In this document: positions 1 to 64,000 of the stretch, piece by piece | Layout of the letters: the number at the start of each line of letters is the position of its first letter | How positions within the stretch are numbered: position 1 is the first letter of the stretch | IMG/VR virus record: IMGVR_UViG_3300018022_000003 | Location: 63,427 to 127,426 of that record | From: a virus | DNA: 64,000 nucleotides | Reading direction: 5' to 3' (one strand) | Notes under the pieces: model-generated | Seen by the model: the letters and a program-made list of their open reading frames with translations, nothing else | The model's database searches: none | Told to the model about the DNA's origin: nothing | Translations under genes and position numbers: made by a program

Positions 1-5
1 AGCTG

Positions 6-794
6 ATGACCAGGAGGTTCCAGCAGGTCAGCGAGGCGTATAGCACGCTGAAAGACCCCGCCAAGCGCAGGGAGTACGATGCGGCCCTGGACATGCTGGA
101 GTCCCCCGAGTACTACCAGCCCATGGTGGTCCAGCCTCCTCCCCATTCCTCTTCCCCTTCGCCTGTACGGAGGGCGTCGCCTAAATGGCAGCCGTTGTGG
201 GCCTCCAACAACCTACGGGGTATGGCAATAGGGACCATATTCTGCCTTGCGGCTATCCTTCCGCTTGTTTTAATGTGTCTCGACCCTTCTGGTAAGAAGG
301 CTGCCGCCGCACCGACCGTCCAGGCAACGCCGACTGTACGGAAGGCCCCTGCTCCTGTTGTCGTTAAACCTGCTACCGTAGCTCCTGCGCCTGTAGTCAG
401 GCCCGTGAAAGACAAGGTCGTCAAGACAGCAGAGAAGCCGGTTGTCGAGGCAGCAGAGAAGCCGCCTTCTGTCAGGTTCGGATGGGCTACGATGACCCAA
501 GACAGCAGGATTTTTGAATCATGGGGAAAGGACAGCCACGGCAACCTTCTTTTCTATGGTGCCAGTTCTGCACATTGTCTCAGCGCAGGCGAACGGGTCG
601 AGACAAGGGGCAGCCAGACGAATGCTTCCGGAGAGGGCTATAGGCTTGTCAGGACATCTGATGACAGGGAAGGATGGGTGTGGAGAAACGACGTGCAGGT
701 TGATGACATTAGCGGCAACGAGGGATGGCAGGACTATGCCCCGTCCAGTACAGAGGAAAAGAAGCGCCCCTCTGCCATTACCCCCTTACCATAG
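6..794 (+). CDS. J-domain (DnaJ-like) protein, 5' end outside window; TM helix, Pro/Ala-rich linker, C-terminal SH3b-like domain
   Basis: RFQQVSEAYSTLKDPAKRREYD is J-domain helix III/IV (HPD loop lies upstream of base 1); hydrophobic GMAIGTIFCLAAILPLVLM; ...YRLVRTSDDREGWVWRNDV resembles SH3b. Confidence 0.75.
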   Translation: MTRRFQQVSEAYSTLKDPAKRREYDAALDMLESPEYYQPMVVQPPPHSSSPSPVRRASPKWQPLWASNNLRGMAIGTIFCLAAILPLVLMCLDPSGKKAAAAPTVQATPTVRKAPAPVVVKPATVAPAPVVRPVKDKVVKTAEKPVVEAAEKPPSVRFGWATMTQDSRIFESWGKDSHGNLLFYGASSAHCLSAGERVETRGSQTNASGEGYRLVRTSDDREGWVWRNDVQVDDISGNEGWQDYAPSSTEEKKRPSAITPLP

Positions 795-1017
795 GCGGGG
801 GGTCTAGCTACCTGTCCCCCTGCGGGACAAGCCTCTCCTCTATCTCTCCCACGGGGCAGGCGAAGTCGCCATAGCTGTCCGGGTCGCTGCGGTAGAGGAC
901 GGCGCTCTTCTGCGAGTGGCGCTCCTCTAGGTTAGGCCCCTTCGCCGAGCCTGCCAGCAGCGCCTCCACGTAGTGCCCTATGGCCTGCATGCGCCTGTCC
1001 CTCTCTGCGGTCAGCAC

Positions 1018-1210
1018 CCAGGCCGTCTACCGGGGCAACCTCAGCCGCCAGTTCATCGAGGACGTGAGGAAGGGCGTATACCCTGTATGGGAGGGGGTCG
1101 TTGCCAAGGGCGAAGGCTTCATGGTCAAGGTCAAGACCCTTGCCTACCTCGCCCGGCTGAAGGAGGTCTTCGGCGGCCGGGAGGAGGACTTTGGCAGGTA
1201 TTGGGAGTAA
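1018..1210 (+). pseudogene. 5'-truncated remnant of an RNA-ligase-like nucleotidyltransferase
   Basis: VYRGNLSRQFIEDVRKG..EGVVAKG..MVKVKTLAYLARLKE..YWE resembles motifs IV/V; in-frame TAG at 971 and no KxDG motif upstream. Confidence 0.5.
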
Positions 1211-1237
1211 ACTAAACCAAGCAAAGGAGATACAAAG

Positions 1238-1474
1238 ATGAATATTTCTCTCAAGGTTCTCGGGGGGGTGGTGGGGATAGCTATCTTCCTGAGCATCCTG
1301 GTCGTTGTCGGCCTGCTGGTGGGGTACCCCGCCAAGTGGATTATGAACTACCTGCTTGCGCCGTCGGCCTTGCAGGCGGTCTTCGGAGTCGCCAGGATGA
1401 CCTTCTGGCGGGCCTTCTGGCTCAACATCCTCTGCGGGATACTGTTCAAGGCATCGGCATCCTCGGTGAAATAG
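1238..1474 (+). CDS. small membrane protein
   Basis: AGGAG RBS, 78 aa, hydrophobic helices. Confidence 0.7.
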   Translation: MNISLKVLGGVVGIAIFLSILVVVGLLVGYPAKWIMNYLLAPSALQAVFGVARMTFWRAFWLNILCGILFKASASSVK

Positions 1475-1504
1475 GGAGGCAGCCCGAGGCGGCAAGAGGA
1501 TGGG

Positions 1505-3169
1505 CTAGCTGTAGGACTGCACGAACCCCGTCACCCCGAAGGCCCTCCCTATCGGCGTAGGGGCTATCCCGTAGCCGGGCGCATAGGCGGTGTTGGTTAT
1601 CTCCAGCCTGACCAGCCTGGTGACCAGCGGCACGTAGACCTTCCAGTCGGCCATGGCGGTGATGCCCACGCTGTACACGTACTGGGGGGCGGTGCCGGAC
1701 ATGTCACGCTGCATCCCCTGGTAGGAGCGGCGGGCCTCGAAGACGGTCACCCCGTCCGCCTCCATGTTCTCCCTCCTCATCACGAGGAGCTGCTGCTTGA
1801 GCATCTCGCTCAGGTCCGAGGAGGTCTGGAGGTCGTTGGACCTCACGTCCAGGGTGAAGTCGATGTTCTCCTTGGAGCCGTACACCTCGTAGGTCTCGCA
1901 CGTCTCGGGGGACACGATTACGGCCACCTGGTCCCCCACCACCACGTTGTCCCCTACCGCTATCCTCAGGCCTGGTATGAGGTGCTCGTTGGTGCGGTAC
2001 TTCCTGGCCTCCTTCTCCGCCTGGGAGGTCTTTATCCTCACCTCCCACCTGCACCACTCCCCCGGCATCAGCAGCCTGGGGAGCGTCACCGTGCCGTCGC
2101 TGTTCACCGCCGCAGAGTAGTAGTCGCCGTAGGCGGTATGGATGAACACCTGGCCGTCGGCCAGGGACTCCCCCGGCCTGACGTCCGTCTGCAATATGTC
2201 CTCCGGGTTGGTGCCCGGGACGTCCAGGGGGTTTACCCTTACCACCATCCTGGCCGTTATGGTCATGCCGGGAGGGGTCCAGTCGGACAGCCTTACCCAG
2301 CCGTTGGAGGCGTACCAGGTGTAGTCCTTGCCTAGCTGGAGGACGTACCCTGTCTGGTCAACCAGGGAGAACGACACGAGGGCGCTCATCTGCTGCGGGG
2401 GGCTGGAGCCTGGCACCGGCACCTTCTCCTGGGGGATGTTCGCTACCTCGGAGCCTCCCACGGTGCTGGCCACGATGACCTGGTCAACCTCCTGCTGGTA
2501 CCAGTAGTCCGCCAGCGGGCGCAGGGCCGCAGGGGGTGAGCCTGCAAAGAGGGTAAGGCCGGCGGGGGTAGGGGTGAGCAGGTAGCCGACACGGGGCGAG
2601 AGCAGCAGGTCTATGGGCACCGGGGGGCTGCCGGTGTAGGTAGGGTAGCTCCCGTCGTTCACGGCGGTCACCAGGGGGGTAGGGGGGCTTTCCCTCCCCT
2701 CCACGTATCCGGACAGCGTGGTGCCGTCTATGCCTGGGGCCAGGTAGACCACGGACCCCTGGGCGTTGCATACCTTCCCCTCCTCCCAGCGGAACTGCTG
2801 CATGGTCAGCTTTACCCCGCTGCTCTGGTCGTCCACGGAGTCCACGTTGAAGTAGTAGGTCCCGGCCACGGGGGTCTGCTTGGTGGCGTCCACCTCCTGG
2901 AGCCATTCCACGAAGGAGCCGTCGTGGTGCTCCACCTTCGCCAGGATGGCCCTCCCGTACTGCTTGGTCATGAAGTAGTCGGGGGACAGGCGGTTGCCGG
3001 CCGAGGACACGTCCTTGATGCTGACCTGGGCGTCCTTCCACTGTATCAGGTTGTTGAAGGGGGTTGACACCTCGCCGAGCGTGTCCCTGAACCGGGGGCT
3101 GCGGCTTACGGCGTCCTCTATGATGCGGCGTATGTAGGCGATGAGGTTCCCGCCCGTGAGGTCAAGCAT
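1505..3169 (-). CDS. probable virion structural protein (tail-completion/neck-like), 554 aa
   Basis: Long ORF with GGGAG RBS; beta-rich; lies upstream of neck and sheath genes; function inferred from context only. Confidence 0.5.
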   Translation of the reverse strand: MLDLTGGNLIAYIRRIIEDAVSRSPRFRDTLGEVSTPFNNLIQWKDAQVSIKDVSSAGNRLSPDYFMTKQYGRAILAKVEHHDGSFVEWLQEVDATKQTPVAGTYYFNVDSVDDQSSGVKLTMQQFRWEEGKVCNAQGSVVYLAPGIDGTTLSGYVEGRESPPTPLVTAVNDGSYPTYTGSPPVPIDLLLSPRVGYLLTPTPAGLTLFAGSPPAALRPLADYWYQQEVDQVIVASTVGGSEVANIPQEKVPVPGSSPPQQMSALVSFSLVDQTGYVLQLGKDYTWYASNGWVRLSDWTPPGMTITARMVVRVNPLDVPGTNPEDILQTDVRPGESLADGQVFIHTAYGDYYSAAVNSDGTVTLPRLLMPGEWCRWEVRIKTSQAEKEARKYRTNEHLIPGLRIAVGDNVVVGDQVAVIVSPETCETYEVYGSKENIDFTLDVRSNDLQTSSDLSEMLKQQLLVMRRENMEADGVTVFEARRSYQGMQRDMSGTAPQYVYSVGITAMADWKVYVPLVTRLVRLEITNTAYAPGYGIAPTPIGRAFGVTGFVQSYS

Positions 3170-3221
3170 AGCGTCTCCCTAATAAGGGAGGGCATAGGCG
3201 GGAACCTGGGGCCTGCCGTGC

Positions 3222-3503
3222 TTAGAGCTTCTTGAGGAGCTTCTCGGCCTCTGCCTTGGCGTCGTTGTACACCTTGGCGGCTTCGGCCTTAATCTTCTCT
3301 GCCTCAGCCTTTGCCTCGTTGAGAATCTTCTCTGCCTCGGGCGTTGCCTTGGCTATGTCTGCCTTGGCAGCGGCCTCAAGCTTCTTCGCCTCGGACACTC
3401 CCCTCCTCCACCATCCTATGATGATGGCCAGGACGTGCGAGAGGAACAGGGTGATTATCCCCTTGGCTCCGAGTATGCTGACGATGTCGCTCCAGATGGT
3501 CAT
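3222..3503 (-). CDS. membrane-anchored protein with AEAEK coiled-coil repeats
   Basis: N-terminal TM helix followed by EAKAEAEK-type repeats. Confidence 0.6.
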   Translation of the reverse strand: MTIWSDIVSILGAKGIITLFLSHVLAIIIGWWRRGVSEAKKLEAAAKADIAKATPEAEKILNEAKAEAEKIKAEAAKVYNDAKAEAEKLLKKL

Positions 3504-3567
3504 CTTGCTCTCCTTGTTCTAGGCGTGTGCTTCCGCCGTAGGTTAATACTGGATGCCGGACGGGTAC

Positions 3568-4782
3568 CTACCAGCTACTACCCTGCCCCAGCCTCGTGTC
3601 TGTCACCTGGTCGATGTCGCCCACGTTCGTCTCCTTGTCCATTATCTTGACGGGCAGGGCGCTGTAGTCAACGCCAGGGGGCGGGGGCGGCACGGTCTGG
3701 GTGATAGGCTCAATCCACTGGTGGATGGAGCGCCGTATGTCCCCGATGGACACGAACCAGCTAATCCTCGGGTACCAGCGGTTCTCTATCTGTATCTTGC
3801 CTCCCCCGTCGTAGTACAGGATGTTCCACTCGCTGCCGTCATGGGCCTGGAATACGGCCCCCGGCAGCATGTAGGCGAAGAAAATCTCGTCCCCCTCGAT
3901 AGGGCTTAGGGGGTTGGGGAGCTGCAACGTGCCGGGGTTGGGCTTGAACTGGGCGAAGGTGCTCGTCCGCACGTCCTCCGGGTCCCCTACCATGGCCTGT
4001 AGCCCCTGGTCGGGGTTTGGGTGGTCTTCCTCGCATAGCACCCTGGCCGTCTTGGCCAGCTCGGCCGTCATCTCCTTGGTATCCATAGCCGTTCCTCTCT
4101 TATGGGGCGGATAGTCGCCATTCTTTCCTTCCGCCTCCTGGATTCTCTCGTCCACGGCGTCGTCGTCCAGCGACCTCATGGCCCAGTTCTTGTCCTCAAG
4201 CCTTATCTCCACCACCTGGCCGGGGGAGGGCCCTCCCCCCTGGGGCACCTTCTTGGGGTCCCCGTCCGTCAGGATGCAGGGCAGGGCAAGCTGGAGGCGT
4301 GAATGGCTGAAGGCGGCTATGCTGCCCCCCGTCTCCTCGAACACTCTCCTCGCCCTCTCCTGGAGCCAGCGGACTATCTTCGTTGCCCGGTCGTAGAACT
4401 CCCTGTAGGACCTGCCCCCTGGCGGGGCCTCGTCCATGCTCTGCTGGAGGGCCAGCATCTCCTCCTCGTGGTCCCGCACGTAGTCCCCGGACCACTCCCC
4501 CAGGTCCCAGGGGCGCAGGTTGGGGATGAGGTAGAGGGCGGCCCCGGTGGCCTTGGCCACCTCCCTGGCGGTCTCGGCCGCCCTGTCCAGGTCGGACGAG
4601 TATATCTCCTTCACGTTCAGGCTCTTGAACTTCTTGGCGTCCTCTTTTGCCTCCCTCTTCCCCTCTTCGTCCAGGGGGATGTTGGCCCATCCCCGGATGC
4701 GGCTGTCGAGGGAGTCCCCCGTAGTGCTGTTGTAGGGCGTGTGCCCGTGCCGGCCGAAGTATATGGTGGGCTTCCCTTCCAT
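3568..4782 (-). CDS. histidine phosphatase superfamily protein fused to an uncharacterised C-terminal domain
   Basis: FGRHGHT, SSDLDRAAETA and FSHS motifs; ATG at 4782 overlaps the upstream TAA (TAATG). Confidence 0.8.
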   Translation of the reverse strand: MEGKPTIYFGRHGHTPYNSTTGDSLDSRIRGWANIPLDEEGKREAKEDAKKFKSLNVKEIYSSDLDRAAETAREVAKATGAALYLIPNLRPWDLGEWSGDYVRDHEEEMLALQQSMDEAPPGGRSYREFYDRATKIVRWLQERARRVFEETGGSIAAFSHSRLQLALPCILTDGDPKKVPQGGGPSPGQVVEIRLEDKNWAMRSLDDDAVDERIQEAEGKNGDYPPHKRGTAMDTKEMTAELAKTARVLCEEDHPNPDQGLQAMVGDPEDVRTSTFAQFKPNPGTLQLPNPLSPIEGDEIFFAYMLPGAVFQAHDGSEWNILYYDGGGKIQIENRWYPRISWFVSIGDIRRSIHQWIEPITQTVPPPPPGVDYSALPVKIMDKETNVGDIDQVTDTRLGQGSSW

Positions 4783-6095
4783 TATGCCTCTATCTTCCCG
4801 AAGGTCACCGTCCTGCCGATGGGTACCTCGACGGTGTTCTCCCACGGCTCCCGGTTGGGCTGCTCCCTGGCGTCGTAGAGCGGCTCCCCGTCCCCCCTGA
4901 GGTGGTGGGGGTCGATGCCCTGGTCGGGGTTGTCCCTCACTACAGGGTTGTAAAGCGTCGGCAGGCCCGTGTTGAGGGGGATGAGGTAGCGGGTGTCGCC
5001 GGGCTTCAGCAGCTCGGTGCCGAAGTCCTGCTGTAGGAGGATGCCCCTGGGCTGCTTGTAGGTCACGCCGTGTATGACCAGCCGGTCGCCGGTCCTCCGC
5101 ACCAGGAGGTCCCCGTCCTGGACGATGGGGGTGTTGGTCAGGTACGAGCGGCTCTCACGGGCCGCCTTGATGCCCCCTCCCTCGTCCAGCTCACGCACCA
5201 GGGCGGTGTCCGGGGGGACGTAGAGCAGGTCGTAGGGGCCGTAGTACCCCCCGATTATGCCGGTCTCGAAGCACGACTTGCACCCGTGCCTGGGCGCTCC
5301 CAGCCCGGCCTCGGGGCGCACGCACCCGCACGGCTCCCCCCTCGTCCGCCTGAACAGGACATAGGCCGGCTCCCCCACCTGCTCGAACACCCACTGGTTG
5401 CGCCTTACCATCTCGGCGTACTCCCAGGTGATGGCGTCCACCTCCTGGGTGTTCACTACCTTGCTTCCCGGCGCTCCTGGCCTGTGAAGCTCCCCGTGGT
5501 CCCCGACAGGCACCACGGTATAGAACTGCCGGACCATGGAGGTATAGATGTCCACGTAGTTCGCCAGGCGCTTGTAGGTCGCCCGGAACCTCTGTATCCC
5601 GCCGTAGTTCACCTGGTTGACGTTGTCGGTATAGACCTGGGCCTGGTCCGACACCGCACCCCCCTGCGGCAGGTCGTTGTCGGCCGGCAGCCAGACGGCC
5701 TGGTCGAGCGGCACCACGGCTATGGGGCGTACGGTAATGGTGCTGTTGGAGATGTCCGTCAGGGTGACGGAGACGTCGTCGGGGCTGGTGGCCAGCTTCG
5801 GCCTGGACGCCACTATGTCGGAGTAGGGTGCCTCGGGGAGCTTGAACCCCCACTTGCCCATCCCCCCCTTGTCAATCCAGTCCTTGGGCCCTACCTCGTA
5901 GGTTACCTCCTCCAGGGCCGCCTGGTCACGCCAGAAGTGGCCCCTCCATACCCCCCGGTTCAGCCTCTCCCAGTTGTCCGGGTAGTCGTGTGCCCTGTAG
6001 ATGTTGTACCCCTTCGTCGCCTCGGGGTCGTCCACCCACCATAGGTCACGGCTCCCTACGTAGCTGGAGTTAAGGACGAGAAGCTCGTTTACCAT
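4782..6095 (-). CDS. putative head-closure/neck protein
   Basis: RRTRGEPCGC...CKSCFETGIIGGYYGP Cys cluster and DGDLLV motif as recalled from large-phage neck proteins. Confidence 0.5.
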   Translation of the reverse strand: MVNELLVLNSSYVGSRDLWWVDDPEATKGYNIYRAHDYPDNWERLNRGVWRGHFWRDQAALEEVTYEVGPKDWIDKGGMGKWGFKLPEAPYSDIVASRPKLATSPDDVSVTLTDISNSTITVRPIAVVPLDQAVWLPADNDLPQGGAVSDQAQVYTDNVNQVNYGGIQRFRATYKRLANYVDIYTSMVRQFYTVVPVGDHGELHRPGAPGSKVVNTQEVDAITWEYAEMVRRNQWVFEQVGEPAYVLFRRTRGEPCGCVRPEAGLGAPRHGCKSCFETGIIGGYYGPYDLLYVPPDTALVRELDEGGGIKAARESRSYLTNTPIVQDGDLLVRRTGDRLVIHGVTYKQPRGILLQQDFGTELLKPGDTRYLIPLNTGLPTLYNPVVRDNPDQGIDPHHLRGDGEPLYDAREQPNREPWENTVEVPIGRTVTFGKIEA

Positions 6096-6146
6096 TGCCC
6101 CCTACTGATAAAGGGGCGGGTAGTCCTGCCTCGTATAAAACCCGAA

Positions 6147-6182
6147 GAATCCTGCTGTAACGTGTGTATCCTGGTGTATAAT
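6147..6182 (+). promoter_or_regulatory. GAATCC-N24-TATAAT promoter upstream of Ku
   Basis: GAATCC at 6147-6152, GGTG-TATAAT at 6173-6182; same architecture at 7 other sites. Confidence 0.75.
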
Positions 6183-6202
6183 GTAGGTGGAGGGAAAAGG
6201 AC

Positions 6203-7210
6203 ATGCCAAAAGCAAAGCCTACCGTAGCGGACGCCGCCAGCATCGCCAGCCAGCTCAGCGCCGTGCTCAAGCCGCAGCCCGCCGTCGCCCCGCAGGCCGC
6301 AGCCAAGGAGAAGGTCTACGTCAGCAAGGCAACGTGGTCGGGCACCCTTGTCGTCGCCCCCGGCCTTGCCTTCAAGGCAAAGCTCTACAAGGCCACCAAC
6401 GACCCCACGGAGGGGTTCAAGTCCAACATGGTACACCAGTGTGCCTGTGCTGACGGCACCACGCAGTACTCGCAGCTAAGGCAGGGCAGCATGAAGTGCT
6501 CCGTGTGCGGCGTCGATGTCCCCAAGGAAAGCATCCAGAAGGGCATCCCCAACGGCGACGGCACCTTCACCGTCGTCAGCGAGGACGATAAGAAGTCCTG
6601 CATGGTCCGCTCCGAGGGAGAGGCGGAAATCCTCCGCTTCGTCCCCCTTACCTCCGTTGACCCCATATACTTCGACGGCGCATCCGAGTTCCTCGGCCCC
6701 GACAAGGGCACCGAGAAGCACTACGCCATCCTGCGTGAGATGCTGAACAAGGGCCTTGCCGCAGTCGCCATGAACGTCCAGCGTGGGCAGGAGTACATGC
6801 TGGTCCTCCGCCCCTACGGCACGAGCGGCATCATCGCCAACTACATCCGCAGGGAGCACGAGGTCCGTGCGTGCGACAAGTTCCCCACGGTCGCCCTGAG
6901 CGTCCAGGAGAAGGCGCTTGCCTCCTCCCTTGCCGACGCCCTGACGGGACGGTTCGACACCGACGAGTTCCCCGACACCTACGCCAGCAACCTGCGTGGG
7001 CTTATCGCCGCCAAACAGGCAGGGACGGCGGCCCCCGTGGTCGAGAAGCAGGCACCCGCCCCCCTGACGGTTGACCTGATGGCGGCCCTCCAGGCCTCTA
7101 TCAACGCCGCCAAGGCAAAGCAGGGCGGGCAGCCCGTCGCCGTCGCCGAGCAGCTTATCGCCGAGAAGGCCGCCGAGGCCTCCAGCGCCGCCAAGTTCGC
7201 CATCAACTAA
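6203..7210 (+). CDS. ku: Ku DNA end-binding protein
   Basis: ATWSGTL..KLYKAT, SIQKG, EILRFVPLTSVDPIYFD, YAILRE, LVLRP, HEVR motifs of prokaryotic Ku; Cys/His zinc-ribbon in the bridge region. Confidence 0.9.
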   Translation: MPKAKPTVADAASIASQLSAVLKPQPAVAPQAAAKEKVYVSKATWSGTLVVAPGLAFKAKLYKATNDPTEGFKSNMVHQCACADGTTQYSQLRQGSMKCSVCGVDVPKESIQKGIPNGDGTFTVVSEDDKKSCMVRSEGEAEILRFVPLTSVDPIYFDGASEFLGPDKGTEKHYAILREMLNKGLAAVAMNVQRGQEYMLVLRPYGTSGIIANYIRREHEVRACDKFPTVALSVQEKALASSLADALTGRFDTDEFPDTYASNLRGLIAAKQAGTAAPVVEKQAPAPLTVDLMAALQASINAAKAKQGGQPVAVAEQLIAEKAAEASSAAKFAIN

Positions 7211-7220
7211 GGAGCCGCAG

Positions 7221-7991
7221 ATGAAGGCAGAGCTTCTGACACCGATAGGCATACCGAGGCTGATGGCCCTTGCCAGGGACGACAACTACGGGTTCCAGCA
7301 GAAGCACGACGGGCACCGCACCCTGGTAGAGAAGCACGGCAATGCTATAAGGACCTACAACCGGGAGGGGGAGCCTACGCACCCCCTCCCCCCCTCCCTG
7401 CAAGGCACCCTCCTGGCGAGCGGCATCCCCGACTTCTATATCGACACGGAGCGTGTGGCCAGGCGGCTCATAGTCCTGGACGTCGTCAGCCTCCTGGGGT
7501 CAGACCTGAGGGCCCTGCCCTACAGCAGCCGTGAGCCTATCGCCCACCAGGCGTTCGACTGCCTGGGGCCCGGGGTAGAGGCCATCGGCACCATCCTGGG
7601 GACGGAGGCCAAGCTGGCCTACGTGGAGTACCTCATCAGGACCAAAGCAGAGGGGGTGGTCGTGCGTGACATGCGGAAACCCTACAGGGAGGGCGACGCC
7701 TGCCAGCACTTCAAGCTGAAGTTCGTCAAGGAGTGTGACGCCGTGGTCATAGGCCCCTCCCCTGACGGCAAGGACAGCGTCCGCATAGGGCTGTACAGGG
7801 GCGACGGTACCCTGCACGAGATATCCGGGGTTAGCCTCAGGAACAAGTTCAGGGTCCAGCCCGGCGACGTCATAACGGTGCGCTACCTATGCGCTACCAG
7901 GGACCTGCACATACGGGAGCCTCACCTCGTCCGCAAGCGGGACGACAAGAGGGCCTCCGACTGCTGGCTCAGCCAGCTAACCGAGGAATGA
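7221..7991 (+). CDS. minimal ATP-dependent DNA ligase (NTase plus OB domains)
   Basis: QKHDG (KxDG motif I), DTE, EGVVVR (IV), FKLKF (V), C-terminal OB fold. Confidence 0.85.
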   Translation: MKAELLTPIGIPRLMALARDDNYGFQQKHDGHRTLVEKHGNAIRTYNREGEPTHPLPPSLQGTLLASGIPDFYIDTERVARRLIVLDVVSLLGSDLRALPYSSREPIAHQAFDCLGPGVEAIGTILGTEAKLAYVEYLIRTKAEGVVVRDMRKPYREGDACQHFKLKFVKECDAVVIGPSPDGKDSVRIGLYRGDGTLHEISGVSLRNKFRVQPGDVITVRYLCATRDLHIREPHLVRKRDDKRASDCWLSQLTEE

Positions 7992-8002
7992 GGGGTAATA
8001 TC

Positions 8003-8209
8003 ATGGTAGTGGTCAGCCACGGGAGAGCCGAGCTGCTCTCGGAGGCAGAGGAACAGGATATCCTATGGGAGATAGCCGGGGATGTCCTGGGGCCAGCCTA
8101 TAGGGAAGCATACAAGAGGCTGTTTACGCTCACGGAGGAGGTCAGGGTGCAGTATATCCCCCCGTTCCGGCATATGAGGAGGGCTGTCCATGTTCCTAAA
8201 GCTGCTTAA
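8003..8209 (+). CDS. hypothetical protein
   Basis: GAGGGG RBS, continues the Ku-ligase operon. Confidence 0.5.
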   Translation: MVVVSHGRAELLSEAEEQDILWEIAGDVLGPAYREAYKRLFTLTEEVRVQYIPPFRHMRRAVHVPKAA

Positions 8210-8375
8210 GCGCATGGCGTTCCATGCCGCCGTGGTCATAGGCGGCTCCTGCTCCATCATCCTGCTTGTCCTGAGGAGGCTTGTCACCTTCCAGCAGGGG
8301 GTAGGGCTGGCCATGGTCCTGGGCCTGGTCCTCGGGCTGGCAAGCATGTTCCTTGAGAGGAAAGGGGTTATCTGA
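8190..8375 (+). CDS. small two-helix membrane protein
   Basis: Two hydrophobic segments; TGATG coupling to next gene. Confidence 0.6.
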   Translation: MFLKLLKRMAFHAAVVIGGSCSIILLVLRRLVTFQQGVGLAMVLGLVLGLASMFLERKGVI

Positions 8376-8758
8376 TGGTCTTCGTCTTCGGCAGCAATGA
8401 GAAGGGAATCCATGGCGGGGGGGCAGCACGCACCGCCGTGGCCCGCTACGGTGCCGTATGGGGGCAGGGGGAGGGAAGGCAGGGCAACGCCTACGCCATC
8501 CCCACATGCAGCGCCCCGATGCGCTCGGACGGGGACCGGCTTCCCCTCCCCAAGGTCAGGGAGTACGTCCACAGGTTCGTCCAGTACGCCAAGGGCCACC
8601 CCGAGGAGAAGTTCAAGGTCACCCAGGTGGGGTGCGGCCTGGCGGGCCTCGCAGCGGCGGACGTCGCCCCCATGTTCGAGGACGCCCCCCGGAACTGCTA
8701 CTTTGACCTGGCATGGGAGGGGTTCCTCCCCCACCATCTATTCTGGGGCACCTACTAG
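8375..8758 (+). CDS. phage FVFGSN-G-HG-GAA family protein (A1S_2505-like, probably macrodomain-related)
   Basis: VFVFGSNEKGIHGGGAARTA..GAVWGQGEGRQGNAYAIPT and VTQVGCGLAG motifs. Confidence 0.75.
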   Translation: MVFVFGSNEKGIHGGGAARTAVARYGAVWGQGEGRQGNAYAIPTCSAPMRSDGDRLPLPKVREYVHRFVQYAKGHPEEKFKVTQVGCGLAGLAAADVAPMFEDAPRNCYFDLAWEGFLPHHLFWGTY

Positions 8759-8793
8759 AATCCCGTCCCATCCTGTGTATCCTGGTGTATACT
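8758..8793 (+). promoter_or_regulatory. GAATCC-N24-TATACT promoter
   Basis: GAATCC at 8758-8763, TATACT at 8788-8793. Confidence 0.75.
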
Positions 8794-8813
8794 ACAAAAG
8801 GAAGGAGAAACCC

Positions 8814-9050
8814 ATGCCATCACCCAGGAAGAGGGTCCCGGTCACCAAGGACGAGAACTTCGGCAATGCCGTCGCCGAGCTTATGGACACCCTGGAGGCG
8901 GTCGGGAAGAAGAGCCAGAGCCTACCCGACGAGCTTCTGGACGAGGTCCATGAGAGGGTCGAGGACCTTACCATACTTATCCAGAAGGCCCTGGTGCATG
9001 AGGGCGTCAGGGTGCAGTACCGCAGCGGCCCCACGGAGCCGGGGGACTAG
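8814..9050 (+). CDS. hypothetical protein
   Basis: AAGGAG RBS directly after the promoter. Confidence 0.65.
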   Translation: MPSPRKRVPVTKDENFGNAVAELMDTLEAVGKKSQSLPDELLDEVHERVEDLTILIQKALVHEGVRVQYRSGPTEPGD

Positions 9051-9640
9051 GCCCTCATCCAGTCCCTCCTGACCTCTACCCACTCCCCTGGCTGTATCTC
9101 GCTCTCCTCGCTGTACTTGAACATGAAGTCAGGGATGTCCGGCAGCCCGGCGAACAGCCACTCCGTCCCCATCATCACGTTCTGGAGATGGGTGCAGACC
9201 AGGACATGGCCCTCCTCGGGGGCGTCGTAGATTATCTTCTTTATGTCCTCCGTCAGCCTCTCCAGGAAGGAGTTCATGGACTCCCCGTCCTTGGGCGCAA
9301 GGTCCCTGCCAGCCCCGGTGGCCAGGATGTTCAGGACGTCCCTTATCCCCGCTATCTCCCTGCCGTTCAGGATGCCGTAGTTGCGGCTCCTCAGCCCCTC
9401 CAGCTTGGCCACCTTCAGGTCGTACTCGTGCGCCACGCTGGTGGCGAGGATGGACGCCCTCTCCAACGGGCTGCTGTACACCTGCTTGATGCAGGAGTAG
9501 GCCTCCTTCAGCCTCTTCACGATGATGGGTATCTGGGCGAACCCGTCCGGGGACAGGGGTATGTCCAGCCCTCCCCGGAGCCTGACCGGCTCCAGGTTGA
9601 AGGCCGTCTGCGGGTGGCGGAGGAAGACTATCTTCTTCAA
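9047..9640 (-). CDS. second histidine phosphatase superfamily protein
   Basis: TTG start after GGGAG; FLRHPQT, YSSPLERA, DGES, VCTH motifs. Confidence 0.8.
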   Translation of the reverse strand: MKKIVFLRHPQTAFNLEPVRLRGGLDIPLSPDGFAQIPIIVKRLKEAYSCIKQVYSSPLERASILATSVAHEYDLKVAKLEGLRSRNYGILNGREIAGIRDVLNILATGAGRDLAPKDGESMNSFLERLTEDIKKIIYDAPEEGHVLVCTHLQNVMMGTEWLFAGLPDIPDFMFKYSEESEIQPGEWVEVRRDWMRA

Positions 9641-9644
9641 GGGC

Positions 9645-9833
9645 CTACAGCTCCCTCTTGCAGTAGGGGCACCTTCTCGGCCCCGTCGAGTCGTACTCGG
9701 GGCTGGGGTCCTGCCCGCTCGGCAGGCAGAGGAAGCCCCCGGTGCCCGTGATGACGATGCGGAAGGTGCCGTTTGCCAGCGTCTCTGCCGACACCTGCGG
9801 GCTGTCGCCGTTCTCGCCCAGTATGTGCAGCAT
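9645..9833 (-). CDS. small hypothetical protein with C-terminal CxxC
   Basis: RBS and tight packing between flanking genes. Confidence 0.5.
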   Translation of the reverse strand: MLHILGENGDSPQVSAETLANGTFRIVITGTGGFLCLPSGQDPSPEYDSTGPRRCPYCKREL

Positions 9834-9840
9834 GCCCCTC

Positions 9841-10764
9841 CTATCCGAGCAGCCACCTCTGCTGCCTGAGGCCGGCGCTGTAGGGCCGGATGGCGGTGAC
9901 GAGGGGTGCCCACTCCTGGAACTCCTGCTGGTAGGACTGCCCCAGGCTCATGTAGAGCTGGGACTTGTTTATGTCCAGGCTTACCCCGTTGAGGCTGTAG
10001 CTGAACTCGTCCGCCGCCCACCTTGCCCCCTCGGCGGTCAGGCAGGAGGACGCCGCCCCCACCGCTGCGCACTTACCCCAGTCCCTAGGCACGGTGTCCA
10101 GGGTGTAGTTCGTCAGGTTCTTGGGGTTCCAGGTATTGAGCTTGCTGATGCTTATGTCCAGCATCCTCAGTATGGTAGGGTCGAGCCAGATGTACCCTAC
10201 CCTGGTCGTGTACCCCGCCACGACCTTGCCGGGCGTGGGGGGGCGGAAGTGGTAGTTCCTGTCCGGGTTGGTGTCCGACAGCAGCTCCCGGACGTACATG
10301 ACGGCCGGGGCGTACCTGTTGGTCGTCGCTGGCCGGGGGGCGATTATGGCGCTGGGTGCCTCGAAGGAGGAGCTTGCCGGGTCTATGGGCTGGACGATGA
10401 AGTCCTCGAACACCCGGTTCTCCGGCTGCCCCTGGTACTGCACGATGTACCATACCAGGCGGAATATGCCCTTCCAGAGGGTAGGCACCACCATGGGGAC
10501 GTAGTATGCCCCCTGGGAGGCCCTGGCGGGCACCATCTTGGGCTGGCTGGCCAGGATGAGGTCCTTCTCCGGCAGCACCATCATGTGGTTGGGCTGCTCC
10601 AGGTCGTAGTCGTACGCCCGCTGCCCCACCAGGGGGACCTTCTCGGTGACCTGGAATATGGAATAGGTTATAATGGCGGGGTCTATGAGCGCCCCGTTCG
10701 AGTCCCTCACCAGGATGCTGAGGTCCCCCGGTCCTAGCCGCTTCCCCTGCGTTACGGTCTCCAT
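9841..10764 (-). CDS. putative head-tail adaptor protein
   Basis: VRELLSD..DEFSYSLNGVSLDINKS pattern typical of neck/adaptor proteins; context. Confidence 0.5.
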   Translation of the reverse strand: METVTQGKRLGPGDLSILVRDSNGALIDPAIITYSIFQVTEKVPLVGQRAYDYDLEQPNHMMVLPEKDLILASQPKMVPARASQGAYYVPMVVPTLWKGIFRLVWYIVQYQGQPENRVFEDFIVQPIDPASSSFEAPSAIIAPRPATTNRYAPAVMYVRELLSDTNPDRNYHFRPPTPGKVVAGYTTRVGYIWLDPTILRMLDISISKLNTWNPKNLTNYTLDTVPRDWGKCAAVGAASSCLTAEGARWAADEFSYSLNGVSLDINKSQLYMSLGQSYQQEFQEWAPLVTAIRPYSAGLRQQRWLLG

Positions 10765-10877
10765 GCTGCTCCCCTGCATAGGATAACGGTAGCCAAAACA
10801 CGACTTTTACCTGCCTCTAGTAGGGGCGTCCCTGCGGCAGAGGCGGCCCTGCCCCGAGGGCAGGGGGAGGAAAGCAG

Positions 10878-11294
10878 ATGGCAGTCTATTCGTTCAGGTG
10901 CGGCAAGTGCGGTACGGTCCTGGAGGAGCTTATGCCCATGGCGACCGCCACCTTCGAGGACCGGCCCTGCCCGGTCAGGGGGTGCGGGGGCATGTGCCTC
11001 TACCAGCTCAGGGGGGCACCCTCCCTGGGCACGGAGGGCATGGCAAACGCAGCCTTCGACGTGAAGGTGGGGGCGGACGCCGAGAGGCGCTGGGCGAGGA
11101 TTAGGGCCCGGCAGGAGAAGAGGAACAAGATACGGCAGGAGGCTGGGTCGGGGGCGCTGTCCGCCACTACCCACGAGGACTGGCGGCCTGTGCCGGGGGC
11201 AAGGCTCCGGGAGCTGGAGATACCCCCCAAGGCCCAAGACCAGATAGTCATCCTGATGAAAACGGGGGAGAAAAACAGACTTCCGTCCCCCTAA
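10878..11294 (+). CDS. FmdB-like zinc-ribbon protein
   Basis: MAVYSFRCGKCG...CP..C N-terminus. Confidence 0.75.
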   Translation: MAVYSFRCGKCGTVLEELMPMATATFEDRPCPVRGCGGMCLYQLRGAPSLGTEGMANAAFDVKVGADAERRWARIRARQEKRNKIRQEAGSGALSATTHEDWRPVPGARLRELEIPPKAQDQIVILMKTGEKNRLPSP

Positions 11295-11339
11295 TAGAGA
11301 GAGAATCAGGCGGCAGCCTGCCGCCAAGGAGAACTGGCC

Positions 11340-14300
11340 ATGGCACTTTTCGGTTCCTACGCACCCCCTGGGGTATACACCTCGGTCGTCATCAGCGGAG
11401 CGGGCATACCGCTCTTTGGGAACGTCCGCATCCCTGTCGTAATCGGGGAGGGCCAGGAGTTCTTCGAGCAGGACAACGTGGAGCTGCACCGTGGCTCTAG
11501 CTCGGTGGCCGACGAGCAGGTCGTGAACGAGAACATCAGCGACCAGGTCACTGACATAACCAACCACCTGCACTGCACCTACTTCCCGGTAGTTATCGGG
11601 GACGGCACGGGGACGGTCACCGACGACCCGAGCAAGGTGCAGGTCGTGGTGGACGGCATCCCTGCCACGGTCATCCAGCTCGACGGGACGACCGGCGACT
11701 TTTATACCCAGGAGCTAATCACCCCTGGCCAGAACGTCGAGATTACCTACTATTTCAAGCGGACCGACACCCTCATCTCCAACGAGGACGAGTCCGACCA
11801 GGTCCCGAGCTTCGCTGCATGGCAGGCCTACGACACCAACCAGAACTACCTCCCCATCAGCGTCCAGCTCCCCGGTGTGACCGGCAGCAACGTCACGGTC
11901 ATCGTCACGGACGACACCCTGGACTCCCCTCCGGGGACGGGCGTCCTGGACACGCAGGCCATCGGCGGGGCGGGCACGGACACCATCACCCTCGACATCG
12001 CCAAGGTAGGGGGCGGCAAGCGTACCCTCCATGACTTCTACAACCTCATCCAGGCGGGCATCCCCACCAACGACGCTGGCTACCTGACGGCCCAGCCCCC
12101 GGTCCTGGCAGGCTCCCCCCCGGTCCTCTCCGCCATGTACCCGGCCACCTACAGGCTCCAGGGCGGATACGGCCCCAACACCAACAAGGTGTTCAAGGTT
12201 CAGCACGTCCCCATCGTGGACGGCAGCAACGGCGGCGTGGTCACCACCGACCCGACCAAGGTCGAGGCTCTGGTGAACGGCTCCAAGGCCACAGTCTCGG
12301 CGGTGGACGGCCAGCATGGCCTGGTCACCCTGGCGAACGGCGTAGTGGCGGGCAGCACGCTTACCCTTACCTACTACACCAACACCTACCAGAACACCTA
12401 CGACCTCCTCCCGGCATCCAGCGTCTCCTCCATCGTCGAGGTCGGCCTCGGCCCCAACCGGGCGGACTTTATCGAGGACACGGACTATGTCCTGGGGAAG
12501 GACTCCAGCGGCAACGACACCATCAACTGGGGTGCCAGCACCACCACCGCCGTGGGGCAGTCCACTACCGGCTACACCCCCTTCGGCCCCGTCCAGATTA
12601 AGACTACCCTGGTGGACGAAAGGGTATGGCTGCGGCCTACCATCAGGGGTTCCTGCAACGGCACGAACCTGGTCTTCACCCTGCCGGACAGCCCTACCGA
12701 CCATGGCACGGTTACGGACGACCCGACCAAGATAATGGTCTTCGTGGGCGTCAACCCCGTGGAGGCCCTGGACAACTACCTGCCCGGCACCTCCGAGCGG
12801 GTCATCACCCTCTCTGGCAGCACAGGGGACTTCACCCTCTACAAGGCCCCCCTGCTGGGCACCCACGTCTATGCCAGCTACTACCGGAACACCCTGAACG
12901 ACCACAGCTACACGGCCACGGTCGTCAACCCCGGCATACCGGGGCAGGGCACCTACACCGTCAAGGACGAGGTCAGCAGGGTGCTCCCTGTGGCCTGGTT
13001 CGATGCCCCCAGCAGCAGCGTCACCCAGTCGGGCGAGTTCGCCCAGACGGGCATCGTCTGGCCCTATGCCTTCCCGGACCTGTACGACTCCCCCGGCGAG
13101 GTGGACGAGACCGTCACCCTGACCTTCCAGGACGATGGCCTGCACCGTGACGCCAACCCAGGGGCGCAGGCCTACCTCACGACCCAGGGCATCCTGTTCT
13201 TCTGCACCACGCCCGGAGTGGGGGGCGACGCTATCAGCGTGGCCTTCAACACCACTGGCACCTATGGGGTAGTGGTCGCAGGCAACGGCATCACCTTCAA
13301 CGGCGTCACCACTACCACCCAGGTACTCGCCCTGGCCGGGGCAGGCATCAGCACCACCTTCGGCACCGTCCTTGCCCAGCTCGTCACGGTAGGCTCCGTC
13401 AGCACGGCGGCGGCCCTCAACCTGGACGGCGGCGTTGACCCGAGCGACCCCGAGCCGTACTCCATCCGCTACATCGTCACCTCCTCCAGCCCCAAGGGGT
13501 CCAGCGGCATGGGCTACCTCGACCAGACCTACATCGACCAGAACACAGGGTTCAAGCTCACCGTCGTCAGCCCGCAGGACGCCCTGGACTACGGGTACCA
13601 GTCCCTCCCCGACCCGCAGTACACCTTCGAGCCGGGGGACACGCTGGTGTTCCAGGTCAGCAGCGAGCAGGCCCGCTACACGGGCACTACCTACTCCCCG
13701 TACAGCCTGTCCCAGCCCAACAACCTGGTCTGCATCGCCGGCCTCCAGACCGAGGTCATCACCACCTTCGGTGCCAACACCGGGGACACCGCTATCATCC
13801 AGACCTTCAACAAGTCCGGGAACGAGCCGGCCATCGGCGAGTACTACTTCGTCTCCTTCCAGACCGACAAGACGCCCGCCGACATGGCCATCAAGCTGTA
13901 CAGCAAGGCCTCCGACGCCTATGCCGCCTACGGGCAGCCCACTACCGTCAACCGCCTGTCCCTGGGCGTCCAGTTCCTCACCCAGAACGGGGCGCAGCAG
14001 TTCGGGTGCATCCAGGTCCCGAAGCAGCCCGGCATGAACACCGGCTCGGACGCCAACTTCATCGCAGCCATCCAGACGCTAACCACGGCGCTCCCCGGCA
14101 GCACCCAGAAGGCCAACGTCATCGTGCCGCTGAGCACCAGCACCACGGTCCACCAGTTCCTCAGCAGGCAGCTCATCACCCAGGCCAACGTGAGGAACAA
14201 GGGGGAGGCAATCGGGTTCGTGGGGTACAGCACCTACACCGACCCGAACACCGCCAGGGCTAACGCCCGTGCCCTCAAGAACGCCCGCATGATTGCCATA

Positions 14301-14888
14301 GGCATGCCTGCGGCCGCCGTCCTCCTGACCGACTCCCAGACCGGGCTGTCGCTGGAGTACGCCGTCAGCGGCGAGTTCATGGCAGCGGCGATGGCAGGGC
14401 TTAACACCAACCCGGCCAACGACGTGGCGACCACCCTGACCAACCAGGACCTCGTCGGGTTCAGCAGGCTGCTCGTGCAGTACGACGACGCAACCATGAA
14501 CCTGATGGCCTCGGACGGGCTGGTCTGCCTCACCAACAACAACGGGGCGCTCTACATCCGCCACTACAAGAGCACGGACCCGAGCAACCCCATCACCTCG
14601 GAGCCGACCTGCACCACGGTCACCGACTACGTCTGCCAGCAGTTCCGCATCGACCTCCAGCAGTTCATCGGGAGGAAGATGGTGGACGGCCTGACCACGG
14701 ACATCCAGGTGGTAAGCGACGCCAGGCTGAAGTCCTTGCAGAACAACCAGATAATCTCTGGCTACAAGAACCTCGTTGTGGTCCAGGACCCGACGGACCC
14801 GACCACGGTGGACGTGACGGTCACGTTCAAGCCGATGTTCAGCCTGCTCTACATCTCGGTCACCTTCACCGTGACCACGACACTGTAA
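11340..14888 (+). CDS. contractile tail sheath protein with large inserted domains (1182 aa)
   Basis: YAPPGVY N-terminus; C-terminal sheath fold (AAAMAG..GFSRL..GLVCL..TTVTDYV..FIGRK..VTVTFKPMFSLLYISVTF). Confidence 0.85.
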   Translation: MALFGSYAPPGVYTSVVISGAGIPLFGNVRIPVVIGEGQEFFEQDNVELHRGSSSVADEQVVNENISDQVTDITNHLHCTYFPVVIGDGTGTVTDDPSKVQVVVDGIPATVIQLDGTTGDFYTQELITPGQNVEITYYFKRTDTLISNEDESDQVPSFAAWQAYDTNQNYLPISVQLPGVTGSNVTVIVTDDTLDSPPGTGVLDTQAIGGAGTDTITLDIAKVGGGKRTLHDFYNLIQAGIPTNDAGYLTAQPPVLAGSPPVLSAMYPATYRLQGGYGPNTNKVFKVQHVPIVDGSNGGVVTTDPTKVEALVNGSKATVSAVDGQHGLVTLANGVVAGSTLTLTYYTNTYQNTYDLLPASSVSSIVEVGLGPNRADFIEDTDYVLGKDSSGNDTINWGASTTTAVGQSTTGYTPFGPVQIKTTLVDERVWLRPTIRGSCNGTNLVFTLPDSPTDHGTVTDDPTKIMVFVGVNPVEALDNYLPGTSERVITLSGSTGDFTLYKAPLLGTHVYASYYRNTLNDHSYTATVVNPGIPGQGTYTVKDEVSRVLPVAWFDAPSSSVTQSGEFAQTGIVWPYAFPDLYDSPGEVDETVTLTFQDDGLHRDANPGAQAYLTTQGILFFCTTPGVGGDAISVAFNTTGTYGVVVAGNGITFNGVTTTTQVLALAGAGISTTFGTVLAQLVTVGSVSTAAALNLDGGVDPSDPEPYSIRYIVTSSSPKGSSGMGYLDQTYIDQNTGFKLTVVSPQDALDYGYQSLPDPQYTFEPGDTLVFQVSSEQARYTGTTYSPYSLSQPNNLVCIAGLQTEVITTFGANTGDTAIIQTFNKSGNEPAIGEYYFVSFQTDKTPADMAIKLYSKASDAYAAYGQPTTVNRLSLGVQFLTQNGAQQFGCIQVPKQPGMNTGSDANFIAAIQTLTTALPGSTQKANVIVPLSTSTTVHQFLSRQLITQANVRNKGEAIGFVGYSTYTDPNTARANARALKNARMIAIGMPAAAVLLTDSQTGLSLEYAVSGEFMAAAMAGLNTNPANDVATTLTNQDLVGFSRLLVQYDDATMNLMASDGLVCLTNNNGALYIRHYKSTDPSNPITSEPTCTTVTDYVCQQFRIDLQQFIGRKMVDGLTTDIQVVSDARLKSLQNNQIISGYKNLVVVQDPTDPTTVDVTVTFKPMFSLLYISVTFTVTTTL

Positions 14889-14945
14889 GGAAAGACATGG
14901 GGGAGAAGGCAGGCACCTTCTCCCCCGTGACGACAAGGTGGCAGA

Positions 14946-15410
14946 ATGCAGATAAATCCAGTCGTTACACAGGCAGGCGGGGTAATCAGCGTCCGCCTCC
15001 AGGCCTTGTTCATCGGCGACCCCACGGACGCCACGGACAAGACCCTGATTGCGGCGTATGGGGACCCGCAGATATCGCTGGTCGGGAACGGCACCTTCGT
15101 AGGGCCGGTGCCCAATGCCAGCCCCCCGGCCACCTTCAGCTTCACCTTCCCCAGCAGCGAGTACTACGTGGGGATAACGACCAAGATGTCCTCCCAGAGC
15201 CTCCGGTTCATGACGTCGCTGCCGACCGTACCCCCGCTCGGCAACCCCAATGCACCGGCACCCATGCAGGGGCCGCTGGACTGCATCACCATCTACCCTG
15301 CGGCCGCACTGGACATCTGGTACACAGCGATGGTCAATGCCATCACTACGGCCATGACGGCCCTGAGGAACCTTGCCCCCGTGCCGCCCCTGCCGCCAGT
15401 GGACGTTTAG
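14946..15410 (+). CDS. hypothetical, probably virion protein
   Basis: Follows sheath in the operon. Confidence 0.55.
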   Translation: MQINPVVTQAGGVISVRLQALFIGDPTDATDKTLIAAYGDPQISLVGNGTFVGPVPNASPPATFSFTFPSSEYYVGITTKMSSQSLRFMTSLPTVPPLGNPNAPAPMQGPLDCITIYPAAALDIWYTAMVNAITTAMTALRNLAPVPPLPPVDV

Positions 15411-15420
15411 AGGAGCCAAG

Positions 15421-17040
15421 ATGAAGTCGAACCTCATAGCTCGCCGCAAGAAGGCCGCCCTGGCATCCGCAGGGAACGACCCCTGGGTAACCGACCGGGA
15501 CGAGAAGGCGGACGCCAAGGCCCCGGAGACCGCAGAGGTCCCCAGGCTGGCCGCCGAGTCCAAGACCGCCCAGCCCGTCCCAGGAGCGCCCCCTGCTGCC
15601 CCTGCCCCTGCCGCAGCCCCGGCTCCTCCCCCTGCATCCCCGGCCCCTCACGGAGGGGGGGCGGTTGACCTCACCCAGATATCCAGCGAGGGGCTTGCCA
15701 AGATGATAAAGGCCCTTTCCGGCGTCAACGACCTGCTGAACGACAAGGCCCTCCTGGCGGTCATCGAGAAGGCTACGGAGCTTCTCAAGGGCCGCCCCGC
15801 CGAGCCTGAGGCACCTGCCCAGGCACCCGCCCCCAGGGCGGCATCGGCGAAGAAGGCCTGGAGCGGGGAGGACATGGAGATGGCCGACCGCCCCTGGGAG
15901 CAGGATAACTACGACCAGAACAACATGAACGAGCCGTCCGTCCCCTCCTGTAACCAGTGCGAGATGCTCAGTATCAACGGCGTCAACTGCCACGAGACCG
16001 GGTGCCCGAACGAGGGCAAGACGTGGTCCCCGGAGCGCCAGGAGTGGGTGCGCTACAACAAGTGCCCCGAGTGCGGCAGCGAGGTCGAGGAAGGACAGGC
16101 GTGCGACTGTATGGCACCTAGCATGGAGCACTTCTGCCTCGGGGGCCTGAACGTCGCCTCCTTCGAGAAGGAGGCAGTGACACCCCCAGGCATCAGCGAG
16201 GAGACGATGCACGAGCTTAAGGCCGACCCCGGCATCGACGAGCCTTACGCCGTGGCCTGGAGCATCCACAACAAGAAGAAGGAGGGCAGCTTCCTGGTCA
16301 CCGCCGTGACCCCGCCCGGCATCAGCGAGGGGAAGATGCACGAGCTGAAGGACCAGTACCCCGGCAACCCCGAGGCGGCATACGCCACTGCCTGGAAGAT
16401 TCACAACGAGAAGGAGGGCAGCGACAGGACCGCTGCCGGTGCCGAGGGTAGCTGGTGGGTGAACGTGAAGGACCAGACCGGCAAGGTAGAGGAGTCCGGG
16501 GGCAGGACCCCGGAGGTCGAGGAGGCCCACGGCAAGGTGGACGAGAAGCCCGCCAAGCTGGACCGCCCCGAGACCACCCTCCCCGAGAAGCTGGCGGCAG
16601 AAAGGCAGTACTGCACGAACTGCCACAAGGATATGGACACAAAGACAGCCCATGGGGTAACCCACTGCACGGGCTGCGACAAGGTCCTGTTCACCAGCCC
16701 CTCGGCCCAGGGAGGCTCGCTGTCGGGCACGGGGAAGAAGGCCGCAGACGGCCCCATGAAGGCCAGCACGGCGCTCAAGAGGGTCGAGACCCTGGCCGAC
16801 CGCCTCAAGGAGATGTACCTGGACGCCAAGGAGGTATGCGACGCCAACGACTCCCGGCCCGTCCGGGAGGCGGTAGAGGCGATATACCGGGCGTACGACC
16901 TGCTCGGGACCGCCGCCAAGGTGCTGGGGAAGCAGGACATGCAGGAGAAGGCCGAGGCCGACGCCATCGAGGCGAAGGGCAAGGCGAAGAAGAAGAAGGG
17001 GGGCCTGCTGGACAGCCTGGTGCTGGCCGCCGCCGAGTAG
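15421..17040 (+). CDS. modular acidic/charged probable head-internal protein
   Basis: GGAG RBS; tandem VTPPGISE repeats, Cys clusters, K-x-A motifs. Confidence 0.65.
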   Translation: MKSNLIARRKKAALASAGNDPWVTDRDEKADAKAPETAEVPRLAAESKTAQPVPGAPPAAPAPAAAPAPPPASPAPHGGGAVDLTQISSEGLAKMIKALSGVNDLLNDKALLAVIEKATELLKGRPAEPEAPAQAPAPRAASAKKAWSGEDMEMADRPWEQDNYDQNNMNEPSVPSCNQCEMLSINGVNCHETGCPNEGKTWSPERQEWVRYNKCPECGSEVEEGQACDCMAPSMEHFCLGGLNVASFEKEAVTPPGISEETMHELKADPGIDEPYAVAWSIHNKKKEGSFLVTAVTPPGISEGKMHELKDQYPGNPEAAYATAWKIHNEKEGSDRTAAGAEGSWWVNVKDQTGKVEESGGRTPEVEEAHGKVDEKPAKLDRPETTLPEKLAAERQYCTNCHKDMDTKTAHGVTHCTGCDKVLFTSPSAQGGSLSGTGKKAADGPMKASTALKRVETLADRLKEMYLDAKEVCDANDSRPVREAVEAIYRAYDLLGTAAKVLGKQDMQEKAEADAIEAKGKAKKKKGGLLDSLVLAAAE

Positions 17041-17114
17041 GCGACTGCGAGCAAAAGGACTTCCGGGGCTTTGATTAGGAACGCCGGCCAGCAGGGCCGG
17101 ACAGGAGGAAAGAC

Positions 17115-17807
17115 ATGGCGCAGGGCGGTTACATCTACCAGCAGGGGGCAAGCCCCCAGACTGAGTCCGTCATCTCCAGCCGCTTCAAGATTTTCACCGA
17201 CGTCGTCGGCGTCGGCAAGTTCGTGAAGCTCGGGGTGACGTCCCAGTTCAACATCTCCGAGACCAGGACGGTCGAGGCGATACGTGGCCTCGGGTACGGC
17301 GACCAGGTCGCCGAGCTGGTGCCCGGCGTCACCGAGCCGCTGAGCGTCACCATCCAGCGCACATGCCTCTACCTTGCCAACATCATGCAGGTGCTCGGCT
17401 ACAAGGCGGGCGTCTCGGGCGGGGTGCGGTCCATCCGTCACCACAGGTGGCCGTTCGACATCAAGACCGAGATTGTGTTCAGCCAGCTAGCCTCCGAGGA
17501 CCCGGCGAACGCCGCAGGCACGGGCGGGGGCACCCCCGACCTGACGAAGGCCGACATCCCGAATGAGGGCGGCTTCAACAACCTCGGCAACCCTGGCCTG
17601 TACGCCGTGGCCACGGTGTACGAGGGCTGCTGGATTAGCAACTACACCACGGGGTACGTCATCGAGACGGCGGCCGTCAACGAGAACGTGACCATCTCGG
17701 TCACCGACATCTTCGACGTGTCCGGGACCGTCTACGGCGAGTTCCTCGACAGCGGCCTGAACAGCGGCGACGCCACCGGGCGCAGCCTGCTGTACTCGAT
17801 ATCCTAA
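17115..17807 (+). CDS. tail tube protein
   Basis: G-V..F..SE.R.VE.IRG.G...ELVPG..and YEGCWI..Y..E.VTI pattern; downstream of sheath. Confidence 0.75.
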   Translation: MAQGGYIYQQGASPQTESVISSRFKIFTDVVGVGKFVKLGVTSQFNISETRTVEAIRGLGYGDQVAELVPGVTEPLSVTIQRTCLYLANIMQVLGYKAGVSGGVRSIRHHRWPFDIKTEIVFSQLASEDPANAAGTGGGTPDLTKADIPNEGGFNNLGNPGLYAVATVYEGCWISNYTTGYVIETAAVNENVTISVTDIFDVSGTVYGEFLDSGLNSGDATGRSLLYSIS

Positions 17808-17862
17808 GCAAAAGCTAGTATTTAAGCTCTGGCTCTTGAATCCTTTGCGGAGGTGCGGGCGG

Positions 17863-18120
17863 ATGCCAGGGAAGGTGGTCCGTGAGCAGGCCTGGGTGAA
17901 CGTGTCCCCGGCCCGCAAGTGCTGGAGGCTGGTCTACAACACCAAGACCAGGAGAGTGTTCATCCTCTTCGAGAAGGAGGGGCTGACCAAGACCTTCCAG
18001 GCCATGTTCTGCTCCGACCCCACCGACGACGAGCCAGGCTCCGTCACTAGCAGGGAGGGCAGGGAGCAGTGCCTAGAGCATGCCAGGAGGCTGGGCCTGG
18101 ACATCCGCAGCCGCCGATAG
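17863..18120 (+). CDS. hypothetical protein
   Basis: GGAGG RBS. Confidence 0.55.
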   Translation: MPGKVVREQAWVNVSPARKCWRLVYNTKTRRVFILFEKEGLTKTFQAMFCSDPTDDEPGSVTSREGREQCLEHARRLGLDIRSRR

Positions 18121-18155
18121 AATCCCCCCGCCAATAGTGTATCCCGATGTATACT
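18120..18155 (+). promoter_or_regulatory. GAATCC-N24-TATACT promoter
   Basis: GAATCC at 18120-18125, TATACT at 18150-18155. Confidence 0.75.
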
Positions 18156-18178
18156 ACCCGTAGGAGGATACACCCGAT

Positions 18179-18742
18179 ATGGCGACCATCACTATAGGCA
18201 AGGCCCCCCGGCTGGCAATATCCAACATCAAGTCGCACCGTGGCATGGAGGGCCCTACCCTGGACTGCGACCTCTACCTCGACGGCAGGAAGGTCGGCTA
18301 CTGCATCGACGACGGGAACGGCGGCGGGATGTACTTCAACTGGGCAGGGTACAGCCCCGACCTGTCCCCCGAGGAGTCGGGACGCAGGGAACGGGAGAAC
18401 GAGGAGGCCGTGGAGCAGTACATCACCAGCCTCAGCCTGCCCCCGGAGGTAGTCACCGGCATAGGCCCCGAGCCGTTCGAGATGAAGCAGGACCTTGAGC
18501 ACCTCGTCAACGAGGCGGCTGGCAAGTGGGAGGAGGAGAAGACGCAGCAGGCGCAGTTCGCACGCCTTGCCAAGGGCAAGGTCCTCTTTCGCATGCCCGG
18601 CGAGCCAACGGACAAGTTCTGGACGATGGCGCTCAAGAGCAGGGGCAAGGTATGGACGGTGGAGCAGGTGAAGGCCGCCGTTGTCAAGCGCTACCCTGGG
18701 GCCATCTTCATCGAGACCTTCGAGCAGTTTATCGGAAAATAA
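18179..18742 (+). CDS. conserved phage hypothetical protein (probably early)
   Basis: AGGAGG RBS; LYLDGRKVG..DDGNGG motif. Confidence 0.75.
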   Translation: MATITIGKAPRLAISNIKSHRGMEGPTLDCDLYLDGRKVGYCIDDGNGGGMYFNWAGYSPDLSPEESGRRERENEEAVEQYITSLSLPPEVVTGIGPEPFEMKQDLEHLVNEAAGKWEEEKTQQAQFARLAKGKVLFRMPGEPTDKFWTMALKSRGKVWTVEQVKAAVVKRYPGAIFIETFEQFIGK

Positions 18743-19106
18743 CACTTCCTCGGGCTTGGTAGTATACCCTGCCTAGCAGTCTCCTGCATCTCCTGGAGGG
18801 ACGCTGCGTCAGGAAGGCACAGCGCCTCCCCCTCTCGTAGGGAATCCTCTTCCCACCCCACTGGCCCGACGTCGGGTCGGCTATCCTGCCGTCCTGGTGC
18901 TCCAGGAACCAGTGGGTCCACCCCCTCCCGCTTATCACCTTAGGGTAGAATCCCCTCTTCTTCCCCCATAGGTACCAGAGTGTCTCTGCCCCCAGGTAGC
19001 AGTGCCCGAAGGTTGGGTGGTCAGACGCCTTCTTCCTCCCCCTCCACTCTCTGCTCAGCAGGTCGTCCGACAGGGAGGCGTGTATCAGGCCCATCACCGT
19101 CCTCAT
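18729..19106 (-). CDS. hypothetical protein with possible Cys-His-Asp triad
   Basis: GHCY, THWFL, DPT motifs. Confidence 0.65.
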   Translation of the reverse strand: MRTVMGLIHASLSDDLLSREWRGRKKASDHPTFGHCYLGAETLWYLWGKKRGFYPKVISGRGWTHWFLEHQDGRIADPTSGQWGGKRIPYERGRRCAFLTQRPSRRCRRLLGRVYYQARGSVIFR

Positions 19107-19158
19107 ACTCCTGGAATACCCGAAAACCCGCTATACGCTGCTTTAATTGAGGAGAACC

Positions 19159-22140
19159 ATGCCACACTCGCCCCTGCTAGACAAGAAAGGCACCATGCTC
19201 CCGACCCCAGGAGGCGGGGTAGGAGGGTTCGACAAGGCCGAGCTTTACGACGACCCCGGCTTCGCCACGGAGCAGCACCATGCCAGGCCGGGGGAGGACG
19301 ACGACTACAACATGCCGTTCGGGGAGAAGGGGACGGAGCCGGAACGTACCAAGCATGGTGCAGCCGAGGGATGGCTTAAGGGCAAGGAGAAGTTCAGAAA
19401 GCATCTTGACGAGTGGGGATGCCATTTCCTAGTCGCCCCGAACGGGGATGTGCAGTCCTCTAAGGAGACGGGGGCCACCGAGCATCGGGAGATGCTTACC
19501 CCCGTCAACTGGAACAAGGAAAAAGACGGGGAGTATGACTGGGAGTCCGCAGAGAGGGACTTCTTTAGCCAGGGCGGGATAGAAGTTCATATCGGACGCA
19601 TCCTTGGCAAGGGGTATGTCGAAGGTGTCATACGGCTTGGGAAGTTTAGCCCAGAGTCGGTTCAAAGGGTAAATGCTATCATAGATGAGCTTCCTGTCAA
19701 GGAAGTGCAGGTTGCAGACCTGACCAGTGCCCTAATTTCAGGAGAGCCAAGGGCCGTGAAGGGTAAGTTAATGCGCTATGTCAACAGCCCTGCCCACCTT
19801 GCATCCCGTAAGTGCGAGTGCCACGGCTTCACGGAGAGCGGGGAGGACAAGTCCGTATGCACGTGCGGCCACCAGTGGCACGAGCACTGGCACGGGGGGA
19901 GCCTTGGGTGCAGGTTCGGGAAGACGGCCGTAGGGGCGTCCGGCCCCTCCGAGCCCGCCTTCCGGGCGGCCCAGGTGCTCGCCCAGTTTGGGAAGATAGG
20001 GGAGACCGATGTCAGGAGGGTGGCCAAGGGGATAGACGACCTGGTCTCCCATATGCCGGTCTTCTCCCTGTCCAGGGGAAGGCCAGGGGCAGAGGCGCAG
20101 CCCTGGGCAGGCAAGCAGGCGGTGTCCGAGACCCCCATCAAGGTGGTGGAGGACCTGGAGGACGCTCCCCCCCTGCTCAAGTCTGCCCATACGGACGCCG
20201 AGAGATTCCGGGAAGACCTCAAGGAGGAGGCACCGGGCCTCGACGCCTACCTCTACCGGTCCGAGGTCTACTGCCCCACCTGCGGGCAGGACATCATCGA
20301 CGAGCTGGTGGACAAGCACCTTGTCCTCCCGCCCGCCCCCGGCACGGACGCCCCCTGGGCCACGGACTCCGAGCATGTCCCGCAGCCCCTCTTCTTCATG
20401 GAGCAGGACGAGTCCTGCACGAGGTGCGGGGACGACATCGGCAGGGGCAGGAGGGAGCCTGCGGAGCTGGAGGAGGACAGGGGATTCCTGGGGGGCATGG
20501 GCATATCCGCCTCCCTGAAGGGGCTTACCCAGCAGGTGCTTCCCTCCAACCCCCTCCTCGTCCCCAAGGAGCCTGACCCGGAGACGGCCACGTTCTTCAA
20601 GGAGAGCGAGGGGGACAAGCCCTGCTGCCCGTACTGCGGCTCCGACGACTATGGCCTGATGCCGGCCGACTTTGAGACCGCCAAGTGCAACAAGTGCGGA
20701 AGGAACTGGCACCACGGGATTGTCAAGGGGATAAACGACCCAAAGACTGCCACCGAGAAGTCATACGGCACAGGCACCCCGATAGGCGGCACTGACTCTG
20801 GCCTCCCTGCCTCCAAGGAGGACCCCTCCCATCCACGCTGGACCCCCCCTACCCCCCCTAGCCCCATGATGCCCCCGCAGCAGCCCCAGGCCGAGCCTGG
20901 CCAGGCTGCCCAGCCATCCCCTACCCCTCAGTCCCAGGCCAAGCAGGTGGTCAACGAGGTGGCCCAGGACAACCCCCAGGCGGACAGGAAGGCATTGGAG
21001 CAGGTGGTGGAGGGCCTCCAGGAGAAGACGGGTGCCGTGCCCGTCCCCGACATCGACCCGCACGAGGCCCCGGAGTTCCTCCCCCCCAAGCCCCGCAAGC
21101 ACCTCGACGACTCCCTTATCGACGAGACCGGCAACCCCCCTATCCCCCTGCACAAGGGGGCAGGCACGGCGGAGGACGAGCCTGAGGAGGAGGACGTGAC
21201 CGACCTCGGGACCGTGTACGGAAGGCCGCTGAGAAGGAGCGCTCCCCCTGACGACCCCCCTCCCCCCGCCATCGACCTCAGCCGCAGGCCCGTGCCGAAG
21301 TGGCTCCAGGAGAAGGGGGAGCCGCCCCTCGACCTCACCGAGGAGGACAGGCAGGAGCTTAGGGCCATGGGCATCCAGGCGAGGAGGAAGACAGCGGAGG
21401 ACGCCGCCTCCTGGTGGGGCAGCACCCCTGCCGACACCAGGCGCAGCATGGCGGACAGGCTGGGGATAGACAAGTACTGGACCCACTTCAGGTGGACCTC
21501 CCTGCCCCCCGGCGTGCAGGACACGGTGAGGATACGCATCCAAGAGCCCCCCCTGGAGCTTACGGAGGAGGACAGGAGGCACCTTAAGGAGATGGGGGTG
21601 CAGGCAGCCGGGGGCAAGGGAGACCCCCTATTGGCCAAGAAGCTCTACGAGGAGGGCAAGGAGGCCTTCGAGCACGGCAAGCCGGACGAGGCAGCGGACC
21701 TCCTGAAGAAGTCCCTGGACAGCAACCCCTACAACGGCCCGGCGCACTTCATGCTGGGCATCGCCCTGGCGCAGGAGGGGGAGGTGGGGGGGGCGATATA
21801 CGAGCTGGAGAGGGCGCTGAGGATAAGGCCCCAGGACAGCTACGCCTACCACTCCCTCATCAGGGACATGGAGAAGGGGGGGCTGCTGGACTCCCTCCCG
21901 AGGGAGGTCTCGGACCTCCTCCGTGACAAGATGGTGTCCAAGGAGGCGGCTTCCTCTCCGGGAAAGGCGGCCCCGGCCAGCACCTATGGGAAGGCCGGGC
22001 AGCCCCCCGAGGACCCATGCCCCCCCACCCCGGCATGCCCGAACTGCAAGGGCCAGGACACGCACCCTGTCCAGGACCCTGACTCAGATGGGGGAAGCCT
22101 AGTGGAATGCAGGGGATGCGGGGCATTCTTCGCCCGCTAG
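19159..22140 (+). CDS. large mosaic probable head protein with zinc ribbons and TPR repeats
   Basis: GAGGAG RBS; several CxxC pairs; TPR-like LYEEGKEAF..AHFMLGIAL..ALRIRP; directly upstream of protease. Confidence 0.75.
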   Translation: MPHSPLLDKKGTMLPTPGGGVGGFDKAELYDDPGFATEQHHARPGEDDDYNMPFGEKGTEPERTKHGAAEGWLKGKEKFRKHLDEWGCHFLVAPNGDVQSSKETGATEHREMLTPVNWNKEKDGEYDWESAERDFFSQGGIEVHIGRILGKGYVEGVIRLGKFSPESVQRVNAIIDELPVKEVQVADLTSALISGEPRAVKGKLMRYVNSPAHLASRKCECHGFTESGEDKSVCTCGHQWHEHWHGGSLGCRFGKTAVGASGPSEPAFRAAQVLAQFGKIGETDVRRVAKGIDDLVSHMPVFSLSRGRPGAEAQPWAGKQAVSETPIKVVEDLEDAPPLLKSAHTDAERFREDLKEEAPGLDAYLYRSEVYCPTCGQDIIDELVDKHLVLPPAPGTDAPWATDSEHVPQPLFFMEQDESCTRCGDDIGRGRREPAELEEDRGFLGGMGISASLKGLTQQVLPSNPLLVPKEPDPETATFFKESEGDKPCCPYCGSDDYGLMPADFETAKCNKCGRNWHHGIVKGINDPKTATEKSYGTGTPIGGTDSGLPASKEDPSHPRWTPPTPPSPMMPPQQPQAEPGQAAQPSPTPQSQAKQVVNEVAQDNPQADRKALEQVVEGLQEKTGAVPVPDIDPHEAPEFLPPKPRKHLDDSLIDETGNPPIPLHKGAGTAEDEPEEEDVTDLGTVYGRPLRRSAPPDDPPPPAIDLSRRPVPKWLQEKGEPPLDLTEEDRQELRAMGIQARRKTAEDAASWWGSTPADTRRSMADRLGIDKYWTHFRWTSLPPGVQDTVRIRIQEPPLELTEEDRRHLKEMGVQAAGGKGDPLLAKKLYEEGKEAFEHGKPDEAADLLKKSLDSNPYNGPAHFMLGIALAQEGEVGGAIYELERALRIRPQDSYAYHSLIRDMEKGGLLDSLPREVSDLLRDKMVSKEAASSPGKAAPASTYGKAGQPPEDPCPPTPACPNCKGQDTHPVQDPDSDGGSLVECRGCGAFFAR

Positions 22141-22184
22141 AGGCACAAATACATACTAGGGGACACCTTTAGTAGGCAGGACAA

Positions 22185-23084
22185 ATGGCCTTTCCCAAGA
22201 CGGCGAATGCGGTGGTCAGAGAGCCGGTGCTCTCCTCCCATGACTGGGAGAGGGCGTGGGGGAGCCTCGCCTTCCATATCCCCCTGTCCCCGGAGGCCAG
22301 GGGTTTCTGGAAGACCGCCTCGTCCGCCCAGAGCAAGTACCTGCTGAGCCACTGCACCATCATGTCCTCCGTGGCCACGGAGGAGGAGCCCTACGACTAC
22401 CTCATCCGCCCTGCCAGCGCCCACCTGGTGAACAACAACGACGACGCCTGGTCCAACGAGGTCATGAGGATGTCCCACCGTACCTTCGTGGGGGCGTTCA
22501 ACTTCGTGGAGCACTTCCAGAACTCGAAGTACGCCAAGGGGCATATTATCGACAGCATCCTGCGGAGGATACACCTTACCCAGGACCCCAGGGACAGCGT
22601 CTACTTCGTGGACATCCTGGTCGCCACGGACCTCTCCCACAGGAAGCTGGCGAACGACATACGGACCGGCAGGGTCAAGTACCTCAGCATGGGGTGCGTG
22701 ACGGACCTCGTCATCTGCTCCTTCTGCGGCCAGAGGGTGGCCGACGCAGGCTCCTACTGCCACCACCTCCAGTTCAACAAGGGGGCCTTCCTGCCCGACG
22801 ACGACGGCGTGCCGAGGCGGATAGCCGAGCTTTGCGGCCACAAGTCCCTGCCAGGAGGCGGGGTACGGTTCGTGGAGGCGTCCTGGGTACAGACCCCGGC
22901 GTTCCCAGGGGCGGTCAAAAGGTCCATAGTGGCGGAGGAGTGGCTCGGCCCTGCCACCCAGTACACCCGGCAGGTGGCCTCGGACGAGGAGTTCGCCAAG
23001 GCAGCCTCGGAGAACGACAACTACCAGGGCCTTAATGTGGGAGAGTACCTCCTCTCCATGGACGACGGGAGGAACCTAAGATAA
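22185..23084 (+). CDS. prohead (capsid maturation) protease
   Basis: NNNDDAW..FVEH..G.IID..LSMGC..CSFCG..CHH..FVEASWV..PAF; His/Ser assemblin-type pattern; upstream of scaffold and capsid. Confidence 0.8.
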   Translation: MAFPKTANAVVREPVLSSHDWERAWGSLAFHIPLSPEARGFWKTASSAQSKYLLSHCTIMSSVATEEEPYDYLIRPASAHLVNNNDDAWSNEVMRMSHRTFVGAFNFVEHFQNSKYAKGHIIDSILRRIHLTQDPRDSVYFVDILVATDLSHRKLANDIRTGRVKYLSMGCVTDLVICSFCGQRVADAGSYCHHLQFNKGAFLPDDDGVPRRIAELCGHKSLPGGGVRFVEASWVQTPAFPGAVKRSIVAEEWLGPATQYTRQVASDEEFAKAASENDNYQGLNVGEYLLSMDDGRNLR

Positions 23085-25276
23085 TGGCAGGACCCAACCC
23101 CCTAATCGCCGCCTACCAGCGCAAGCTGGCCGAGCTGGGCGAGCTTGACAGCGAGATAAACAGGCTGGACATGACCCTCCCCGAGGGCGAGGGGGGGAAG
23201 ACCTTCGACTACCTTGCCCAGAAGCGCCAGGAGATAGAGCGTGAGATACGGGGCATGAAGGAGAAGATTGACCTCCTGTCCGCCTGGCAGAGGCTCAAGG
23301 AGGGCATGCACTGGTCCGAGGGCCTCCGCTCCCAGCTAGACGGCCTGGACGAGAGCATAGGGGAGATAGCCACCAGCAGGTCCGCCGAGGGCGGGGCCGG
23401 GGAGGCCGGGGCACTACCCCCGGAGCAGCCCCCTGCCGAGGCCCCGGAGCAGCCTGCGCCTGCGCCAGAGGCACCCCCCGAGCCTTCCCCCACCGAGGAA
23501 ACACCGCCTCCGCCACCCCCAGCGCCCGTCCAGGCGGCCAAGAAAGACAACTATCCGATTCCTGATAAGAAGGGCAGTAGTGGCCCTAACCCTGAGAGAG
23601 GAAAGACTATGGCAAACGATTCCAAGACCTCGCTGAAGACAGCGCTAGCCGACATGAAGGCCAGCAGGGAGGCGGTAACCAGGGAGGCCAAGACCCGTGT
23701 CGCAGCCGCCTGGACCATCGCCAAGACCATGCTGCCCACAGCGCCCCCGGAGGCGCAGAAGGCCTTTGCGCAAACGCTGCTGGCGAACGGCACCAAGGCG
23801 CTGATTGCGGCCCTGAAGCAGACCGCCGTCAATGCCCACTATACCAAGGTGGCCGAAGAGTTCAAGAAGGTCCACAAGGTCGAGCTGAACGACCTGCTTG
23901 AGGACCCCTCCGTCCTGACCAAGGAGAAGGGAGCTGTCAAGTCCGAGGTCAAGGGCGACCCGAAGAGCGCCACCGGGAAGCAGGCAGACGACCGTAAGGA
24001 CTCCGGCCCCCAGCCCTCGACCTACAACGACGGCCGTGGCTGCGGCGGCGGCACCCACTCCGAGCCGAAGGAAGTCGATGCAGGCAAGGCTGCGGAGCGC
24101 CCAGGGGCAGGAGAGCGCCCCGGCGACACCGTGAACCTGTCCGAGGGCAAGTCCGCTGGCAAGGAGAGCGACAAGGCGGACGAGAAGCTGGAGAAGGCCA
24201 AGGCGAAGCAGGAGGTCAAGGACGCCAAGAAGGACGCCTCTGCCAAGACGGCCCAGCCCGTTCCTCCCCCGGCACCGCCCGCAGCACCGCTCGCACCGCC
24301 CGCCGAGGGCGGGGCAGCACCGCCAGCGGAGCCTCCTGTCGAGGAGACGCCCGCTGAGGAGCCTCCCGCCGACATCCCGCCCGTCGAGGGCGAGGGCGCA
24401 CTCCCGCCCGCACCCCCTGCCGAGGGGGGGGCGGCCGAGATGGTGACCGAGGAGAAGATTAAGGACATCGTCGAGAAGGTCGAGGAGGTCGCCGAGGAGA
24501 TTAAGGAGCTTGAGAAGGACATCTCTACGGAGACCAGGGAGGGCGAGGAGGTCCCTGAGGGCGTCCTTGAGACCGAGGGCAAGGAGCTGGAGGAGACCGG
24601 AGAGCAGCTTGAGGGGGAGGGCGAGTCCCTGGAAGGAGAGGGGGAGGCGCTCAACCTCGACAGCATCTTCAACGAGGAGGCCATCGACGACAAGACCTCC
24701 GCACTCGCCAACGAGGGGGACAACTCCGGGGCAGAGTTCTTTGCACCCTCTGCCGCCGTGGAGCTGGAGGCCGCCATCGACGACAGCGGCATGGGCAGCA
24801 TCCAGGACATGTTCTCCGTCGTAGGCTCCGACGCCGACCCGCTGGCAGCCCTGCTCGACGTCAAGACGGCTGCCCAGGTGGCAGGCATAGACGTGGTCCC
24901 CAGCTTCACCGGGGAGGCGGCCAAGAAGTTCCAGAGCGACACGGCCGGCAGCGACGGCAGGGACTTCGAGGACGACCACTCCGCCACCCTGTGGGCAGAG
25001 GTTATCAAGACCTCCGACCTGCCGGAGTTCAAGGACTCTGGCCCTGGCAAGGGCCCCGTCCGGGTCCCGCAGGACTCCCAGCCCAAGCTGGAGTCCCCCA
25101 AGGACGGCGAGGCACCCTCTTCCCAGGGCAAGGCGGCCGCCAAGCCCGCTGACAAGAAGGCCCCGGCTACCCTGAGGAAGATAAAGCCGGTTATCGCCTC
25201 CGACAAGGACGCCGTCCGCAGCATCGACCTCGCCGACGCCCTGTTCGGGGACGGCGGTGCCGGAGAGGGCCGGTAG
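23084..25276 (+). CDS. capsid scaffolding protein
   Basis: Acidic, Pro/Ala-rich, coiled-coil; between protease and capsid; TAATG coupling. Confidence 0.7.
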   Translation: MAGPNPLIAAYQRKLAELGELDSEINRLDMTLPEGEGGKTFDYLAQKRQEIEREIRGMKEKIDLLSAWQRLKEGMHWSEGLRSQLDGLDESIGEIATSRSAEGGAGEAGALPPEQPPAEAPEQPAPAPEAPPEPSPTEETPPPPPPAPVQAAKKDNYPIPDKKGSSGPNPERGKTMANDSKTSLKTALADMKASREAVTREAKTRVAAAWTIAKTMLPTAPPEAQKAFAQTLLANGTKALIAALKQTAVNAHYTKVAEEFKKVHKVELNDLLEDPSVLTKEKGAVKSEVKGDPKSATGKQADDRKDSGPQPSTYNDGRGCGGGTHSEPKEVDAGKAAERPGAGERPGDTVNLSEGKSAGKESDKADEKLEKAKAKQEVKDAKKDASAKTAQPVPPPAPPAAPLAPPAEGGAAPPAEPPVEETPAEEPPADIPPVEGEGALPPAPPAEGGAAEMVTEEKIKDIVEKVEEVAEEIKELEKDISTETREGEEVPEGVLETEGKELEETGEQLEGEGESLEGEGEALNLDSIFNEEAIDDKTSALANEGDNSGAEFFAPSAAVELEAAIDDSGMGSIQDMFSVVGSDADPLAALLDVKTAAQVAGIDVVPSFTGEAAKKFQSDTAGSDGRDFEDDHSATLWAEVIKTSDLPEFKDSGPGKGPVRVPQDSQPKLESPKDGEAPSSQGKAAAKPADKKAPATLRKIKPVIASDKDAVRSIDLADALFGDGGAGEGR

Positions 25277-25567
25277 CCAGGTAGGCATGCGCAGTCAACG
25301 CCCCCCGGGCCAGCCGGGGGGCTATCCCCTTGCCCCTATGCAACCCAACCCATCCTACGGCCCCATCATGGGGGACCTTATAACATATACGGGGGAAGGC
25401 CTTCCCTCCCTCGTCCCTGTCCCCTCCGTCCTCCTTCCCGTACCCAAGATGCCAGCGAGTCGGGCTTACACGGCTGGAACCCCGCCAAACAAGCGCCCGG
25501 AGCCGACTTCCGGGCGTCCCTTCTAGCCGGAATTTCCCAAGTTCCACAACTACGGACCCCCTTATAT

Positions 25568-25648
25568 GTAGGCGTGTGTGGCATGCTATAGCCCCGGATG
25601 TCCCTCCCTGGACGACGGGCTGGCTGGCCGCATAATCCAACCGCCTAC
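25568..25648 (+). ncRNA. candidate structured leader RNA upstream of capsid operon
   Basis: Nested pairings GTAGGCG/CGCCTAC, TGTGTGGC/GCCGCATA, AGCCC/GGGCT, GTCC/GGAC. Confidence 0.4.
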
Positions 25649-25662
25649 GATGGAGTAGTCAA

Positions 25663-26310
25663 ATGGGTCTAAAGCTCATCTACTACGGGCAGAACGACTC
25701 GGTGAACTGCACGCCCGACGTGCTCCTGACCGGCGACCCCGGCACCGACCAGCAAACGCTGATTAGCGCCGGATACCTGGGCGGGCGCATCATGGCGCTG
25801 GCAGGGGACCCCCAGAACGCAGTCGGGGTCAGCACTGTCATCGTGCCCTGCGACGTGGACTCTACCCCCGGTGTCTCGGGGATGGAGACCGCCAAGGCAG
25901 GCATCGTCGGCCCTGGCCCGTACAACCCGAACGACAATTACTACACCTCGACGGCGACCACCACCGTGGCGGCGGGCAACATCCCCTTCGGGACGCTGCT
26001 CAACGGCCCTGGCGAGTTCTCTGGCGCAGTCGGGCCTGCCGGTTCCAAGAAGGCCCCGATTGTCCGGGCGCTTTGGCAGGGGAACCTCAACCAGGAGTCG
26101 TACGACACGAACTCCTATGCCCTGGCGGCCTATGCAGTAGGACAGTACGTCTACGCCGGGGGCAGCAACAGCGCTCACGCCTCCAACGTGGGACTGTACA
26201 CCTCGTCTGGAAACTACTCCCAGACGGCGGGCAACCGCATCCCCGTGGGAATCTGCACTCACGTGCCGACCACCCAGGAGCCTTGGCTCGGCGTAGCCAG
26301 CCTGCTATAA
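25663..26310 (+). CDS. probable capsid decoration/cement protein
   Basis: Immediately upstream of the capsid gene; Gly-rich beta protein. Confidence 0.6.
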   Translation: MGLKLIYYGQNDSVNCTPDVLLTGDPGTDQQTLISAGYLGGRIMALAGDPQNAVGVSTVIVPCDVDSTPGVSGMETAKAGIVGPGPYNPNDNYYTSTATTTVAAGNIPFGTLLNGPGEFSGAVGPAGSKKAPIVRALWQGNLNQESYDTNSYALAAYAVGQYVYAGGSNSAHASNVGLYTSSGNYSQTAGNRIPVGICTHVPTTQEPWLGVASLL

Positions 26311-26332
26311 GGCAGCGAGAGGAGACAAACAG

Positions 26333-27334
26333 ATGGCAAACCTTTCCCGCACTCAACAGCAGACGGCAATGCTAGGCCAACTGCTGAAGACGGCCGGCGG
26401 CCGGCAGAAGCTAGCCGCTAGCCTCGGACCGTCCCTCCGCAGGCGTCGTGACTACATGAGCATCGCACGCAAGGCGCTCATGGTCGAGACCCTGCCGGAC
26501 GGCGCTCTGCCCATCTACGACAAGGAGTTCGACATTGCCGCCCAGACCGTTTCCGGTCCTGCGGGCGGGTCCTTTGTCGAGGCCTTCGTGGTGGGCGAGG
26601 AGGGCGGCGACATCGTTCGGGTCACCAAGCCGAAGCGTGTCACCGTTCCGACGTTTGAAATCGTGTCGAACCCGATGATTCCCATCACGCAGATTAAGGA
26701 GCGTCGGTTCGACCTGGTCGCCCGCTCCCTCAACCTGGCGAAGGCCGAGGTTGGGGCAGCCGAGGACGGGTACGTCTTCGGGCTGTTCGACGCCGTGGCA
26801 GCCGCAGCCAACGCCCAGGTGGTGCTGGACAACGCAGCCAGGGCCGGCAGCGGCCTGTTCGACCCCGTCTACAACGGGGACATAGCCATCAGCCCGCCCA
26901 TCGACCTCAACTCGATGGCTGACGGCTTCGGGCAGGTGCAGCGGCACGACCTGTCTGTGGCGTTCTGCTTCTTCAACCCGAGGGACTACACGGACCTCCT
27001 GAAGTGGACGCAGCAGAACATCGACCGTGAGACGCAGCGCAAGCTGCTCAAGACCGGCGTCATGGGATACCTGTGGGGAGCCACCCTCCTCCAGTCCCGT
27101 AAGGTCGGCTTCGGGTGCGTCTACATCCTGGCGGACGCCGAGTTCCTGGGCGTCATCCCGGAGCGTATCCCGCTCACCGTCATGTCCGCCGACAGGCCGG
27201 ACCTCAGGCAGATTGGGTTCAGCATCTTCGAGAGCCTGGGCTTCCTGGTGTTCAACCCCTCCGGCGTGCAGCGGCTCACCGTCACCGGGCGCTACAAGGC
27301 CTGGGACGGCTCGACCAACCAGGGCGAGAACTAA
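26333..27334 (+). CDS. major capsid protein (HK97 fold)
   Basis: GRQKLAASLGPSLRRRRDY..VETLPDGALPIYDKE..VPTFEI..IKERRFD; 333 aa; followed by a terminator. Confidence 0.85.
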   Translation: MANLSRTQQQTAMLGQLLKTAGGRQKLAASLGPSLRRRRDYMSIARKALMVETLPDGALPIYDKEFDIAAQTVSGPAGGSFVEAFVVGEEGGDIVRVTKPKRVTVPTFEIVSNPMIPITQIKERRFDLVARSLNLAKAEVGAAEDGYVFGLFDAVAAAANAQVVLDNAARAGSGLFDPVYNGDIAISPPIDLNSMADGFGQVQRHDLSVAFCFFNPRDYTDLLKWTQQNIDRETQRKLLKTGVMGYLWGATLLQSRKVGFGCVYILADAEFLGVIPERIPLTVMSADRPDLRQIGFSIFESLGFLVFNPSGVQRLTVTGRYKAWDGSTNQGEN

Positions 27335-27356
27335 AGCCCTTCATCGACAGTCCTCC

Positions 27357-27386
27357 AAGGCGGGGGCCCAACAGGGCCCTCGCCTT
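27357..27386 (+). terminator. GC-rich hairpin after the capsid gene
   Basis: AAGGCGGGGGCCC-AACA-GGGCCCTCGCCTT, 13-bp stem (one G-U), pyrimidine-rich tail. Confidence 0.65.
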
Positions 27387-27432
27387 CCTGTCTCTTCCCC
27401 CCGACACACCGAAAACCTCAGTATTATGGGGC

Positions 27433-27912
27433 ATGAGCCTGCCTATACGCTTCGAGAAGGTGGACTCCCGCTACTACCGCAGCGGACGCCCCGCCCTCAG
27501 GGACTACGAGGAGCTGGCCACCAAGGTCAGGTCCATCGTCAACCTGGAGGGGCACGGCCCTGCCTCCGCCGAGGTAGAGGCCTGCCTCCCCTACATCATC
27601 GAGCACCTCTGGTTCCCTATCAGCGTGGAGCAGATATACATGGAGGGGGTGCCGCAGCCGCTCCTGGACTGGGCGCTGAACTCCATGGATAGCCTCCCGG
27701 CCCCGGTGCTCATCCACTGCCAGCACGGGGAGGACCGTACCGGGATGGTGGTGGCCATAATACGCATCCGCTCGGGATGGAGCTACGGGGATGCTATTAA
27801 GGAGGCTGTCTCCCACGGCTACCGCCAGCTACTCAACCGGGGGCTGGACGAGGTCCTGGAGAGGTATGCCGCTTGCCTTGGGGACAAGGCCAAGGACGGG
27901 GAGCAGGGATGA
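27433..27912 (+). CDS. dual-specificity/tyrosine phosphatase family protein
   Basis: YRSGRP, IVNL, and P-loop IHCQHGEDRTG. Confidence 0.85.
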   Translation: MSLPIRFEKVDSRYYRSGRPALRDYEELATKVRSIVNLEGHGPASAEVEACLPYIIEHLWFPISVEQIYMEGVPQPLLDWALNSMDSLPAPVLIHCQHGEDRTGMVVAIIRIRSGWSYGDAIKEAVSHGYRQLLNRGLDEVLERYAACLGDKAKDGEQG

Positions 27913-28544
27913 CGAACTATGTGGCCAGCACGACCATAAACTTCGAGAAGTCAAGGTTCTACGTCCGCCCAGGGGACATGCTCTCCTACGACCCCCAGCA
28001 CAGCGGCGGGTCGCTTGCCATATACCGGAACGGACAGCTTGTCAAGGTCCTCAGGGTAGAGTCCCTGGCCATCGAGGCGTTCCTGAAGAGCAGGTTCATA
28101 TCCGAGGTCAGGGTACCTGCCAAGCCCGGCCCCCCGGCGACCAAGGAGGCTCCTCCCAGGGAGAATGCCGGGACAATCACCATAGATACCCTCGCCAGCG
28201 GGTATGCCAGCCCGCTCAAGGCGGCCGAGCCTGCCCCCGACCCGCACGGCCTGCTTACCCCGCCAAGCGACCCCCCTCTTACCAGCCCGCACCTTACCGG
28301 CTTCAAGCGCCTGCTCCCTGACTACAATGCATTCCCCTCCGACCTGGGCGTGGCGCTCGTGGACGGCCAGGCAAGAGTCGGGCCTCCAGGGGAGACCCCC
28401 AAGAGGGAGAGGAAGAGGAAGAAGCCTGCCCCCGCAGGCGAGATTGACTTCGCCGTGCATCCTCCCGACCCTCCCCCGTCCCAGGTACAAGGCCCTAGTG
28501 ACCCGCCAGAGCAACCCGAGCATAACCGAATAAGCGAACCATAG
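27909..28544 (+). CDS. hypothetical protein, Pro-rich C-terminus
   Basis: ATGA overlap with the phosphatase gene. Confidence 0.6.
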   Translation: MTNYVASTTINFEKSRFYVRPGDMLSYDPQHSGGSLAIYRNGQLVKVLRVESLAIEAFLKSRFISEVRVPAKPGPPATKEAPPRENAGTITIDTLASGYASPLKAAEPAPDPHGLLTPPSDPPLTSPHLTGFKRLLPDYNAFPSDLGVALVDGQARVGPPGETPKRERKRKKPAPAGEIDFAVHPPDPPPSQVQGPSDPPEQPEHNRISEP

Positions 28545-28556
28545 ATTGAGGGGTCT

Positions 28557-29540
28557 ATGGCCTTTGCAAGCCTCCCATCCAGCCTGGACACTAGGCTCTG
28601 GGTACAGGTTCCCGTAATCGTCCTCCACCCTCCGTACACGAAGGTGGCGATAAGCCTCCCGGAGCTGGTGAGGCAGACGAACGCCTTCAGCGTGAAGCGG
28701 AGGGCAGGGTGCCAGCCTACCCTGAAGCGGAGCCGTCCCAAGGAGCTTTACCTGGAGTACAACGTGGTGTGCCACGAGAGCTACTCCGACCCCCGTGGCC
28801 ATGACGTGCAGGTCCAGTTCGACCTCTCCCAGGTGGAGGAGACCCAGGACGCCAAGAGGCTGGACGTAAGGGTAAGCTGCTCCTGCCCGGCGTTCCTCTA
28901 CTGGGGGGCGCAGTGGAACCTCCATCAGCGGGACGGGCTGCACGGGCAGGCCCGCCCCCTCCTCCAGGCACCGACTCAGAGGCTCGACCTGCGGGGGAAC
29001 TTCGTCATCTGCAAGCACGTCAAGGCCGTGTTCGAGCGCATACTGCCGGCCATCCAGCACAACATCACCAAGGTCGTGCGTGAGCGGGAGGTGAAGCGCA
29101 CCAAGGAGCGCATGCTGAAGGAGGAGCGCCCGACCGAGAAGGAGAAGCGCCTGCACCGGGAGCAGATGGAGATGAGGATGAAGAAGGACATCGACCGCAT
29201 CCTCAGGACCAGGGACCCGGACGAGAGGGAGAGGCTGATAAAGGAGCTGGTGGAGAAGGAGAAGAAGCGCCTCTACAAGCAGGTGGAGACGGAGCGGGGG
29301 GAGAGGCCCAGGAGGAAGCCCCCTGCCGTGCCCCGGCCATCCCCCCCGGCGGCCCCAGGCCCTCCCCCCGAGGAGAAGAAGAAGGTCGTCAAGAGGGACG
29401 AGCCTGCCACTGCCCCCCCCAAGCCCCCCGTGCCTCCCAGGCCCCCCAGGGAGGAGCCTGGCCTGGAGGACCTGGTCAAGGAGGAGGAGAGGAAGCTGCG
29501 GGCCAGGAAGCCCCCCGAGAAGGGAGGGGTGCGCAAGTGA
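28557..29540 (+). CDS. SWIM zinc-finger protein
   Basis: VSCSCPAF...CKH. Confidence 0.75.
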   Translation: MAFASLPSSLDTRLWVQVPVIVLHPPYTKVAISLPELVRQTNAFSVKRRAGCQPTLKRSRPKELYLEYNVVCHESYSDPRGHDVQVQFDLSQVEETQDAKRLDVRVSCSCPAFLYWGAQWNLHQRDGLHGQARPLLQAPTQRLDLRGNFVICKHVKAVFERILPAIQHNITKVVREREVKRTKERMLKEERPTEKEKRLHREQMEMRMKKDIDRILRTRDPDERERLIKELVEKEKKRLYKQVETERGERPRRKPPAVPRPSPPAAPGPPPEEKKKVVKRDEPATAPPKPPVPPRPPREEPGLEDLVKEEERKLRARKPPEKGGVRK

Positions 29541-31672
29541 TTACAGCGATAGTGAACGCCCCGTACTCCAACCGTATCCAGCTCGCCCTGGAGGGATGGG
29601 TAGGGCCCTTCGTGCGCCCGCTCAGCCCCCCTGTCCCCTTCGACCCCACGGACCCCAAGGTCCTGGAGGTGTACATAGACGGCAGGCCCGCCAGGGTCAG
29701 CACCTTCTCCTTCGACAGCATCAACAACCGCTACCTGCTCTTCATGGAGGACGCCTTCGACCCCTCCACGGCGGTGGTCCAGACCATACACCACATGCCC
29801 AAGCCCCCGTACCAGTACGGGGTGCCCGTGCCGGCCAACCCCATCCCAGCCATCACCAGCCTCGACCCCCCGTCGGCCCCCTCCGGCCACAGCGCCCAAG
29901 TGCTGACCATAGACGGCGCAGACTTTATGCCTACCTCCACTGCCACCTACAACGGCGTCCCCCACACCTTTACCTACGCCTCCGCTGGCCAGGGGGCCAT
30001 ACCCCTTACCTCGGGCGACCAGGCGGCGGCGGGCAGCTACCCCGTGGTGGTCACCAACCCCCCTCCCGGAGGGGGGGCGTCCAACGCCGTGGACTTCAGC
30101 GTCGTCTCGTCCCTGCTGCCCGCCCTCTACATAGGCGACGCCGACAACGGGGCAGTCCGCCTCGTTGACCAGGCCGGGGACATCCACACCCCCGTGTTCG
30201 CCAGCGCCGACCCGCTGCTCTCCTATACCCAGGGCATATGGGCACCGCTCAACTTCGCAGCCGGGGCAGGCGGAAGCCTCTATATCCTTGACGCCAACAC
30301 AGTAGGCATATGGCAGGTAAGCACGTCCTATGTAATGACCAGGGTGGCCGGCACCGCTACCGGGACGACCGGCACCCCCATCCCCGGCCCTGCCACGAGC
30401 AGCCCGCTCCCCACCGAGCCTTGGCTGGCCGCCGACCCCTCGGGCAACCTGTTCGTCGGGGACTTCCAGCACCACAAGGTCTATGCCGTCAACATGCAGG
30501 CCTCCCCCCAGACCATCCTCGGGGTGAGCATCGCCGCAGGCGACATCGCCCTGGTGGCAGGCACGGGCACGGCAGGGTTCAGCGGCGACGGCGGGCCGGC
30601 GCTCAGCGCCACCTTCCGCTACCCGCAGGGCCTTGCCTGCGACTCCTCCGGCAGCCTGTACGTGTGCGACGAGCAGAACTACTGCGTGAGGAAGATTGAC
30701 ACCTCGGGCAACATCAGCACAGTGGCGGGGCAGGGGCATGTCTACGGGCAGGCAGGGGACGGCGGCCTGGCTACCCTGGCCACCATGACGGAGCTTTACG
30801 GCCTGGGGATAGACCCCAGCGGCAACCTCTACATAGCGGACATGGACTCCCCCAAGATACGGGCCGTCAACATGACGGGCGGGCCTGCCGTCATCTGCGG
30901 CATAGCCATAGCGGCCGGGCACATCGACACCGTGGCAGGCACGGGGACGGCGGGGGATACCGGCGACGAGGGCCCCGCCATCTCGGCGGAGATAGGCGCA
31001 AACATACTACAGCTCTGCACCGACGCTTCCGGCAGCCTCTACCTCACGGACTTCTACAACAACCGTGCCAGGAGGGTGGACTCGGGCGGCACGATACATG
31101 CCTTCGCAGGCACGGGGACGGCGGGGTACAGCGGGGACGGGGGCGCAGCCACGGCCGCCGACCTGGGGGAGGCAGAGGGCATAATATACCTCCCTGCCCC
31201 CGTGCAGAGCACCCCGACCTTCACGGTCGGCCTGGTGCCCAGCACCCCCCTGCCCCACACCCTGTCCTATGCCACCGAGAACAGCCTGACGGCGTCCCTG
31301 GCGTCCCTGGGCGGGAACTCCGTGCCAGCCGCCAAGACCAACGTAGGCTACCTGGAGGAGAGGGGCGGGGACGCCGACATCCTGAGCCTGGACATGGCCT
31401 CCTTCCCGCAGCTATTCTACCTGGACTGCCACGGGTACTCGGGCATGGCGTCCCTCGCCCTGGCGGGAACCTACGTGACATACCTCAACGCCAACTCCTG
31501 TGCCCTAGGCCAGGCGTCCGTGGACGCCGTGCTGGTGGCCCTGGACGGGAACGGCCTGCTCAACGGGACCGTCAACCTCGGCGGGGCAGGGAACTCCGCC
31601 CCCTCCGCCACGGGGCTTGCCGCTGCCAGCAGCCTGCAAACCAGCAAGGGATGGAGCGTGACCCACAACTAG
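29537..31672 (+). CDS. IPT/TIG plus NHL-repeat beta-propeller protein (fibre/appendage candidate)
   Basis: PAITSLDP..VVVTNP IPT domain; repeated VAGTG.AG.SGDGG.A..A...P.G.A.D.SG.LY NHL repeats. Confidence 0.8.
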   Translation: MITAIVNAPYSNRIQLALEGWVGPFVRPLSPPVPFDPTDPKVLEVYIDGRPARVSTFSFDSINNRYLLFMEDAFDPSTAVVQTIHHMPKPPYQYGVPVPANPIPAITSLDPPSAPSGHSAQVLTIDGADFMPTSTATYNGVPHTFTYASAGQGAIPLTSGDQAAAGSYPVVVTNPPPGGGASNAVDFSVVSSLLPALYIGDADNGAVRLVDQAGDIHTPVFASADPLLSYTQGIWAPLNFAAGAGGSLYILDANTVGIWQVSTSYVMTRVAGTATGTTGTPIPGPATSSPLPTEPWLAADPSGNLFVGDFQHHKVYAVNMQASPQTILGVSIAAGDIALVAGTGTAGFSGDGGPALSATFRYPQGLACDSSGSLYVCDEQNYCVRKIDTSGNISTVAGQGHVYGQAGDGGLATLATMTELYGLGIDPSGNLYIADMDSPKIRAVNMTGGPAVICGIAIAAGHIDTVAGTGTAGDTGDEGPAISAEIGANILQLCTDASGSLYLTDFYNNRARRVDSGGTIHAFAGTGTAGYSGDGGAATAADLGEAEGIIYLPAPVQSTPTFTVGLVPSTPLPHTLSYATENSLTASLASLGGNSVPAAKTNVGYLEERGGDADILSLDMASFPQLFYLDCHGYSGMASLALAGTYVTYLNANSCALGQASVDAVLVALDGNGLLNGTVNLGGAGNSAPSATGLAAASSLQTSKGWSVTHN

Positions 31673-31673
31673 C

Positions 31674-34487
31674 ATGAGCCTACTGCGCCCCAGCATCGTC
31701 TACCTGTCGAGCAGCGAGAACCCCTCCCTGACCGGCGACAACGTGACCTTCACGGCCGACGTGTACCCCAGCGTCACGGTGGTGCAGAGCACCAGCGGCA
31801 CCAACGGGCTGTACTCCCCCTCCGTGACCCTCACCCTCGGGAGCTTCCCCACCCTGGGCAACACCCTCCTGGTGTTCGGCGGCATCCCCATCTCGGCGGC
31901 CGGCGCTGCCTCCGCCCTAGGGTTCACGGCGGCGGCGACGTACTACGGCTCCGGAGGCTCGTCCTTCGTCCTTACGAGGACCGTCCTGCCGGGGGACGGC
32001 AAGAGCTGGACGGTGTCCGGCCTCCCCTTCAACAACGTGGCCAACCAGGGTAGGGTATTCCTGCTGGAGATACAGGGCACCCCCAGCATCCTCGCCGACG
32101 CAGGGGTGACGGCAGGCAGCCAGTACTACTACACCGCCCCGCTGTCCACCTCGGCCGTCTTCGGCGGGCCGGGGCTTGCCATAGCAGGGTTCTGGCACTA
32201 CTTCCTCGGCAACGTGGAGAACATCCTCCCCACGGCCTACTCCTACCCCTCCTGGCTAGGGGGTACAGGGGCCGGGTATGATATCGTGGCCTGCAACGGG
32301 GACGTCCCCGCCAGCACCGCCGTGACGGCCACGCTCCTCTCCACGGTGGACAGCGGCATCATAGGGCAGGCGGTGTACGTGGACATCATGCTGCCCATCC
32401 CTACCGTCCCTACCGGGCACGTGGACTTCTACGACAGCTCCAGCCCCCCTGGGTACATGGGCACCGGCACGCTGTCCGGCAGGCAGACCTCCATATCCTC
32501 CTCCTCCCTGCCGGTAGGCAGCCAGACTATCACCGCTGCCTACAGCGGCGACTCCGGCTTCCTGCCCGGCAGCGGCAGCCTGGTGCAGACGGTCAGCTCC
32601 GGCACCTCCCCGACGACGACCTCCGTCGCCAGCAGCCAGGACCCCTCCGTGCAGGGGCAGGCGGTCAAGTTCACCGCCACGGTCTCCCTTGCGCCCGAGC
32701 TGGTCCAGTACAAGGGGGCATACTCCAGCCAGGCTGGGCGGTACGGCTTCCCCGTCTCCGTTACCCTCACCAGCAGCCCTACGGCCGGCAACACCCTCAT
32801 AGCCCTGGCCAGCCTGTCGGAGCCGTACAGCGACTACTACTTCGACCTCCCTGCGGGGTTTACCGAGCTAGCCTCCTATAGGCCGGGCGTCAACATACGC
32901 AACAGCGAGATAGTAGGCTACCGCATAGCCCAGGGCGGGGACCCGGCGACATGGAGCTTCCCCTGCAACACGGGGTCGGACGTGGCCCCGGGCCAGGTCT
33001 ACATCTTCGAGTTCCTGGGGCAGCCCACGGTGCAGGCATCGTGCGGGGCGGCAGGCACCCAGGGCACATACCCGACCCCTCCCCCCCTCCCGGTCACCAC
33101 CGGCTCCATCGGCTCCAGCAGCCCCTTCATAGCCATCTGCCAGTTCATGAAGTGGATGATGGCCGCCCCCTACGACTGGAACCCGGCCTTCTCGGAGATG
33201 GGGGGACCGTACGAGCCTTACACGGACGCCCATCCCTGGGAGCTGGTGGGGGCGTCCCTTGCCAGCGGCCCTGTGACCGCCATGATGGGCGCAGGCTCGG
33301 CGGAGACGGTAGGGTACGCCCTCATCCTGCTCAACTACAGCAGCCAGGTCAGCGGCACGGTGAACTTCTTTGACAGCTCTAGCCCTCCCGGCTACCTGGG
33401 GAGCGCCGACGTCTTCAATAGCCAGGCATCCGTCTCGACCTCCCTGCTCCCCGTGGGGCTTCAGACCATAACGGCGGACTACCTGGGCAACGCCGTCTTC
33501 CTGGCCAGCAGCGGGAGCACGCCGCAGACCGTCACCGCCGCCCCGCTGGTAGCGGTGGACGGCACCCCCAACCCGAGCTACGTGGGCAGCCCCGTCACCA
33601 TCGACGTGTCCGTCTCGGGCAGCAGCGGCACCCCCACCGGCACCGTGACCATCGCCGACGGCCTCGGCTCCCCTCCCTATGTCATAGGCACCATTACCCT
33701 GTCGGGGGGGAGCGGCTCCCTCGTCACCTCCTCCCTGTCGGCCGGCAGCCACACCATCTGGGCGCTGTACAACGGGGACGTCAACTACCCCGCCGCCTCC
33801 AGCTACTACATCCAGGTGGTGGTGGACAAGTACGCCCCCGTGGTGGGCATCGCCAGCGACCACAACCCCCAGTTCTTCGGGCAGGAGCTTACGCTGACCG
33901 CCACGGTATCCCCCCCCGCAGGGGTGCTTACCCTCCCTACCGGCACGGTCACCCTGACGGATTCCGTGACGGGCGGCATGGGCACCTATGCCCTCCCCCC
34001 CTCGGGCACCGTGCAGTGGACCATGGACCCCTCCAGCCCGTGGGCCGTGGGGACGCACCTGGTGACGGCGTCCTACAGCGGGGACGCTCACTACTACCCC
34101 GGCACGGCCACCCTCTCCCAGCTCATAGTCGCAGAGGGGGGCATATACGCCGACCTGCCGGGGTTCGCCCTGGTGGCCTACTGCTCACCGGGGGGGGACG
34201 ACAGCCTCCCCCCCTGGGCGTCCTTCGTCGCCGACCCCTCCACAGCAGCGGCGGGGCAGCCCGTCTACCTGCTGTGGACCGGCCTCAACATCGCCTCTGT
34301 CAGGATGTACGGCGACAACGGGGTGGGGGACTCCCTGGACACGGGGGTGCTCCAGACCAGCGGCTCCGGCATCTATACTGTTTCCAACGGCTTCCAGCAT
34401 AGCATAACCCTTAGCTGCGTCGCCTACGACTCCTCCGCCCCCCCGGACGTGGTGGCGTCCCAGGCCTTGGCCATCACCGTCACGTAG
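31674..34487 (+). CDS. bacterial Ig-like (group 3) repeat protein, probable virion appendage
   Basis: Four S.NPS..G..VT.TA.V...TG.V.F..L..G...ITA.Y.GD repeats. Confidence 0.8.
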   Translation: MSLLRPSIVYLSSSENPSLTGDNVTFTADVYPSVTVVQSTSGTNGLYSPSVTLTLGSFPTLGNTLLVFGGIPISAAGAASALGFTAAATYYGSGGSSFVLTRTVLPGDGKSWTVSGLPFNNVANQGRVFLLEIQGTPSILADAGVTAGSQYYYTAPLSTSAVFGGPGLAIAGFWHYFLGNVENILPTAYSYPSWLGGTGAGYDIVACNGDVPASTAVTATLLSTVDSGIIGQAVYVDIMLPIPTVPTGHVDFYDSSSPPGYMGTGTLSGRQTSISSSSLPVGSQTITAAYSGDSGFLPGSGSLVQTVSSGTSPTTTSVASSQDPSVQGQAVKFTATVSLAPELVQYKGAYSSQAGRYGFPVSVTLTSSPTAGNTLIALASLSEPYSDYYFDLPAGFTELASYRPGVNIRNSEIVGYRIAQGGDPATWSFPCNTGSDVAPGQVYIFEFLGQPTVQASCGAAGTQGTYPTPPPLPVTTGSIGSSSPFIAICQFMKWMMAAPYDWNPAFSEMGGPYEPYTDAHPWELVGASLASGPVTAMMGAGSAETVGYALILLNYSSQVSGTVNFFDSSSPPGYLGSADVFNSQASVSTSLLPVGLQTITADYLGNAVFLASSGSTPQTVTAAPLVAVDGTPNPSYVGSPVTIDVSVSGSSGTPTGTVTIADGLGSPPYVIGTITLSGGSGSLVTSSLSAGSHTIWALYNGDVNYPAASSYYIQVVVDKYAPVVGIASDHNPQFFGQELTLTATVSPPAGVLTLPTGTVTLTDSVTGGMGTYALPPSGTVQWTMDPSSPWAVGTHLVTASYSGDAHYYPGTATLSQLIVAEGGIYADLPGFALVAYCSPGGDDSLPPWASFVADPSTAAAGQPVYLLWTGLNIASVRMYGDNGVGDSLDTGVLQTSGSGIYTVSNGFQHSITLSCVAYDSSAPPDVVASQALAITVT

Positions 34488-34557
34488 GGGCCTGGAGGGG
34501 GCCTGAAAACGCACTATGGCATACCTTAGTAGGGCAACACTGCCCAAGGAGAGGAAA

Positions 34558-34785
34558 ATGGCCAAGAAGATAGCACGCATCGACGCAGAGAACATGAACT
34601 CCCTCTACGCCGCCGAGCTGGAGAAGCTGGGTGCCAAGGTCGCTGCCAAGGACGACACCGGGCAGCCCAAGGACATCCAGGCCTTCAAGGACCACGAGGA
34701 GTACCTCAGCACCCTGGAGGCCGCCTTCAAGGAGGACAAGAAGGCAGAAGGCTCCACCGACCCCAACGACGTGGTCCTCGACTAA
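34558..34785 (+). CDS. small acidic hypothetical protein
   Basis: GAGGA RBS. Confidence 0.6.
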   Translation: MAKKIARIDAENMNSLYAAELEKLGAKVAAKDDTGQPKDIQAFKDHEEYLSTLEAAFKEDKKAEGSTDPNDVVLD

Positions 34786-34798
34786 GGAGGGCAAGCCG

Positions 34799-36160
34799 AT
34801 GTTCACCTGCAAGGCGGCGGACGCCCGCCTGCTCGTCCCAGGCAGGCTTGTCGGCTCGACCGACGGCCAGCCGTGGGTAGTTGTCTCTGCCGTCAGGACC
34901 GAGGACGGCGTCCTCGTGAGCCTTGCCGACATCACGGGGGAGCCTGCCCCGCCCTGGACCCACTTCGACCCCGTCCCCCTGGGCATGTCCCGCTTCGCCG
35001 CCCTGCTGCGGCGGCTCGCCTACAACAAGGACTACGACCTCTATGTCAAGGGGGCCATCCGGGAGGCGGGCCTCCCGGTGGACCAGTCCATGGACTGGTC
35101 GAAGTACCTCTTCAACATCATGAGCAAGGGCCTGGGGCCCGCCGAGGACGAGGACATCGACGAGGTTACCCACTGGGCCATCACCAAGGAGCTGTACGAG
35201 CTTAAGAAGCTCAACCCCAACAACCCCTCCGGCTTCCAGCAGACCATAGACAGGTTCAAGTGGGGGCCGGGCCAGACGGAGGAGCTGCCGCTGGAGAAGC
35301 AGGTCACGGAGTTCCTGAAGAAGACCTTCCTGTACTCGGTGGACAAGGGCAAGAAGTACCTCAGGCGGATTATCAGGGGCCTGCCGAAGGGCTGGAAGCA
35401 GGAGGACGTGGTAAGCCTGGACCCGGTCGAGATAGGGGGGGAGGAGGCATATGGCCCGATAGACTACCTGGAGCATCCCGAGTCGGGCAAGGAGTTCCGT
35501 GAGGCCGAGGAGACCGCCGAGCTGGGCGACTACAGCCTCCGGCGCAAGAAGGTCATCAAGGGCAGGTTCACCGAGGGCCTGTACCACTGGCTCCTGGAGC
35601 AGAAGAAGCGGCCGGAGGGCAGGAAGAGGTACCCCTACTCCCCGAGCCAGTACGTGCGGCTGCTGCGCCTGATGCACGAGCATGCCCAGACCTACGGGGC
35701 CAAGCCCTCCCTCCCCGACATAGAGGGGCGCTGGAGGTCCCTCCAGCAGGAGGTGGGGAGCCACAAGCGCCTGGGGCACGACGACTTCGCCAAGCTCTTC
35801 GCCATGTTCCCCGAGACCATGGAGACATACGTCAGGACCTTCCTGCGCCTCCCCCCCGAGGAGCACCACGTGCTGCCCAACATCGTCCGCCTCCTGGTGA
35901 GGGAGGGGGAGATGAGGCGTCAGAGGAGGCTGGAGGAGTCCGACAAGGACAGGGAGTCCCGCAGGACGGGGCCGGAGCCGGGCGGGCCGCAGGACGCCCC
36001 CGAGGCGGGCAAGACCTCCGCCAAGCAGGTAGAGGTGCCCCGCTGCGCAACCTGCAAGACGGCGAGGGAGGTCAGCAGGTGCCCAGGCTGCGAGCAGAGC
36101 TACTGCGCCCTGTGCGTGAGGGACCACTTCGCCAACAACCCAGGGCACGACAGGACATAG
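34799..36160 (+). CDS. hypothetical protein with C-terminal B-box-like zinc finger
   Basis: AAGGAGG RBS; CxxC...CPGC...CALC..H. Confidence 0.7.
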   Translation: MFTCKAADARLLVPGRLVGSTDGQPWVVVSAVRTEDGVLVSLADITGEPAPPWTHFDPVPLGMSRFAALLRRLAYNKDYDLYVKGAIREAGLPVDQSMDWSKYLFNIMSKGLGPAEDEDIDEVTHWAITKELYELKKLNPNNPSGFQQTIDRFKWGPGQTEELPLEKQVTEFLKKTFLYSVDKGKKYLRRIIRGLPKGWKQEDVVSLDPVEIGGEEAYGPIDYLEHPESGKEFREAEETAELGDYSLRRKKVIKGRFTEGLYHWLLEQKKRPEGRKRYPYSPSQYVRLLRLMHEHAQTYGAKPSLPDIEGRWRSLQQEVGSHKRLGHDDFAKLFAMFPETMETYVRTFLRLPPEEHHVLPNIVRLLVREGEMRRQRRLEESDKDRESRRTGPEPGGPQDAPEAGKTSAKQVEVPRCATCKTAREVSRCPGCEQSYCALCVRDHFANNPGHDRT

Positions 36161-36161
36161 C

Positions 36162-36770
36162 ATGGCCGACGTAGAGGTGAAGAACGAGGGGTCAGTCGTC
36201 CTCCTCATCCCCATGAGCGACAGGGGGAAGGACTGGATTGACGAGAACCTCCAGCTTGAGAGCTGGCAGTGGTACGGCAACGCTGCGGCCGTCGAGGCAC
36301 GCTATGCCGACCCTATCGTGGACGGCATGATGGACGACGGCCTGGAGGTGAAGGGGACCACGAGGGTCATACCCGAGGAGTCCGACCTCACCCCCGAGCA
36401 GGAGGAGGACATGGTCAGGAGGGGCCAGCTCCCCCCCATGGAGATGCGCTCCTCCAGGACGGCCGCCCTCCCCGCCCAGCAGCGGCCCCCTGAGGGCACC
36501 CCCGCCGCAGACATGAGGGAGGACCCCTGGGCGGCCGCCTCCCAGGCCATATCCCAGCCGGACGACCAGGCCGCCCGCCGGAGGCTGAGGCACACCGTGG
36601 AGCCTGAGATACCCGGAGGCCCCTACCACATGGTATCGTCCGGCAGGGGGTTCAGGTCAGCCTTCCTGCGCCAGCCGAGGAGGGATGGCTACTGCGACGC
36701 CTGCGACCGCCCCGAGGCGCAGTGCGTGTGCAGCCCCGAGGACTGCGACCTGACAAGGGAGAGGGCATAG
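36162..36770 (+). CDS. hypothetical modular protein
   Basis: Tightly coupled to the previous gene. Confidence 0.6.
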   Translation: MADVEVKNEGSVVLLIPMSDRGKDWIDENLQLESWQWYGNAAAVEARYADPIVDGMMDDGLEVKGTTRVIPEESDLTPEQEEDMVRRGQLPPMEMRSSRTAALPAQQRPPEGTPAADMREDPWAAASQAISQPDDQAARRRLRHTVEPEIPGGPYHMVSSGRGFRSAFLRQPRRDGYCDACDRPEAQCVCSPEDCDLTRERA

Positions 36771-36820
36771 AGACTACAGGAACCATTTTAAGAGCCGCCA
36801 GGAAGGCGGCGGAGGAGAAC

Positions 36821-37525
36821 ATGGCAAAGACGTCGAGGGAAGCCCTAAGGGAGAAGATAGCGGCGATAGCCGAGGACAGGAAGGCCCAGGAGTACGGCCT
36901 GCTGAGGGAGGTGGCCGCCAGGGAGCCTGAGAAGGTCGGGGAGGCCCTCGGGGAGCTGGCGCACGCCGCCAGCGCATGGGGGGCGTCCGCCGCCGCCCTG
37001 CGTGAGAACCTGGACCTGGTGAGCGCCCCGCATGCGGCGTCCCTGAGGGCCAGGACAGCGGCCAGGAGGAAGTACGCCGCCGAGTTCCGGCGCATCGCCG
37101 AGGTGGCCCCGGAGCAGGTCGAGGACGCCGTGGTCGAGCTTTACCGCTCCATCGACGAGATTGCCGCAGGGCTGGAGAACCTGGCGTCCCACCTGGGGAT
37201 AGACCTTGCGGAGGCCGGCGAGGAGGAGCTTCCCCCTGCGGAGGGCGCAGGGGACGGGGACGAGGGCCTGCACGGCGAGATGCCTGTCGGGGGGACCGAG
37301 CCTGCCGAGGAGGACGACCTTGCCAAGGAGGCCGGCGGCGAGGGGGCGTTCACGACCGACCGTGACGAGGAGGGCAAGCCCAAGCCCCCTTCCAGGATGG
37401 AGAACCGGACGGCCACCGGGAGCGGGGCCTTCGTCACCGACCGTGACCAGGGGGCAGAGCCTAAGCCCGTGGAGAAGGCCGAGATTCCCGTCTCCCAGGG
37501 CGAGGCCGCCATCAAGCAGAAGTAA
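36821..37525 (+). CDS. probable head-internal protein
   Basis: GGAGGAG RBS; two F(T/V)TDRD motifs shared with 15421..17040. Confidence 0.65.
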   Translation: MAKTSREALREKIAAIAEDRKAQEYGLLREVAAREPEKVGEALGELAHAASAWGASAAALRENLDLVSAPHAASLRARTAARRKYAAEFRRIAEVAPEQVEDAVVELYRSIDEIAAGLENLASHLGIDLAEAGEEELPPAEGAGDGDEGLHGEMPVGGTEPAEEDDLAKEAGGEGAFTTDRDEEGKPKPPSRMENRTATGSGAFVTDRDQGAEPKPVEKAEIPVSQGEAAIKQK

Positions 37526-37581
37526 CCCTGCCGCCGCTGCCAGCATCTAAAAGCCAAGGTATTGTATAGGTGGAGGTGCGT

Positions 37582-38358
37582 ATGAGCAAGATACTGCTCT
37601 CTGCTCTCGTGTTCCTGCTTCTCTCCCTGCCTGCCCCTGCCCAGCGCCACGGCGGGCCGGCTGCGGGAGGAAGGTCCCCTTCCCCTGCTGCCGCCCCCAG
37701 GCCGGGCGGAGGGGGTACCCATGCCCAGGCACCTGCCAGGGCGGGAGGGCGCTCCTACGGGCGTCCTGGCGCTCCTGCGGGGCATCCTGGCGAGGCCCAC
37801 GGCAGTATACGGGCACCCGGCCAGTCTTCCTACCATAGCCCCTACCATGCCTCTATCCCAGGGGGACGCTACAGCGCCTACTTCGGGAGGGGGCACCGGT
37901 TCGTCCCCTGGCACGGGTCCCCCTACTTCCATGGCGGACGGGGATGGCACGGGCACCGGGGGTTCCGGTACGGCGGGTTCTACTGGGGGTTCGACATCTG
38001 GCCCTACGGCGTAGGGCCCTGGTGGTGGGGCTACGACGACCCGGTATACATCATAATCGAGGGGGGCTGCTACTATGCCTACGACGACCTGCACCCTGGG
38101 CAGAGGGTAGAGGTGACCCCGCAGCCCGATAGGGAAGAGACAGGCACGGTGGTCATCAGGGGCGGGGCCAGGGGTGACCAGGTCCTCGTGGACAAGGCGC
38201 TTGCCGGGTATATAGGCGAGCTGGGTGCGTTCTCCCTCCCGGCAGGCCCCCATGCCCTTGAGGTCAAGGGCAGGGGGCCGTACTTCGGGGAGGACATAAT
38301 GGTCCTTGCAGGGCACGAGCTTGACATCGACGTGCCGGGCGCTCCGCCCTCCGACTAG
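37582..38358 (+). CDS. secreted Gly/His/Tyr-rich protein with C-terminal PEGA-like domain
   Basis: Signal peptide ending PAPAQ; V.VD....G......L.AG.H..EV..G..Y...I.V.AG PEGA pattern. Confidence 0.7.
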   Translation: MSKILLSALVFLLLSLPAPAQRHGGPAAGGRSPSPAAAPRPGGGGTHAQAPARAGGRSYGRPGAPAGHPGEAHGSIRAPGQSSYHSPYHASIPGGRYSAYFGRGHRFVPWHGSPYFHGGRGWHGHRGFRYGGFYWGFDIWPYGVGPWWWGYDDPVYIIIEGGCYYAYDDLHPGQRVEVTPQPDREETGTVVIRGGARGDQVLVDKALAGYIGELGAFSLPAGPHALEVKGRGPYFGEDIMVLAGHELDIDVPGAPPSD

Positions 38359-38828
38359 CCGTTGATGGGCTGTAGCCCGTGCGGCCACTTCTCGACAGCG
38401 GGGGCATCGGGGGCCTTCTTGCGCCCCGGCTCCTGCTGCTCCAGGGCACGCCGCACGCCGTCCACGGGGAGGCAGAACACCTTGCCGTCCTTCGCACGCT
38501 TCGCCAGGATGGGGAAGCGTGTAGCCTTGGGGCGCATGCCTGTGATGGTGTACCTCTCGAAGCTGAAGGTGATGGTCTTGCCGAGGTCGTCCGCCTGGAG
38601 GTCGTAGAGGGTGGCGTAGCTCTTGAAGTCCTCCGCCTCCTTGCTGTTCACGGTCCCGTCCTGGGACACGGTGCTGCACTCGACCTTGAGGGTGAAGTGC
38701 CCGCCCGAGAACGTCCCCCTCCCCGGCCTGATTACGATTCCGTGCTTGGCCGCTATCGCCTGCAACGCCTCCTCGATGTCCCTGCTGAGGATACGGCACG
38801 ACGTCCTGTCGAAGCCCGTGATAGCCAT
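38355..38828 (-). CDS. conserved phage hypothetical protein
   Basis: GGAGGA RBS; AL..IA.KHGI.I..G.GTF and DLGK motifs. Confidence 0.75.
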   Translation of the reverse strand: MAITGFDRTSCRILSRDIEEALQAIAAKHGIVIRPGRGTFSGGHFTLKVECSTVSQDGTVNSKEAEDFKSYATLYDLQADDLGKTITFSFERYTITGMRPKATRFPILAKRAKDGKVFCLPVDGVRRALEQQEPGRKKAPDAPAVEKWPHGLQPING

Positions 38829-38831
38829 AGG

Positions 38832-39002
38832 TTACCCTTCCTCCTGGTTTAGCATCCGCCTTACCGCCCGGTTCGCCGACACCCCTGCCTTGCCCTGCGG
38901 GTGCTCCTCCAGCGGCCTGCCGCAGACGGCGCATCCGGGGCCCGTATAGGTGGGGTTCTCGGTATAGGGGTGGTTCTCCGGCTTGAAGAAGTCTCTGTCC
39001 AT
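38832..39002 (-). CDS. small CxxC protein, apparently leaderless
   Basis: MDRDFFKPENHPY..CAVCGRP; ATG 7 nt after TATACT. Confidence 0.55.
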   Translation of the reverse strand: MDRDFFKPENHPYTENPTYTGPGCAVCGRPLEEHPQGKAGVSANRAVRRMLNQEEG

Positions 39003-39009
39003 CGGGTAT

Positions 39010-39046
39010 AGTATACACCGTCCTACACGGAGCAGGCAGGGGATTC
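39010..39046 (-). promoter_or_regulatory. GAATCC-N25-TATACT promoter
   Basis: Plus strand AGTATA at 39010-39015 and GGATTC at 39041-39046. Confidence 0.75.
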
Positions 39047-39511
39047 TGCCCGGCTGTAGTAGTTCTTCACCAGGCTCCTCATCGTCTCGTCCACCGACAT
39101 GTGCCAGGAGAGGTACCCGTCCTGCCCCTCCCGGAGCAGCGCCACGAGGCGCTCGGCGTCCCTCAGCATCTCCTCCCTGCGGGCCTTCTCTGCCATCACT
39201 TCCTCCTCCCTGCCCCCCATATCACCAGGGCATTGGGCACCAGCATGGCCAGGAACAGGCCTATGACCGCTAGCCCTGCGCTCACCTGCCCCTCCTCGGG
39301 AAGTCCGCCTCGAAGTCCCGGTCGTTGAGGTCATGGTAAAGCTCCCATACCCGGCAGCCTACCTCCTTCTCCCATCCCAGGGCCTCCCGGTCCGTCTCCA
39401 GCCTGGGCTTCTCCAGCAGCCCCAGCAGGGCCCTGGCGTGCCCGAGCATGGACTCCCTGCGGGTCCCTGGGTGCAGTATCCTCTCGTCCATACCTCCTCC
39501 TAACCGGCAGG

Positions 39512-40102
39512 CTATACCCCCCTGCCCCTGAGCACATGGGAGACGGTGACCGCCAGCAGCAGCAGGTCGTAGGCAAGCCCCCTGCGGCGGCGGTAGCAGC
39601 GGTGCAGGCGCACCTCGTACCCCCTCCCCAGCGAGTTGACCCTCTCCCGCCCCACGAGCTGGGACAGCCCTGTGATGCCGGGGGGCATGTCCAGGCAGTC
39701 GGAGTAGCCGGGCACCGTCCTGGACAGGTGCTCGGCTATGCCGTACTCGTCCGGCCGTGGGCCGACCATGCTCATGTCGCCCACGAGGACGTTCCAGAGC
39801 TGCGGCAGCTCGTCCAGGTGGGTGCGCCGCAGCAGCCACCCCAGCGGGGTCACCCTGGGGTCGCCCCTCTCCACCAGGTCCAGCCTGCGGGCCGAGCCGT
39901 TGCGCATGGTCCGCAGCTTGTACATGGTGAAGGGCCTGCCGTGCCTGCCCATCCGCTTCTGCCTGAACAGGGCGGGCCCGGGGGAGGTCAGGCGCACGGC
40001 GGCGGCCAGGGCGGCAAGGAGCGGGGACACGGCCGCCAGCAGCAGCACGGCCAGGGCCACGTCGAGCGCCCGCTTGGCATGGTAGTACCTGGCGTCCGCC
40101 AC
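39512..40102 (-). CDS. monotopic phosphoglycosyl transferase (bacterial sugar transferase family)
   Basis: KRALDV..F.Q.R.G..G..F..YKLRTM..DPRVT..G..LR.T.LDELPQL.NV..GDMS.VGPRP..PGITG. Confidence 0.92.
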   Translation of the reverse strand: MADARYYHAKRALDVALAVLLLAAVSPLLAALAAAVRLTSPGPALFRQKRMGRHGRPFTMYKLRTMRNGSARRLDLVERGDPRVTPLGWLLRRTHLDELPQLWNVLVGDMSMVGPRPDEYGIAEHLSRTVPGYSDCLDMPPGITGLSQLVGRERVNSLGRGYEVRLHRCYRRRRGLAYDLLLLAVTVSHVLRGRGV

Positions 40103-40113
40103 TATCCCTCCCC

Positions 40114-41569
40114 CTAGCGTGGGTGCGGCCCCCCTGCGCAGTAGCATATGGCCCTGCCGCTCGCCCTCGCCTTCCTCAGGCGCTCCTCCCTGCGGGCCTC
40201 GGCCGCAATCTGGTTCGCCCGGTTCCACATCTGCGCCCAGGATATGCTGACCTCGTGCCTGCACCCCTTGGGGCGCAGCCTCAGCCCCCATGCCTCCACG
40301 TGGGCCACCATCAGGCGCTTCCCCACGAGGAGCGGCGTCTCCAGGCACAGCTTGGTCTTGCGCCTCAGTATGCTGGTCATCGGTACCTTCCCCTCCTTGG
40401 CCCCTGCCCTGCCACGTGCCCTGCGATAGCGCCCATGTTCCCTGCGATGCCCAGGATGGCGGCCACCGCTACGAGGAGCACTGCCGCTACCGCCGACAGG
40501 AGCGCCACCTCCAGCCAGTCTACCGCATACCAGTTCACCATGGCTGCCCTTCCTACTCTATGGTCATCACCACGAGGCCCCTGTCCTCCAGCGACACGGT
40601 GACCACCGTGCCGGGCGGGAGGGGGCCTGCGCAGTGCCATACCGACACGTGGTAGCGCCCCTTGGGGAACTCCATGTCCCTCGTCCATGCCGTCCCCCCG
40701 CCGTCCGTGAGGCATGCCACGGGGGCACGGCTCCTGAGCACCAGGACGGTTGCGTCCTGCGGCCCCTGGTGCTTCCACCACTCGACCTTCACGCCCGCCC
40801 CGCTGTCCTCCATGTGCCCCCAGGACACGAGGCGGTTGCCGTTGCTAGGCATCCTTGCGGTCCCCCGGTGCCTCCCCTGGGAAGTATACCCCCAGGTCCC
40901 TGACCATCTGCACGATTGCCTCGCACATGTCGATGTCGAACCACCCCTCGTCCGGCACGGGCCTGACGGAGTAGCTGCGCAGCTTGCCGGACTCCTTGAG
41001 GCGCTGGAGGCCTGCCGTGAACTCCTGGTAGTCGTCGTAGCTGAGCATGGCCCTGAAGGCCCGCTCCTCGTCCGGCACGGCGACCTTCGCCCTGGAGCCG
41101 AGCAGCATCCTTACCTCGAAGAGGCAGGTGTTGTCGGTCACCCTTATGGCCTCCAGGATAAGCTCGTCCATCCCCTGCCTCCCCCCCGTGAAGGGGAAGC
41201 CTGCCTTGTCGTCCCGCTCCCTCTTGTGCATCCCTGCCCCCCTCAGTACCAGTGCTCCGTCAGCTCGCTGACCAGCTTCCTTATCTCCCCGCCGATGACG
41301 GAGGCGTATGCGGGGGAGATTACCTCCCCCTCGGGGTAGTCCTGCCCGTTCATCAGCCTGTAGAGCCGCTTGATGATGCGGATGGTCGTGGCATCGACGT
41401 GCTCCTCCCACTCCGGCTCGAAGCCGTCGCTGGGCCTGCGCACGTCTATCCATCCCATGCCGTCGCCGATGGTGCCGGTCAGCATGTCCGTCTTCCTGCC
41501 TTCCTCCCTGGGCACGCCGCACCTTACCGTTCCGCATGGTACACAGTTGAACTCGCTATGGGTTTTCAC
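40114..41569 (-). CDS. run of about five small hypothetical genes (40114-40380, 40377-40541, 40553-40852, 40845-41231, 41243-41569)
   Basis: Consecutive RBS-led minus-strand ORFs with overlapping stops and starts. Confidence 0.55.
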
Positions 41570-42113
41570 TGGTCTCCTTCTCCGCCAGCCGGTATGCCCC
41601 CAGGTACCTGTCCCTTACCGACGCATCGACTCCGTATCCCCTCGGCAGCCGGTTCAGCTTTATCAGCTCTACCACGTCCGCAAGGTCCTTCTGCCTTCCC
41701 GAGGACAGCTTGGTGGATACGAGGTCTTCGAGGGTGAGCAGCAGGGGCCTTCCCGATACCTTCGTGGGCATAGGCAGGGAGAACTTCCCCCCCTTGGACA
41801 CCGTGCTCCCCCCTTGCAGGAGGTCTACCGGCACCCTGGTCTCCCTGTCCGTCACGGTCATCCCCGACCCCTGGTTCTTCCTGAACAGCCCGCTCTGCTG
41901 GAGACGCCAGATTGCCTCCGCAGGGTCCGGCACGATGATGTCCACGTCGATGGTCATCCTGGGGTACCCGTGCTCCTGCACGGCGAACCCGCCACAGACG
42001 TAGTGCGGTATGCCCCACCCTGCCAGGACGCCCACGGCCTTCCTCAGGGTCCTGGTCAGGGCGGTCGTGCCCGTCGCCCTCCTCAGGAACTCCGCCTTGA
42101 GGTTCATCGGCAT
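41556..42113 (-). CDS. nucleotidyltransferase (AbiEii/DUF2204-like, Pol-beta superfamily)
   Basis: GGFAV..HG.PR.T.DVD and K..SGRQKDLADV motifs. Confidence 0.8.
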   Translation of the reverse strand: MPMNLKAEFLRRATGTTALTRTLRKAVGVLAGWGIPHYVCGGFAVQEHGYPRMTIDVDIIVPDPAEAIWRLQQSGLFRKNQGSGMTVTDRETRVPVDLLQGGSTVSKGGKFSLPMPTKVSGRPLLLTLEDLVSTKLSSGRQKDLADVVELIKLNRLPRGYGVDASVRDRYLGAYRLAEKETSENP

Positions 42114-43650
42114 GTCATCTCCCACAGGCCCTTCGCCTGCACTGCCCTGATGGTGCGCCTGAGCGCCTCTGCCTCGCTGCGCCCCCTGCGCCGTACCAGC
42201 ACCCCGTGGTAGGGGGCCTTCGGGTCGGGGTGCGGGGTCAGGAGCGCCTCGGCCGCCCACCGCCAGCACCTCCCCCACCTGGCAAGGCGCTCCGTGCTGA
42301 GCGACAGCCGCCTGTCCCCCCTCCGTAGCCGGGCACGCTCCCTCATGTCTCCATCCTTAGCCGCTTCCTCTGGTACTTCCGGTAGCATCCAGGGCAGTCC
42401 TTCTCCGGCTCGAACCTGTCCCGCAGGTAGGGCATCCGCCCCGCTCCCTTGCCGCACAGGGTGGTGCTCTCCCCGAACGGCACCAGGTGCCCCCTTCTGC
42501 CGCCTGTGCTCACCACGGAGTAGCCTTGCAGGTCTACCTCTTCTCCGGCTTCAGCCATTCCCTGTACTCCTGGTCGTACCTCTCGCAGGCCTTGCAGCAG
42601 TAGGGGCTTCCCCCCTTCGCTGTGTTTATGCCGCAGTAGAGGCATACCGGTATTTCCCTCTTCTTGCGCTTCTTCTCACGTGGGTCCCTGTCTCTCATAC
42701 ACTCTCCTGTCAGTGCTTAGCGGTCATACCTGAAGACCAGCGGGACCTTTTCGTCCAGGTGGTACATGGGTCGGTCCAACTTCCTTACCCGGTCCTTTGC
42801 CCCGAGCGGGGGGCCGTCCCCCACAAAGTCCCTCGTGATGCAGTACCCTAGCTGTATCCCGGAGACGTAGGCATGTTGCAGGGCGTTCCTGAACTCTGTC
42901 TCGCTCAGCCTCACCCCCCCGTGCGGGTCAACCTCCTGGCTGTTATAGTAGTCCGAGAAGGCGCTGGGTATGCTCCTTCAGCCCTTTCGCTAGCTTTTTC
43001 ATTGTTCCTCCCGGTAGATGTCGATGAAGGTGGGCTGCGAGGGGGCGTCGGTGCCGCCGCTCCAGCCCAGGGCGTTCGCCATGGCCACTATCCTGGGGAA
43101 GGATGCGGCATGCCGCCTGCCCCTGCCGTCTACCCTGTGCATCAGCGCCAGCGGCAGGGCACGGTGGTCCTTGAACACCATCCTGCCCGTCAGGGAGTTG
43201 TAGGCCACCCATCCTGGGAGCAGCCAGAAGCACTGGTGGGCGCAGACGCCGCTCCCGGGGACCATCTCACGGGCGCACCCGCACACGGCGCAGCAGGGGC
43301 GGCCTACGCCCCGCCGCCCGACCGCCCTTACCGTATAGCGCTGCGACTGGCTCTTCATCGGTCTCCCCTTGCCGTGCCCCTCTTCCTGCGGGGCCCCCTC
43401 TTCCTGTCCAGGCACTTGAGGAGGTCCTCCTCCTCCCATACCATGGACTCCTGGAAGCAGCCCAGGAACCTGACCTCGGCCCTCCCCTTGCCCTTGAAGG
43501 TGTCGCCAATGGCCCTCTGGATGTCGTCGAACTGCGGTATGCTTATCAGCCACTCCCCACGCACCCCGACCAGGAAGTCCTGGGATGCGTCCCCGTCCGT
43601 CAGCGTCACCTTGAATGCCCTTACTGCCATGGGTAATCCCTCCCGCTACT

Positions 43651-43687
43651 ACTATACACCAGGATACACAGGGCGCTGGCGGGATTC
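43651..43687 (-). promoter_or_regulatory. GAATCC-N25-TATAGT promoter
   Basis: Reverse strand GAATCC..CTGTGTATCCTGGTG-TATAGT. Confidence 0.75.
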
Positions 43688-44284
43688 TCTCCGTAGCTGC
43701 CTCCGCAGGTTCCTCCTGGCGCTGGCCACGGCGTCCGCCTTGAAGGGACCTTCCCCCCTGGCGGTATGGTACATGCCGCTGCGGTCGGACCTGGAGGCAT
43801 AGGCATGCCACCACCCGCCCGCAAAGTAGGTGAGGCGCACCCTGTAGGCGCTTATGGAGGTCCTCTCCCTCATGCCGCTGCCTGTGCCGCCCCCTCTTCC
43901 TTCTTCCCGCTCCAGAGCTTGCTCCACTCCCGCTGGCGCTGCACCTCCTGGCGCAGCCCCCTGGCGGAGAAGTGCTCGATGCCCCGGTACTGCCATGCGT
44001 CCCCCAGCGGGATGTGTATCAGGACTGCCGGGCTGAGGCTGTACACCATGTAGATGGCGTGCCCGTCCGCCACGGGGAAGGTGATTGTCTCCCCCTTGCA
44101 GTCGCCGCTGCCGTGCTCCGTGCAGTACTGCCGGAGCTTTCCTATGTACTCCGCCTCGGTCCTCTGCCATGCCTTCCAGTCGAAGTGCTCGAAGTCCATC
44201 TCCGGGACGGGCAGTTCCCTGGGCGGTCCGTAAACCTTGGCCATTCTGCTTCCCTCCTCCTGCCTGGTATTGTCTTCCAGGCAT

Positions 44285-44320
44285 AGTATACACCGTCCTA
44301 CACGGGGCAGGCGGGGATTC
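44285..44320 (-). promoter_or_regulatory. GAATCC-N24-TATACT promoter
   Basis: Near-duplicate of the 39010 site (CCGTGTAGGACGGTGTATACTAT). Confidence 0.75.
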
Positions 44321-45396
44321 TACGTCACATCCTGGGGCCCAGCATCTCTCCCAGCCTTTCCTTGTAGCGCTCGAAGCGGAAGGACTCCCTCGCCCACCGC
44401 CTTATCCAGGCAGGGGCCATCCTCCAGGCGGTCCGAGGGTTCCTTGGGAACAGCCTTCTCTTCCTCATGGCTCTACTATACCTTGGTCTTCGGCGGGCGG
44501 GGGGTAATACCGGTCTAGTTCATGGTGTTCAGGAGTTCCAGGGCCTTCCTGCGCCTCTCGTCCCCGTGGGGGATGCGGGCCCTGGCCCCCCTTGGGGTAC
44601 GGCATGGCAGGCCAGCAGCCTGCCCGCACTTGGGGCATTCTGAGAAGCGGGTACTGTCCGTGAACAGCCAGCCCGAGAACAGGGCGGCCGTGACCGGCAG
44701 GTCCAGGCTGGTCGGGTCGGGGTCTAGCCCCCTCCAGTCGTCGTCAAGGGGCTGCGGAGTGCCGTCCAGGAGGAAAGCAGCAAGGGAGGACATACGCATC
44801 TTTGACGGCTTCGATACCTGCCAGTTGGGGGGCCTCGTCTCCGGGCTGCTGAGGTGGCCCCACCATACGGCAAGCTCCCTCCCAGCCCTCATGCGCCTCC
44901 CGATGATGGTCTTTACCCCGTCATGGATGCCAACAAGCTGCGCCCCGTCCCGGAGCCTCCAGCTCCACTCCTCGTGGGCCGGGGCCCAGACAGGGAACAG
45001 GTCAGGGATACTGAGCCAGAGCCGAACCTCTGCGAAGCCCTCCGTTGTCACCCTGACATGGGCGGGGTCTACGATGTTCAGCCCCTCATCCCTTCCTTCT
45101 CTGTAGGCATCCCACAGGTGGTCCATTCGCCATTCTTCTAGCTTCTTCTCTATGGGGACAATAAGGCCTTTCTGTCTTAGTGATTCGAGCTTGGCGGGAG
45201 AAAGCGGCATAGGGGCTACGCCTTGTTGCAGACGACCGCCATGAACTTGCGCCAGTCCGCCAGGGTACGGGGGGACTTCCGGTAGACGTCCTCCGCTGCT
45301 GTGACCTTGCGGACGGCTTCCTTTTTGGCGGCGGCTAGCTTTGTGGCGGCTTCCTTTTTGGTCTGCTTTGCCATGGGTGTTTTTCCCTCCACCTAT

Positions 45397-45432
45397 ATAA
45401 TACACCGGAAAGCCTCTTTCCGGGAGGGATTC
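45397..45432 (-). promoter_or_regulatory. GAATCC-N24-TATTAT promoter
   Basis: Followed by TAGGTGGAGGGAAAA, as at the Ku promoter. Confidence 0.7.
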
Positions 45433-48162
45433 TACACGTAGATACATATTTCTACATGTTTTTCTTGGCAGGCTTATCCCGCTTCTTATCAGGCACTTCC
45501 GCTTCCGGCCGCCTGTAGCACTTCGGGCAGCGCTCCAGCTTTGCGATGCTGTTCCCGCACCCTGGGCAGACGCTCCCTATCGAGTATGCCATCACTGCCT
45601 CCCTCTGCATGGGTCCCTCGGGGGCACCATGCCCCCCCTCTCGCATACGTCATGGAGGTACAGCACCCTGTGCCTGGCCCCCCGCCTGCCCACCAGGGTT
45701 ATCCCCCGGCGTGGGACGCCGGCCCCGTAGAGCCTGTTGCAAGGGGGCCTTCCACGCAGCAGGTGGCCCACTACCACCTGCCTGCACCTGGTGCATAGCC
45801 CCAGGAAGTACGGTACCCTCTTCATGGCAGCGCTCCCTCTAGTCATACCAGCACCTTGCATAGCGCTTCCCTACCTCGAACTCGTCGGCCCTCCCGAAGG
45901 CCTCCCTGAACGCCTTCCCCTCCCTGGTGCCGACCCTCCCCTCCTTCTCCAGCCCCTCGATGGTAAGGCGGACGTCGCCCCTGTCGGGGGAGACAGCGTA
46001 GCCGTGCGCCGTCCAGGAGGGGTGCTTGCGCATGAACCCCAGGAAGGCGGCGTTGCCGGGGCAGTTGTTCCAGGGTCCCTCTGAGGCGACCCCCAGGCGG
46101 GTCAGCCTCTCCAGCGCCCTCAGGCTCAGCCCCTTGAAGTTCCGGGTGCCGCCGCAGGGGAACCCGCTGGGGCTGGAGCCGAAGCGCTCCTTCCAGTAGG
46201 CGTCGGACTTGGCGAAGAAGGGGGCGAGTATCAGGTCCCTCTTGTCGTATACCCCGTTGCCCAGGGCCTTCCTCACCTGCCTGTCCAGGGCGATGTCCCA
46301 GAACGGCATCGCCCGGACCAGCCTCTCCGTCCTCGGGCTGTTGAACCGGTAGGTGTCCATGTCGGGCAGGGCCAGGGGGCCGTCGGAGTTGCCGGGGGTC
46401 GTCATCACGCAGCGCTCGCACTGGCGCATGCACCACTTGTTCATCTTCTCCCCGGTCCTGGGCCTCCAGTCGGGCTTGCCGTGCCCCCCCTCGTAGGTGC
46501 CGAGGTCCGTAGGGGCCTTTCCCAGGAGGCGGTCCGGGATATAGGCGTGGTTGTCGGGGTCTACCTCCTCGTCCCTCTTGAGGAACGGGAGCGTCCCCTC
46601 CTCTATCTCCTGCATGTCGCTGGTACTGGTGCCGATGCCCACCAGGCTCCCCCCTGCGTCGAAGTACACACGGGGGCGGCACTGGATGCCCCATGCCTTG
46701 CGGCAGTCGTTGTCGCACCCCACCCTTGCGCCCTGTGCGAAGTACACGATGCGCTTCTCAATCATGCCACGGCCTCCCATGCCAGCTTTAGCAGCGTGCG
46801 TTCCACCAGTCCCAGATGCCCTTGCCGTAGATGGCCTCCAGGACGGCCTCGAAGCACCAGTGTGCCTGGTCGTCGTCGTCCTTCCCCTCGGCATGCGCCT
46901 CGACTATCTCCTTCGCCAGGCGCACGACGCCGTCGAAGCTCGGGCTGGCAAGCGCCTCCGGGGGCGCACTGGCCTCCTTCTGCCGCCGCTCCAGCTCGGC
47001 CTTCAGCTCCTCGTCGCTTACCCCCCTCAGCCTGCTTGCCATGCGTATCCCTCCGTTTCAGGGGAGGAGCAGGCCAGGCGCTTACAGCCCCGCCAGCCCC
47101 TCCCGGATTCTCAGCGCCAGAACGGCGCACTTGCCGGCCTCCTGCCTGTTGAACTCTACCTGGACGGTGCTCCACCCCCCTGCCTCTATCCGCCCGTTCC
47201 ACTCCTCCAGGTCCAGCGAGAGCCTCTCCAGCTTCCCTGCCGTCTCCTCCATCAAGGCCTTCATGTTCATGCTGTATCCTCCGTATGCCTCCGCTCAGCC
47301 TCCTGCTCGGCAAGCCGTGCCATCGCCCGTTGCTCGCCGCCACAGGTCCAGCTCGTCCAGCAGGCCCGGCAGCTCGGGAGGAACACCTTCTCCATCGGTG
47401 CGCCTGGGGCCGCACTCGAAGCAGCAGTGGGCGCACTGGTAGCAGCACCTTGTGGTCAGGCGGACCGTGATGACACGCCCCTCCGGGGTCTTCTTACCCA
47501 CTCTTGTCCCCCTGCCACATCTCCTCCGTGTGCCCGCACTCCCTGCACTGCCAGGAGTCGCCCATCACGTCGTGGACCTCCTCCATCCTCTTGCCGCACC
47601 CTGGACAGACGCCAAAGCGGGCGTCCGCCTCCTTGAGTAGCTGCCGCAGGGCCTTACTGACCCTGTATACCCTTTCCTCGGGCTTCTTCTTCCTCCTGGG
47701 GGCCTGGAGGCGGGCCACCACCTCGACATAGACGTCCCCGCTGTCAATGCCCAGAGCCTTTGCCACCCCCCCGCCTACCAGGAGGTCCAGCTTCCCCTGG
47801 CGCAGGGGGACATATCCCTTGTAGCTGAACCGCTTCACTGCCCCTCCAGTGCCTTGATTTTCTCGGGGTCCGCCGCCCTGGCTATGGCTATGAGGTCGGC
47901 CAGGTTGACGTTCAGCAGGCCGGAGGCCCCCTTCACGATAGTCAGGAAGAGGTTGTATCCCCCTACCATGTTGGGGGTCATGCTGGCGTCGCTCAAGCGG
48001 AGGTGGGGCACGCAGCCGTTGTCCAGGCCGTGCCCGTGGACGCACCCGAACACCCCCTGCTTGTCCGGGGTGCGCATGTCGGGCCAGCAGTCCTTGGTTA
48101 TCTCCACCAGGGCCTCGTGAAGGTCGGCGAGCCTGCTCATCGGGGTTGGTCCCTCCGCTATA

Positions 48163-48199
48163 AGAATACACCGGGCGGGCCTGCCTTCCCCTGGGATTC
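48163..48199 (-). promoter_or_regulatory. GAATCC-N25-TATTCT promoter, divergent from terminase
   Basis: Reverse strand GAATCC..CCGGTG-TATTCT then GGAGG RBS. Confidence 0.7.
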
Positions 48200-48227
48200 C
48201 TCTATTGCTCTCTCATATAGGAGGGGT

Positions 48228-50252
48228 ATGCCCAGCGCAGGCAGGTTCAGGAGGGGAGAGGGCTTCATCAGCAAGTCGGTGGAGGAGAGGGGGATATCCG
48301 TCCCCCACGAGACCCTCAACGCCGTGGACTTCATAGAGTCCCACCGTGGCCTGAGCGTCAGGCTCTTCCCCGTCCAGCGCCTCATCATAAAGTGCGTGTT
48401 CGGCGTCCCGATGGATTACAAGGAGAAGAAGGTCCCCCTCTACGACGTCTTCCGGGAGCGCCTGCTCACCACGGTCACGGAGTCCGAGGCCCTGCATATC
48501 TTCCACGAGGAGGGGCGCTGCAACATAGGGGACTGGCGGGACATCCCCGAGAGGGGGTACAACGAGGCCTGCATCATCGCTGGCCGCAGGGGGGGCAAGT
48601 CCCAGCTAGTCAGCGCCATGGCGGCATACAAGCTCTACCTCCTCCTCAACTTCCGCAGCCCCCAGGAGTACTTCGACCTCGTCCCGAACTCCCACATAGA
48701 CTTCACCTTCCTGGCCCAGGACGAGGAGGGGTCGGACCGCCTCTACGACAAGCTGCGTGAGGACGTCAACCGGGCCCCCTTCTTCGCCCCCTTCTTCAAG
48801 GCAGGCACCGGCACCTGGATGGGGTTCATCACCGAGTCCGACCGTGGCAAGAGGGATGTCACCCCCACCGTCAACGTGGACTCCCACCCCTGCACCACCC
48901 GCTCCGTGCGCAGCCCCAGCAGCCTTATGCTGGCCCTGGACGAGTTCGCCCACTTCCGGTCGGAGAAGGGTTCCACCTCGGACGAGGTCTACCAGGCGGC
49001 CACGCCCAGCACCCTCAACTTCCACCATGCCGAGCTGCTGAACGGCTCCTGGATAAGCCAGGAGCAGATGAAGCACCTCGACCCCCCGCAGTACAGGGAG
49101 TTCCAGGACTCGCTCATCGTCAGCATCAGCTCCCCCTGGACCAAGGTCGGCAAGATGTACGACCTCCACAGGCTGGCCCTGGACAAGGGGAAGGACTCCA
49201 GCATCTTCACCCTGAGGGTATCGACGGCGGAGATGAACCCCACCGTCCTCCCCAAGATACTCCACGAGGAGCACGAGAAGAGTCCGATGACGTTCAGGGC
49301 GGAGTACGGGGGGCAGTTCCTCGACTCCTCCGAGACCTACGTCACCGAGGCCACTATCCGGGCATGCACGGACGTCAGGTACACCGAGGGGCCCGACCCC
49401 AAGCCCATCCCCGAGACCGCCCGCCTCAACCTGACGGTCTTCGCCCCCTCCTGCATCGGCCGGCAGTACTTCTGGGGCCTGGACCTGGGCATGATGAGGA
49501 ACGCCACGGCGGTCGCCATCGGGCACCTGGAGCACGTCGGGGGCAAGAACCCCCTGATGCTGGTGTACGACTACATCGACCGCATGATGGTCGGGGAGAG
49601 GTTCGAGGGGCCCGGGGTGGAGGCGGTGCCCGGCGCTACCAAGTACGTCGGCTACCGGGCGCTGCCCCTGGAGGACATCGTCCTCTGGCTGCGGGCGCTC
49701 AACCGGGTCATGCCCTGCTTCCGTGGGGCCACCGACCAGCACGGCGGGCAGCAGCTCGTCCAGCTATTGGAGATAAACGAGATATACAATATCGAGCTGC
49801 TCAACCTCACTACCATTATAAACTCCCAGATGGCCTTCGCCCTCAAGGGGTACATGGACAACACCAGGTGCAGGTTCCCCTACGTCCCCAGGTTCATGCA
49901 CGAGCTGAGGACGGTGGAGGCGGAGTACGTCGGCAAGTACCAGATTAGGGTCCAGGCACCCCCGGAGAAGGGGGCCACGGACGACATGTGCGACGCCGCC
50001 GAGGAGGTCGCCTACGTCGCCCAGAAGTGGCTGATGGACGAGGGGGGCCTGCACGTGGACCCCTCCGGGGCCAGCCTCGCCATCCAGGAGCAGATGCAGA
50101 AGCCGCCCGCCCCCCTCATGTCCCTGGACGGGGTAAGCATGACGGACATCAAGGTCATAGAGCGGATGCGCAGGCTACAGAGGGGGCTGATGATGTCCCC
50201 CGGCACGGTGGTGGTGGCCAACCCCTTCCACCGGAGGACGAGGCTGAGGTAA
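48228..50252 (+). CDS. terL: terminase large subunit
   Basis: Walker A IAGRRGGKS, Walker B LALDEFAH, SSP coupling motif, RNaseH GLDLG and DDMCD. Confidence 0.9.
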   Translation: MPSAGRFRRGEGFISKSVEERGISVPHETLNAVDFIESHRGLSVRLFPVQRLIIKCVFGVPMDYKEKKVPLYDVFRERLLTTVTESEALHIFHEEGRCNIGDWRDIPERGYNEACIIAGRRGGKSQLVSAMAAYKLYLLLNFRSPQEYFDLVPNSHIDFTFLAQDEEGSDRLYDKLREDVNRAPFFAPFFKAGTGTWMGFITESDRGKRDVTPTVNVDSHPCTTRSVRSPSSLMLALDEFAHFRSEKGSTSDEVYQAATPSTLNFHHAELLNGSWISQEQMKHLDPPQYREFQDSLIVSISSPWTKVGKMYDLHRLALDKGKDSSIFTLRVSTAEMNPTVLPKILHEEHEKSPMTFRAEYGGQFLDSSETYVTEATIRACTDVRYTEGPDPKPIPETARLNLTVFAPSCIGRQYFWGLDLGMMRNATAVAIGHLEHVGGKNPLMLVYDYIDRMMVGERFEGPGVEAVPGATKYVGYRALPLEDIVLWLRALNRVMPCFRGATDQHGGQQLVQLLEINEIYNIELLNLTTIINSQMAFALKGYMDNTRCRFPYVPRFMHELRTVEAEYVGKYQIRVQAPPEKGATDDMCDAAEEVAYVAQKWLMDEGGLHVDPSGASLAIQEQMQKPPAPLMSLDGVSMTDIKVIERMRRLQRGLMMSPGTVVVANPFHRRTRLR

Positions 50253-50307
50253 ACCCCTAGCTACACGGCCCATATATGAGGGAACCTACCCTCTAGGAGA
50301 AGACTGG

Positions 50308-50856
50308 ATGCTGTTCTTCCTGGACCCCAGCGCAGCGCAGCCCGGCCCGTGGACCTGGCTGATAAAGTACGCCCTCCCCGGCCTGGGATGGCCTACCCTT
50401 ATCCTAATCGCCTGGAAGATAAGCAGATACCTTGCCAAGGCGGAGGACAAGGCCAAGGAGGTCCTCACCTCCGCCGTGAAGGACATCGAGGCCAACACCA
50501 AGACCATCAAGTCGGCCGACGAGAGCCTGTCCAGGCTTGCAGGCACCTTTGAGCAGCACACCAAGGACGACGACCGCAACTTCAAGGACATCTATGACAC
50601 CCTGAAGGACCACCGGGAGCAGTCCAGGGCCATGCTGGAACTCCTGAACAGCCGTACGACGCTCTTCGGGGACGTCTCCAAGGCCATCCAGTCCCTTGCC
50701 GAGGCGATACACCACCAGTCGGACGTGCATGCCTCGCAGTTCGAGATTATCCGGGGGATAGCCGAGAGGCAGGCCACGCTTGCCGCCAACCAGGAGCATA
50801 TCACGCAGGGCTTCCAGAGGGTGGTCGAGCAGCTCATCTCCCTGATGAAGGAGTAG
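50308..50856 (+). CDS. membrane-anchored coiled-coil protein
   Basis: N-terminal TM helix, then heptad-rich region. Confidence 0.65.
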   Translation: MLFFLDPSAAQPGPWTWLIKYALPGLGWPTLILIAWKISRYLAKAEDKAKEVLTSAVKDIEANTKTIKSADESLSRLAGTFEQHTKDDDRNFKDIYDTLKDHREQSRAMLELLNSRTTLFGDVSKAIQSLAEAIHHQSDVHASQFEIIRGIAERQATLAANQEHITQGFQRVVEQLISLMKE

Positions 50857-50865
50857 CGGGACGGT

Positions 50866-51126
50866 ATGGGTACAGAGGACAAGGACGACAAGGGGAAGGG
50901 CAGCGGCCTCCCTATGGGGAAGCTTGAGGACGCCCTGGTCCGGTTCGAGAACACGGGCCTGGCGGGCCCCGTGCTTGCCTCCCCCATGGAGAAGCTGGAG
51001 GATACCCTGGTCCGGTTCGAGACCATGTGCCTGAACGGGACAGGGCAGCATTTCAGGAACAGGCTGAAGGCAAGGGTGGGCACCAGGCTCCATACCATGC
51101 TGGCCCGGCTGGGAAGCCTGTCGTAG
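50866..51126 (+). CDS. small protein with internal PM.KLED.LVRFE repeat
   Basis: Two copies of a 13-codon unit. Confidence 0.55.
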   Translation: MGTEDKDDKGKGSGLPMGKLEDALVRFENTGLAGPVLASPMEKLEDTLVRFETMCLNGTGQHFRNRLKARVGTRLHTMLARLGSLS

Positions 51127-51136
51127 GGGAGAGCAG

Positions 51137-51523
51137 ATGATTATAAAGCACTTGACAGCACTCGACACCAAGGCGGCCGCCGATGGCACCTGGACCTGGG
51201 TAGGCAACTGGTCGGCCATGTCCGTCCATATCGTAGGGCTGGAGGGGGACGTCTGGGTGGAGGTCTCGAACGACCCGGCCGCCGACCCGGCCCGCTATGC
51301 CAGCCCCCCCACCATACCGGAGGGGTGCGACATCACCGGCAACCTCACCTCCGGCGGCTCCCCCCCGGCCATCGTCGAGGAGGTCAGCATCGCCTACAGC
51401 CGGGACGGCACGCAGGTCATGGTCAGCCCCTCTGCCCTGGTATGGAAGTGGCTCCGTGTGTGCAAGAGCGGGGGGGGCGCTACCGATACCGTCGCCTACC
51501 TGATGGGCCAGGTGGAGGCCTAG
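51137..51523 (+). CDS. hypothetical beta-rich, possible virion accessory protein
   Basis: GGGAG RBS; V..EVSND and W.RV.K jelly-roll-like pattern. Confidence 0.6.
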   Translation: MIIKHLTALDTKAAADGTWTWVGNWSAMSVHIVGLEGDVWVEVSNDPAADPARYASPPTIPEGCDITGNLTSGGSPPAIVEEVSIAYSRDGTQVMVSPSALVWKWLRVCKSGGGATDTVAYLMGQVEA

Positions 51524-52362
51524 CCCGTGAAGGGGTGCATGGCGCACTCCAGGAACCGCAGGTAGTCCTCCCGCAGCCTCGGGGCACCTACCGGCTCCGG
51601 CCTTCCCAGGGCGGCAGGCGGCAGGCCCCCTTCCCTCCCTACCACCTTGACTCCTACCTCGCCGAGGATGCTGGTACGGTCGTCGTCCGGGCCGACGTAC
51701 ACGACCGGCGTCCCGAACGCCACGCAGGGTAGGGCCGCATGCAGGCGGGACGTGAACACCAGCTCCGCCCTGCGGTACCGTGCGAGGAGGCCGTAGGCCT
51801 CCCTGTACTGCCCTGCCACCGTCTCCTCGCTGGCCTCCTCGTAGGAGAAGGGGGGGAGGGTATGGGACACGGCGACGGCGTCCCCGTAGGCCCCGGACAC
51901 CGCCCTGTAGACCTCCTCCCCCGTGTCAACGCAGAACACCCCCTCCCTCTTCCCCTGGTACGGCGGCAGGGTAAGGGTGGCGCACCCCACCAGGACGGAG
52001 GGGAGGCCGTGCCTGCGGAGGAACCCCTCCGTGGCCGGGTCCCTGCACCCGACTATGCCGCAGGGCCTTACCGCCTCGGCCGTCTCCGTGGTCCGGCAGA
52101 AGGGGGCTATATGGATGCCCACGTACCTGACGTCACGGAACCAGTCCCTCCTGGGCATGCCGTAGAACGCCATCCACCCGTTCGCCAGCAGGACCAGGTC
52201 CCCCTGCTCCGTCAGGTGGTCCCGTGGCACGAGCCTCCGTGGGGCCACGTGCTGGAGCAGGGCAAGGGTCTGGATATGGTCCCCCAGGTTGTGGTTGAAG
52301 TACGAGAGCACGCAGAAGGGCGAGTCGTCGTCCAGGGCCATCAGTTCTTCGAGGCTTTTCAT
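51520..52362 (-). CDS. polysaccharide pyruvyl transferase family protein
   Basis: NLGDHIQ, GCRD, GCATL, TSRLHAALPC..FGTP. Confidence 0.85.
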   Translation of the reverse strand: MKSLEELMALDDDSPFCVLSYFNHNLGDHIQTLALLQHVAPRRLVPRDHLTEQGDLVLLANGWMAFYGMPRRDWFRDVRYVGIHIAPFCRTTETAEAVRPCGIVGCRDPATEGFLRRHGLPSVLVGCATLTLPPYQGKREGVFCVDTGEEVYRAVSGAYGDAVAVSHTLPPFSYEEASEETVAGQYREAYGLLARYRRAELVFTSRLHAALPCVAFGTPVVYVGPDDDRTSILGEVGVKVVGREGGLPPAALGRPEPVGAPRLREDYLRFLECAMHPFTG

Positions 52363-52519
52363 CTACCCGCCCCTTTCTTAGAGGTCCCCGGTGCCCATCC
52401 AAGAGGGGGGCTTTAGCTCCCCTGGGCCACGAGCCATAGGGACTGCCACTGAACTGGCTCCCGCACCGTGGCAGGGGAGGAGGGGCCGGGACCGGGGAAA
52501 GTCGGTCCTCCTCCCCAAC

Positions 52520-54217
52520 TTACCTCACCAGGAACAGCACCTTCTTGCCCTGCGGCGTATCTACCACCTCCTCCAGGTGCTCCGGCATCGTCTTGCGTAG
52601 CTGCATATGGTAGGACGACCCCATAGGGCATACCGCTGCCACCCTGAACCCCCTGGATACCGCATGGTTGACCTTGTTCCCCAGTATGGTGCTCTGCCAG
52701 TCCGACCTCGGCGGGGGGGCAGGAGGGCGCTGCGGCACGGGGCGCTGGGGGATAGTGGGGCGCTGGGCTGGCGGCCGCTGGACCTGCACGGGGCGCTGGG
52801 GCCCGGGGACGGGCATGATTATCGGGACTGGCCGGGGCGGCACGGCCGGGGGCCTGGGCGGGAAGGGCTTCCTCCCCGTCAGCATGTCGTGGCACTCCTC
52901 CATGTCCCCGGCGCTCGGGAGCTGTGTCACCACCACCGTATCCTTGCTGATTATCTTCTGGAAGGGGACCTGGTTCCTGTGCGGGTCGAGGAACGGGGGG
53001 ATAAGGTACCCAGGGAGGGGCTTCAGCCTTATGCCCGCCTTCCCTAGCACCTGCCCTACCCACCTGTCCTCCGCCCAGTCCCCGTAGAAGGGGGCGTCGG
53101 CCACCATCCCCATCGCCTTCCTGGAGAGCCAGTATGCCCCGCCGCTGGCGTAGTCGTACCTGATGGTCCCGTTGGGCAGCGGCGGGATTCCCATCGCCAC
53201 GCTGCCGCAGTCGTTCCTGGGCAGGAACAGCCCGGCATAGTCCTCCCTCGGCACCGCCAGGTTGGCGACGTTCACGTAGCAGTCGTCGTCCGTCTTCATC
53301 ATGCTGTCGTAGCCCTTCCCCAGCGCCCACCCGCACAGGGCCTTGGTCTTGAGCGGCAGGGACAGGTAGTCGTCCGGTACCCCCAGCTTCTCCCCGTCGA
53401 AGGCCACGACGTCGTAGCCCGCCGCCTCGGCGGCCGGCACCCACGTCTTCCTCTGTATGGCGAGCCTCTCCCTGTACCTCGGCTGGCCGCAGGTCACGAT
53501 GGCTATGAGGGCGTTCTTGCGTGCCTTCCACCTTGCCTGGTCGGGCTTCTCCAGGTGCTTTATCTTCGGGGAGAAGGCGGCAGGGCTTACGGTCATCCAG
53601 CGCTCCGGGTGCCTTATGGCCCTGGGGTCCGGGTAGGCGTATGCGGGGGTCAGGGCCCTTGCCGGGGGATGGTCCAGGAGGTAGCGGTTGAGGTGCGACT
53701 CGTCGTGCCATACCGCCGTTATGCCCTTGGCCTTGTCGGCGTCTATGCTCGCCGCCAGCACCCTGCACATCTCCAGGAAGGGGTCTGTCCTCCCCCCTTG
53801 CAGGCACCCCTGGTAGTAGGCGGGGTCCCCCTCCACATAGGCCGTGGACTCCCTCCTCCTCTCGAAGGTCCCTGGGTACCCTGGGTGGATGACGGCCGTT
53901 ATGCCGTCCGAGAAAAGCTCCTCCTCCGTCACCCTCTGGCATGCCAGCATGTCCACGTCCAGGTACAGGAGGTGCTCGTAGCCCCGCAGCGCCTCCTCCT
54001 GCGACAGGAAGGCATGGTAGCGCATCAGGGAGGCCCCCGGCCACCCCAGGTCCGCCCAGGGGGCCTTCGTGACGCCCCCGAACTCCTCCTCGCTGTCCGT
54101 GAACAGGATGACGTCGTGGGGGGGGAAGTTCTCCCTCAGGGAGGCCACGAGGGGGGCCACGAACTTGGTGTACCTCTCTCCCCCGGTCGCAATCAGCAGT
54201 ATCGCCAGCTTATGCAT
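52520..54217 (-). CDS. GT6 (ABO-like) glycosyltransferase fused to a GT31-like galactosyltransferase domain
   Basis: LIATG..Y, ILFTD, MRY, YLDVD, HPGY, FERR..STAY, YYQG, WHDESHLNRY (GT6); R.TW, L..KT, KTDDD, GGA.YWLS, WAED.WVG (GT31-like). Confidence 0.88.
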   Translation of the reverse strand: MHKLAILLIATGGERYTKFVAPLVASLRENFPPHDVILFTDSEEEFGGVTKAPWADLGWPGASLMRYHAFLSQEEALRGYEHLLYLDVDMLACQRVTEEELFSDGITAVIHPGYPGTFERRRESTAYVEGDPAYYQGCLQGGRTDPFLEMCRVLAASIDADKAKGITAVWHDESHLNRYLLDHPPARALTPAYAYPDPRAIRHPERWMTVSPAAFSPKIKHLEKPDQARWKARKNALIAIVTCGQPRYRERLAIQRKTWVPAAEAAGYDVVAFDGEKLGVPDDYLSLPLKTKALCGWALGKGYDSMMKTDDDCYVNVANLAVPREDYAGLFLPRNDCGSVAMGIPPLPNGTIRYDYASGGAYWLSRKAMGMVADAPFYGDWAEDRWVGQVLGKAGIRLKPLPGYLIPPFLDPHRNQVPFQKIISKDTVVVTQLPSAGDMEECHDMLTGRKPFPPRPPAVPPRPVPIIMPVPGPQRPVQVQRPPAQRPTIPQRPVPQRPPAPPPRSDWQSTILGNKVNHAVSRGFRVAAVCPMGSSYHMQLRKTMPEHLEEVVDTPQGKKVLFLVR

Positions 54218-54773
54218 TTCTCTTCTCCTGGAACGGGCGGTGCGCCCTTGCTATGTCGTCCTGCACGTAGAAGGACCAGTCCGGATGGGCGTCCAGCAGC
54301 CTCCTCCTTATGTCCTCCACGGGGGGATAGTCCTTCGCCGTGCCGAAGGCCCGCATGTCGTCTATGACGACCACGATGTCGTCCCTCCCCCACCCCAGGA
54401 TGGCGTCCAGCTCCCCCTGGATGGCGCTGTCCTGCGGGCCACGTGCCGTCCTCCCCTCCGACCAGTGGGCGTCCAGCCAGAACACCGCTGGCCTTCCTAT
54501 GCCGTGCAGGATGCAGGGCAGGACCACGGCGCTGTCCCCGTGGAAGAGGTGGACGTTGGGGCACCCTGCGAACCTTTGCAGGCAGAGGCCGTAGAAGAAG
54601 TCGGACAGCTCTATGGAGTAGACGTCCCTGAAGAACCACCTGGTGTACTCTATCGTGTCCCCGTCGCAGGAGCCTGTCTCCACCAGGGTGTCTATGCCCG
54701 CCCTGAGGGCGTACTCCACGAGGGTCCACCGCTTGTACTCGCCTGGGGGCGAGGGGTTATGCCATGCTCCCAT
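54210..54773 (-). CDS. SAM-dependent methyltransferase of glycan clusters
   Basis: VETGSCDG, SIELS, GDS, FWLDAH, IDD.R. Confidence 0.8.
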   Translation of the reverse strand: MGAWHNPSPPGEYKRWTLVEYALRAGIDTLVETGSCDGDTIEYTRWFFRDVYSIELSDFFYGLCLQRFAGCPNVHLFHGDSAVVLPCILHGIGRPAVFWLDAHWSEGRTARGPQDSAIQGELDAILGWGRDDIVVVIDDMRAFGTAKDYPPVEDIRRRLLDAHPDWSFYVQDDIARAHRPFQEKRNA

Positions 54774-55464
54774 CTTTCCCCCTCCTGAAGCCCAGCACCC
54801 TCTCGGGGTCCAGGCCCTTGCCGTGCCCGAGGTGGGACAGCTCTGCCACCCATGCCCCCATCCCCGTTATGCGGTGGTAGTTTATGCCGTTCCTCCGCAT
54901 GATGTCCCCCACCCACCAGTCCTCTGCCCACAGGTCCATGGGGGCGTCCAGCAGCAGCCCTGCGGCGGCGGCGGTCAGCCAGTAGCCGTGCGCCCCCCAG
55001 ATGGCCTCGTCGCCTGGGTTGCACGTCCCGGCGTACTGGTGCCCCTCAAAGCCGCTGCCCCTTATGCCCTCCCAGTCCAGCACGTAGCTGTCGGCCACGA
55101 ACTGGAGGCAGTGGGTGTACCCCCGCTCTAGCTGGAACCTGGTAATCTCCTTCTTCTTCCACGGGAGGGCGATATAGGCGTCGCAGCAGCCCACCTCCAC
55201 CTCGTCGGGCAGGAGGGGCCTCCCCATCTCCTCCCTGGAGAAGAACCCGTGGAACCTCCTCCCCCTCTCGTCTATGAACCCGTGCTTCTTGCAGTCGTCC
55301 AGGAAGCGGTCGGTGAGAGGCTCCAGCGGCACCTCCCCCGGCCTGCCCACGAAGAGGAACAGCGGCCAGGGGCACCCCCTCCCCCATGTGTCCCTTATCG
55401 CCTGGTGTACCCCGGTCATGGCGAACTTCACGCAGGAATGCACTGCTACGAACGGTCTCAGCAC
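54757..55464 (-). CDS. GT31/fringe-like glycosyltransferase with altered DxD
   Basis: IRDTW, DAY..LP.K, G..YWL, WAEDWWVG; FVADS in place of KTDDD. Confidence 0.65.
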   Translation of the reverse strand: MLRPFVAVHSCVKFAMTGVHQAIRDTWGRGCPWPLFLFVGRPGEVPLEPLTDRFLDDCKKHGFIDERGRRFHGFFSREEMGRPLLPDEVEVGCCDAYIALPWKKKEITRFQLERGYTHCLQFVADSYVLDWEGIRGSGFEGHQYAGTCNPGDEAIWGAHGYWLTAAAAGLLLDAPMDLWAEDWWVGDIMRRNGINYHRITGMGAWVAELSHLGHGKGLDPERVLGFRRGKDGSMA

Positions 55465-56291
55465 TTTAGCCACCTCTCCGGCACGATGTCCCCGGTGTCG
55501 AGCCTGGCCATCGGCCCCATCCATACGGCGGGGGCCACTACGGTCCTCCCCGCCGCCCAGTCCCCCAGCCATGCGCCCCACCACGAGAAGGAGCTGTTGG
55601 CGACGACGGCGTGCCTGCACAGGGACATCAGCCACAGGTCCTCGTTCTCCCTGCCCGGCATGCCGGAGCCGAACAGCCTCCCTCCCGGCCTGTTGTGCCC
55701 GACCACCCTGAGGCCCGGGAACGCCTCCCTGCACCACTCCGGCTCGTCCGAGAAGACGAAGAAGCGGGCGTCCTCCACCCTCTCCCTCACCAGGGCCATG
55801 GCGGGGGGGTAGTACCCGGTGTCCCAGAGGTTGCGGTGGTACTCCGCCTGCTTCAGGTAGTCCGTCCTGCGCACGTGCAGGAAGGCGCTCCTCCTCCCGG
55901 CCGCTGCAATCTCGTCCGCCGCCCTCCTGGAGGCCTCGCTCGGGCTGCGGCACGTGGAGAACCAGGACCTTACCAGCGGGGGGTCGTCGTAGTACCTCTC
56001 CGTCTGCCAGTAGCCGTCGAACAGCACCCCGTCCGGCACCGTGTAGACCTGGGGGTTGAAGGAGAAGGGGTCCTCGTGGTAGACGCCCGTGCCCGCCCTC
56101 CCGCCCGCCCCGAACACCGCCGTGAACTCCACGGGGATGTCGAACACCCCCAGCATGTAGCAGCGCTTGTGGTCCGAGTCCGCCCCGTCCCTGGCGAAGC
56201 ACAGCCTCTCCCCCCTCCTCGCCGCCACGGAGCGCCCGAAGGCGTACTGGAACATCTGGTTCCCCAGCCCCCCCACCAGCCTTACTATCAC
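55458..56291 (-). CDS. alpha-1,2-fucosyltransferase family (GT11)
   Basis: GGLGNQMFQYA, GYWQ, HVRRTDY, VFSDEPEW, DL.LMS.C.H.VVANSSFSWWGAWL. Confidence 0.92.
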   Translation of the reverse strand: MIVRLVGGLGNQMFQYAFGRSVAARRGERLCFARDGADSDHKRCYMLGVFDIPVEFTAVFGAGGRAGTGVYHEDPFSFNPQVYTVPDGVLFDGYWQTERYYDDPPLVRSWFSTCRSPSEASRRAADEIAAAGRRSAFLHVRRTDYLKQAEYHRNLWDTGYYPPAMALVRERVEDARFFVFSDEPEWCREAFPGLRVVGHNRPGGRLFGSGMPGRENEDLWLMSLCRHAVVANSSFSWWGAWLGDWAAGRTVVAPAVWMGPMARLDTGDIVPERWLKC

Positions 56292-56941
56292 AGCAGCGTC
56301 CCCCCCGTGGCCCCCTCTACCTCCTCCCACGGCACCTCCACGAAGGAGGGCGAGGGCACCCGCTTGGGGGCGGCGTTCCTGGGGTGTATGGTGGACACCA
56401 GCAGCCCCAGGTCGTTCAGGTCCCTGTGCCTCTCGGGGGGAATCCTGCGCTGGAAGCTGGTGTCCGCCCCCTGCGGCAGGTCGTCGAACCTGCCGGCCTC
56501 CCATACGGAGCGCCTGAAGGCCGGGGCGGCCAGCCACCACCCCTTGGTCATGTTCCTGTACACGAACGCCCGCCGCTGCCCGTGGAGGTAGTAGTACAGC
56601 CTCCCCGTGCCGCAGATGTCTACCCCCGCCTCGTTCAGGGGCGCTGCCTGCCTCGACACCCTGTCCGGGGCGTACCAGTCGTCGTCGTCCCATACTATGG
56701 CCGCCAGGCCCGTGGAGGACTCCATGGCACGGTTCATCAGCGCCCCGTGCCTGAGCCTGGGCCCGGGCAGCCTTATGTACCTTATGCGGGGGTCCTGCGG
56801 CAGGAGGTCCTGGATAGGGTCCGAGCCGTTGTCCACTATCACCCACTCCAGGCTGGGATAGTCCTGCGAGAGGAAGCACCTCAGGCACCGGGGCCAGAAC
56901 TCCCTGCGGTCCGCCGTTGGGGTGATGCAGGATACGAGCAT
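56288..56941 (-). CDS. GT2 family glycosyltransferase
   Basis: VSCITPT, SQDY..EWVIVDNG, G...N, WDDDDWY.P.R. Confidence 0.88.
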   Translation of the reverse strand: MLVSCITPTADRREFWPRCLRCFLSQDYPSLEWVIVDNGSDPIQDLLPQDPRIRYIRLPGPRLRHGALMNRAMESSTGLAAIVWDDDDWYAPDRVSRQAAPLNEAGVDICGTGRLYYYLHGQRRAFVYRNMTKGWWLAAPAFRRSVWEAGRFDDLPQGADTSFQRRIPPERHRDLNDLGLLVSTIHPRNAAPKRVPSPSFVEVPWEEVEGATGGTLL

Positions 56942-56943
56942 CG

Positions 56944-57369
56944 CTACCCCCCTGCCCCCCTTCTCCTCCGCTCGAACGCTTGCAGGTACCCAAGCAGCTC
57001 CCTTATGACTATCTGGTTCCCCTGGAAGCACCCGACTCCTGCCTTGCACCTGGAGCACAGCAGGCCCCTTACCTCCCGAGTAGCGGGGTCGTGGTCCACG
57101 TGCGACGCCCTGCGGTCTCCGTGGGGGATAGGCTCGTGGCATACGGCGCACCTCCTCCTCTGCGCCTCCCAGAGGGCCAGCAGCTCGCTGTCGGCCATGC
57201 CCTGGCGGTACTTCCGGGTATAGGCGGTGCCCTGCTTCCTGGAGCATTCCCGGCAGCGGCTCCTCCTGCCGCTCGGGTGGTAGGATGACCCTCCGAACCT
57301 GCCCAGGTCCAGCCACGCCCGGCATCCGGGGCACCACTTCTCCCTGTCCGTATAGAGGCGCTTCCTCAT
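56944..57369 (-). CDS. endonuclease VII-domain (homing endonuclease-like) protein, possibly inactive
   Basis: C..C..C..C N-terminal finger; Q..RCAVC..HVDHD...VRGLLC..C. Confidence 0.8.
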   Translation of the reverse strand: MRKRLYTDREKWCPGCRAWLDLGRFGGSSYHPSGRRSRCRECSRKQGTAYTRKYRQGMADSELLALWEAQRRRCAVCHEPIPHGDRRASHVDHDPATREVRGLLCSRCKAGVGCFQGNQIVIRELLGYLQAFERRRRGAGG

Positions 57370-57489
57370 GCTAATGCATCCGGAAGTCAGTTTGCCTTGC
57401 AGGGGCACCGGGCAGCTAATCTGGCAGGGGGGGCTGAATGTTCAGTCTACCGGCCCCCTATTTAGAGGCATGCCCCGCTAGGGCACAGG

Positions 57490-58274
57490 AGAGGATTGAC
57501 ATGGCACTAAGCATCTTGCAGTTTGCACGCAACTACACCGTATACCCCGAGGTCCCGCTCCAGGTATCCCTTCCCAGTCCCACGACTGCCAAGAGCCTCC
57601 TGGCGCTGCTGGTCTTCGGACACCGCACCAACTATGGCTTCAACATCGGAAGGGAGAGCGCAGAGACAGTGGCCCCCGTCATCACCGACGACAAGGCCAA
57701 CACCTGGACCCTCCTTGAGTACATCCTCAACATCGCACAGGACTACGGAACCAGCCCGCCTGTCATCTCTCCTGACGCCTCTGGGAACTTCCCGAGCGTC
57801 TACCTGTACGTGGCCCCGTCCAGCGGCAGCCTCAAGAGCGGCGGCGTCACTGCCTGGGTCACCGACGCCGGGCTGAGCAACGCCAGCGTCTCCCCGCCCA
57901 TAGAGTACGGGAGGCCCGTCTTCGACAGCGGCATCAGGGCGGTCCTCCTGGAGTGCGCAGGCACCACGGGGGCACCGGGCACGCAGACGGCGGTGGACGT
58001 CCACGGCAACACCATCACCGCCAATGCCAAGCTGGGCTACCAGCTCATCAACCCCAGCAACAACAACGAGCTTATCATCGAGGCGGGGGCGCTCATCGAC
58101 AGCTCCGCCCTGGGCCTGGGCACGGGGGCCAGCTACGTCACCTCCGCCTCCTACCCGGCAGGAAGCTCCTACTGGCTCGTCCAGCAGACCCTACAGGGGA
58201 CCAAGGCCAAGAGCGCCGGGTTCTCCAACCCCATAGGGTACATGGGCGCAGCAGCCGCCGTGGCGCTGAGCTAG
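57490..58274 (+). CDS. probable virion structural protein
   Basis: AGGAGAGG RBS; N-terminal segment similar to the inserts in the Ig protein. Confidence 0.6.
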
Positions 58275-58294
58275 GGCCCGGCAAGCATACACGG

Positions 58295-58325
58295 GGAGGG
58301 CACGGCCGCAGGACCGTGCCCTCCT
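58295..58325 (+). terminator. hairpin after 57490..58274
   Basis: GGAGGGCACGG-N8-CCGTGCCCTCC, 11-bp stem. Confidence 0.55.
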
Positions 58326-58527
58326 GCTATATCCGTATGTCCCCCCGTGTTTTCTGGTATTTATCCGTATGAGGCTTGTAGAACGTCTTCCGGATACACT
58401 CCCCCTTAATACTAAACATACACCAAAATTACCAACAGGACTGCTAAAATCCTCCTGCATAGGGCATGGCCCCGGTGCGGCAGCCGGGCATAGGCCAGCA
58501 TAATATAGGCTTGGCCAGGGAGCTAGG

Positions 58528-59259
58528 ATGGAGTCAACACCCTACATGAACTCGGTGACCTCTGCCCGTGCCCTCCTCCTGGGGGAGGAAGAGGCGCTGG
58601 TAGGTGCCACCACCATAAGCCTGGAGACCCAGCAGGACCTCCAGGAGGACGACGTCTTCACCTACATCCAGGAGAACTTCGTGTCCTTCATAAGGATGCT
58701 GAGGTACCTGTCCCCCGAGGACCAGGACATGCTCCTGTCCTACTACCTCCTGGGGAAGACCCAGACCACGCTCGCCTCCATATTTAGGAGCACCCAGACG
58801 GTCTGCTCCTTCCGCATCAGGATGGCGGTGCGGGTTATCGGGGCCTTCCTGCTCTTCGGCGAGCCTACCGTGGAGGTGCTGGCCAGGGTGCTGGGCAAGG
58901 CCGGGCTGGAGGAATCGCTCAAGGGGGGCCTGTCCAGGGCGGTAATAGAGTATGCGAGGTGCCGCTCCTTCCAGGAGGTGGCCGACGTCCTGGGGCTGCA
59001 CCGGCCGGACGTGCGCCGGGCGATGAGCCGGGCGGCACGGGCGCTCATGGGTTCCAAGGACAGCCGGGAGGCCGCCTTGGCGGCATGGATACACTCCCTG
59101 GTGGACAAGTCCAACCCCGTGGGCCCCGGCTACAGCAAGCGGAAGATGCAGAAGGAGGGGCATATCTACCGCAAGGACCCCGACATCCTGGGGGAGTTCT
59201 CCGCCAGGATAGAGGACCCCGCCTTCGACTCCCTGTTCGTTTCGAGGGCAAACAGGTAA
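58528..59259 (+). CDS. transcription regulator with two sigma70 region-4-like HTH domains
   Basis: LSPEDQDMLLSYYLLGKTQTTLASIF and SFQEVADVLGLHRPDVRRAMSRA. Confidence 0.7.
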   Translation: MESTPYMNSVTSARALLLGEEEALVGATTISLETQQDLQEDDVFTYIQENFVSFIRMLRYLSPEDQDMLLSYYLLGKTQTTLASIFRSTQTVCSFRIRMAVRVIGAFLLFGEPTVEVLARVLGKAGLEESLKGGLSRAVIEYARCRSFQEVADVLGLHRPDVRRAMSRAARALMGSKDSREAALAAWIHSLVDKSNPVGPGYSKRKMQKEGHIYRKDPDILGEFSARIEDPAFDSLFVSRANR

Positions 59260-59269
59260 AGGAGGGGCA

Positions 59270-59779
59270 ATGGCCGCCGTGTGGAAGAGGTCGAGGTCGT
59301 CGGGCGGGGCAGATTACTGGGTGTCCAGCTTCTCCCCCAGGCTCGGCCTCAGGGAGAGGATAAGGGGTACCGTGGAGGGGCCTCTCAAGGCGGTGTGGAT
59401 AGCCTCCCTGGCCCTCCTCATCGCCGACTCCCTGGACGTGCTGTCCTCCTGGCTCGCCGACAGGTACGTCCCTATCTGGCAGGAGGGCAACTTCATCGCC
59501 CGCATCCCCCTGGTCCACAGGCTCATGCCTGGGGCGCTGCTCGCCGCCAAGGGGGAGGAGTACGTCCTCCTGGCCTGCTTCCTGCTCCTCCTCTACAGGG
59601 CGCTGCGCACCCGCCTGGACGCCGGTGCCTCCGCCCTCCTGGCGTCCCTGCCCATATGGCTGTCGGCGTGGATGTCGGCCTATGCTGCCTACGGCAACAT
59701 ATGCTTCACCGTCTCCTGGTTCGGGTGGATGCGGCACTACGAGGTCCTGTACCTGCTGGAGTCGCTCGTCCGGCGCTAG
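59270..59779 (+). CDS. membrane protein
   Basis: Several hydrophobic helices; W.EGN motif. Confidence 0.6.
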   Translation: MAAVWKRSRSSGGADYWVSSFSPRLGLRERIRGTVEGPLKAVWIASLALLIADSLDVLSSWLADRYVPIWQEGNFIARIPLVHRLMPGALLAAKGEEYVLLACFLLLLYRALRTRLDAGASALLASLPIWLSAWMSAYAAYGNICFTVSWFGWMRHYEVLYLLESLVRR

Positions 59780-59794
59780 CCAGTATTACCCCCT

Positions 59795-60631
59795 ATGGGC
59801 CTCAGGCACGGCAGCCTCTTCAGCGGCATCGGGATGATTGACTACGGCCTGGAGCTTGCGGGCTTCAGGACCGCATGGCAGGTAGAGATAGACCCCTACT
59901 GCCAGGCGGTGCTGCGCAAGCACTGGCCGGGGGTCCCCCTCTACGGGGACGTGAAGGAGTGCGGGAGTGGGAGAGAGCACGAGCTTGAGCGGGTTGACCT
60001 CGTCAGCGGGGGGTTCCCCTGCACAGACATCAGTATCGCCGGTCACGGGCCGGGAATCGGCACCCCCGACAACCCGACGAAGAGAAGTGGCCTCTGGTAC
60101 GAGTTCCACCGAATCGTGCGGGAGATGCGCCCTAGGTGGGCAGTCATTGAAAACGTGGCTAGACTCCTGCATACGGACGATGGTGCCGGGGTCATCTTTG
60201 ACATGGAGAAGGAGGGATATGCGTGCTGGCCCTTCCTACTGGGAAGCCATGTCATCGGAGCGCCCCACGAGAGGCGGAGGGCTTGGATTGTCTGCCGTGA
60301 CAACCACTCCCACGGCGACTGCGATACTGGTGCAGGAGTGGGACAGGGGCAGCTTCCCGATAACCTCCGGCGGGCGTTTGAGGAAGCGGTCGAAAAGGAA
60401 CATCACTGGAAGTGCGAACTGGCCGCAGGAGATGATGGCACGCATGGTCCTCCAGAGGAACCCGAGCCTGCTGCCTACAGCCGAGGCGTGCGAAGAGTTC
60501 ATGATGATTCCCACTGGGTGGACCGACTTAGGTGCTGCGGGAACAGCGTCATATGGTTCTTCCCCGCAGTCATCGGAGCCTACATCGCCCAGGCCGGGGA
60601 AGGAGGGGAAGATGGAGACAGAGGAGACTAG
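59795..60631 (+). CDS. DNA (cytosine-5) methyltransferase
   Basis: SLFSGIG (I), GGFPC (IV), ENV (VI), RRR.WIV (VIII), DRLRCCGNS (X). Confidence 0.9.
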   Translation: MGLRHGSLFSGIGMIDYGLELAGFRTAWQVEIDPYCQAVLRKHWPGVPLYGDVKECGSGREHELERVDLVSGGFPCTDISIAGHGPGIGTPDNPTKRSGLWYEFHRIVREMRPRWAVIENVARLLHTDDGAGVIFDMEKEGYACWPFLLGSHVIGAPHERRRAWIVCRDNHSHGDCDTGAGVGQGQLPDNLRRAFEEAVEKEHHWKCELAAGDDGTHGPPEEPEPAAYSRGVRRVHDDSHWVDRLRCCGNSVIWFFPAVIGAYIAQAGEGGEDGDRGD

Positions 60632-60950
60632 GACGGGGGCAGAGGCAGGGGGGCAGGCAGCGCCGCCTGCGCCGGCCGGGCAGGCCCAGGCAGTGCCCAG
60701 GGCCAGGAGGCCGAGGGCCAAGGGGGAGTGGGCCTTCATCTCCAAGCGGGTCCTTGCCCGCCTCGACAGGCAGCCCAGCAACCTCCAGTCGTTGGAGAAA
60801 CGGCTGGTGGAGGTAAAGCATATAGTCAAGGAGGGGCTGACCGAGCAGGCGGAGCTGGAGGAGGCTATCGCAGCTTTCAAGGGCGTGCGTGCCAAGGGCG
60901 GCCCCCAGCCACCTGAGAGGCGGCCGGCAAAGGCCAAGACCCTGTCCTAG
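59967..60950 (+). CDS. overprinted alternative-frame polypeptide of the first C5-MTase, running into a downstream coiled-coil gene (own ATG at 60612)
   Basis: AAGGAG-7nt-GTG; LLPTAEACEEFMMIPTGWTDL resembles motif IX. Confidence 0.5.
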   Translation: MGESTSLSGLTSSAGGSPAQTSVSPVTGRESAPPTTRRREVASGTSSTESCGRCALGGQSLKTWLDSCIRTMVPGSSLTWRRRDMRAGPSYWEAMSSERPTRGGGLGLSAVTTTPTATAILVQEWDRGSFPITSGGRLRKRSKRNITGSANWPQEMMARMVLQRNPSLLPTAEACEEFMMIPTGWTDLGAAGTASYGSSPQSSEPTSPRPGKEGKMETEETRTGAEAGGQAAPPAPAGQAQAVPRARRPRAKGEWAFISKRVLARLDRQPSNLQSLEKRLVEVKHIVKEGLTEQAELEEAIAAFKGVRAKGGPQPPERRPAKAKTLS

Positions 60951-60957
60951 GGGCATA

Positions 60958-61839
60958 GTGAGAGTCTACTACAACGACAACGACAAGTTCTGCTGCGGGT
61001 GGGTGGAAAAGCTCATCGAGGCAGGGCTTGTCCCCCCTGGGGACATCGACGACAGGAGCATATGCGATATAGGGCCCGAAGAGGTCAGGAGGTACGACCA
61101 GTGCCACTTCTTCAACGGGATTGGGGGATGGCCCCTGGCCCTCCTCCAGGCAGGGTGGGGGGACAGGCCCGTATGGACAGGCTCGTGCCCGTGCCAGCCG
61201 TTCAGCTCGGCAGGGAGGAAGGAGGGGGTCAAGGATGAAAGGCACCTCTGGCCAGCCTTCTTCGGCCTCATCCAGGAGTGCCGCCCTCCAGTCGTGCTTG
61301 GAGAGCAGGTTGCGACAGCGGTTGGAAGGGGCTGGCTCGACATTGTACTCGGAGACCTGGAGGCGGAAGGCTACGCCTGCGGGGCGACCGTACTTGGCGC
61401 ACACAGCGTCGGCGGCCCCCACATCAGGCAGCGGATATACTGGTGGGGCGACAGGGATTTCAGGGTACCCTACCCCGCAGGCACGGGACTACAAGGGCCC
61501 GCAGGGGAGGGCCTACGAGACCAAGCGTGCGACCTGCTCGACGACGAGCAGGGTGGTCGGGAAGAAGAAGCAGCAGGCGCTCGACCTCCCGGCAGTGGCG
61601 CTGATGGTGGAGGGAGTGGGGCAGCGCTTCCCGGAGGCAAGGGTTTCTGGAAGGGCTGGGAATGGCTTCTGTTCCGTGACGGCACGAGGCGTCCAGTTGA
61701 ACCCGGCGCTTTCCCGCTGGCTCATGGGGTTCCCCAGGGAGTGGGACGACTGCGTGGCTACGGTAACGCTCTCTGCGTCCCGACCGCCAAGGCGTTCATA
61801 GGGTCCTACATGGAGGCCGTCAGCCCAGCAGTTCCCTGA
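60958..61839 (+). CDS. second DNA (cytosine-5) methyltransferase, phage YYN[ED]-type with displaced motif I
   Basis: YYNDND..G..DDRSI..QCHFFNGIG..WTGSCPCQPFS..GEQV..RQRIYW..LRGYGNA. Confidence 0.9.
   Translation: MRVYYNDNDKFCCGWVEKLIEAGLVPPGDIDDRSICDIGPEEVRRYDQCHFFNGIGGWPLALLQAGWGDRPVWTGSCPCQPFSSAGRKEGVKDERHLWPAFFGLIQECRPPVVLGEQVATAVGRGWLDIVLGDLEAEGYACGATVLGAHSVGGPHIRQRIYWWGDRDFRVPYPAGTGLQGPAGEGLRDQACDLLDDEQGGREEEAAGARPPGSGADGGGSGAALPGGKGFWKGWEWLLFRDGTRRPVEPGAFPLAHGVPQGVGRLRGYGNALCVPTAKAFIGSYMEAVSPAVP
61235..61801 (+). CDS. overprinted alternative-frame polypeptide of the second C5-MTase
   Basis: AAGGAGG RBS; YPTPQARDYKG and QLNPALSRWLMGFPREW. Confidence 0.65.
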   Translation: MKGTSGQPSSASSRSAALQSCLESRLRQRLEGAGSTLYSETWRRKATPAGRPYLAHTASAAPTSGSGYTGGATGISGYPTPQARDYKGPQGRAYETKRATCSTTSRVVGKKKQQALDLPAVALMVEGVGQRFPEARVSGRAGNGFCSVTARGVQLNPALSRWLMGFPREWDDCVATVTLSASRPPRRS

Positions 61840-62674
61840 ACTTGTCGGGCAGCCTGCCCGCCAGGCCCTCGTCGAAGTCCTGTAGGTACTCGGGGGGCAC
61901 CCTGCCCCTTATCCGCCCCACGTCCTGCGGCTGGTCCCAGTAGCGGAACCCTGCGTCCATGAGCTGGTAGAACAGGTCCTTGCGGTGGCCCTTCATGCGG
62001 ATTACGTCGGTGTCGTCCTGCCCGTAGTTCGGCCCGAACTCCTCCATCCCCAGGGCGACGAGGAGGCCCGGCATGTCCACCCCTGCCTCTGGGCATACCT
62101 TGATGTTCACCTCGTAGGAACCCCAGCTCTCCTCCGACTTCCTGCTTATCACCCCGTCCCCCTTGGCCTGGGGTTCTTCCATGAAGCCCTCGTAGGTCTG
62201 TGGCATCTTGTAGTCCTGCGCTGTCTCTATCTCGGCCCTGGTCTTTTCCCAGTCCTTGGGGGTCTCCCAGACCCGCAGGTACAGGACCCCGTCCCTTGCC
62301 ATCCAGCCGTACAGCCAGTCCAGCATGCCGGGCTTGAAGGCGACCTGGTTGTACGTCCTGCCGCCCAGGTACAGGGAGTACCGTGTCCGCTCTTTCTTGG
62401 GCCTGGGGTTCCTGTGCTCGGCGGCTCTCTCGGCGGCCCTCTCGGCCGCTTCCCTCCTGGCCTCGGCCTCCTCGGCTTCCTTCTCGGCCTTCTCGGCCGC
62501 TGCCTTCCTGGCCTCGGCCCAGTGCTCCGGGCTGACGTAGGGTAGGCCCGATGCCTCTAGCTCCGCCCATGCCCTGCGCCGTGCCTCACGCTCGGCCCTC
62601 CTGGTCTCGAAGCCCTTCCAGAACTCCTCGCTCCGGGCTATAAGCTCGGAGAGTTCCGTGCCGCAGTTTTCCAT
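61820..62674 (-). CDS. hypothetical protein (probably early)
   Basis: GGAGGGAG RBS; GGTG-TATACT promoter at 62692-62701 without the GAATCC box. Confidence 0.7.
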   Translation of the reverse strand: MENCGTELSELIARSEEFWKGFETRRAEREARRRAWAELEASGLPYVSPEHWAEARKAAAEKAEKEAEEAEARREAAERAAERAAEHRNPRPKKERTRYSLYLGGRTYNQVAFKPGMLDWLYGWMARDGVLYLRVWETPKDWEKTRAEIETAQDYKMPQTYEGFMEEPQAKGDGVISRKSEESWGSYEVNIKVCPEAGVDMPGLLVALGMEEFGPNYGQDDTDVIRMKGHRKDLFYQLMDAGFRYWDQPQDVGRIRGRVPPEYLQDFDEGLAGRLPDKFRELLG

Positions 62675-62740
62675 GCTCCCTCCATGCCTATAGTATACAC
62701 CGAGAAACACCAGGATACAGGGGGAAGTTGGGGCGTTCCC

Positions 62741-63478
62741 CTAGTAGTTCTTCCAGAGGCACTCCACCTCGTCGGTATTGCTGAGCTTGTTCCGCTTCGG
62801 CACCCTGAGGAACGGCTCCCCGAGCGCCTCCAGGTAGGTCCTGTGCCCGTACTCGCTCAGCAGCCAGCGGAACCTGGCGCTCTTGAGCATGCCAATCATG
62901 CCGTCGTAGTCGAACCTGCCCTTCCTCCTCCCGTAGCTCCTTACGCTGCAATCCCGGTAGGGGGGGTCTAGGTAGACGAAGCTGTCCGGGCCGAGCTGCT
63001 CAAGGTGCAGGTCGTGCCAGTCGAGGGCGGTGACCACCACCCCCGTCCTCTCCATTATCTCGTAGCACTGCCGGACCTTCTCCCTGTATGTGCCAGGGAG
63101 CAGCGGCTTACGCACCGGCCCCGAATCCCCGTAGGTCCCGGCATGCGAGCAGACATAGGGTTCAAGGATTGCCGCCCTCAGGGTGATGTGGCCATGGAGC
63201 TTCTTGTACTCCATGTACCTTCCGTACTCTCCGGGGAGGTCCCTCGGCAGCCTTACCCTCCCCCCGGACCTCCGGATGGCCTCGAAGAGCGGGGCGGTGG
63301 CTATGTCGTTGACATGATACTCCTCGAACTTCCACGGGGCGAGGGTACCCACGGCCCACAGGACGTTCCCCCGCCCTGCGAACGGCTCCGTGTAGGTCCT
63401 GGCACAGGGCATCTGGTCCACCAGCACCCTGGCCATGCCTGTCTTGCTGCCCGCATAGGGGAGGTTCGGAAGCCTCAT
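62741..63478 (-). CDS. DNA adenine methyltransferase (Dam/D12 class)
   Basis: YAGSK, TEPFAG.G, VNDI, YLDPPY. Confidence 0.9.
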   Translation of the reverse strand: MRLPNLPYAGSKTGMARVLVDQMPCARTYTEPFAGRGNVLWAVGTLAPWKFEEYHVNDIATAPLFEAIRRSGGRVRLPRDLPGEYGRYMEYKKLHGHITLRAAILEPYVCSHAGTYGDSGPVRKPLLPGTYREKVRQCYEIMERTGVVVTALDWHDLHLEQLGPDSFVYLDPPYRDCSVRSYGRRKGRFDYDGMIGMLKSARFRWLLSEYGHRTYLEALGEPFLRVPKRNKLSNTDEVECLWKNY

Positions 63479-63813
63479 CGCCTTCCCCCTGCCAAAACGT
63501 CATGCTCCCATAACACCACCACCCTCCAGCCCTTGGCCTCCAGGGCTAGCCTGGTAGCCTCGTCACGCTGGCGGTTCCGCCCTATCTTGGCCGCCCAGTA
63601 CTCCGGCCTGGACCTCGGGAGCTTGAAGTGGAGGGGGCAGCCGTGCCAGAAGCATCCGTGGACGAACACGGCTACCCTCTTCGACTTGTTGAGTCAGTCA
63701 GGCCCTCTCCCCCTGCTGTGCCTCAGGCGGCAGCCTGCGGCGGCCTCCGCAGCCTTTCGGGCAGAGGCCTCCAGCTTGGAGACGGACCTGAACTGCCTCA
63801 TGTCCAGGCTCAC
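63475..63813 (-). pseudogene. vsr: very short patch repair endonuclease with an in-frame TGA
   Basis: GPD*LNKSKRVAVFVHGCFWHGC..W..KI.RN..RD..GW.V...WEH; TGA at 63694-63696. Confidence 0.75.
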
Positions 63814-64000
63814 GCCGGTACCTCGTCCTCCCCCGTAACCTTTGGCAGGGCGGCCATCACCCGCAGCCGCATGTAGCCTACGAAGTGCTCCTCGGCGTTC
63901 TCGTGCGGGGGGGGGGGGGGGGGGGGGCGGGGCGGGCGACCGCCCCGCGCTCTCCCTCGGCCCCCCCCCCCCGGCCCCCCGGCGCGCCCCTTCCCCCCCC

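Follow-up and report, generated by a model that had tools for sequence, protein, structure and literature searches.

In an uncultured soil jumbo phage, the tripeptide Ser-Pro-Pro (SPP) recurs in predicted surface loops of several particle proteins. In its fuller form, G-S-P-P with T, V or A as the next residue, it is a real, Ser-specific short linear motif, and its frequency across related phages co-varies with the presence of a cassette of glycosyltransferase (GT) genes. The motif is carried by a neck-like protein, an insertion in the tail sheath, an Ig-like fibre protein, and baseplate and fibre proteins, and it is found in tandem in the 257-aa protein p257. A function of SPP as an O-glycosylation sequon is plausible but unproven. 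Judged from the sequences, the best explanation, which we favour tentatively, is that the motif is genuine and that its Ser would be O-glycosylated in the cytoplasm by the enzymes of the phage cassette.

SPP frequency on the contig

The DNA analysed (the window) comprises 64,000 nucleotides of a 127-kb contig, which represents 41% of the phage genome. The preliminary description listed eight SPP-bearing proteins as external virion proteins:

1505..3169, minus strand: P0099, a 554-aa neck or tail-terminator-like particle protein (AlphaFold and Foldseek)
11340..14888, plus strand: sheath protein of the tail, 1182 aa, carrying large insertions (phrog_2839, tail sheath, E 8e-27)
14946..15410, plus strand: 154-aa protein encoded after the sheath, SPP at residue 59
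26333..27334, plus strand: major capsid protein (phrog_2522, E 2e-40), SPP at residue 187
29537..31672, plus strand: 711-aa NHL-repeat fibre protein (Pfam TEN_NHL and NHL)
31674..34487, plus strand: 937-aa Ig-like fibre or decoration protein (Pfam PF16640, Big_3_5, E 1.2e-45, 4 domains)
51137..51523, plus strand: 128-aa protein flanking the GT cassette, two SPP
57501..58274, plus strand: 257-aa protein p257, divergent from the cassette, of an SPP-repeat family adjoining it

The contig encodes 32 SPP, of which 20 lie within the window. The 17 copies originally counted by hand are all present: four each in P0099 and the Ig-like protein, two each in the sheath, the 128-aa protein and p257, and one each in the 14946 protein, the capsid protein and the NHL fibre. 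SPP is indeed absent from the 15421 and 19159 proteins, the terminase and the 730-aa protein at 23084-25276. Outside the particle set, single copies had been noted in a SWIM protein and a methyltransferase; those in the window are in the SWIM protein, at 54210-54773 (minus strand) and in a doubtful ORF at 60236-60514 (minus strand). The guess that one or two copies would be expected in the eight proteins was sound, since their composition gives 2.0, and a first-order Markov model gives 4.2. The eight proteins were, however, essentially picked afterwards for bearing SPP. In blocks defined by position, 10 SPP are found against 3.9 and 10 against 4.7 expected, a 2-2.6x excess that is the same as for the whole contig, and the enrichment is therefore real but moderate.

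For the whole contig, the 32 copies compare with 12.5 expected by composition (2.6x) and 19.2 by the Markov model (1.7x), so that the enrichment stands relative to composition but shrinks once dipeptides are corrected for. Among about 6,850 tripeptides SPP ranks 2-3 by composition and 75-79 after correction for the SP and PP dipeptides, PP itself being 1.4x over expectation. P0099, p257 and the Ig-like protein are individually enriched. Elsewhere in the window, outside the eight listed proteins, 3 SPP are found against 4.5 expected, with class labels that are partly post hoc. The virion-only pattern hinges on three proteins of uncertain location, of which P0099 is placed in the neck.

The motif is specific for Ser and has a context of its own, with G at position −1 and T, V or A at +1; G precedes SPP in 28% of cases in genomes with the cassette, where the background is 8%, and in 12% in those without. 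At the nucleotide level, 21 of the 32 copies are encoded as AGC- or TCC-CCC-CCN and so form runs of six or more C, and such runs are in slight excess on the contig (132 against 110 ± 7 expected given the proteins). A DNA-level cause of SPP was considered and rejected, as the C-runs follow from codon bias and the sites are encoded differently, yet retained, in relatives of 52-54% G+C.

SPP sites in particle proteins

In P0099, SPP is found at residues 161, 181, 211 and 256 of an inserted beta-rich region. The sites fall in loops or in a low-confidence segment of the AlphaFold model (pLDDT 82), and each is positioned ahead of a beta strand. Foldseek matched the model best to the neck proteins of three phages, 812, Pa193 and E217 (probability 1.0 to 8qkh_G, 8q01_M, 9b42_G and 8fvh_M). 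The inserted domains keep the whole-chain TM-scores low, and the ESM Atlas pointed to terminator families (0.79-0.87). Orthologs of 63-86% identity differ in flanks and codons but retain the four SPP almost without change, the one exception being an ortholog with SPM at site 181. The SPP stretches, two of which are insertions, are missing from 30 homologs at 31-56% identity.

The Ig-like protein scores 154 bits against a curated cut-off of 35.5 for PF16640, with four domains, and carries SPP at residues 257, 570, 666 and 746 (DNA 32442-50, 33381-89, 33669-77 and 33909-17). SPP had been placed in the same hairpin of three of the four Ig repeats, and three SPP do sit in enlarged beta-hairpin loops. 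These loops are 8-9 residues long in the phage protein, compared with a short loop of 5 residues in 327 of 429 equivalent hairpins from 94 other (cellular) Big_3_5 proteins, none of which contains SPP. The AlphaFold model of the whole protein, computed from a four-ortholog alignment, has a pLDDT of 34, and the evidence for the hairpin placement of SPP is therefore the Pfam domain together with the Big_3_5 hairpin comparison. Two DSSSPPGY hairpins are near-identical and look like products of an internal duplication, so that these two sites are not independent. Full-length orthologs (81-99% identity) keep all four SPP, and a partial one (about 75-79%) keeps the first three; at the SPP site, phage relatives further removed read GSFSPQ or GSIAPQ.

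Both sheath sites (residues 196 and 259) are retained in relatives G002 and G003, and the site in the 14946 protein is retained in G003 and absent from G002 and G005. The NHL fibre has its SPP at residue 30, inside RP[TL]SPP..FD; it is kept in G002, G004 and at least 13 of the 46 listed relatives, and many others have GPL. Conservation is lacking at the capsid site, a variable position that reads NAP in 41, SAP in 24 and SPP in 13 of 80 relatives. Relative G004 also encodes an unrelated 1423-aa protein with 12 scattered SPP in varied codons (p 7.5e-10).

The glycosyltransferase cassette and its neighbours

The phage-borne GT operon proposed earlier is corroborated by Pfam matches to GT2, GT11, GT6, Galactosyl_T and pyruvyl transferase families. 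The locus is organized as follows:

51520..56941, minus strand: six-gene GT cassette (Pfam and PDB sequence matches), made up of the next six entries
51520-52341, minus strand: pyruvyl transferase (Pfam PS_pyruv_trans)
52520-54217, minus strand: GT6 + Galactosyl_T fusion (Pfam; BoGT6a and ABO transferases in the PDB)
54210-54773, minus strand: 187-aa protein, no match in Pfam
54757-55464, minus strand: 235-aa protein, cassette member
55458-56291, minus strand: GT11 (Pfam)
56288-56941, minus strand: GT2 (Pfam; PglI as PDB match)
56944..57369, minus strand: Endonuclease VII gene (Pfam PF02945), between the cassette and the gene for p257
58546..59259, plus strand: sigma-70-region-4-like conserved protein (Pfam Sigma70_r4_2)

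The closest solved homolog of the GT2 protein, PglI, works on a lipid-linked, undecaprenyl-bound sugar chain. A tblastn search with GT2 against 50,697 phage records returned three weak matches, none of them from actinophages. The GT6 domain matches BoGT6a (4ayj) in the PDB search and 72 cultured phage records at 32-36% identity, all cyanophage or marine. A priming phosphoglycosyl transferase, flippase or polymerase is not among the Pfam matches of the six cassette genes; the host could supply these functions. The Endonuclease VII gene is also present in most cassette-less relatives.

Members of the p257 family share the core motifs SPP[VI][VI]SPDASG and SPP[IL]..GRPVFDGG, and relatives carry extra tandem SPPx copies in variable number. 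The 24 members contain 81 SPP against 4.8 expected, and no TPP. Searches of Pfam, PHROGs and PDB profiles gave no match for p257, and these together with the ESM Atlas suggested no function for either p257 or the 128-aa protein, of which one SPP is retained in G002 and G004 at 46-50% identity. With the sigma-70-region-4-like gene (58546-59259) as anchor, the locus was compared across 44 relatives. A plus-strand neighbour gene with SPP is present in all 14 cassette locus architectures (33 SPP against 2.2 expected) and in two of the nine cassette-less ones (3 against 1.2), and p257 adjoins the cassette in every cassette-bearing locus with a detected p257 homolog. It seems that p257 travels with the cassette as a single module, and the link between them may therefore reflect one common origin.

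SPP in relatives with and without the cassette

The closest cultured relative of the phage family infects Acidobacteriota; the cultured relative Tunturi_5, a Tunturiibacter phage, was covered at the anchor locus only, where it has no cassette. The genome-wide contrast is based on the contigs of 11 relatives (excluding G008, G014 and the final 56 kb of G007). A comparison of relatives with and without the GT operon had been suggested as a check on the motif, and the two groups are not equal: the six cassette-bearing contigs contain 120 SPP against 70.6 expected (1.7x), whereas the five cassette-less contigs contain 49 against 79.8 (0.6x). Each of the searched contigs, which comprised all except the 98-kb fragment G013, has a Pfam GT2 gene, so that none of these relatives is free of GTs and the contrast is one of cassette versus no cassette, not of GT versus no GT.

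Per genome, the ratio is 1.0-2.6 with the cassette and 0.4-1.1 without it, and in the close cassette-less relatives G005, G006, G007 and G011 SPP is under-represented (0.4-0.8x). The excess recurs in G001, G003, G004, G009 and G010, and cassette-less relatives with comparable G+C do not show it; G002 has the cassette and a ratio of 1.0. TPP and APP do not differ between the two groups among the 11 contigs. In an unbiased screen for the cassette contrast, SPP was 5th of 5,968 tripeptides and the top non-repeat one, only collagen-like repeat triplets being ahead of it. Collagen-like G-x-T repeat proteins are encoded by cassette-bearing relatives, and only by those; the contig itself has no such gene. 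On the anchor-gene tree the cassette state changes at least five times, so that 4-5 pairs can be used and the sign test returns a p of at least 0.125, and the whole-contig ratios correspond to about two independent contrasts read off the same tree.

Possible function of the motif

SPP had been interpreted as a selected acceptor motif for O-glycosylation, a reading that is supported in part. In its favour are the Ser-specific sites in lineage-specific loops and insertions of two unrelated particle proteins, the co-variation of SPP with the GT cassette and the SPP-repeat protein encoded beside it; against it are the variable capsid site, the other GT2 genes of cassette-less genomes and the independent contrasts, which number only 2-5. 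We infer that the cassette may act on protein, with Ser as acceptor and the enzymes in a set order. One transferase, for which GT2 is the candidate, would start a chain on the SPP Ser, the Galactosyl_T-like, GT11 and GT6 domains would lengthen it, and a cap from the pyruvyl transferase would complete a sugar coat on the particle. A more specific version is possible but doubtful: G-S-P-P would be the sequon for a blood-group-like capped glycan on neck, sheath and fibres of Acidobacteriota jumbo phages, p257 would be a dedicated substrate or carrier, and phages that gain the cassette would plant SPP while others purge it.

Several observations weigh against the sequon reading, among them the small number of contrasts, the ratio of G002, the variable capsid site, and a contig excess that is just 1.7x after dipeptide correction. 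Many O-glycosylation systems accept Thr as well as Ser, and the fact that Ser is never replaced by Thr therefore weighs against O-glycosylation. The strong invariance of the p257 core motifs may point to a structural role. That the solved relative of GT2 is a lipid-linked-oligosaccharide enzyme weighs against protein as the target, and GT11, GT6 and pyruvyl transferases are typically encountered in gene clusters for surface polysaccharide.

It is possible, if also open to serious doubt, that SPP is purely structural, with Gly making a turn, Ser a cap, and a rigid Pro-Pro leading into a beta strand. The motif would then have spread by insertion and duplication within beta-sandwich modules of a single phage lineage, and its link to the cassette would be due to descent and linkage. 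This would suit the Gly before and the usually beta-branched residue after SPP, the strand that follows each site in P0099, the invariance of the p257 cores, which resembles that of fold-defining segments, the seemingly duplicated Ig hairpins and the frequent PP dipeptides, as well as the few independent contrasts and the lack of overall enrichment in G002. A structural role would not, however, lead one to expect recurrence in unrelated folds, given the depletion of SPP in G005, G006, G007 and G011, and the 94 cellular Big_3_5 proteins are also poor in SPP. TPP and APP would serve similarly yet show no contrast, and the copy number of SPPx in p257 is free to vary.

The cassette may instead have a target other than particle proteins, which we consider unlikely: it would remodel host surface polysaccharide, for phage exclusion or lysogenic conversion, or decorate phage DNA, and SPP would be unrelated to it. 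The combination of GT6, GT11, GT2 and pyruvyl transferase resembles O-antigen or EPS clusters, and the proximity of GT2 to PglI, an enzyme of undecaprenyl-linked chains, agrees with such a role. For DNA as target there is a precedent in the 5hmC-glycosylating GT clusters of phages (bioRxiv 10.1101/2023.12.21.572611). The Pfam matches of the six cassette genes, however, are to the listed transferase families only, and a TET/JBP dioxygenase (PF12851) had no match in the contig analysed here (G000, 41% of the genome), G002, G004 or the complete G005, which is a weak argument in that the control genomes were also without a match. A surface or DNA target would also leave unexplained why SPP frequency and an SPP-repeat protein follow the cassette.

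It is rather improbable that SPP is read by something else, such as a proline-directed Ser kinase paired with a phosphatase, a prolyl hydroxylase combined with Hyp-glycosylation (as in plant Ser-Hyp), or a polyproline-loop-binding protein of assembly or decoration. Unrelated carrier proteins, loop positions, a fixed Ser and a variable copy number would suit any reader, some plant GT31 enzymes galactosylate hydroxyproline, and phosphatases had been listed in the preliminary description. Against this, a 2OG-Fe(II) oxygenase of the prolyl-hydroxylase type (PF13640) had no match on the contig, 41% of the genome, and the co-variation is specifically with a GT cassette. Least probable, and largely refuted, is that the excess reflects composition and codon bias in a 65% G+C genome together with a post hoc choice of tripeptide and protein set, for although most SPP codons lie in the slightly over-abundant C-runs, the Markov-corrected rank is about 75 and the eight-protein set is post hoc, the sites persist through other codons in relatives of 52-54% G+C, the excess is repeated in five further genomes, the unbiased screen singles out SPP, and the SPP counts of the p257 family and of the protein with 12 SPP greatly exceed chance.

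Comparison with known glycosylation systems

To our knowledge, glycosylation of phage particles is known from a few mycobacteriophages only, and neither a sequon nor any other acceptor sequence rule has been defined for it. The mycobacteriophage sites are in C-terminal Ser/Thr-rich tails, whereas a short motif in internal loops is proposed here for a jumbo phage. Glycosylation of mycobacteriophage particles by phage GTs is established according to Freeman et al. 2023, as cited in PMC12363180, and Che8, Corndog and Myrna are described there as having, likewise, GT genes of their own, with capsid or tail proteins as proposed or proven targets in the host cytoplasm (PMC12363180). The present phage differs from these in being an Acidobacteria-type jumbo myophage, known from its genes alone, with GT2, GT11, GT6, Galactosyl_T and pyruvyl transferase families.

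If SPP is indeed a sequon, it would allow one to predict which soil-metagenome phages bear a sugar coat and which of their proteins carry it, and the cassette with its putative 257-aa substrate would be a compact system testable in E. coli and a possible tool for site-directed glycosylation. The question is also relevant to the interactions of the abundant, poorly known phages of Acidobacteriota with soil organic matter and their hosts. If SPP is structural only, the case shows that tripeptide enrichment in virions calls for dipeptide and phylogenetic controls.

The general O-glycosylation sequon of Bacteroidetes, D-(S/T)-(A/I/L/V/M/T), is used in the periplasm, where the donor is lipid-linked and either Ser or Thr can be the acceptor. 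Like SPP it spans three residues and occurs in many unrelated proteins, there exported or surface proteins; SPP differs in being Ser-only and proline-based and, if used, cytoplasmic. T4-like cyanophages, for example Prochlorococcus phage P-SSM2, have GT6 domains that match the one described here, several of them with GT11 or methyltransferase genes adjoining, and we know of no substrate for these GT6 and GT11 groups. Lipid-linked or free oligosaccharides are the substrates of two further systems, the blood-group-like O-antigen clusters (E. coli O86 type) and the Bacteroides ovatus enzyme BoGT6a. These systems comprise the same enzyme families, which would build a fucosylated, Gal/GalNAc-capped glycan, but O86-type clusters bring a priming transferase, flippase and polymerase that the Pfam matches of the phage cassette do not include. 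In BclA of Bacillus spores, collagen-like G-P-T repeats are O-glycosylated on Thr. Relatives with the cassette share with BclA the collagen-like G-x-T repeats, whereas SPP is located in globular, beta-rich proteins.

Ser-Pro-Pro in predicted particle proteins

The preliminary description proposed the tripeptide Ser-Pro-Pro (SPP) as an O-glycosylation sequon of virion proteins.

Features of the window that bear on the proposal
1505–3169 (−): P0099, a 554-residue protein
32442–50, 33381–89, 33669–77 and 33909–17 (+): the four SPP of the Ig-like protein 31674–34487
51137–51523 (+): 128-residue protein
51520–56941 (−): six-gene glycosyltransferase (GT) cassette
57501–58274 (+): p257, a 257-residue protein, head-to-head with the GT cassette, the sole gene between them encoding endonuclease VII
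58546–59259 (+): conserved sigma-like gene (anchor)

The p257 protein has no match in Pfam, PHROG or PDB, and its family (24 members, 35–100% identity) contains 81 SPP against 4.8 expected, with no TPP and two APP. Two core motifs, SPP[VI][VI]SPDASG and SPP[IL]..GRPVFDGG, are nearly invariant, and each is accompanied by further tandem SPPx units, whose number varies.

The SPP of the Ig-like protein all lie within the segment singled out in the preliminary description (32400–33920), and three of the four occupy, as described there, the hairpin where Big_3_5 domains usually have a five-residue loop. Among 429 Big_3_5 hairpins of 94 other proteins, themselves SPP-poor overall (24 vs. 37 expected), 327 have the five-residue length and none has SPP in the equivalent hairpin. 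The first two hairpins (DSSSPPGY[ML]G) are almost identical, as if copied in an internal duplication. The hairpin SPPs are retained in orthologs at about 75–99% identity, even with diverged flanks, and remoter phage relatives have GSFSPQ or GSIAPQ at these sites.

P0099 is the most SPP-enriched protein of the window (four SPP, p = 5e-5). The guess that it is a particle protein is supported by a structure predicted from a 40-sequence alignment (pLDDT 82), because the best structural matches of the model are neck proteins of the myophages 812, Pa193 and E217; the model places the SPP sites in loops or within a segment of low confidence. All four hardly vary among orthologs with identity as low as 63%, the exception being SPM at site 181 in one, while flanks and codons vary. 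None is found in 30 homologs at 31–56% identity; in that comparison two SPP segments are insertions specific to the clade, and the remaining two line up with different residues. Sheath SPP 196 and 259, the N-terminal RP[TL]SPP of the NHL fibre and one SPP of the 128-residue protein are retained in genomes with orthologs at only about 45–60% identity. The capsid position is variable across 80 relatives (NAP in 41, SAP in 24, SPP in 13).

In the relative G004, an unrelated 1423-residue protein (contig positions 220359–224630, − strand, locus L105) has 12 scattered, non-repeat SPP encoded by varied codons (0.99 expected, p = 7.5e-10); its similarity to the sheath and baseplate-J insertions of G000, the contig that ends with the window, is limited to short segments.

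Association with the glycosyltransferase cassette

SPP observed/expected by composition in whole contigs of G000 and relatives (genes called with self-trained models)
Cassette present: G000 2.56, G002 1.02, G004 1.91, G009 1.67, G010 1.47, G012 1.28; pooled, 120 vs. 70.6 expected
Cassette absent: G005 0.55, G006 0.52, G007 (first 400 kb) 0.84, G011 0.40, G013 1.09; pooled, 49 vs. 79.8 expected

The ratio is higher in contigs that carry the cassette (Mann–Whitney p = 0.004, uncorrected for descent), and blastp finds no homolog of any cassette gene anywhere in the cassette-less contigs. TPP (1.34 vs. 1.28) and APP (1.51 vs. 1.21) are without comparable contrast, and in an unbiased screen of 5,968 tripeptides SPP comes fifth (z = 6.0), preceded only by TGY, TGP, GYT and YTG, all from a few collagen-like repeat proteins. 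Since the contrast is present in every protein size class, it is not due to which genes a fragment happens to hold. Proteins with at least three SPP number nine in cassette genomes, the 1423-residue protein of G004 among them, and zero in the others. The SPP of cassette genomes is preceded by Gly in 28% of cases (8% background) and followed by T, V or A, a context absent from SPP in cassette-less genomes. G002 has the cassette and no overall SPP excess; 7 of its 11 SPP fall in four protein families that also carry the motif in G000. Judged from these sequence comparisons, SPP, or better G-S-P-P-[T/V/A], is a real, Ser-specific motif in loops of putative particle proteins in the cassette-bearing lineages of this phage family.

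At the locus itself, 44 examples were compared, anchored on the sigma-like gene. The plus-strand neighbour gene has SPP in all 14 distinct architectures with cassette homologs (33 vs. 2.2 expected), and in two of nine without them (3 vs. 1.2 expected).

The association is confounded by descent. On the anchor tree, the whole-contig ratios amount to about two clean contrasts: G007 with its sisters G009 and G012, and G013 with G010. Cassette state changes at least five times on this tree, and across four to five independent pairs SPP follows the cassette in 3.4 of 4 on average, never the opposite way, with p at 0.125 or higher because the pairs are too few for significance. The cassette and p257 apparently travel as one module, and their link may therefore trace to a single origin. 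A purely structural SPP, tied to the cassette by descent only, is a somewhat doubtful explanation, slightly less probable than O-glycosylation by the cassette.

Cassette content and possible targets

The GT operon of the preliminary description is real, since the cassette encodes Pfam transferase families (PS_pyruv_trans, a GT6 + Galactosyl_T fusion, GT11 and GT2), together with two unnamed proteins. The GT6 domain is similar to BoGT6a and ABO transferases. Its gene is 52520–54217 (− strand), and homologs of the domain at 32–36% identity turn up in 72 records of cultured phages, T4-like cyanophages in nearly every case; several adjoin GT11 or methyltransferase genes, so that the combination is shared by phage groups that are not related. 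G000 also has another GT11-like gene (35% identity to the cassette GT11), far from the cassette and upstream of the window (45586–47034, + strand, L004/L005). Some other GT2 gene is present in every contig searched (all except the 98-kb fragment G013).

In mycobacteriophages, phage enzymes are known to glycosylate the particle (PMC12363180). We tentatively propose, at somewhat less than even confidence, that the cassette O-glycosylates the SPP motif of particle proteins; a defined sequon for phage-particle glycosylation would be new, if true. Action on another target, for example host polysaccharide or DNA modification, is unlikely. In favour of such a target, the cassette GT2 has PglI, an enzyme acting on a lipid-linked chain, as its nearest homolog of solved structure. 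For DNA, no TET/JBP gene was found in G000, G002, G004 or G005, in a weak search where control genomes also gave no match. This possibility overlaps with a structural SPP and with some other trans-acting reader of the motif, itself quite improbable, and the respective likelihoods are not additive.

Only cassette-bearing genomes encode collagen-like proteins with G-x-y repeats in which GYT, TGP and GPT abound; the five cassette-less contigs have none.

Collagen-like repeat proteins
G002: 40068–42041 (L088), and from 156053 onward
G004: 149989–154587
G010: from 113563 onward

One of the G002 genes sits between the 128-residue gene and the GT genes. By analogy with BclA-type fibres, which are glycosylated, these proteins could serve the cassette as an additional or alternative substrate.

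SPP counts on the contig

The SPP counts of the preliminary description are all correct (17, spread over eight ORFs); the window total is 20 and that of the contig 32. The statistics of that description were wrong, and its core is rescued by the comparative data. For the 17, set there against 1–2, we obtain expectations of 2.0 (composition) and 4.2 (Markov), for a protein set that in effect comprises the SPP-bearing proteins. Contig-wide, the excess survives per-protein composition (12.5 expected, 2.6-fold, rank 2–3 of about 6,850 tripeptides), but PP and SP are themselves in excess (PP 237 vs. 165), and under a first-order Markov expectation of 19.2 it drops to 1.7-fold (rank 75–79). Blocks set by position alone give 10 vs. 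3.9 and 10 vs. 4.7, not above the contig average. Given the Markov correction, the post hoc protein set and the block result, the claim from G000 alone is far weaker than stated. The SPP codons of G000 are mostly AGC/TCC-CCC-CCN and thus form C runs, which reflect codon bias because relatives use other codons for the same sites. That the SPP excess is a composition artefact is very improbable.

A 730-residue Pro-rich protein (23084–25276, + strand) has nine PPA (1.0 expected) and no SPP; proline richness by itself thus does not yield SPP. Within 59795–60950, the gene caller chose a short minus-strand ORF (60236–60514, score 14) over long plus-strand frames, and the SPP counted there may be spurious.

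Phage and host

Contig G000 (IMG/VR; 127,426 bp, 65% G+C, estimated 41% complete), which ends with the 64-kb window, has 147 genes called by a codon model with third-position G+C of about 0.9. Recognised genes encode tail sheath, major capsid protein, large terminase, NHL-repeat fibre and the Ig-like protein with four Big_3_5 domains; Baseplate_J and He_PIG proteins are encoded in the first half. More than 140 relatives of the capsid protein are found on phage contigs from soil and peat, which reach 463 kb. Among cultured phages, the jumbo myophage Tunturiibacter phage Tunturi_5 (PP885688, 309 kb) is closest, at 69% identity for the capsid and 54% for the sigma-like protein. Its host belongs to the Acidobacteriota (PMC11924767), which are therefore the likely host of the family; the Ig domains are also similar to acidobacterial proteins. 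At the equivalent locus, Tunturi_5 is without the GT cassette, and where p257 would lie it has a gene with the annotation virion structural protein. The window also encodes a Ku-like DNA end-binding protein (6203–7210, + strand; phrog_4873, E = 7e-27). G000 contains a single 21-G run and a single 12-C run, both probably intergenic, since the longest run in called coding sequences is 8.

Follow-up and report, generated by a model that had tools for sequence, protein, structure and literature searches.

Only two two-chain C5-methyltransferases, M.AquI and M.EcoHK31I, are named in reviews (PMC3404938). M.AquI (CYCGRG) is a naturally split enzyme, whose two chains come from overlapping frames (PMC3404938). 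M.EcoHK31I of E. coli HK31, an alpha/beta enzyme with the target YGGCCR, was described by Lee, Kam and Shaw (1995), cited here as relayed in PMC2836561 and PMC3404938. Its activity requires both chains, which have been expressed separately, and is abolished when the beta starts are silenced through substitutions that leave the alpha protein unaltered (PMC2836561).

In a 64,000-nucleotide stretch of a jumbo phage genome (IMG/VR record IMGVR_UViG_3300018022_000003, positions 63,427 to 127,426; hereafter the window) we analysed two adjoining phage C5-methyltransferase genes (MTase1 and MTase2), each with a second conserved gene in the +1 frame. Judged by their sequences, both loci would encode a heterodimeric C5-methyltransferase, with alpha and beta chains derived from one DNA stretch; we put the probability of this reading at about 0.85. 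The M.EcoHK31I design is recognised in both genes, which are therefore further members of an already known type. What is new is (i) the tandem arrangement of nested genes of two different subfamilies, (ii) a third nested C5-methyltransferase gene elsewhere in the same phage genome, (iii) a beta1 gene without its own stop codon, (iv) M.AquI-like forms among relatives of the window genes, and (v) single-chain relatives, some of which look secondarily derived. In the literature on overlapping genes and phage cytosine methyltransferases we found no description of this family.

Two adjoining genes and their inner frames

The locus comprises the following features:

59795..60631, + strand: alpha1, predicted catalytic large-domain chain of MTase1, 278 aa (PF00145, phrog_363); motifs I 59819-59833, IV (PC) 60011-60028, VI (ENV) 60146-60154, VIII, and X (GNSV) 60539-60550
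59967..60950, + strand: beta1, +1-frame ORF of MTase1 (open frame, homologues, nested relatives)
60612..60950, + strand: small ORF of 112 aa in the beta1 frame, with no intervening stop; it has a Shine-Dalgarno sequence of its own, GAAGGAGGGG, and an ATG
60889..61839 (or from GTG 60958), + strand: alpha2, predicted catalytic chain of MTase2 (phrog_363, own HMM, alignment A2); motifs I 61108-61131, IV 61189-61206, VI 61300-61311, VIII 61417-61434, and X (YGNAL) 61759-61773
61121..61801, + strand: beta2, +1-frame ORF fully within alpha2 (phrog_1008, homologues, beta HMM, complex model)

The initial annotation of this DNA had noted the lack of a clear motif IX in the main frames, and our analysis agrees: both alphas have motifs I, IV, VI, VIII and X, and each matches PF00145 only in part. 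Alpha1 (2.5e-34; 119.6 bits against a cut-off of 22) is matched only at profile positions 3-166 of 324 and therefore lacks motif IX; it also lacks a TRD. Alpha2 (58.1 bits, cut-off 22) is matched at positions 66-161 only. Both chains keep the catalytic Pro-Cys and ENV-type motifs and exceed the PF00145 cut-off, while they score under the cut-off of TIGR00675, since they cover no more than half of this model. Phrog_363 is matched by alpha1 near full length (6e-57), by alpha2 (4.8e-64; 4e-121 with our own alpha HMM) and by the alpha chain of the third nested C5 enzyme of the same genome, and tblastn with alpha1 retrieved matches in 1389 phage records. The same jumbo phage also encodes a Dam-like methyltransferase.

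Alignment A2 revealed a conserved core, a variable linker after motif VIII and a conserved C-terminal block. The longest-ORF start of alpha2, GTG 60889, was revised, as the family alignment makes GTG 60958 the more likely one. MTase1 and MTase2 share 32% identity, restricted to motifs IV-VIII; on the basis of this comparison they are assigned to different subfamilies and are not a recent duplicate, and therefore the two enzymes probably have different target sites.

The overlapping +1 frames carry motif IX at both loci, as originally proposed, with the amendment that beta would represent the whole small domain, i.e. the recognition region plus motif IX. The motif IX columns are invariant or nearly so in alignments A1 (beta2) and A3 (beta1). 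The placement of a second subunit inside each main gene is correct for beta2, whereas the beta1 frame overruns alpha1.

The beta2 frame is open from TTG 61121. Within it, the inner frame 61235-61801 with its internal ribosome-binding site and the WPTP-type motif YPTPQARDYKG (61466-61498), pointed out earlier, were all found in place. The probable start is ATG 61235, giving a product of 188 aa and preceded by the Shine-Dalgarno sequence GGAGGAAGGAGGGGG (61214-61228). The upstream ATG used by most family members has been lost in beta2 (stop at 61070-61072), a point that speaks against the two-chain reading. Motif IX (61694-61744) reads QLNPALSRWLMGFPREW. Beta2 has more than 448 protein homologues, and it matches phrog_1008 (3e-21), phrog_31772 (8e-12) and our own beta HMM (1e-82).

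For beta1 there are two candidate starts: GTG 59967, with AAGGAG at 59954-59959 (the start suggested in the initial annotation and indeed present), and ATG 60219, preceded by GGAGAAGGAGGG (60205-60216). Its conserved recognition region and motif IX lie within alpha1 (about 60294-60542), the motif IX region (about 60474-60530) reading PTAEACEEFMMIPTGWTDL. The first stop in the frame is at 60950, 319 nt beyond the end of alpha1, so beta1 is not wholly nested but runs into the next ORF, the 112-aa one (60612-60950), for which no Pfam family was found. A read-through tail of this type is also present in relatives L088, L089, L237, P0121, P0122, P0124 and P0128. Using phmmer, beta1 matched 46 cluster representatives, 5 of them at E<=1e-30, the best (P0121) being 81% identical and having the same tail; single-chain methyltransferases are among the representatives. 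No match was obtained by tblastn against cultured phages, in the PHROG, Pfam or NCBIfam families, or with our own beta2-family HMM; hhalign alone links beta1 to the beta2 family (82% probability, residues 38-108).

Features of this kind could mean that the layout is ancestral and real, but that one of the window copies, with MTase1 as the likelier candidate, no longer works. Besides lacking its own stop and matching no PHROG, beta1 has TTPTATA in the place of the TPTA-x-D type motif of the broad family, and M-I where G-F otherwise stands in motif IX; moreover, visibly disrupted second copies exist in phage loci (relative L172). However, beta1 retains all invariant columns of its close family (alignment A3), the read-through is common to several relatives, among them the 81% identical P0121, and alpha1 retains all catalytic motifs. 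We therefore consider such decay unlikely.

Conservation of the nested layout and selection on both frames

Approximately 200 related loci, including those of cultured phages, were classified (GC 0.41-0.68), and motif IX was almost always found in the +1 frame relative to motif IV. Among 83 beta2-type loci (80 viral contigs and 3 phage records), 78 passed a filter demanding an open beta frame and an alpha frame with motifs IV and X, and the third frame is mostly closed there. The beta1-type loci are strictly nested in 69 of 80 cases, with 8 more having motif IX in +1 of motif IV, and all close MTase1 relatives that could be classified are nested (9/9 viral, 23/23 metagenomic; GC 0.43-0.67). 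The nested layout also occurs in the cultured phages Che9d, Lc-Nu, S-H1 and BX788P2, as well as in phages of Klebsiella, E. coli and Xanthomonas; the +1 frames of the Che9d (gp80) and Lc-Nu (ORF40) genes match phrog_1008 (4e-32 and 2e-28, respectively). Stops interrupting the inner frames of close homologues had been named at the outset as evidence that would speak against nested genes, and the +1 frame proved to be open in nearly all of the related loci examined. Two relatives (L233 and P0011) have an M.AquI-like form, with motifs IX and X both in the second frame.

The same DNA could in principle yield one polypeptide by programmed frameshifting, with translation following alpha up to and including motif VIII, moving to +1 for the recognition region and motif IX, and returning for motif X. 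From VIII through the recognition region and IX to X, the elements follow one another on the DNA in the canonical order, related single-chain enzymes exist, and one +1 shift would suffice in M.AquI-like relatives such as L233. However, this scenario requires two opposite shifts, and it would make unnecessary the alpha frame that stays open across the whole linker in hundreds of loci. Nor would the conserved N-terminal part of beta, which overlaps motifs VI-VIII of alpha, ever be translated. Furthermore, M.EcoHK31I is functional when its two chains are expressed separately (PMC2836561). Frameshifting is thus very improbable, and we favour two separate chains.

Alternatively, the inner frames might not be genes at all, the high GC content leaving them open by chance and the conservation of alpha producing their similarity as a by-product. 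GC-rich DNA has long alternative frames more often, and the GC content of the window is 0.62-0.65. In addition, the beta N-terminus is partly fixed by the codons of alpha motifs I and IV, and the minus-one reading of the recognition region of a single-chain enzyme resembles the alpha1 linker largely as a by-product (P=0.058). The size of such effects was estimated by synonymous-codon permutation, in which the alpha protein and codon set were kept fixed (2000 trials). The permuted sequences still averaged 100-124 open +1 codons, but a +1 open stretch of at least the observed length appeared in only 0.05% (alpha1) and 0.35% (alpha2) of the trials. The corresponding within-window P values (0.0005 and 0.0035) are modest rather than astronomically small; with seven relatives at GC 0.47-0.58 (0-0.55% of trials) included, all 9 genes have P<=0.0055. 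Similarity of the +1 frames among relatives exceeds the by-product level by 5.5-10.8 sd in seven closer pairs, and by 2.5 and 4.0 sd in the two most distant ones.

The pattern of conservation points in the same direction. Relatives with a GC content as low as 0.41 still keep this frame open, and the conservation of beta extends over the part in which alpha has a variable linker. Third-position identity in alpha is 0.35-0.42 upstream of beta and 0.55-0.84 in the overlap, with peaks under the beta motifs. In the alpha1 family the value under motif IX is 0.68, compared with about 0.37 as the baseline, at an alpha amino-acid identity of only 0.37, and under beta motif IX the alpha third positions are conserved as much as the second positions. 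This answers the call of the initial annotation for synonymous-site conservation in homologues: the alpha third positions are constrained where beta is conserved. Explanations by chance or by-product are rejected by the permutation, and an origin of the inner frames in this way is scarcely credible.

Taken together, these comparisons show both frames to be conserved, open and under selection across many relatives. The two-polypeptide reading of the M.EcoHK31I type with which the analysis began thus gains support from homologues, the kept +1 frame, synonymous-site constraint and permutation.

Proposed assembly of the two chains, and single-chain relatives

According to the proposed model, the main frame would give rise to alpha, the large catalytic domain (motif I for AdoMet binding, motif IV with the catalytic Pro-Cys pair, and VI, VIII and X), and ribosomes that initiate internally on the same mRNA, at a Shine-Dalgarno sequence and start codon of the +1 frame, would produce beta. 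The latter would form the small domain (N-terminal helix-hairpin, WPTP/TPTA-type recognition region and motif IX) and dock on alpha in such a way that its motif IX packs against motifs VIII and X of the partner. The rebuilt alpha/beta enzyme would then read and methylate a target sequence, both chains being needed. Most likely, the three nested C5 enzymes and the Dam-like enzyme would protect phage DNA from host restriction, which suggests a heavy investment of the phage in evading it.

Modelling of main and inner frame as a complex, as had been suggested, gave a score of 0.92 for alpha2 with beta2, compared with 0.34 for the best of three controls. In a benchmark this mark was reached by 58/80 solved complexes and 2/110 mismatched pairs, counts that are only rough here because our own alignments were used. 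Three runs agreed in at least 76% of contacts (partner pLDDT at least 67), which involve beta2 residues 198-204 with alpha2 residues 291-298 and 177-178. The score may reflect resemblance to solved single-chain C5-methyltransferases and not pair-specific binding. Beta2 folded alone (pLDDT 55) was too poor for a fold search, and no solved structure was found by sequence with the beta2 profile. The model of a single-chain relative (P0131) matched M.HhaI in Foldseek (E 7e-16, about 170 columns), with only the catalytic core aligned and the recognition region unaligned. Structure 3g7u (prophage CP-933R methyltransferase) was considered as a close alpha-family member and rejected by comparison.

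The single-chain enzymes P0131, P0134, P0140 and L241 have a beta1-like segment in frame, placed after motif VIII and before motif X. The alignments show that the beta1 segment corresponds to the in-frame VIII-X region of these enzymes. Their recognition region and motif IX are flanked by two in-frame segments, which in the nested genes are the alpha-frame reading of the recognition region/motif IX DNA. In L241, the single-chain relative analysed as DNA, the sequence immediately downstream of motif IX repeats that of motif IX itself in diverged form, shifted by a single base; the similarity of S1a DNA to the recognition-region DNA of L241 is marginal (P=0.047). The idea that the minus-one reading of the L241 recognition region is an alpha-frame relic was dropped, because it was not significant once the by-product effect was controlled (89 vs simulated 68 +/- 13, P=0.058; open length P=0.35).

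We tentatively suggest, at somewhat less than even odds, that a very large family of phage and prophage methyltransferases was nested to begin with, and that some single-chain forms re-emerged from it by an internal duplication that unfolded the overlap. If so, M.AquI-like, EcoHK31I-like and single-chain enzymes would be stages of one cycle of frame splitting and re-fusion. The coexistence of all three forms among relatives offers a tractable system for studying the origin and resolution of gene overlaps.

With about 200 codons of same-strand dual coding, these overlaps would be some of the longest that are conserved in DNA viruses. The overlap is kept in phages of Actinobacteria, Firmicutes, Bacteroidetes, Cyanobacteria, Proteobacteria and probably Acidobacteria. 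Such loci are annotated as one gene, e.g. as a single 'DNA cytosine methyltransferase' feature in 40 E. coli genomes, and likewise in Che9d (gp80) and Lc-Nu (ORF40). Alpha expressed without beta is probably inactive, so that both heterologous tests and predictions of specificity could give a wrong picture of this family.

Comparison with known systems

M.HhaI and M.HaeIII (PF00145) have the same catalytic core as the window alphas (1e-18 for M.HhaI with the alpha-family profile, across motifs IV-VIII), but consist of one chain read from one frame; the recognition domains of these monomeric enzymes have no detectable sequence similarity to beta. Among phage protein families, phrog_363 corresponds to the alpha family (alpha1, alpha2 and the third alpha) and phrog_1008 to the beta family (beta2 and the +1 frames of Che9d and Lc-Nu), with beta1 matching neither. 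Both are labelled 'DNA methyltransferase', and the labels are silent on the shared DNA.

The M.AquI form is exactly matched by the two relatives whose second frame has motifs IX and X. In contrast, motif X is in the alpha frame at both window loci, and therefore the split is of the EcoHK31I and not of the AquI type.

Likeness to M.EcoHK31I was judged by motif split and gene layout as published. In both cases alpha carries motifs I-VIII and X, motif IX is on a beta chain from another frame, the beta start is internal, and the N-terminal part of beta is less critical. The sizes are also similar: 278-316 and about 188 aa in the window, compared with chains of M.EcoHK31I that are reportedly 309 and 176 aa long. 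One difference concerns the recognition domain, which is on alpha in M.EcoHK31I (PMC2836561, PMC3404938), whereas a conserved recognition-like region is present in the window betas and alpha has a linker between motifs VIII and X. Moreover, beta of M.EcoHK31I is encoded within the alpha gene, a full nesting that is shared by beta2, while beta1 overruns alpha1. Finally, M.EcoHK31I is a member of a restriction-modification pair, whereas the window genes are orphan phage genes arranged in tandem.

Two main frames and their inner partners

The initial annotation placed two tandem C5-methyltransferase genes at 59795-61839 and looked to overlapping frames for the motif IX that neither main frame clearly supplies. 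Our analyses confirmed this observation: both methyltransferase cores were found, on the same strand, and the motif IX-like strings are present in both +1 frames at the positions given. The interpretation of these frames as second subunits was supported. The reading frames concerned are the following (alpha, main-frame chain; beta, inner ORF).

59795-60631: alpha1, C5-cytosine methyltransferase core with motifs I, IV, VI, VIII and X
From GTG 59967, +1 frame of alpha1: beta1, a long ORF
60612-60950, in frame with beta1 with no intervening stop: 112-aa ORF of no known family, having a separate Shine-Dalgarno sequence and start codon (ATG 60612)
60889-61839 (GTG 60958 being the likelier start by comparison with relatives), same strand as alpha1: alpha2, C5-cytosine methyltransferase core with motifs I, IV, VI, VIII and X
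Open from TTG 61121, with ATG 61235 behind a strong Shine-Dalgarno run, +1 frame of alpha2: beta2

The PF00145 match is confined to the first half of the profile (positions 3-166 for alpha1 and 66-161 for alpha2, out of 324), and phrog_363 covers both proteins end to end. Identity between the two is only 32%, over motifs IV-VIII; they are members of different subfamilies and not the product of a recent duplication. In the alignment of the alpha2 family, the core and the C-terminal block are conserved, and the linker that follows motif VIII varies both in length and in sequence. It is precisely across this alpha linker, where the WPTP-type motifs lie, and at motif IX that the beta alignment of the same family is conserved.

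Distribution and coding character of the inner frames

Beta2 matched phrog_1008 (3e-21) and phrog_31772 (8e-12), both labelled as DNA methyltransferase; its protein homologues number more than 448, are 200-300 aa long and lack a Pfam domain. In cultured phages of Klebsiella, E. coli and Xanthomonas, tblastn matches fall in the +1 frame of an annotated methyltransferase gene, and one Xanthomonas record carries annotations of both overlapping genes. A scan of viral contigs yielded at least 565 related loci; in the examined set of 83 (80 viral contigs and three phage records), 78 passed our filter: each combines a beta frame, open over 207-462 codons, with an alpha frame one base behind that contains motifs IV and X. 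The third frame is mostly closed in these loci (GC 0.52-0.67). In most relatives, beta starts at an ATG near alpha residue 50-64. In the window, the beta2 frame contains a stop at 61070-61072, a point at which the frame is open in the majority of relatives, and ACG at 61093-61095, a place occupied by ATG in a 94%-identical relative (P0001).

Searches with beta1 gave no match in PHROG or in cultured phages, and an exhaustive phmmer search returned 46 cluster representatives, five of them at E<=1e-30 (the best being 81% identical). These homologues include short nested-type proteins. Three others (P0131, P0134 and P0140) are methyltransferases of the single-chain type. Their N-terminal half is alpha1-like, and the beta1-like segment lies in frame between motifs VIII and X; this segment is therefore the small-domain part of the enzyme, i.e. 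recognition region and motif IX. Among classifiable loci, motif IX is +1 of motif IV in 9 of 9 viral-contig relatives of MTase1 (contigs of 25-332 kb, five exceeding 140 kb) and in 23 of 23 metagenome loci (GC 0.43-0.67). A nested +1 frame is also present in alpha1 relatives of greater distance from cultured phages (mycobacteriophage Che9d gp80, Lactobacillus phage Lc-Nu ORF40, Synechococcus phage S-H1 and Bacteroides phage BX788P2), where it ends just before motif X (GC 0.47-0.58) and matches phrog_1008. Using these four as seeds, a scan recovered at least 341 loci. Among the 80 retained, strict nesting is seen in 69, and a further 8 place motif IX in the +1 frame relative to motif IV (GC 0.41-0.68).

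The beta1 frame itself continues through the 112-aa ORF. Such read-through also occurs in the loci L088, L089 and L237 and in the proteins P0121, P0122, P0124 and P0128, and in relatives without it beta stops a few codons past motif IX. The tail of the L237 beta frame is the domain located after motif X in a single-chain relative (L241, see below).

Chance or alpha conservation alone is very unlikely to account for these frames. When synonymous codons were shuffled with the alpha protein and codon set fixed, an open +1 stretch of at least the observed length had a permutation P of 0.0005 for alpha1, 0.0035 for alpha2 and 0-0.0055 for seven relatives. Similarity of the +1 translations exceeded the level expected from alpha conservation by 5.5-10.8 sd in 7 of 9 pairs of relatives; for the other two pairs, the most distant, the excess was 2.5 and 4.0 sd. 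The overlap is also visible at alpha third codon positions, which are more conserved there. In the alpha2 family their identity rises from 0.35-0.42 upstream of beta to 0.55-0.73 over motifs IV-VIII, peaking at 0.84, the second-position level, under beta motif IX; the increase sets in around alpha2 residue 106-120, in agreement with initiation of beta2 at ATG 61235 (residue 116). Under motif IX in the alpha1 family, third-position identity is 0.68 and alpha amino-acid identity only 0.37.

We also modelled alpha2 (residues 24-316) with beta2 (residues 39-226), using an alignment for each chain. The complex scored 0.92, against 0.34 for the best of three controls; for reference, this mark is attained in 58 of 80 solved complexes and in 2 of 110 mismatched pairs, a comparison that is only rough since our own alignments were used. 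At least 76% of contacts agreed among three runs, with partner pLDDT of at least 67. In the model, beta motif IX (198-204) contacts alpha motifs X (291-298) and VIII (177-178), and the beta WPTP region contacts His178. The model supports alpha2-beta2 binding, with the qualification that the two chains amount to the halves of a split methyltransferase, so that its score may stem from their resemblance to solved single-chain enzymes. Folded alone, beta2 gave a poor model (pLDDT 55), as expected for a chain predicted to depend on its partner. Taken as a whole, we consider a two-chain mechanism for the window genes highly probable (approximately 0.85).

Architectures among relatives and the surrounding locus

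Three architectures coexist among the relatives: (i) nested genes, which form the majority, (ii) M.AquI-like genes (viral contig L233, ~1300-2350, and protein P0011), whose alpha frame terminates beyond motif VIII, with the recognition region and motifs IX and X together in the +1 frame, and (iii) single-chain genes. The last are represented by an Acidobacteriota MAG (L241:1676-4012), where an MTase1 relative of 779 codons has everything in one frame; L240 and L238 belong with it, L240 having this form interrupted by a single frame break. In nested genes the alpha1 linker and the recognition region are read from the same DNA. In L241, two in-frame segments resembling the alpha1 linker (score 48 vs 19.5 +/- 3.7 in shuffles) bracket the recognition region and motif IX, and the motif IX DNA is followed by a diverged copy of itself at a one-base offset (local score 30, against a maximum of 27 in 1000 shuffles). 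Single-chain forms may thus have arisen from nested ones through internal duplication. A relic alpha frame in the minus-one reading of the L241 recognition region was not significant when by-product effects were controlled (P=0.058), and for this reason we propose this direction only tentatively, at somewhat less than even odds.

A second phage contig (L172, ~1400-2900) carries two tandem nested C5 methyltransferases, with the alpha frame of copy 2 broken around motif IV.

Further genes of the phage from which the window comes (viral record of 127 kb, CheckV completeness 41%) are the following.

About 52907-53767 of the viral record (G000:C1; = L235:608-1468), outside the window: third C5 methyltransferase, main frame with motifs I-VIII and X
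62741-63478, minus strand, downstream of the MTase genes: D12-class N6-adenine DNA methyltransferase (PF02086, 8.6e-12)
63475-63810, minus strand, downstream of the MTase genes: vsr-like (very-short-patch repair endonuclease) frame

The third C5 gene contains a 208-aa +1 ORF (L235:750-1376) ending in a classical motif IX (LTEEEWEALQGFPGGWT); its relatives in cultured phages are weak and limited to Brevundimonas jumbo phages. The vsr-like frame has one in-frame TGA (63694-63696), directly after G-P-D, and the part beyond it gave a weak Pfam Vsr match (26.3 bits, cut-off 27); it may be a pseudogene or be read through. Since the D12-class methyltransferase adjoins this frame, the locus constitutes a DNA-modification gene cluster. 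Just upstream of the methyltransferase block, 58528-59259 encodes a 243-aa protein with a weak match to sigma-70 region 4 (PF08281, 27.7 bits). The closest bacterial-genome matches of beta1 (L236-L241) all come from soil MAGs, five of six being Terriglobia/Acidobacteriota, which hints at a possible host phylum for this jumbo-phage clade.

Comparison with known two-chain enzymes

M.AquI and M.EcoHK31I are the only exceptions named among characterised C5 enzymes (PMC3404938). In M.EcoHK31I (PMC2836561, PMC3404938), removal of the beta starts by alpha-silent changes abolished activity (PMC2836561). Literature searches found no paper describing such a layout in phage methyltransferases. Compared with the published description, the window genes differ in that the conserved recognition-like region lies in beta, whereas in M.EcoHK31I it is in alpha, and in being tandem phage genes, next to which no restriction-endonuclease gene was identified among neighbours of recognisable family. 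The initially proposed match to the M.EcoHK31I design holds in that both window genes fit its two-chain nested arrangement, but not in full, as beta1 is not wholly nested (first stop at 60950). The window genes add members to an already known two-chain design.
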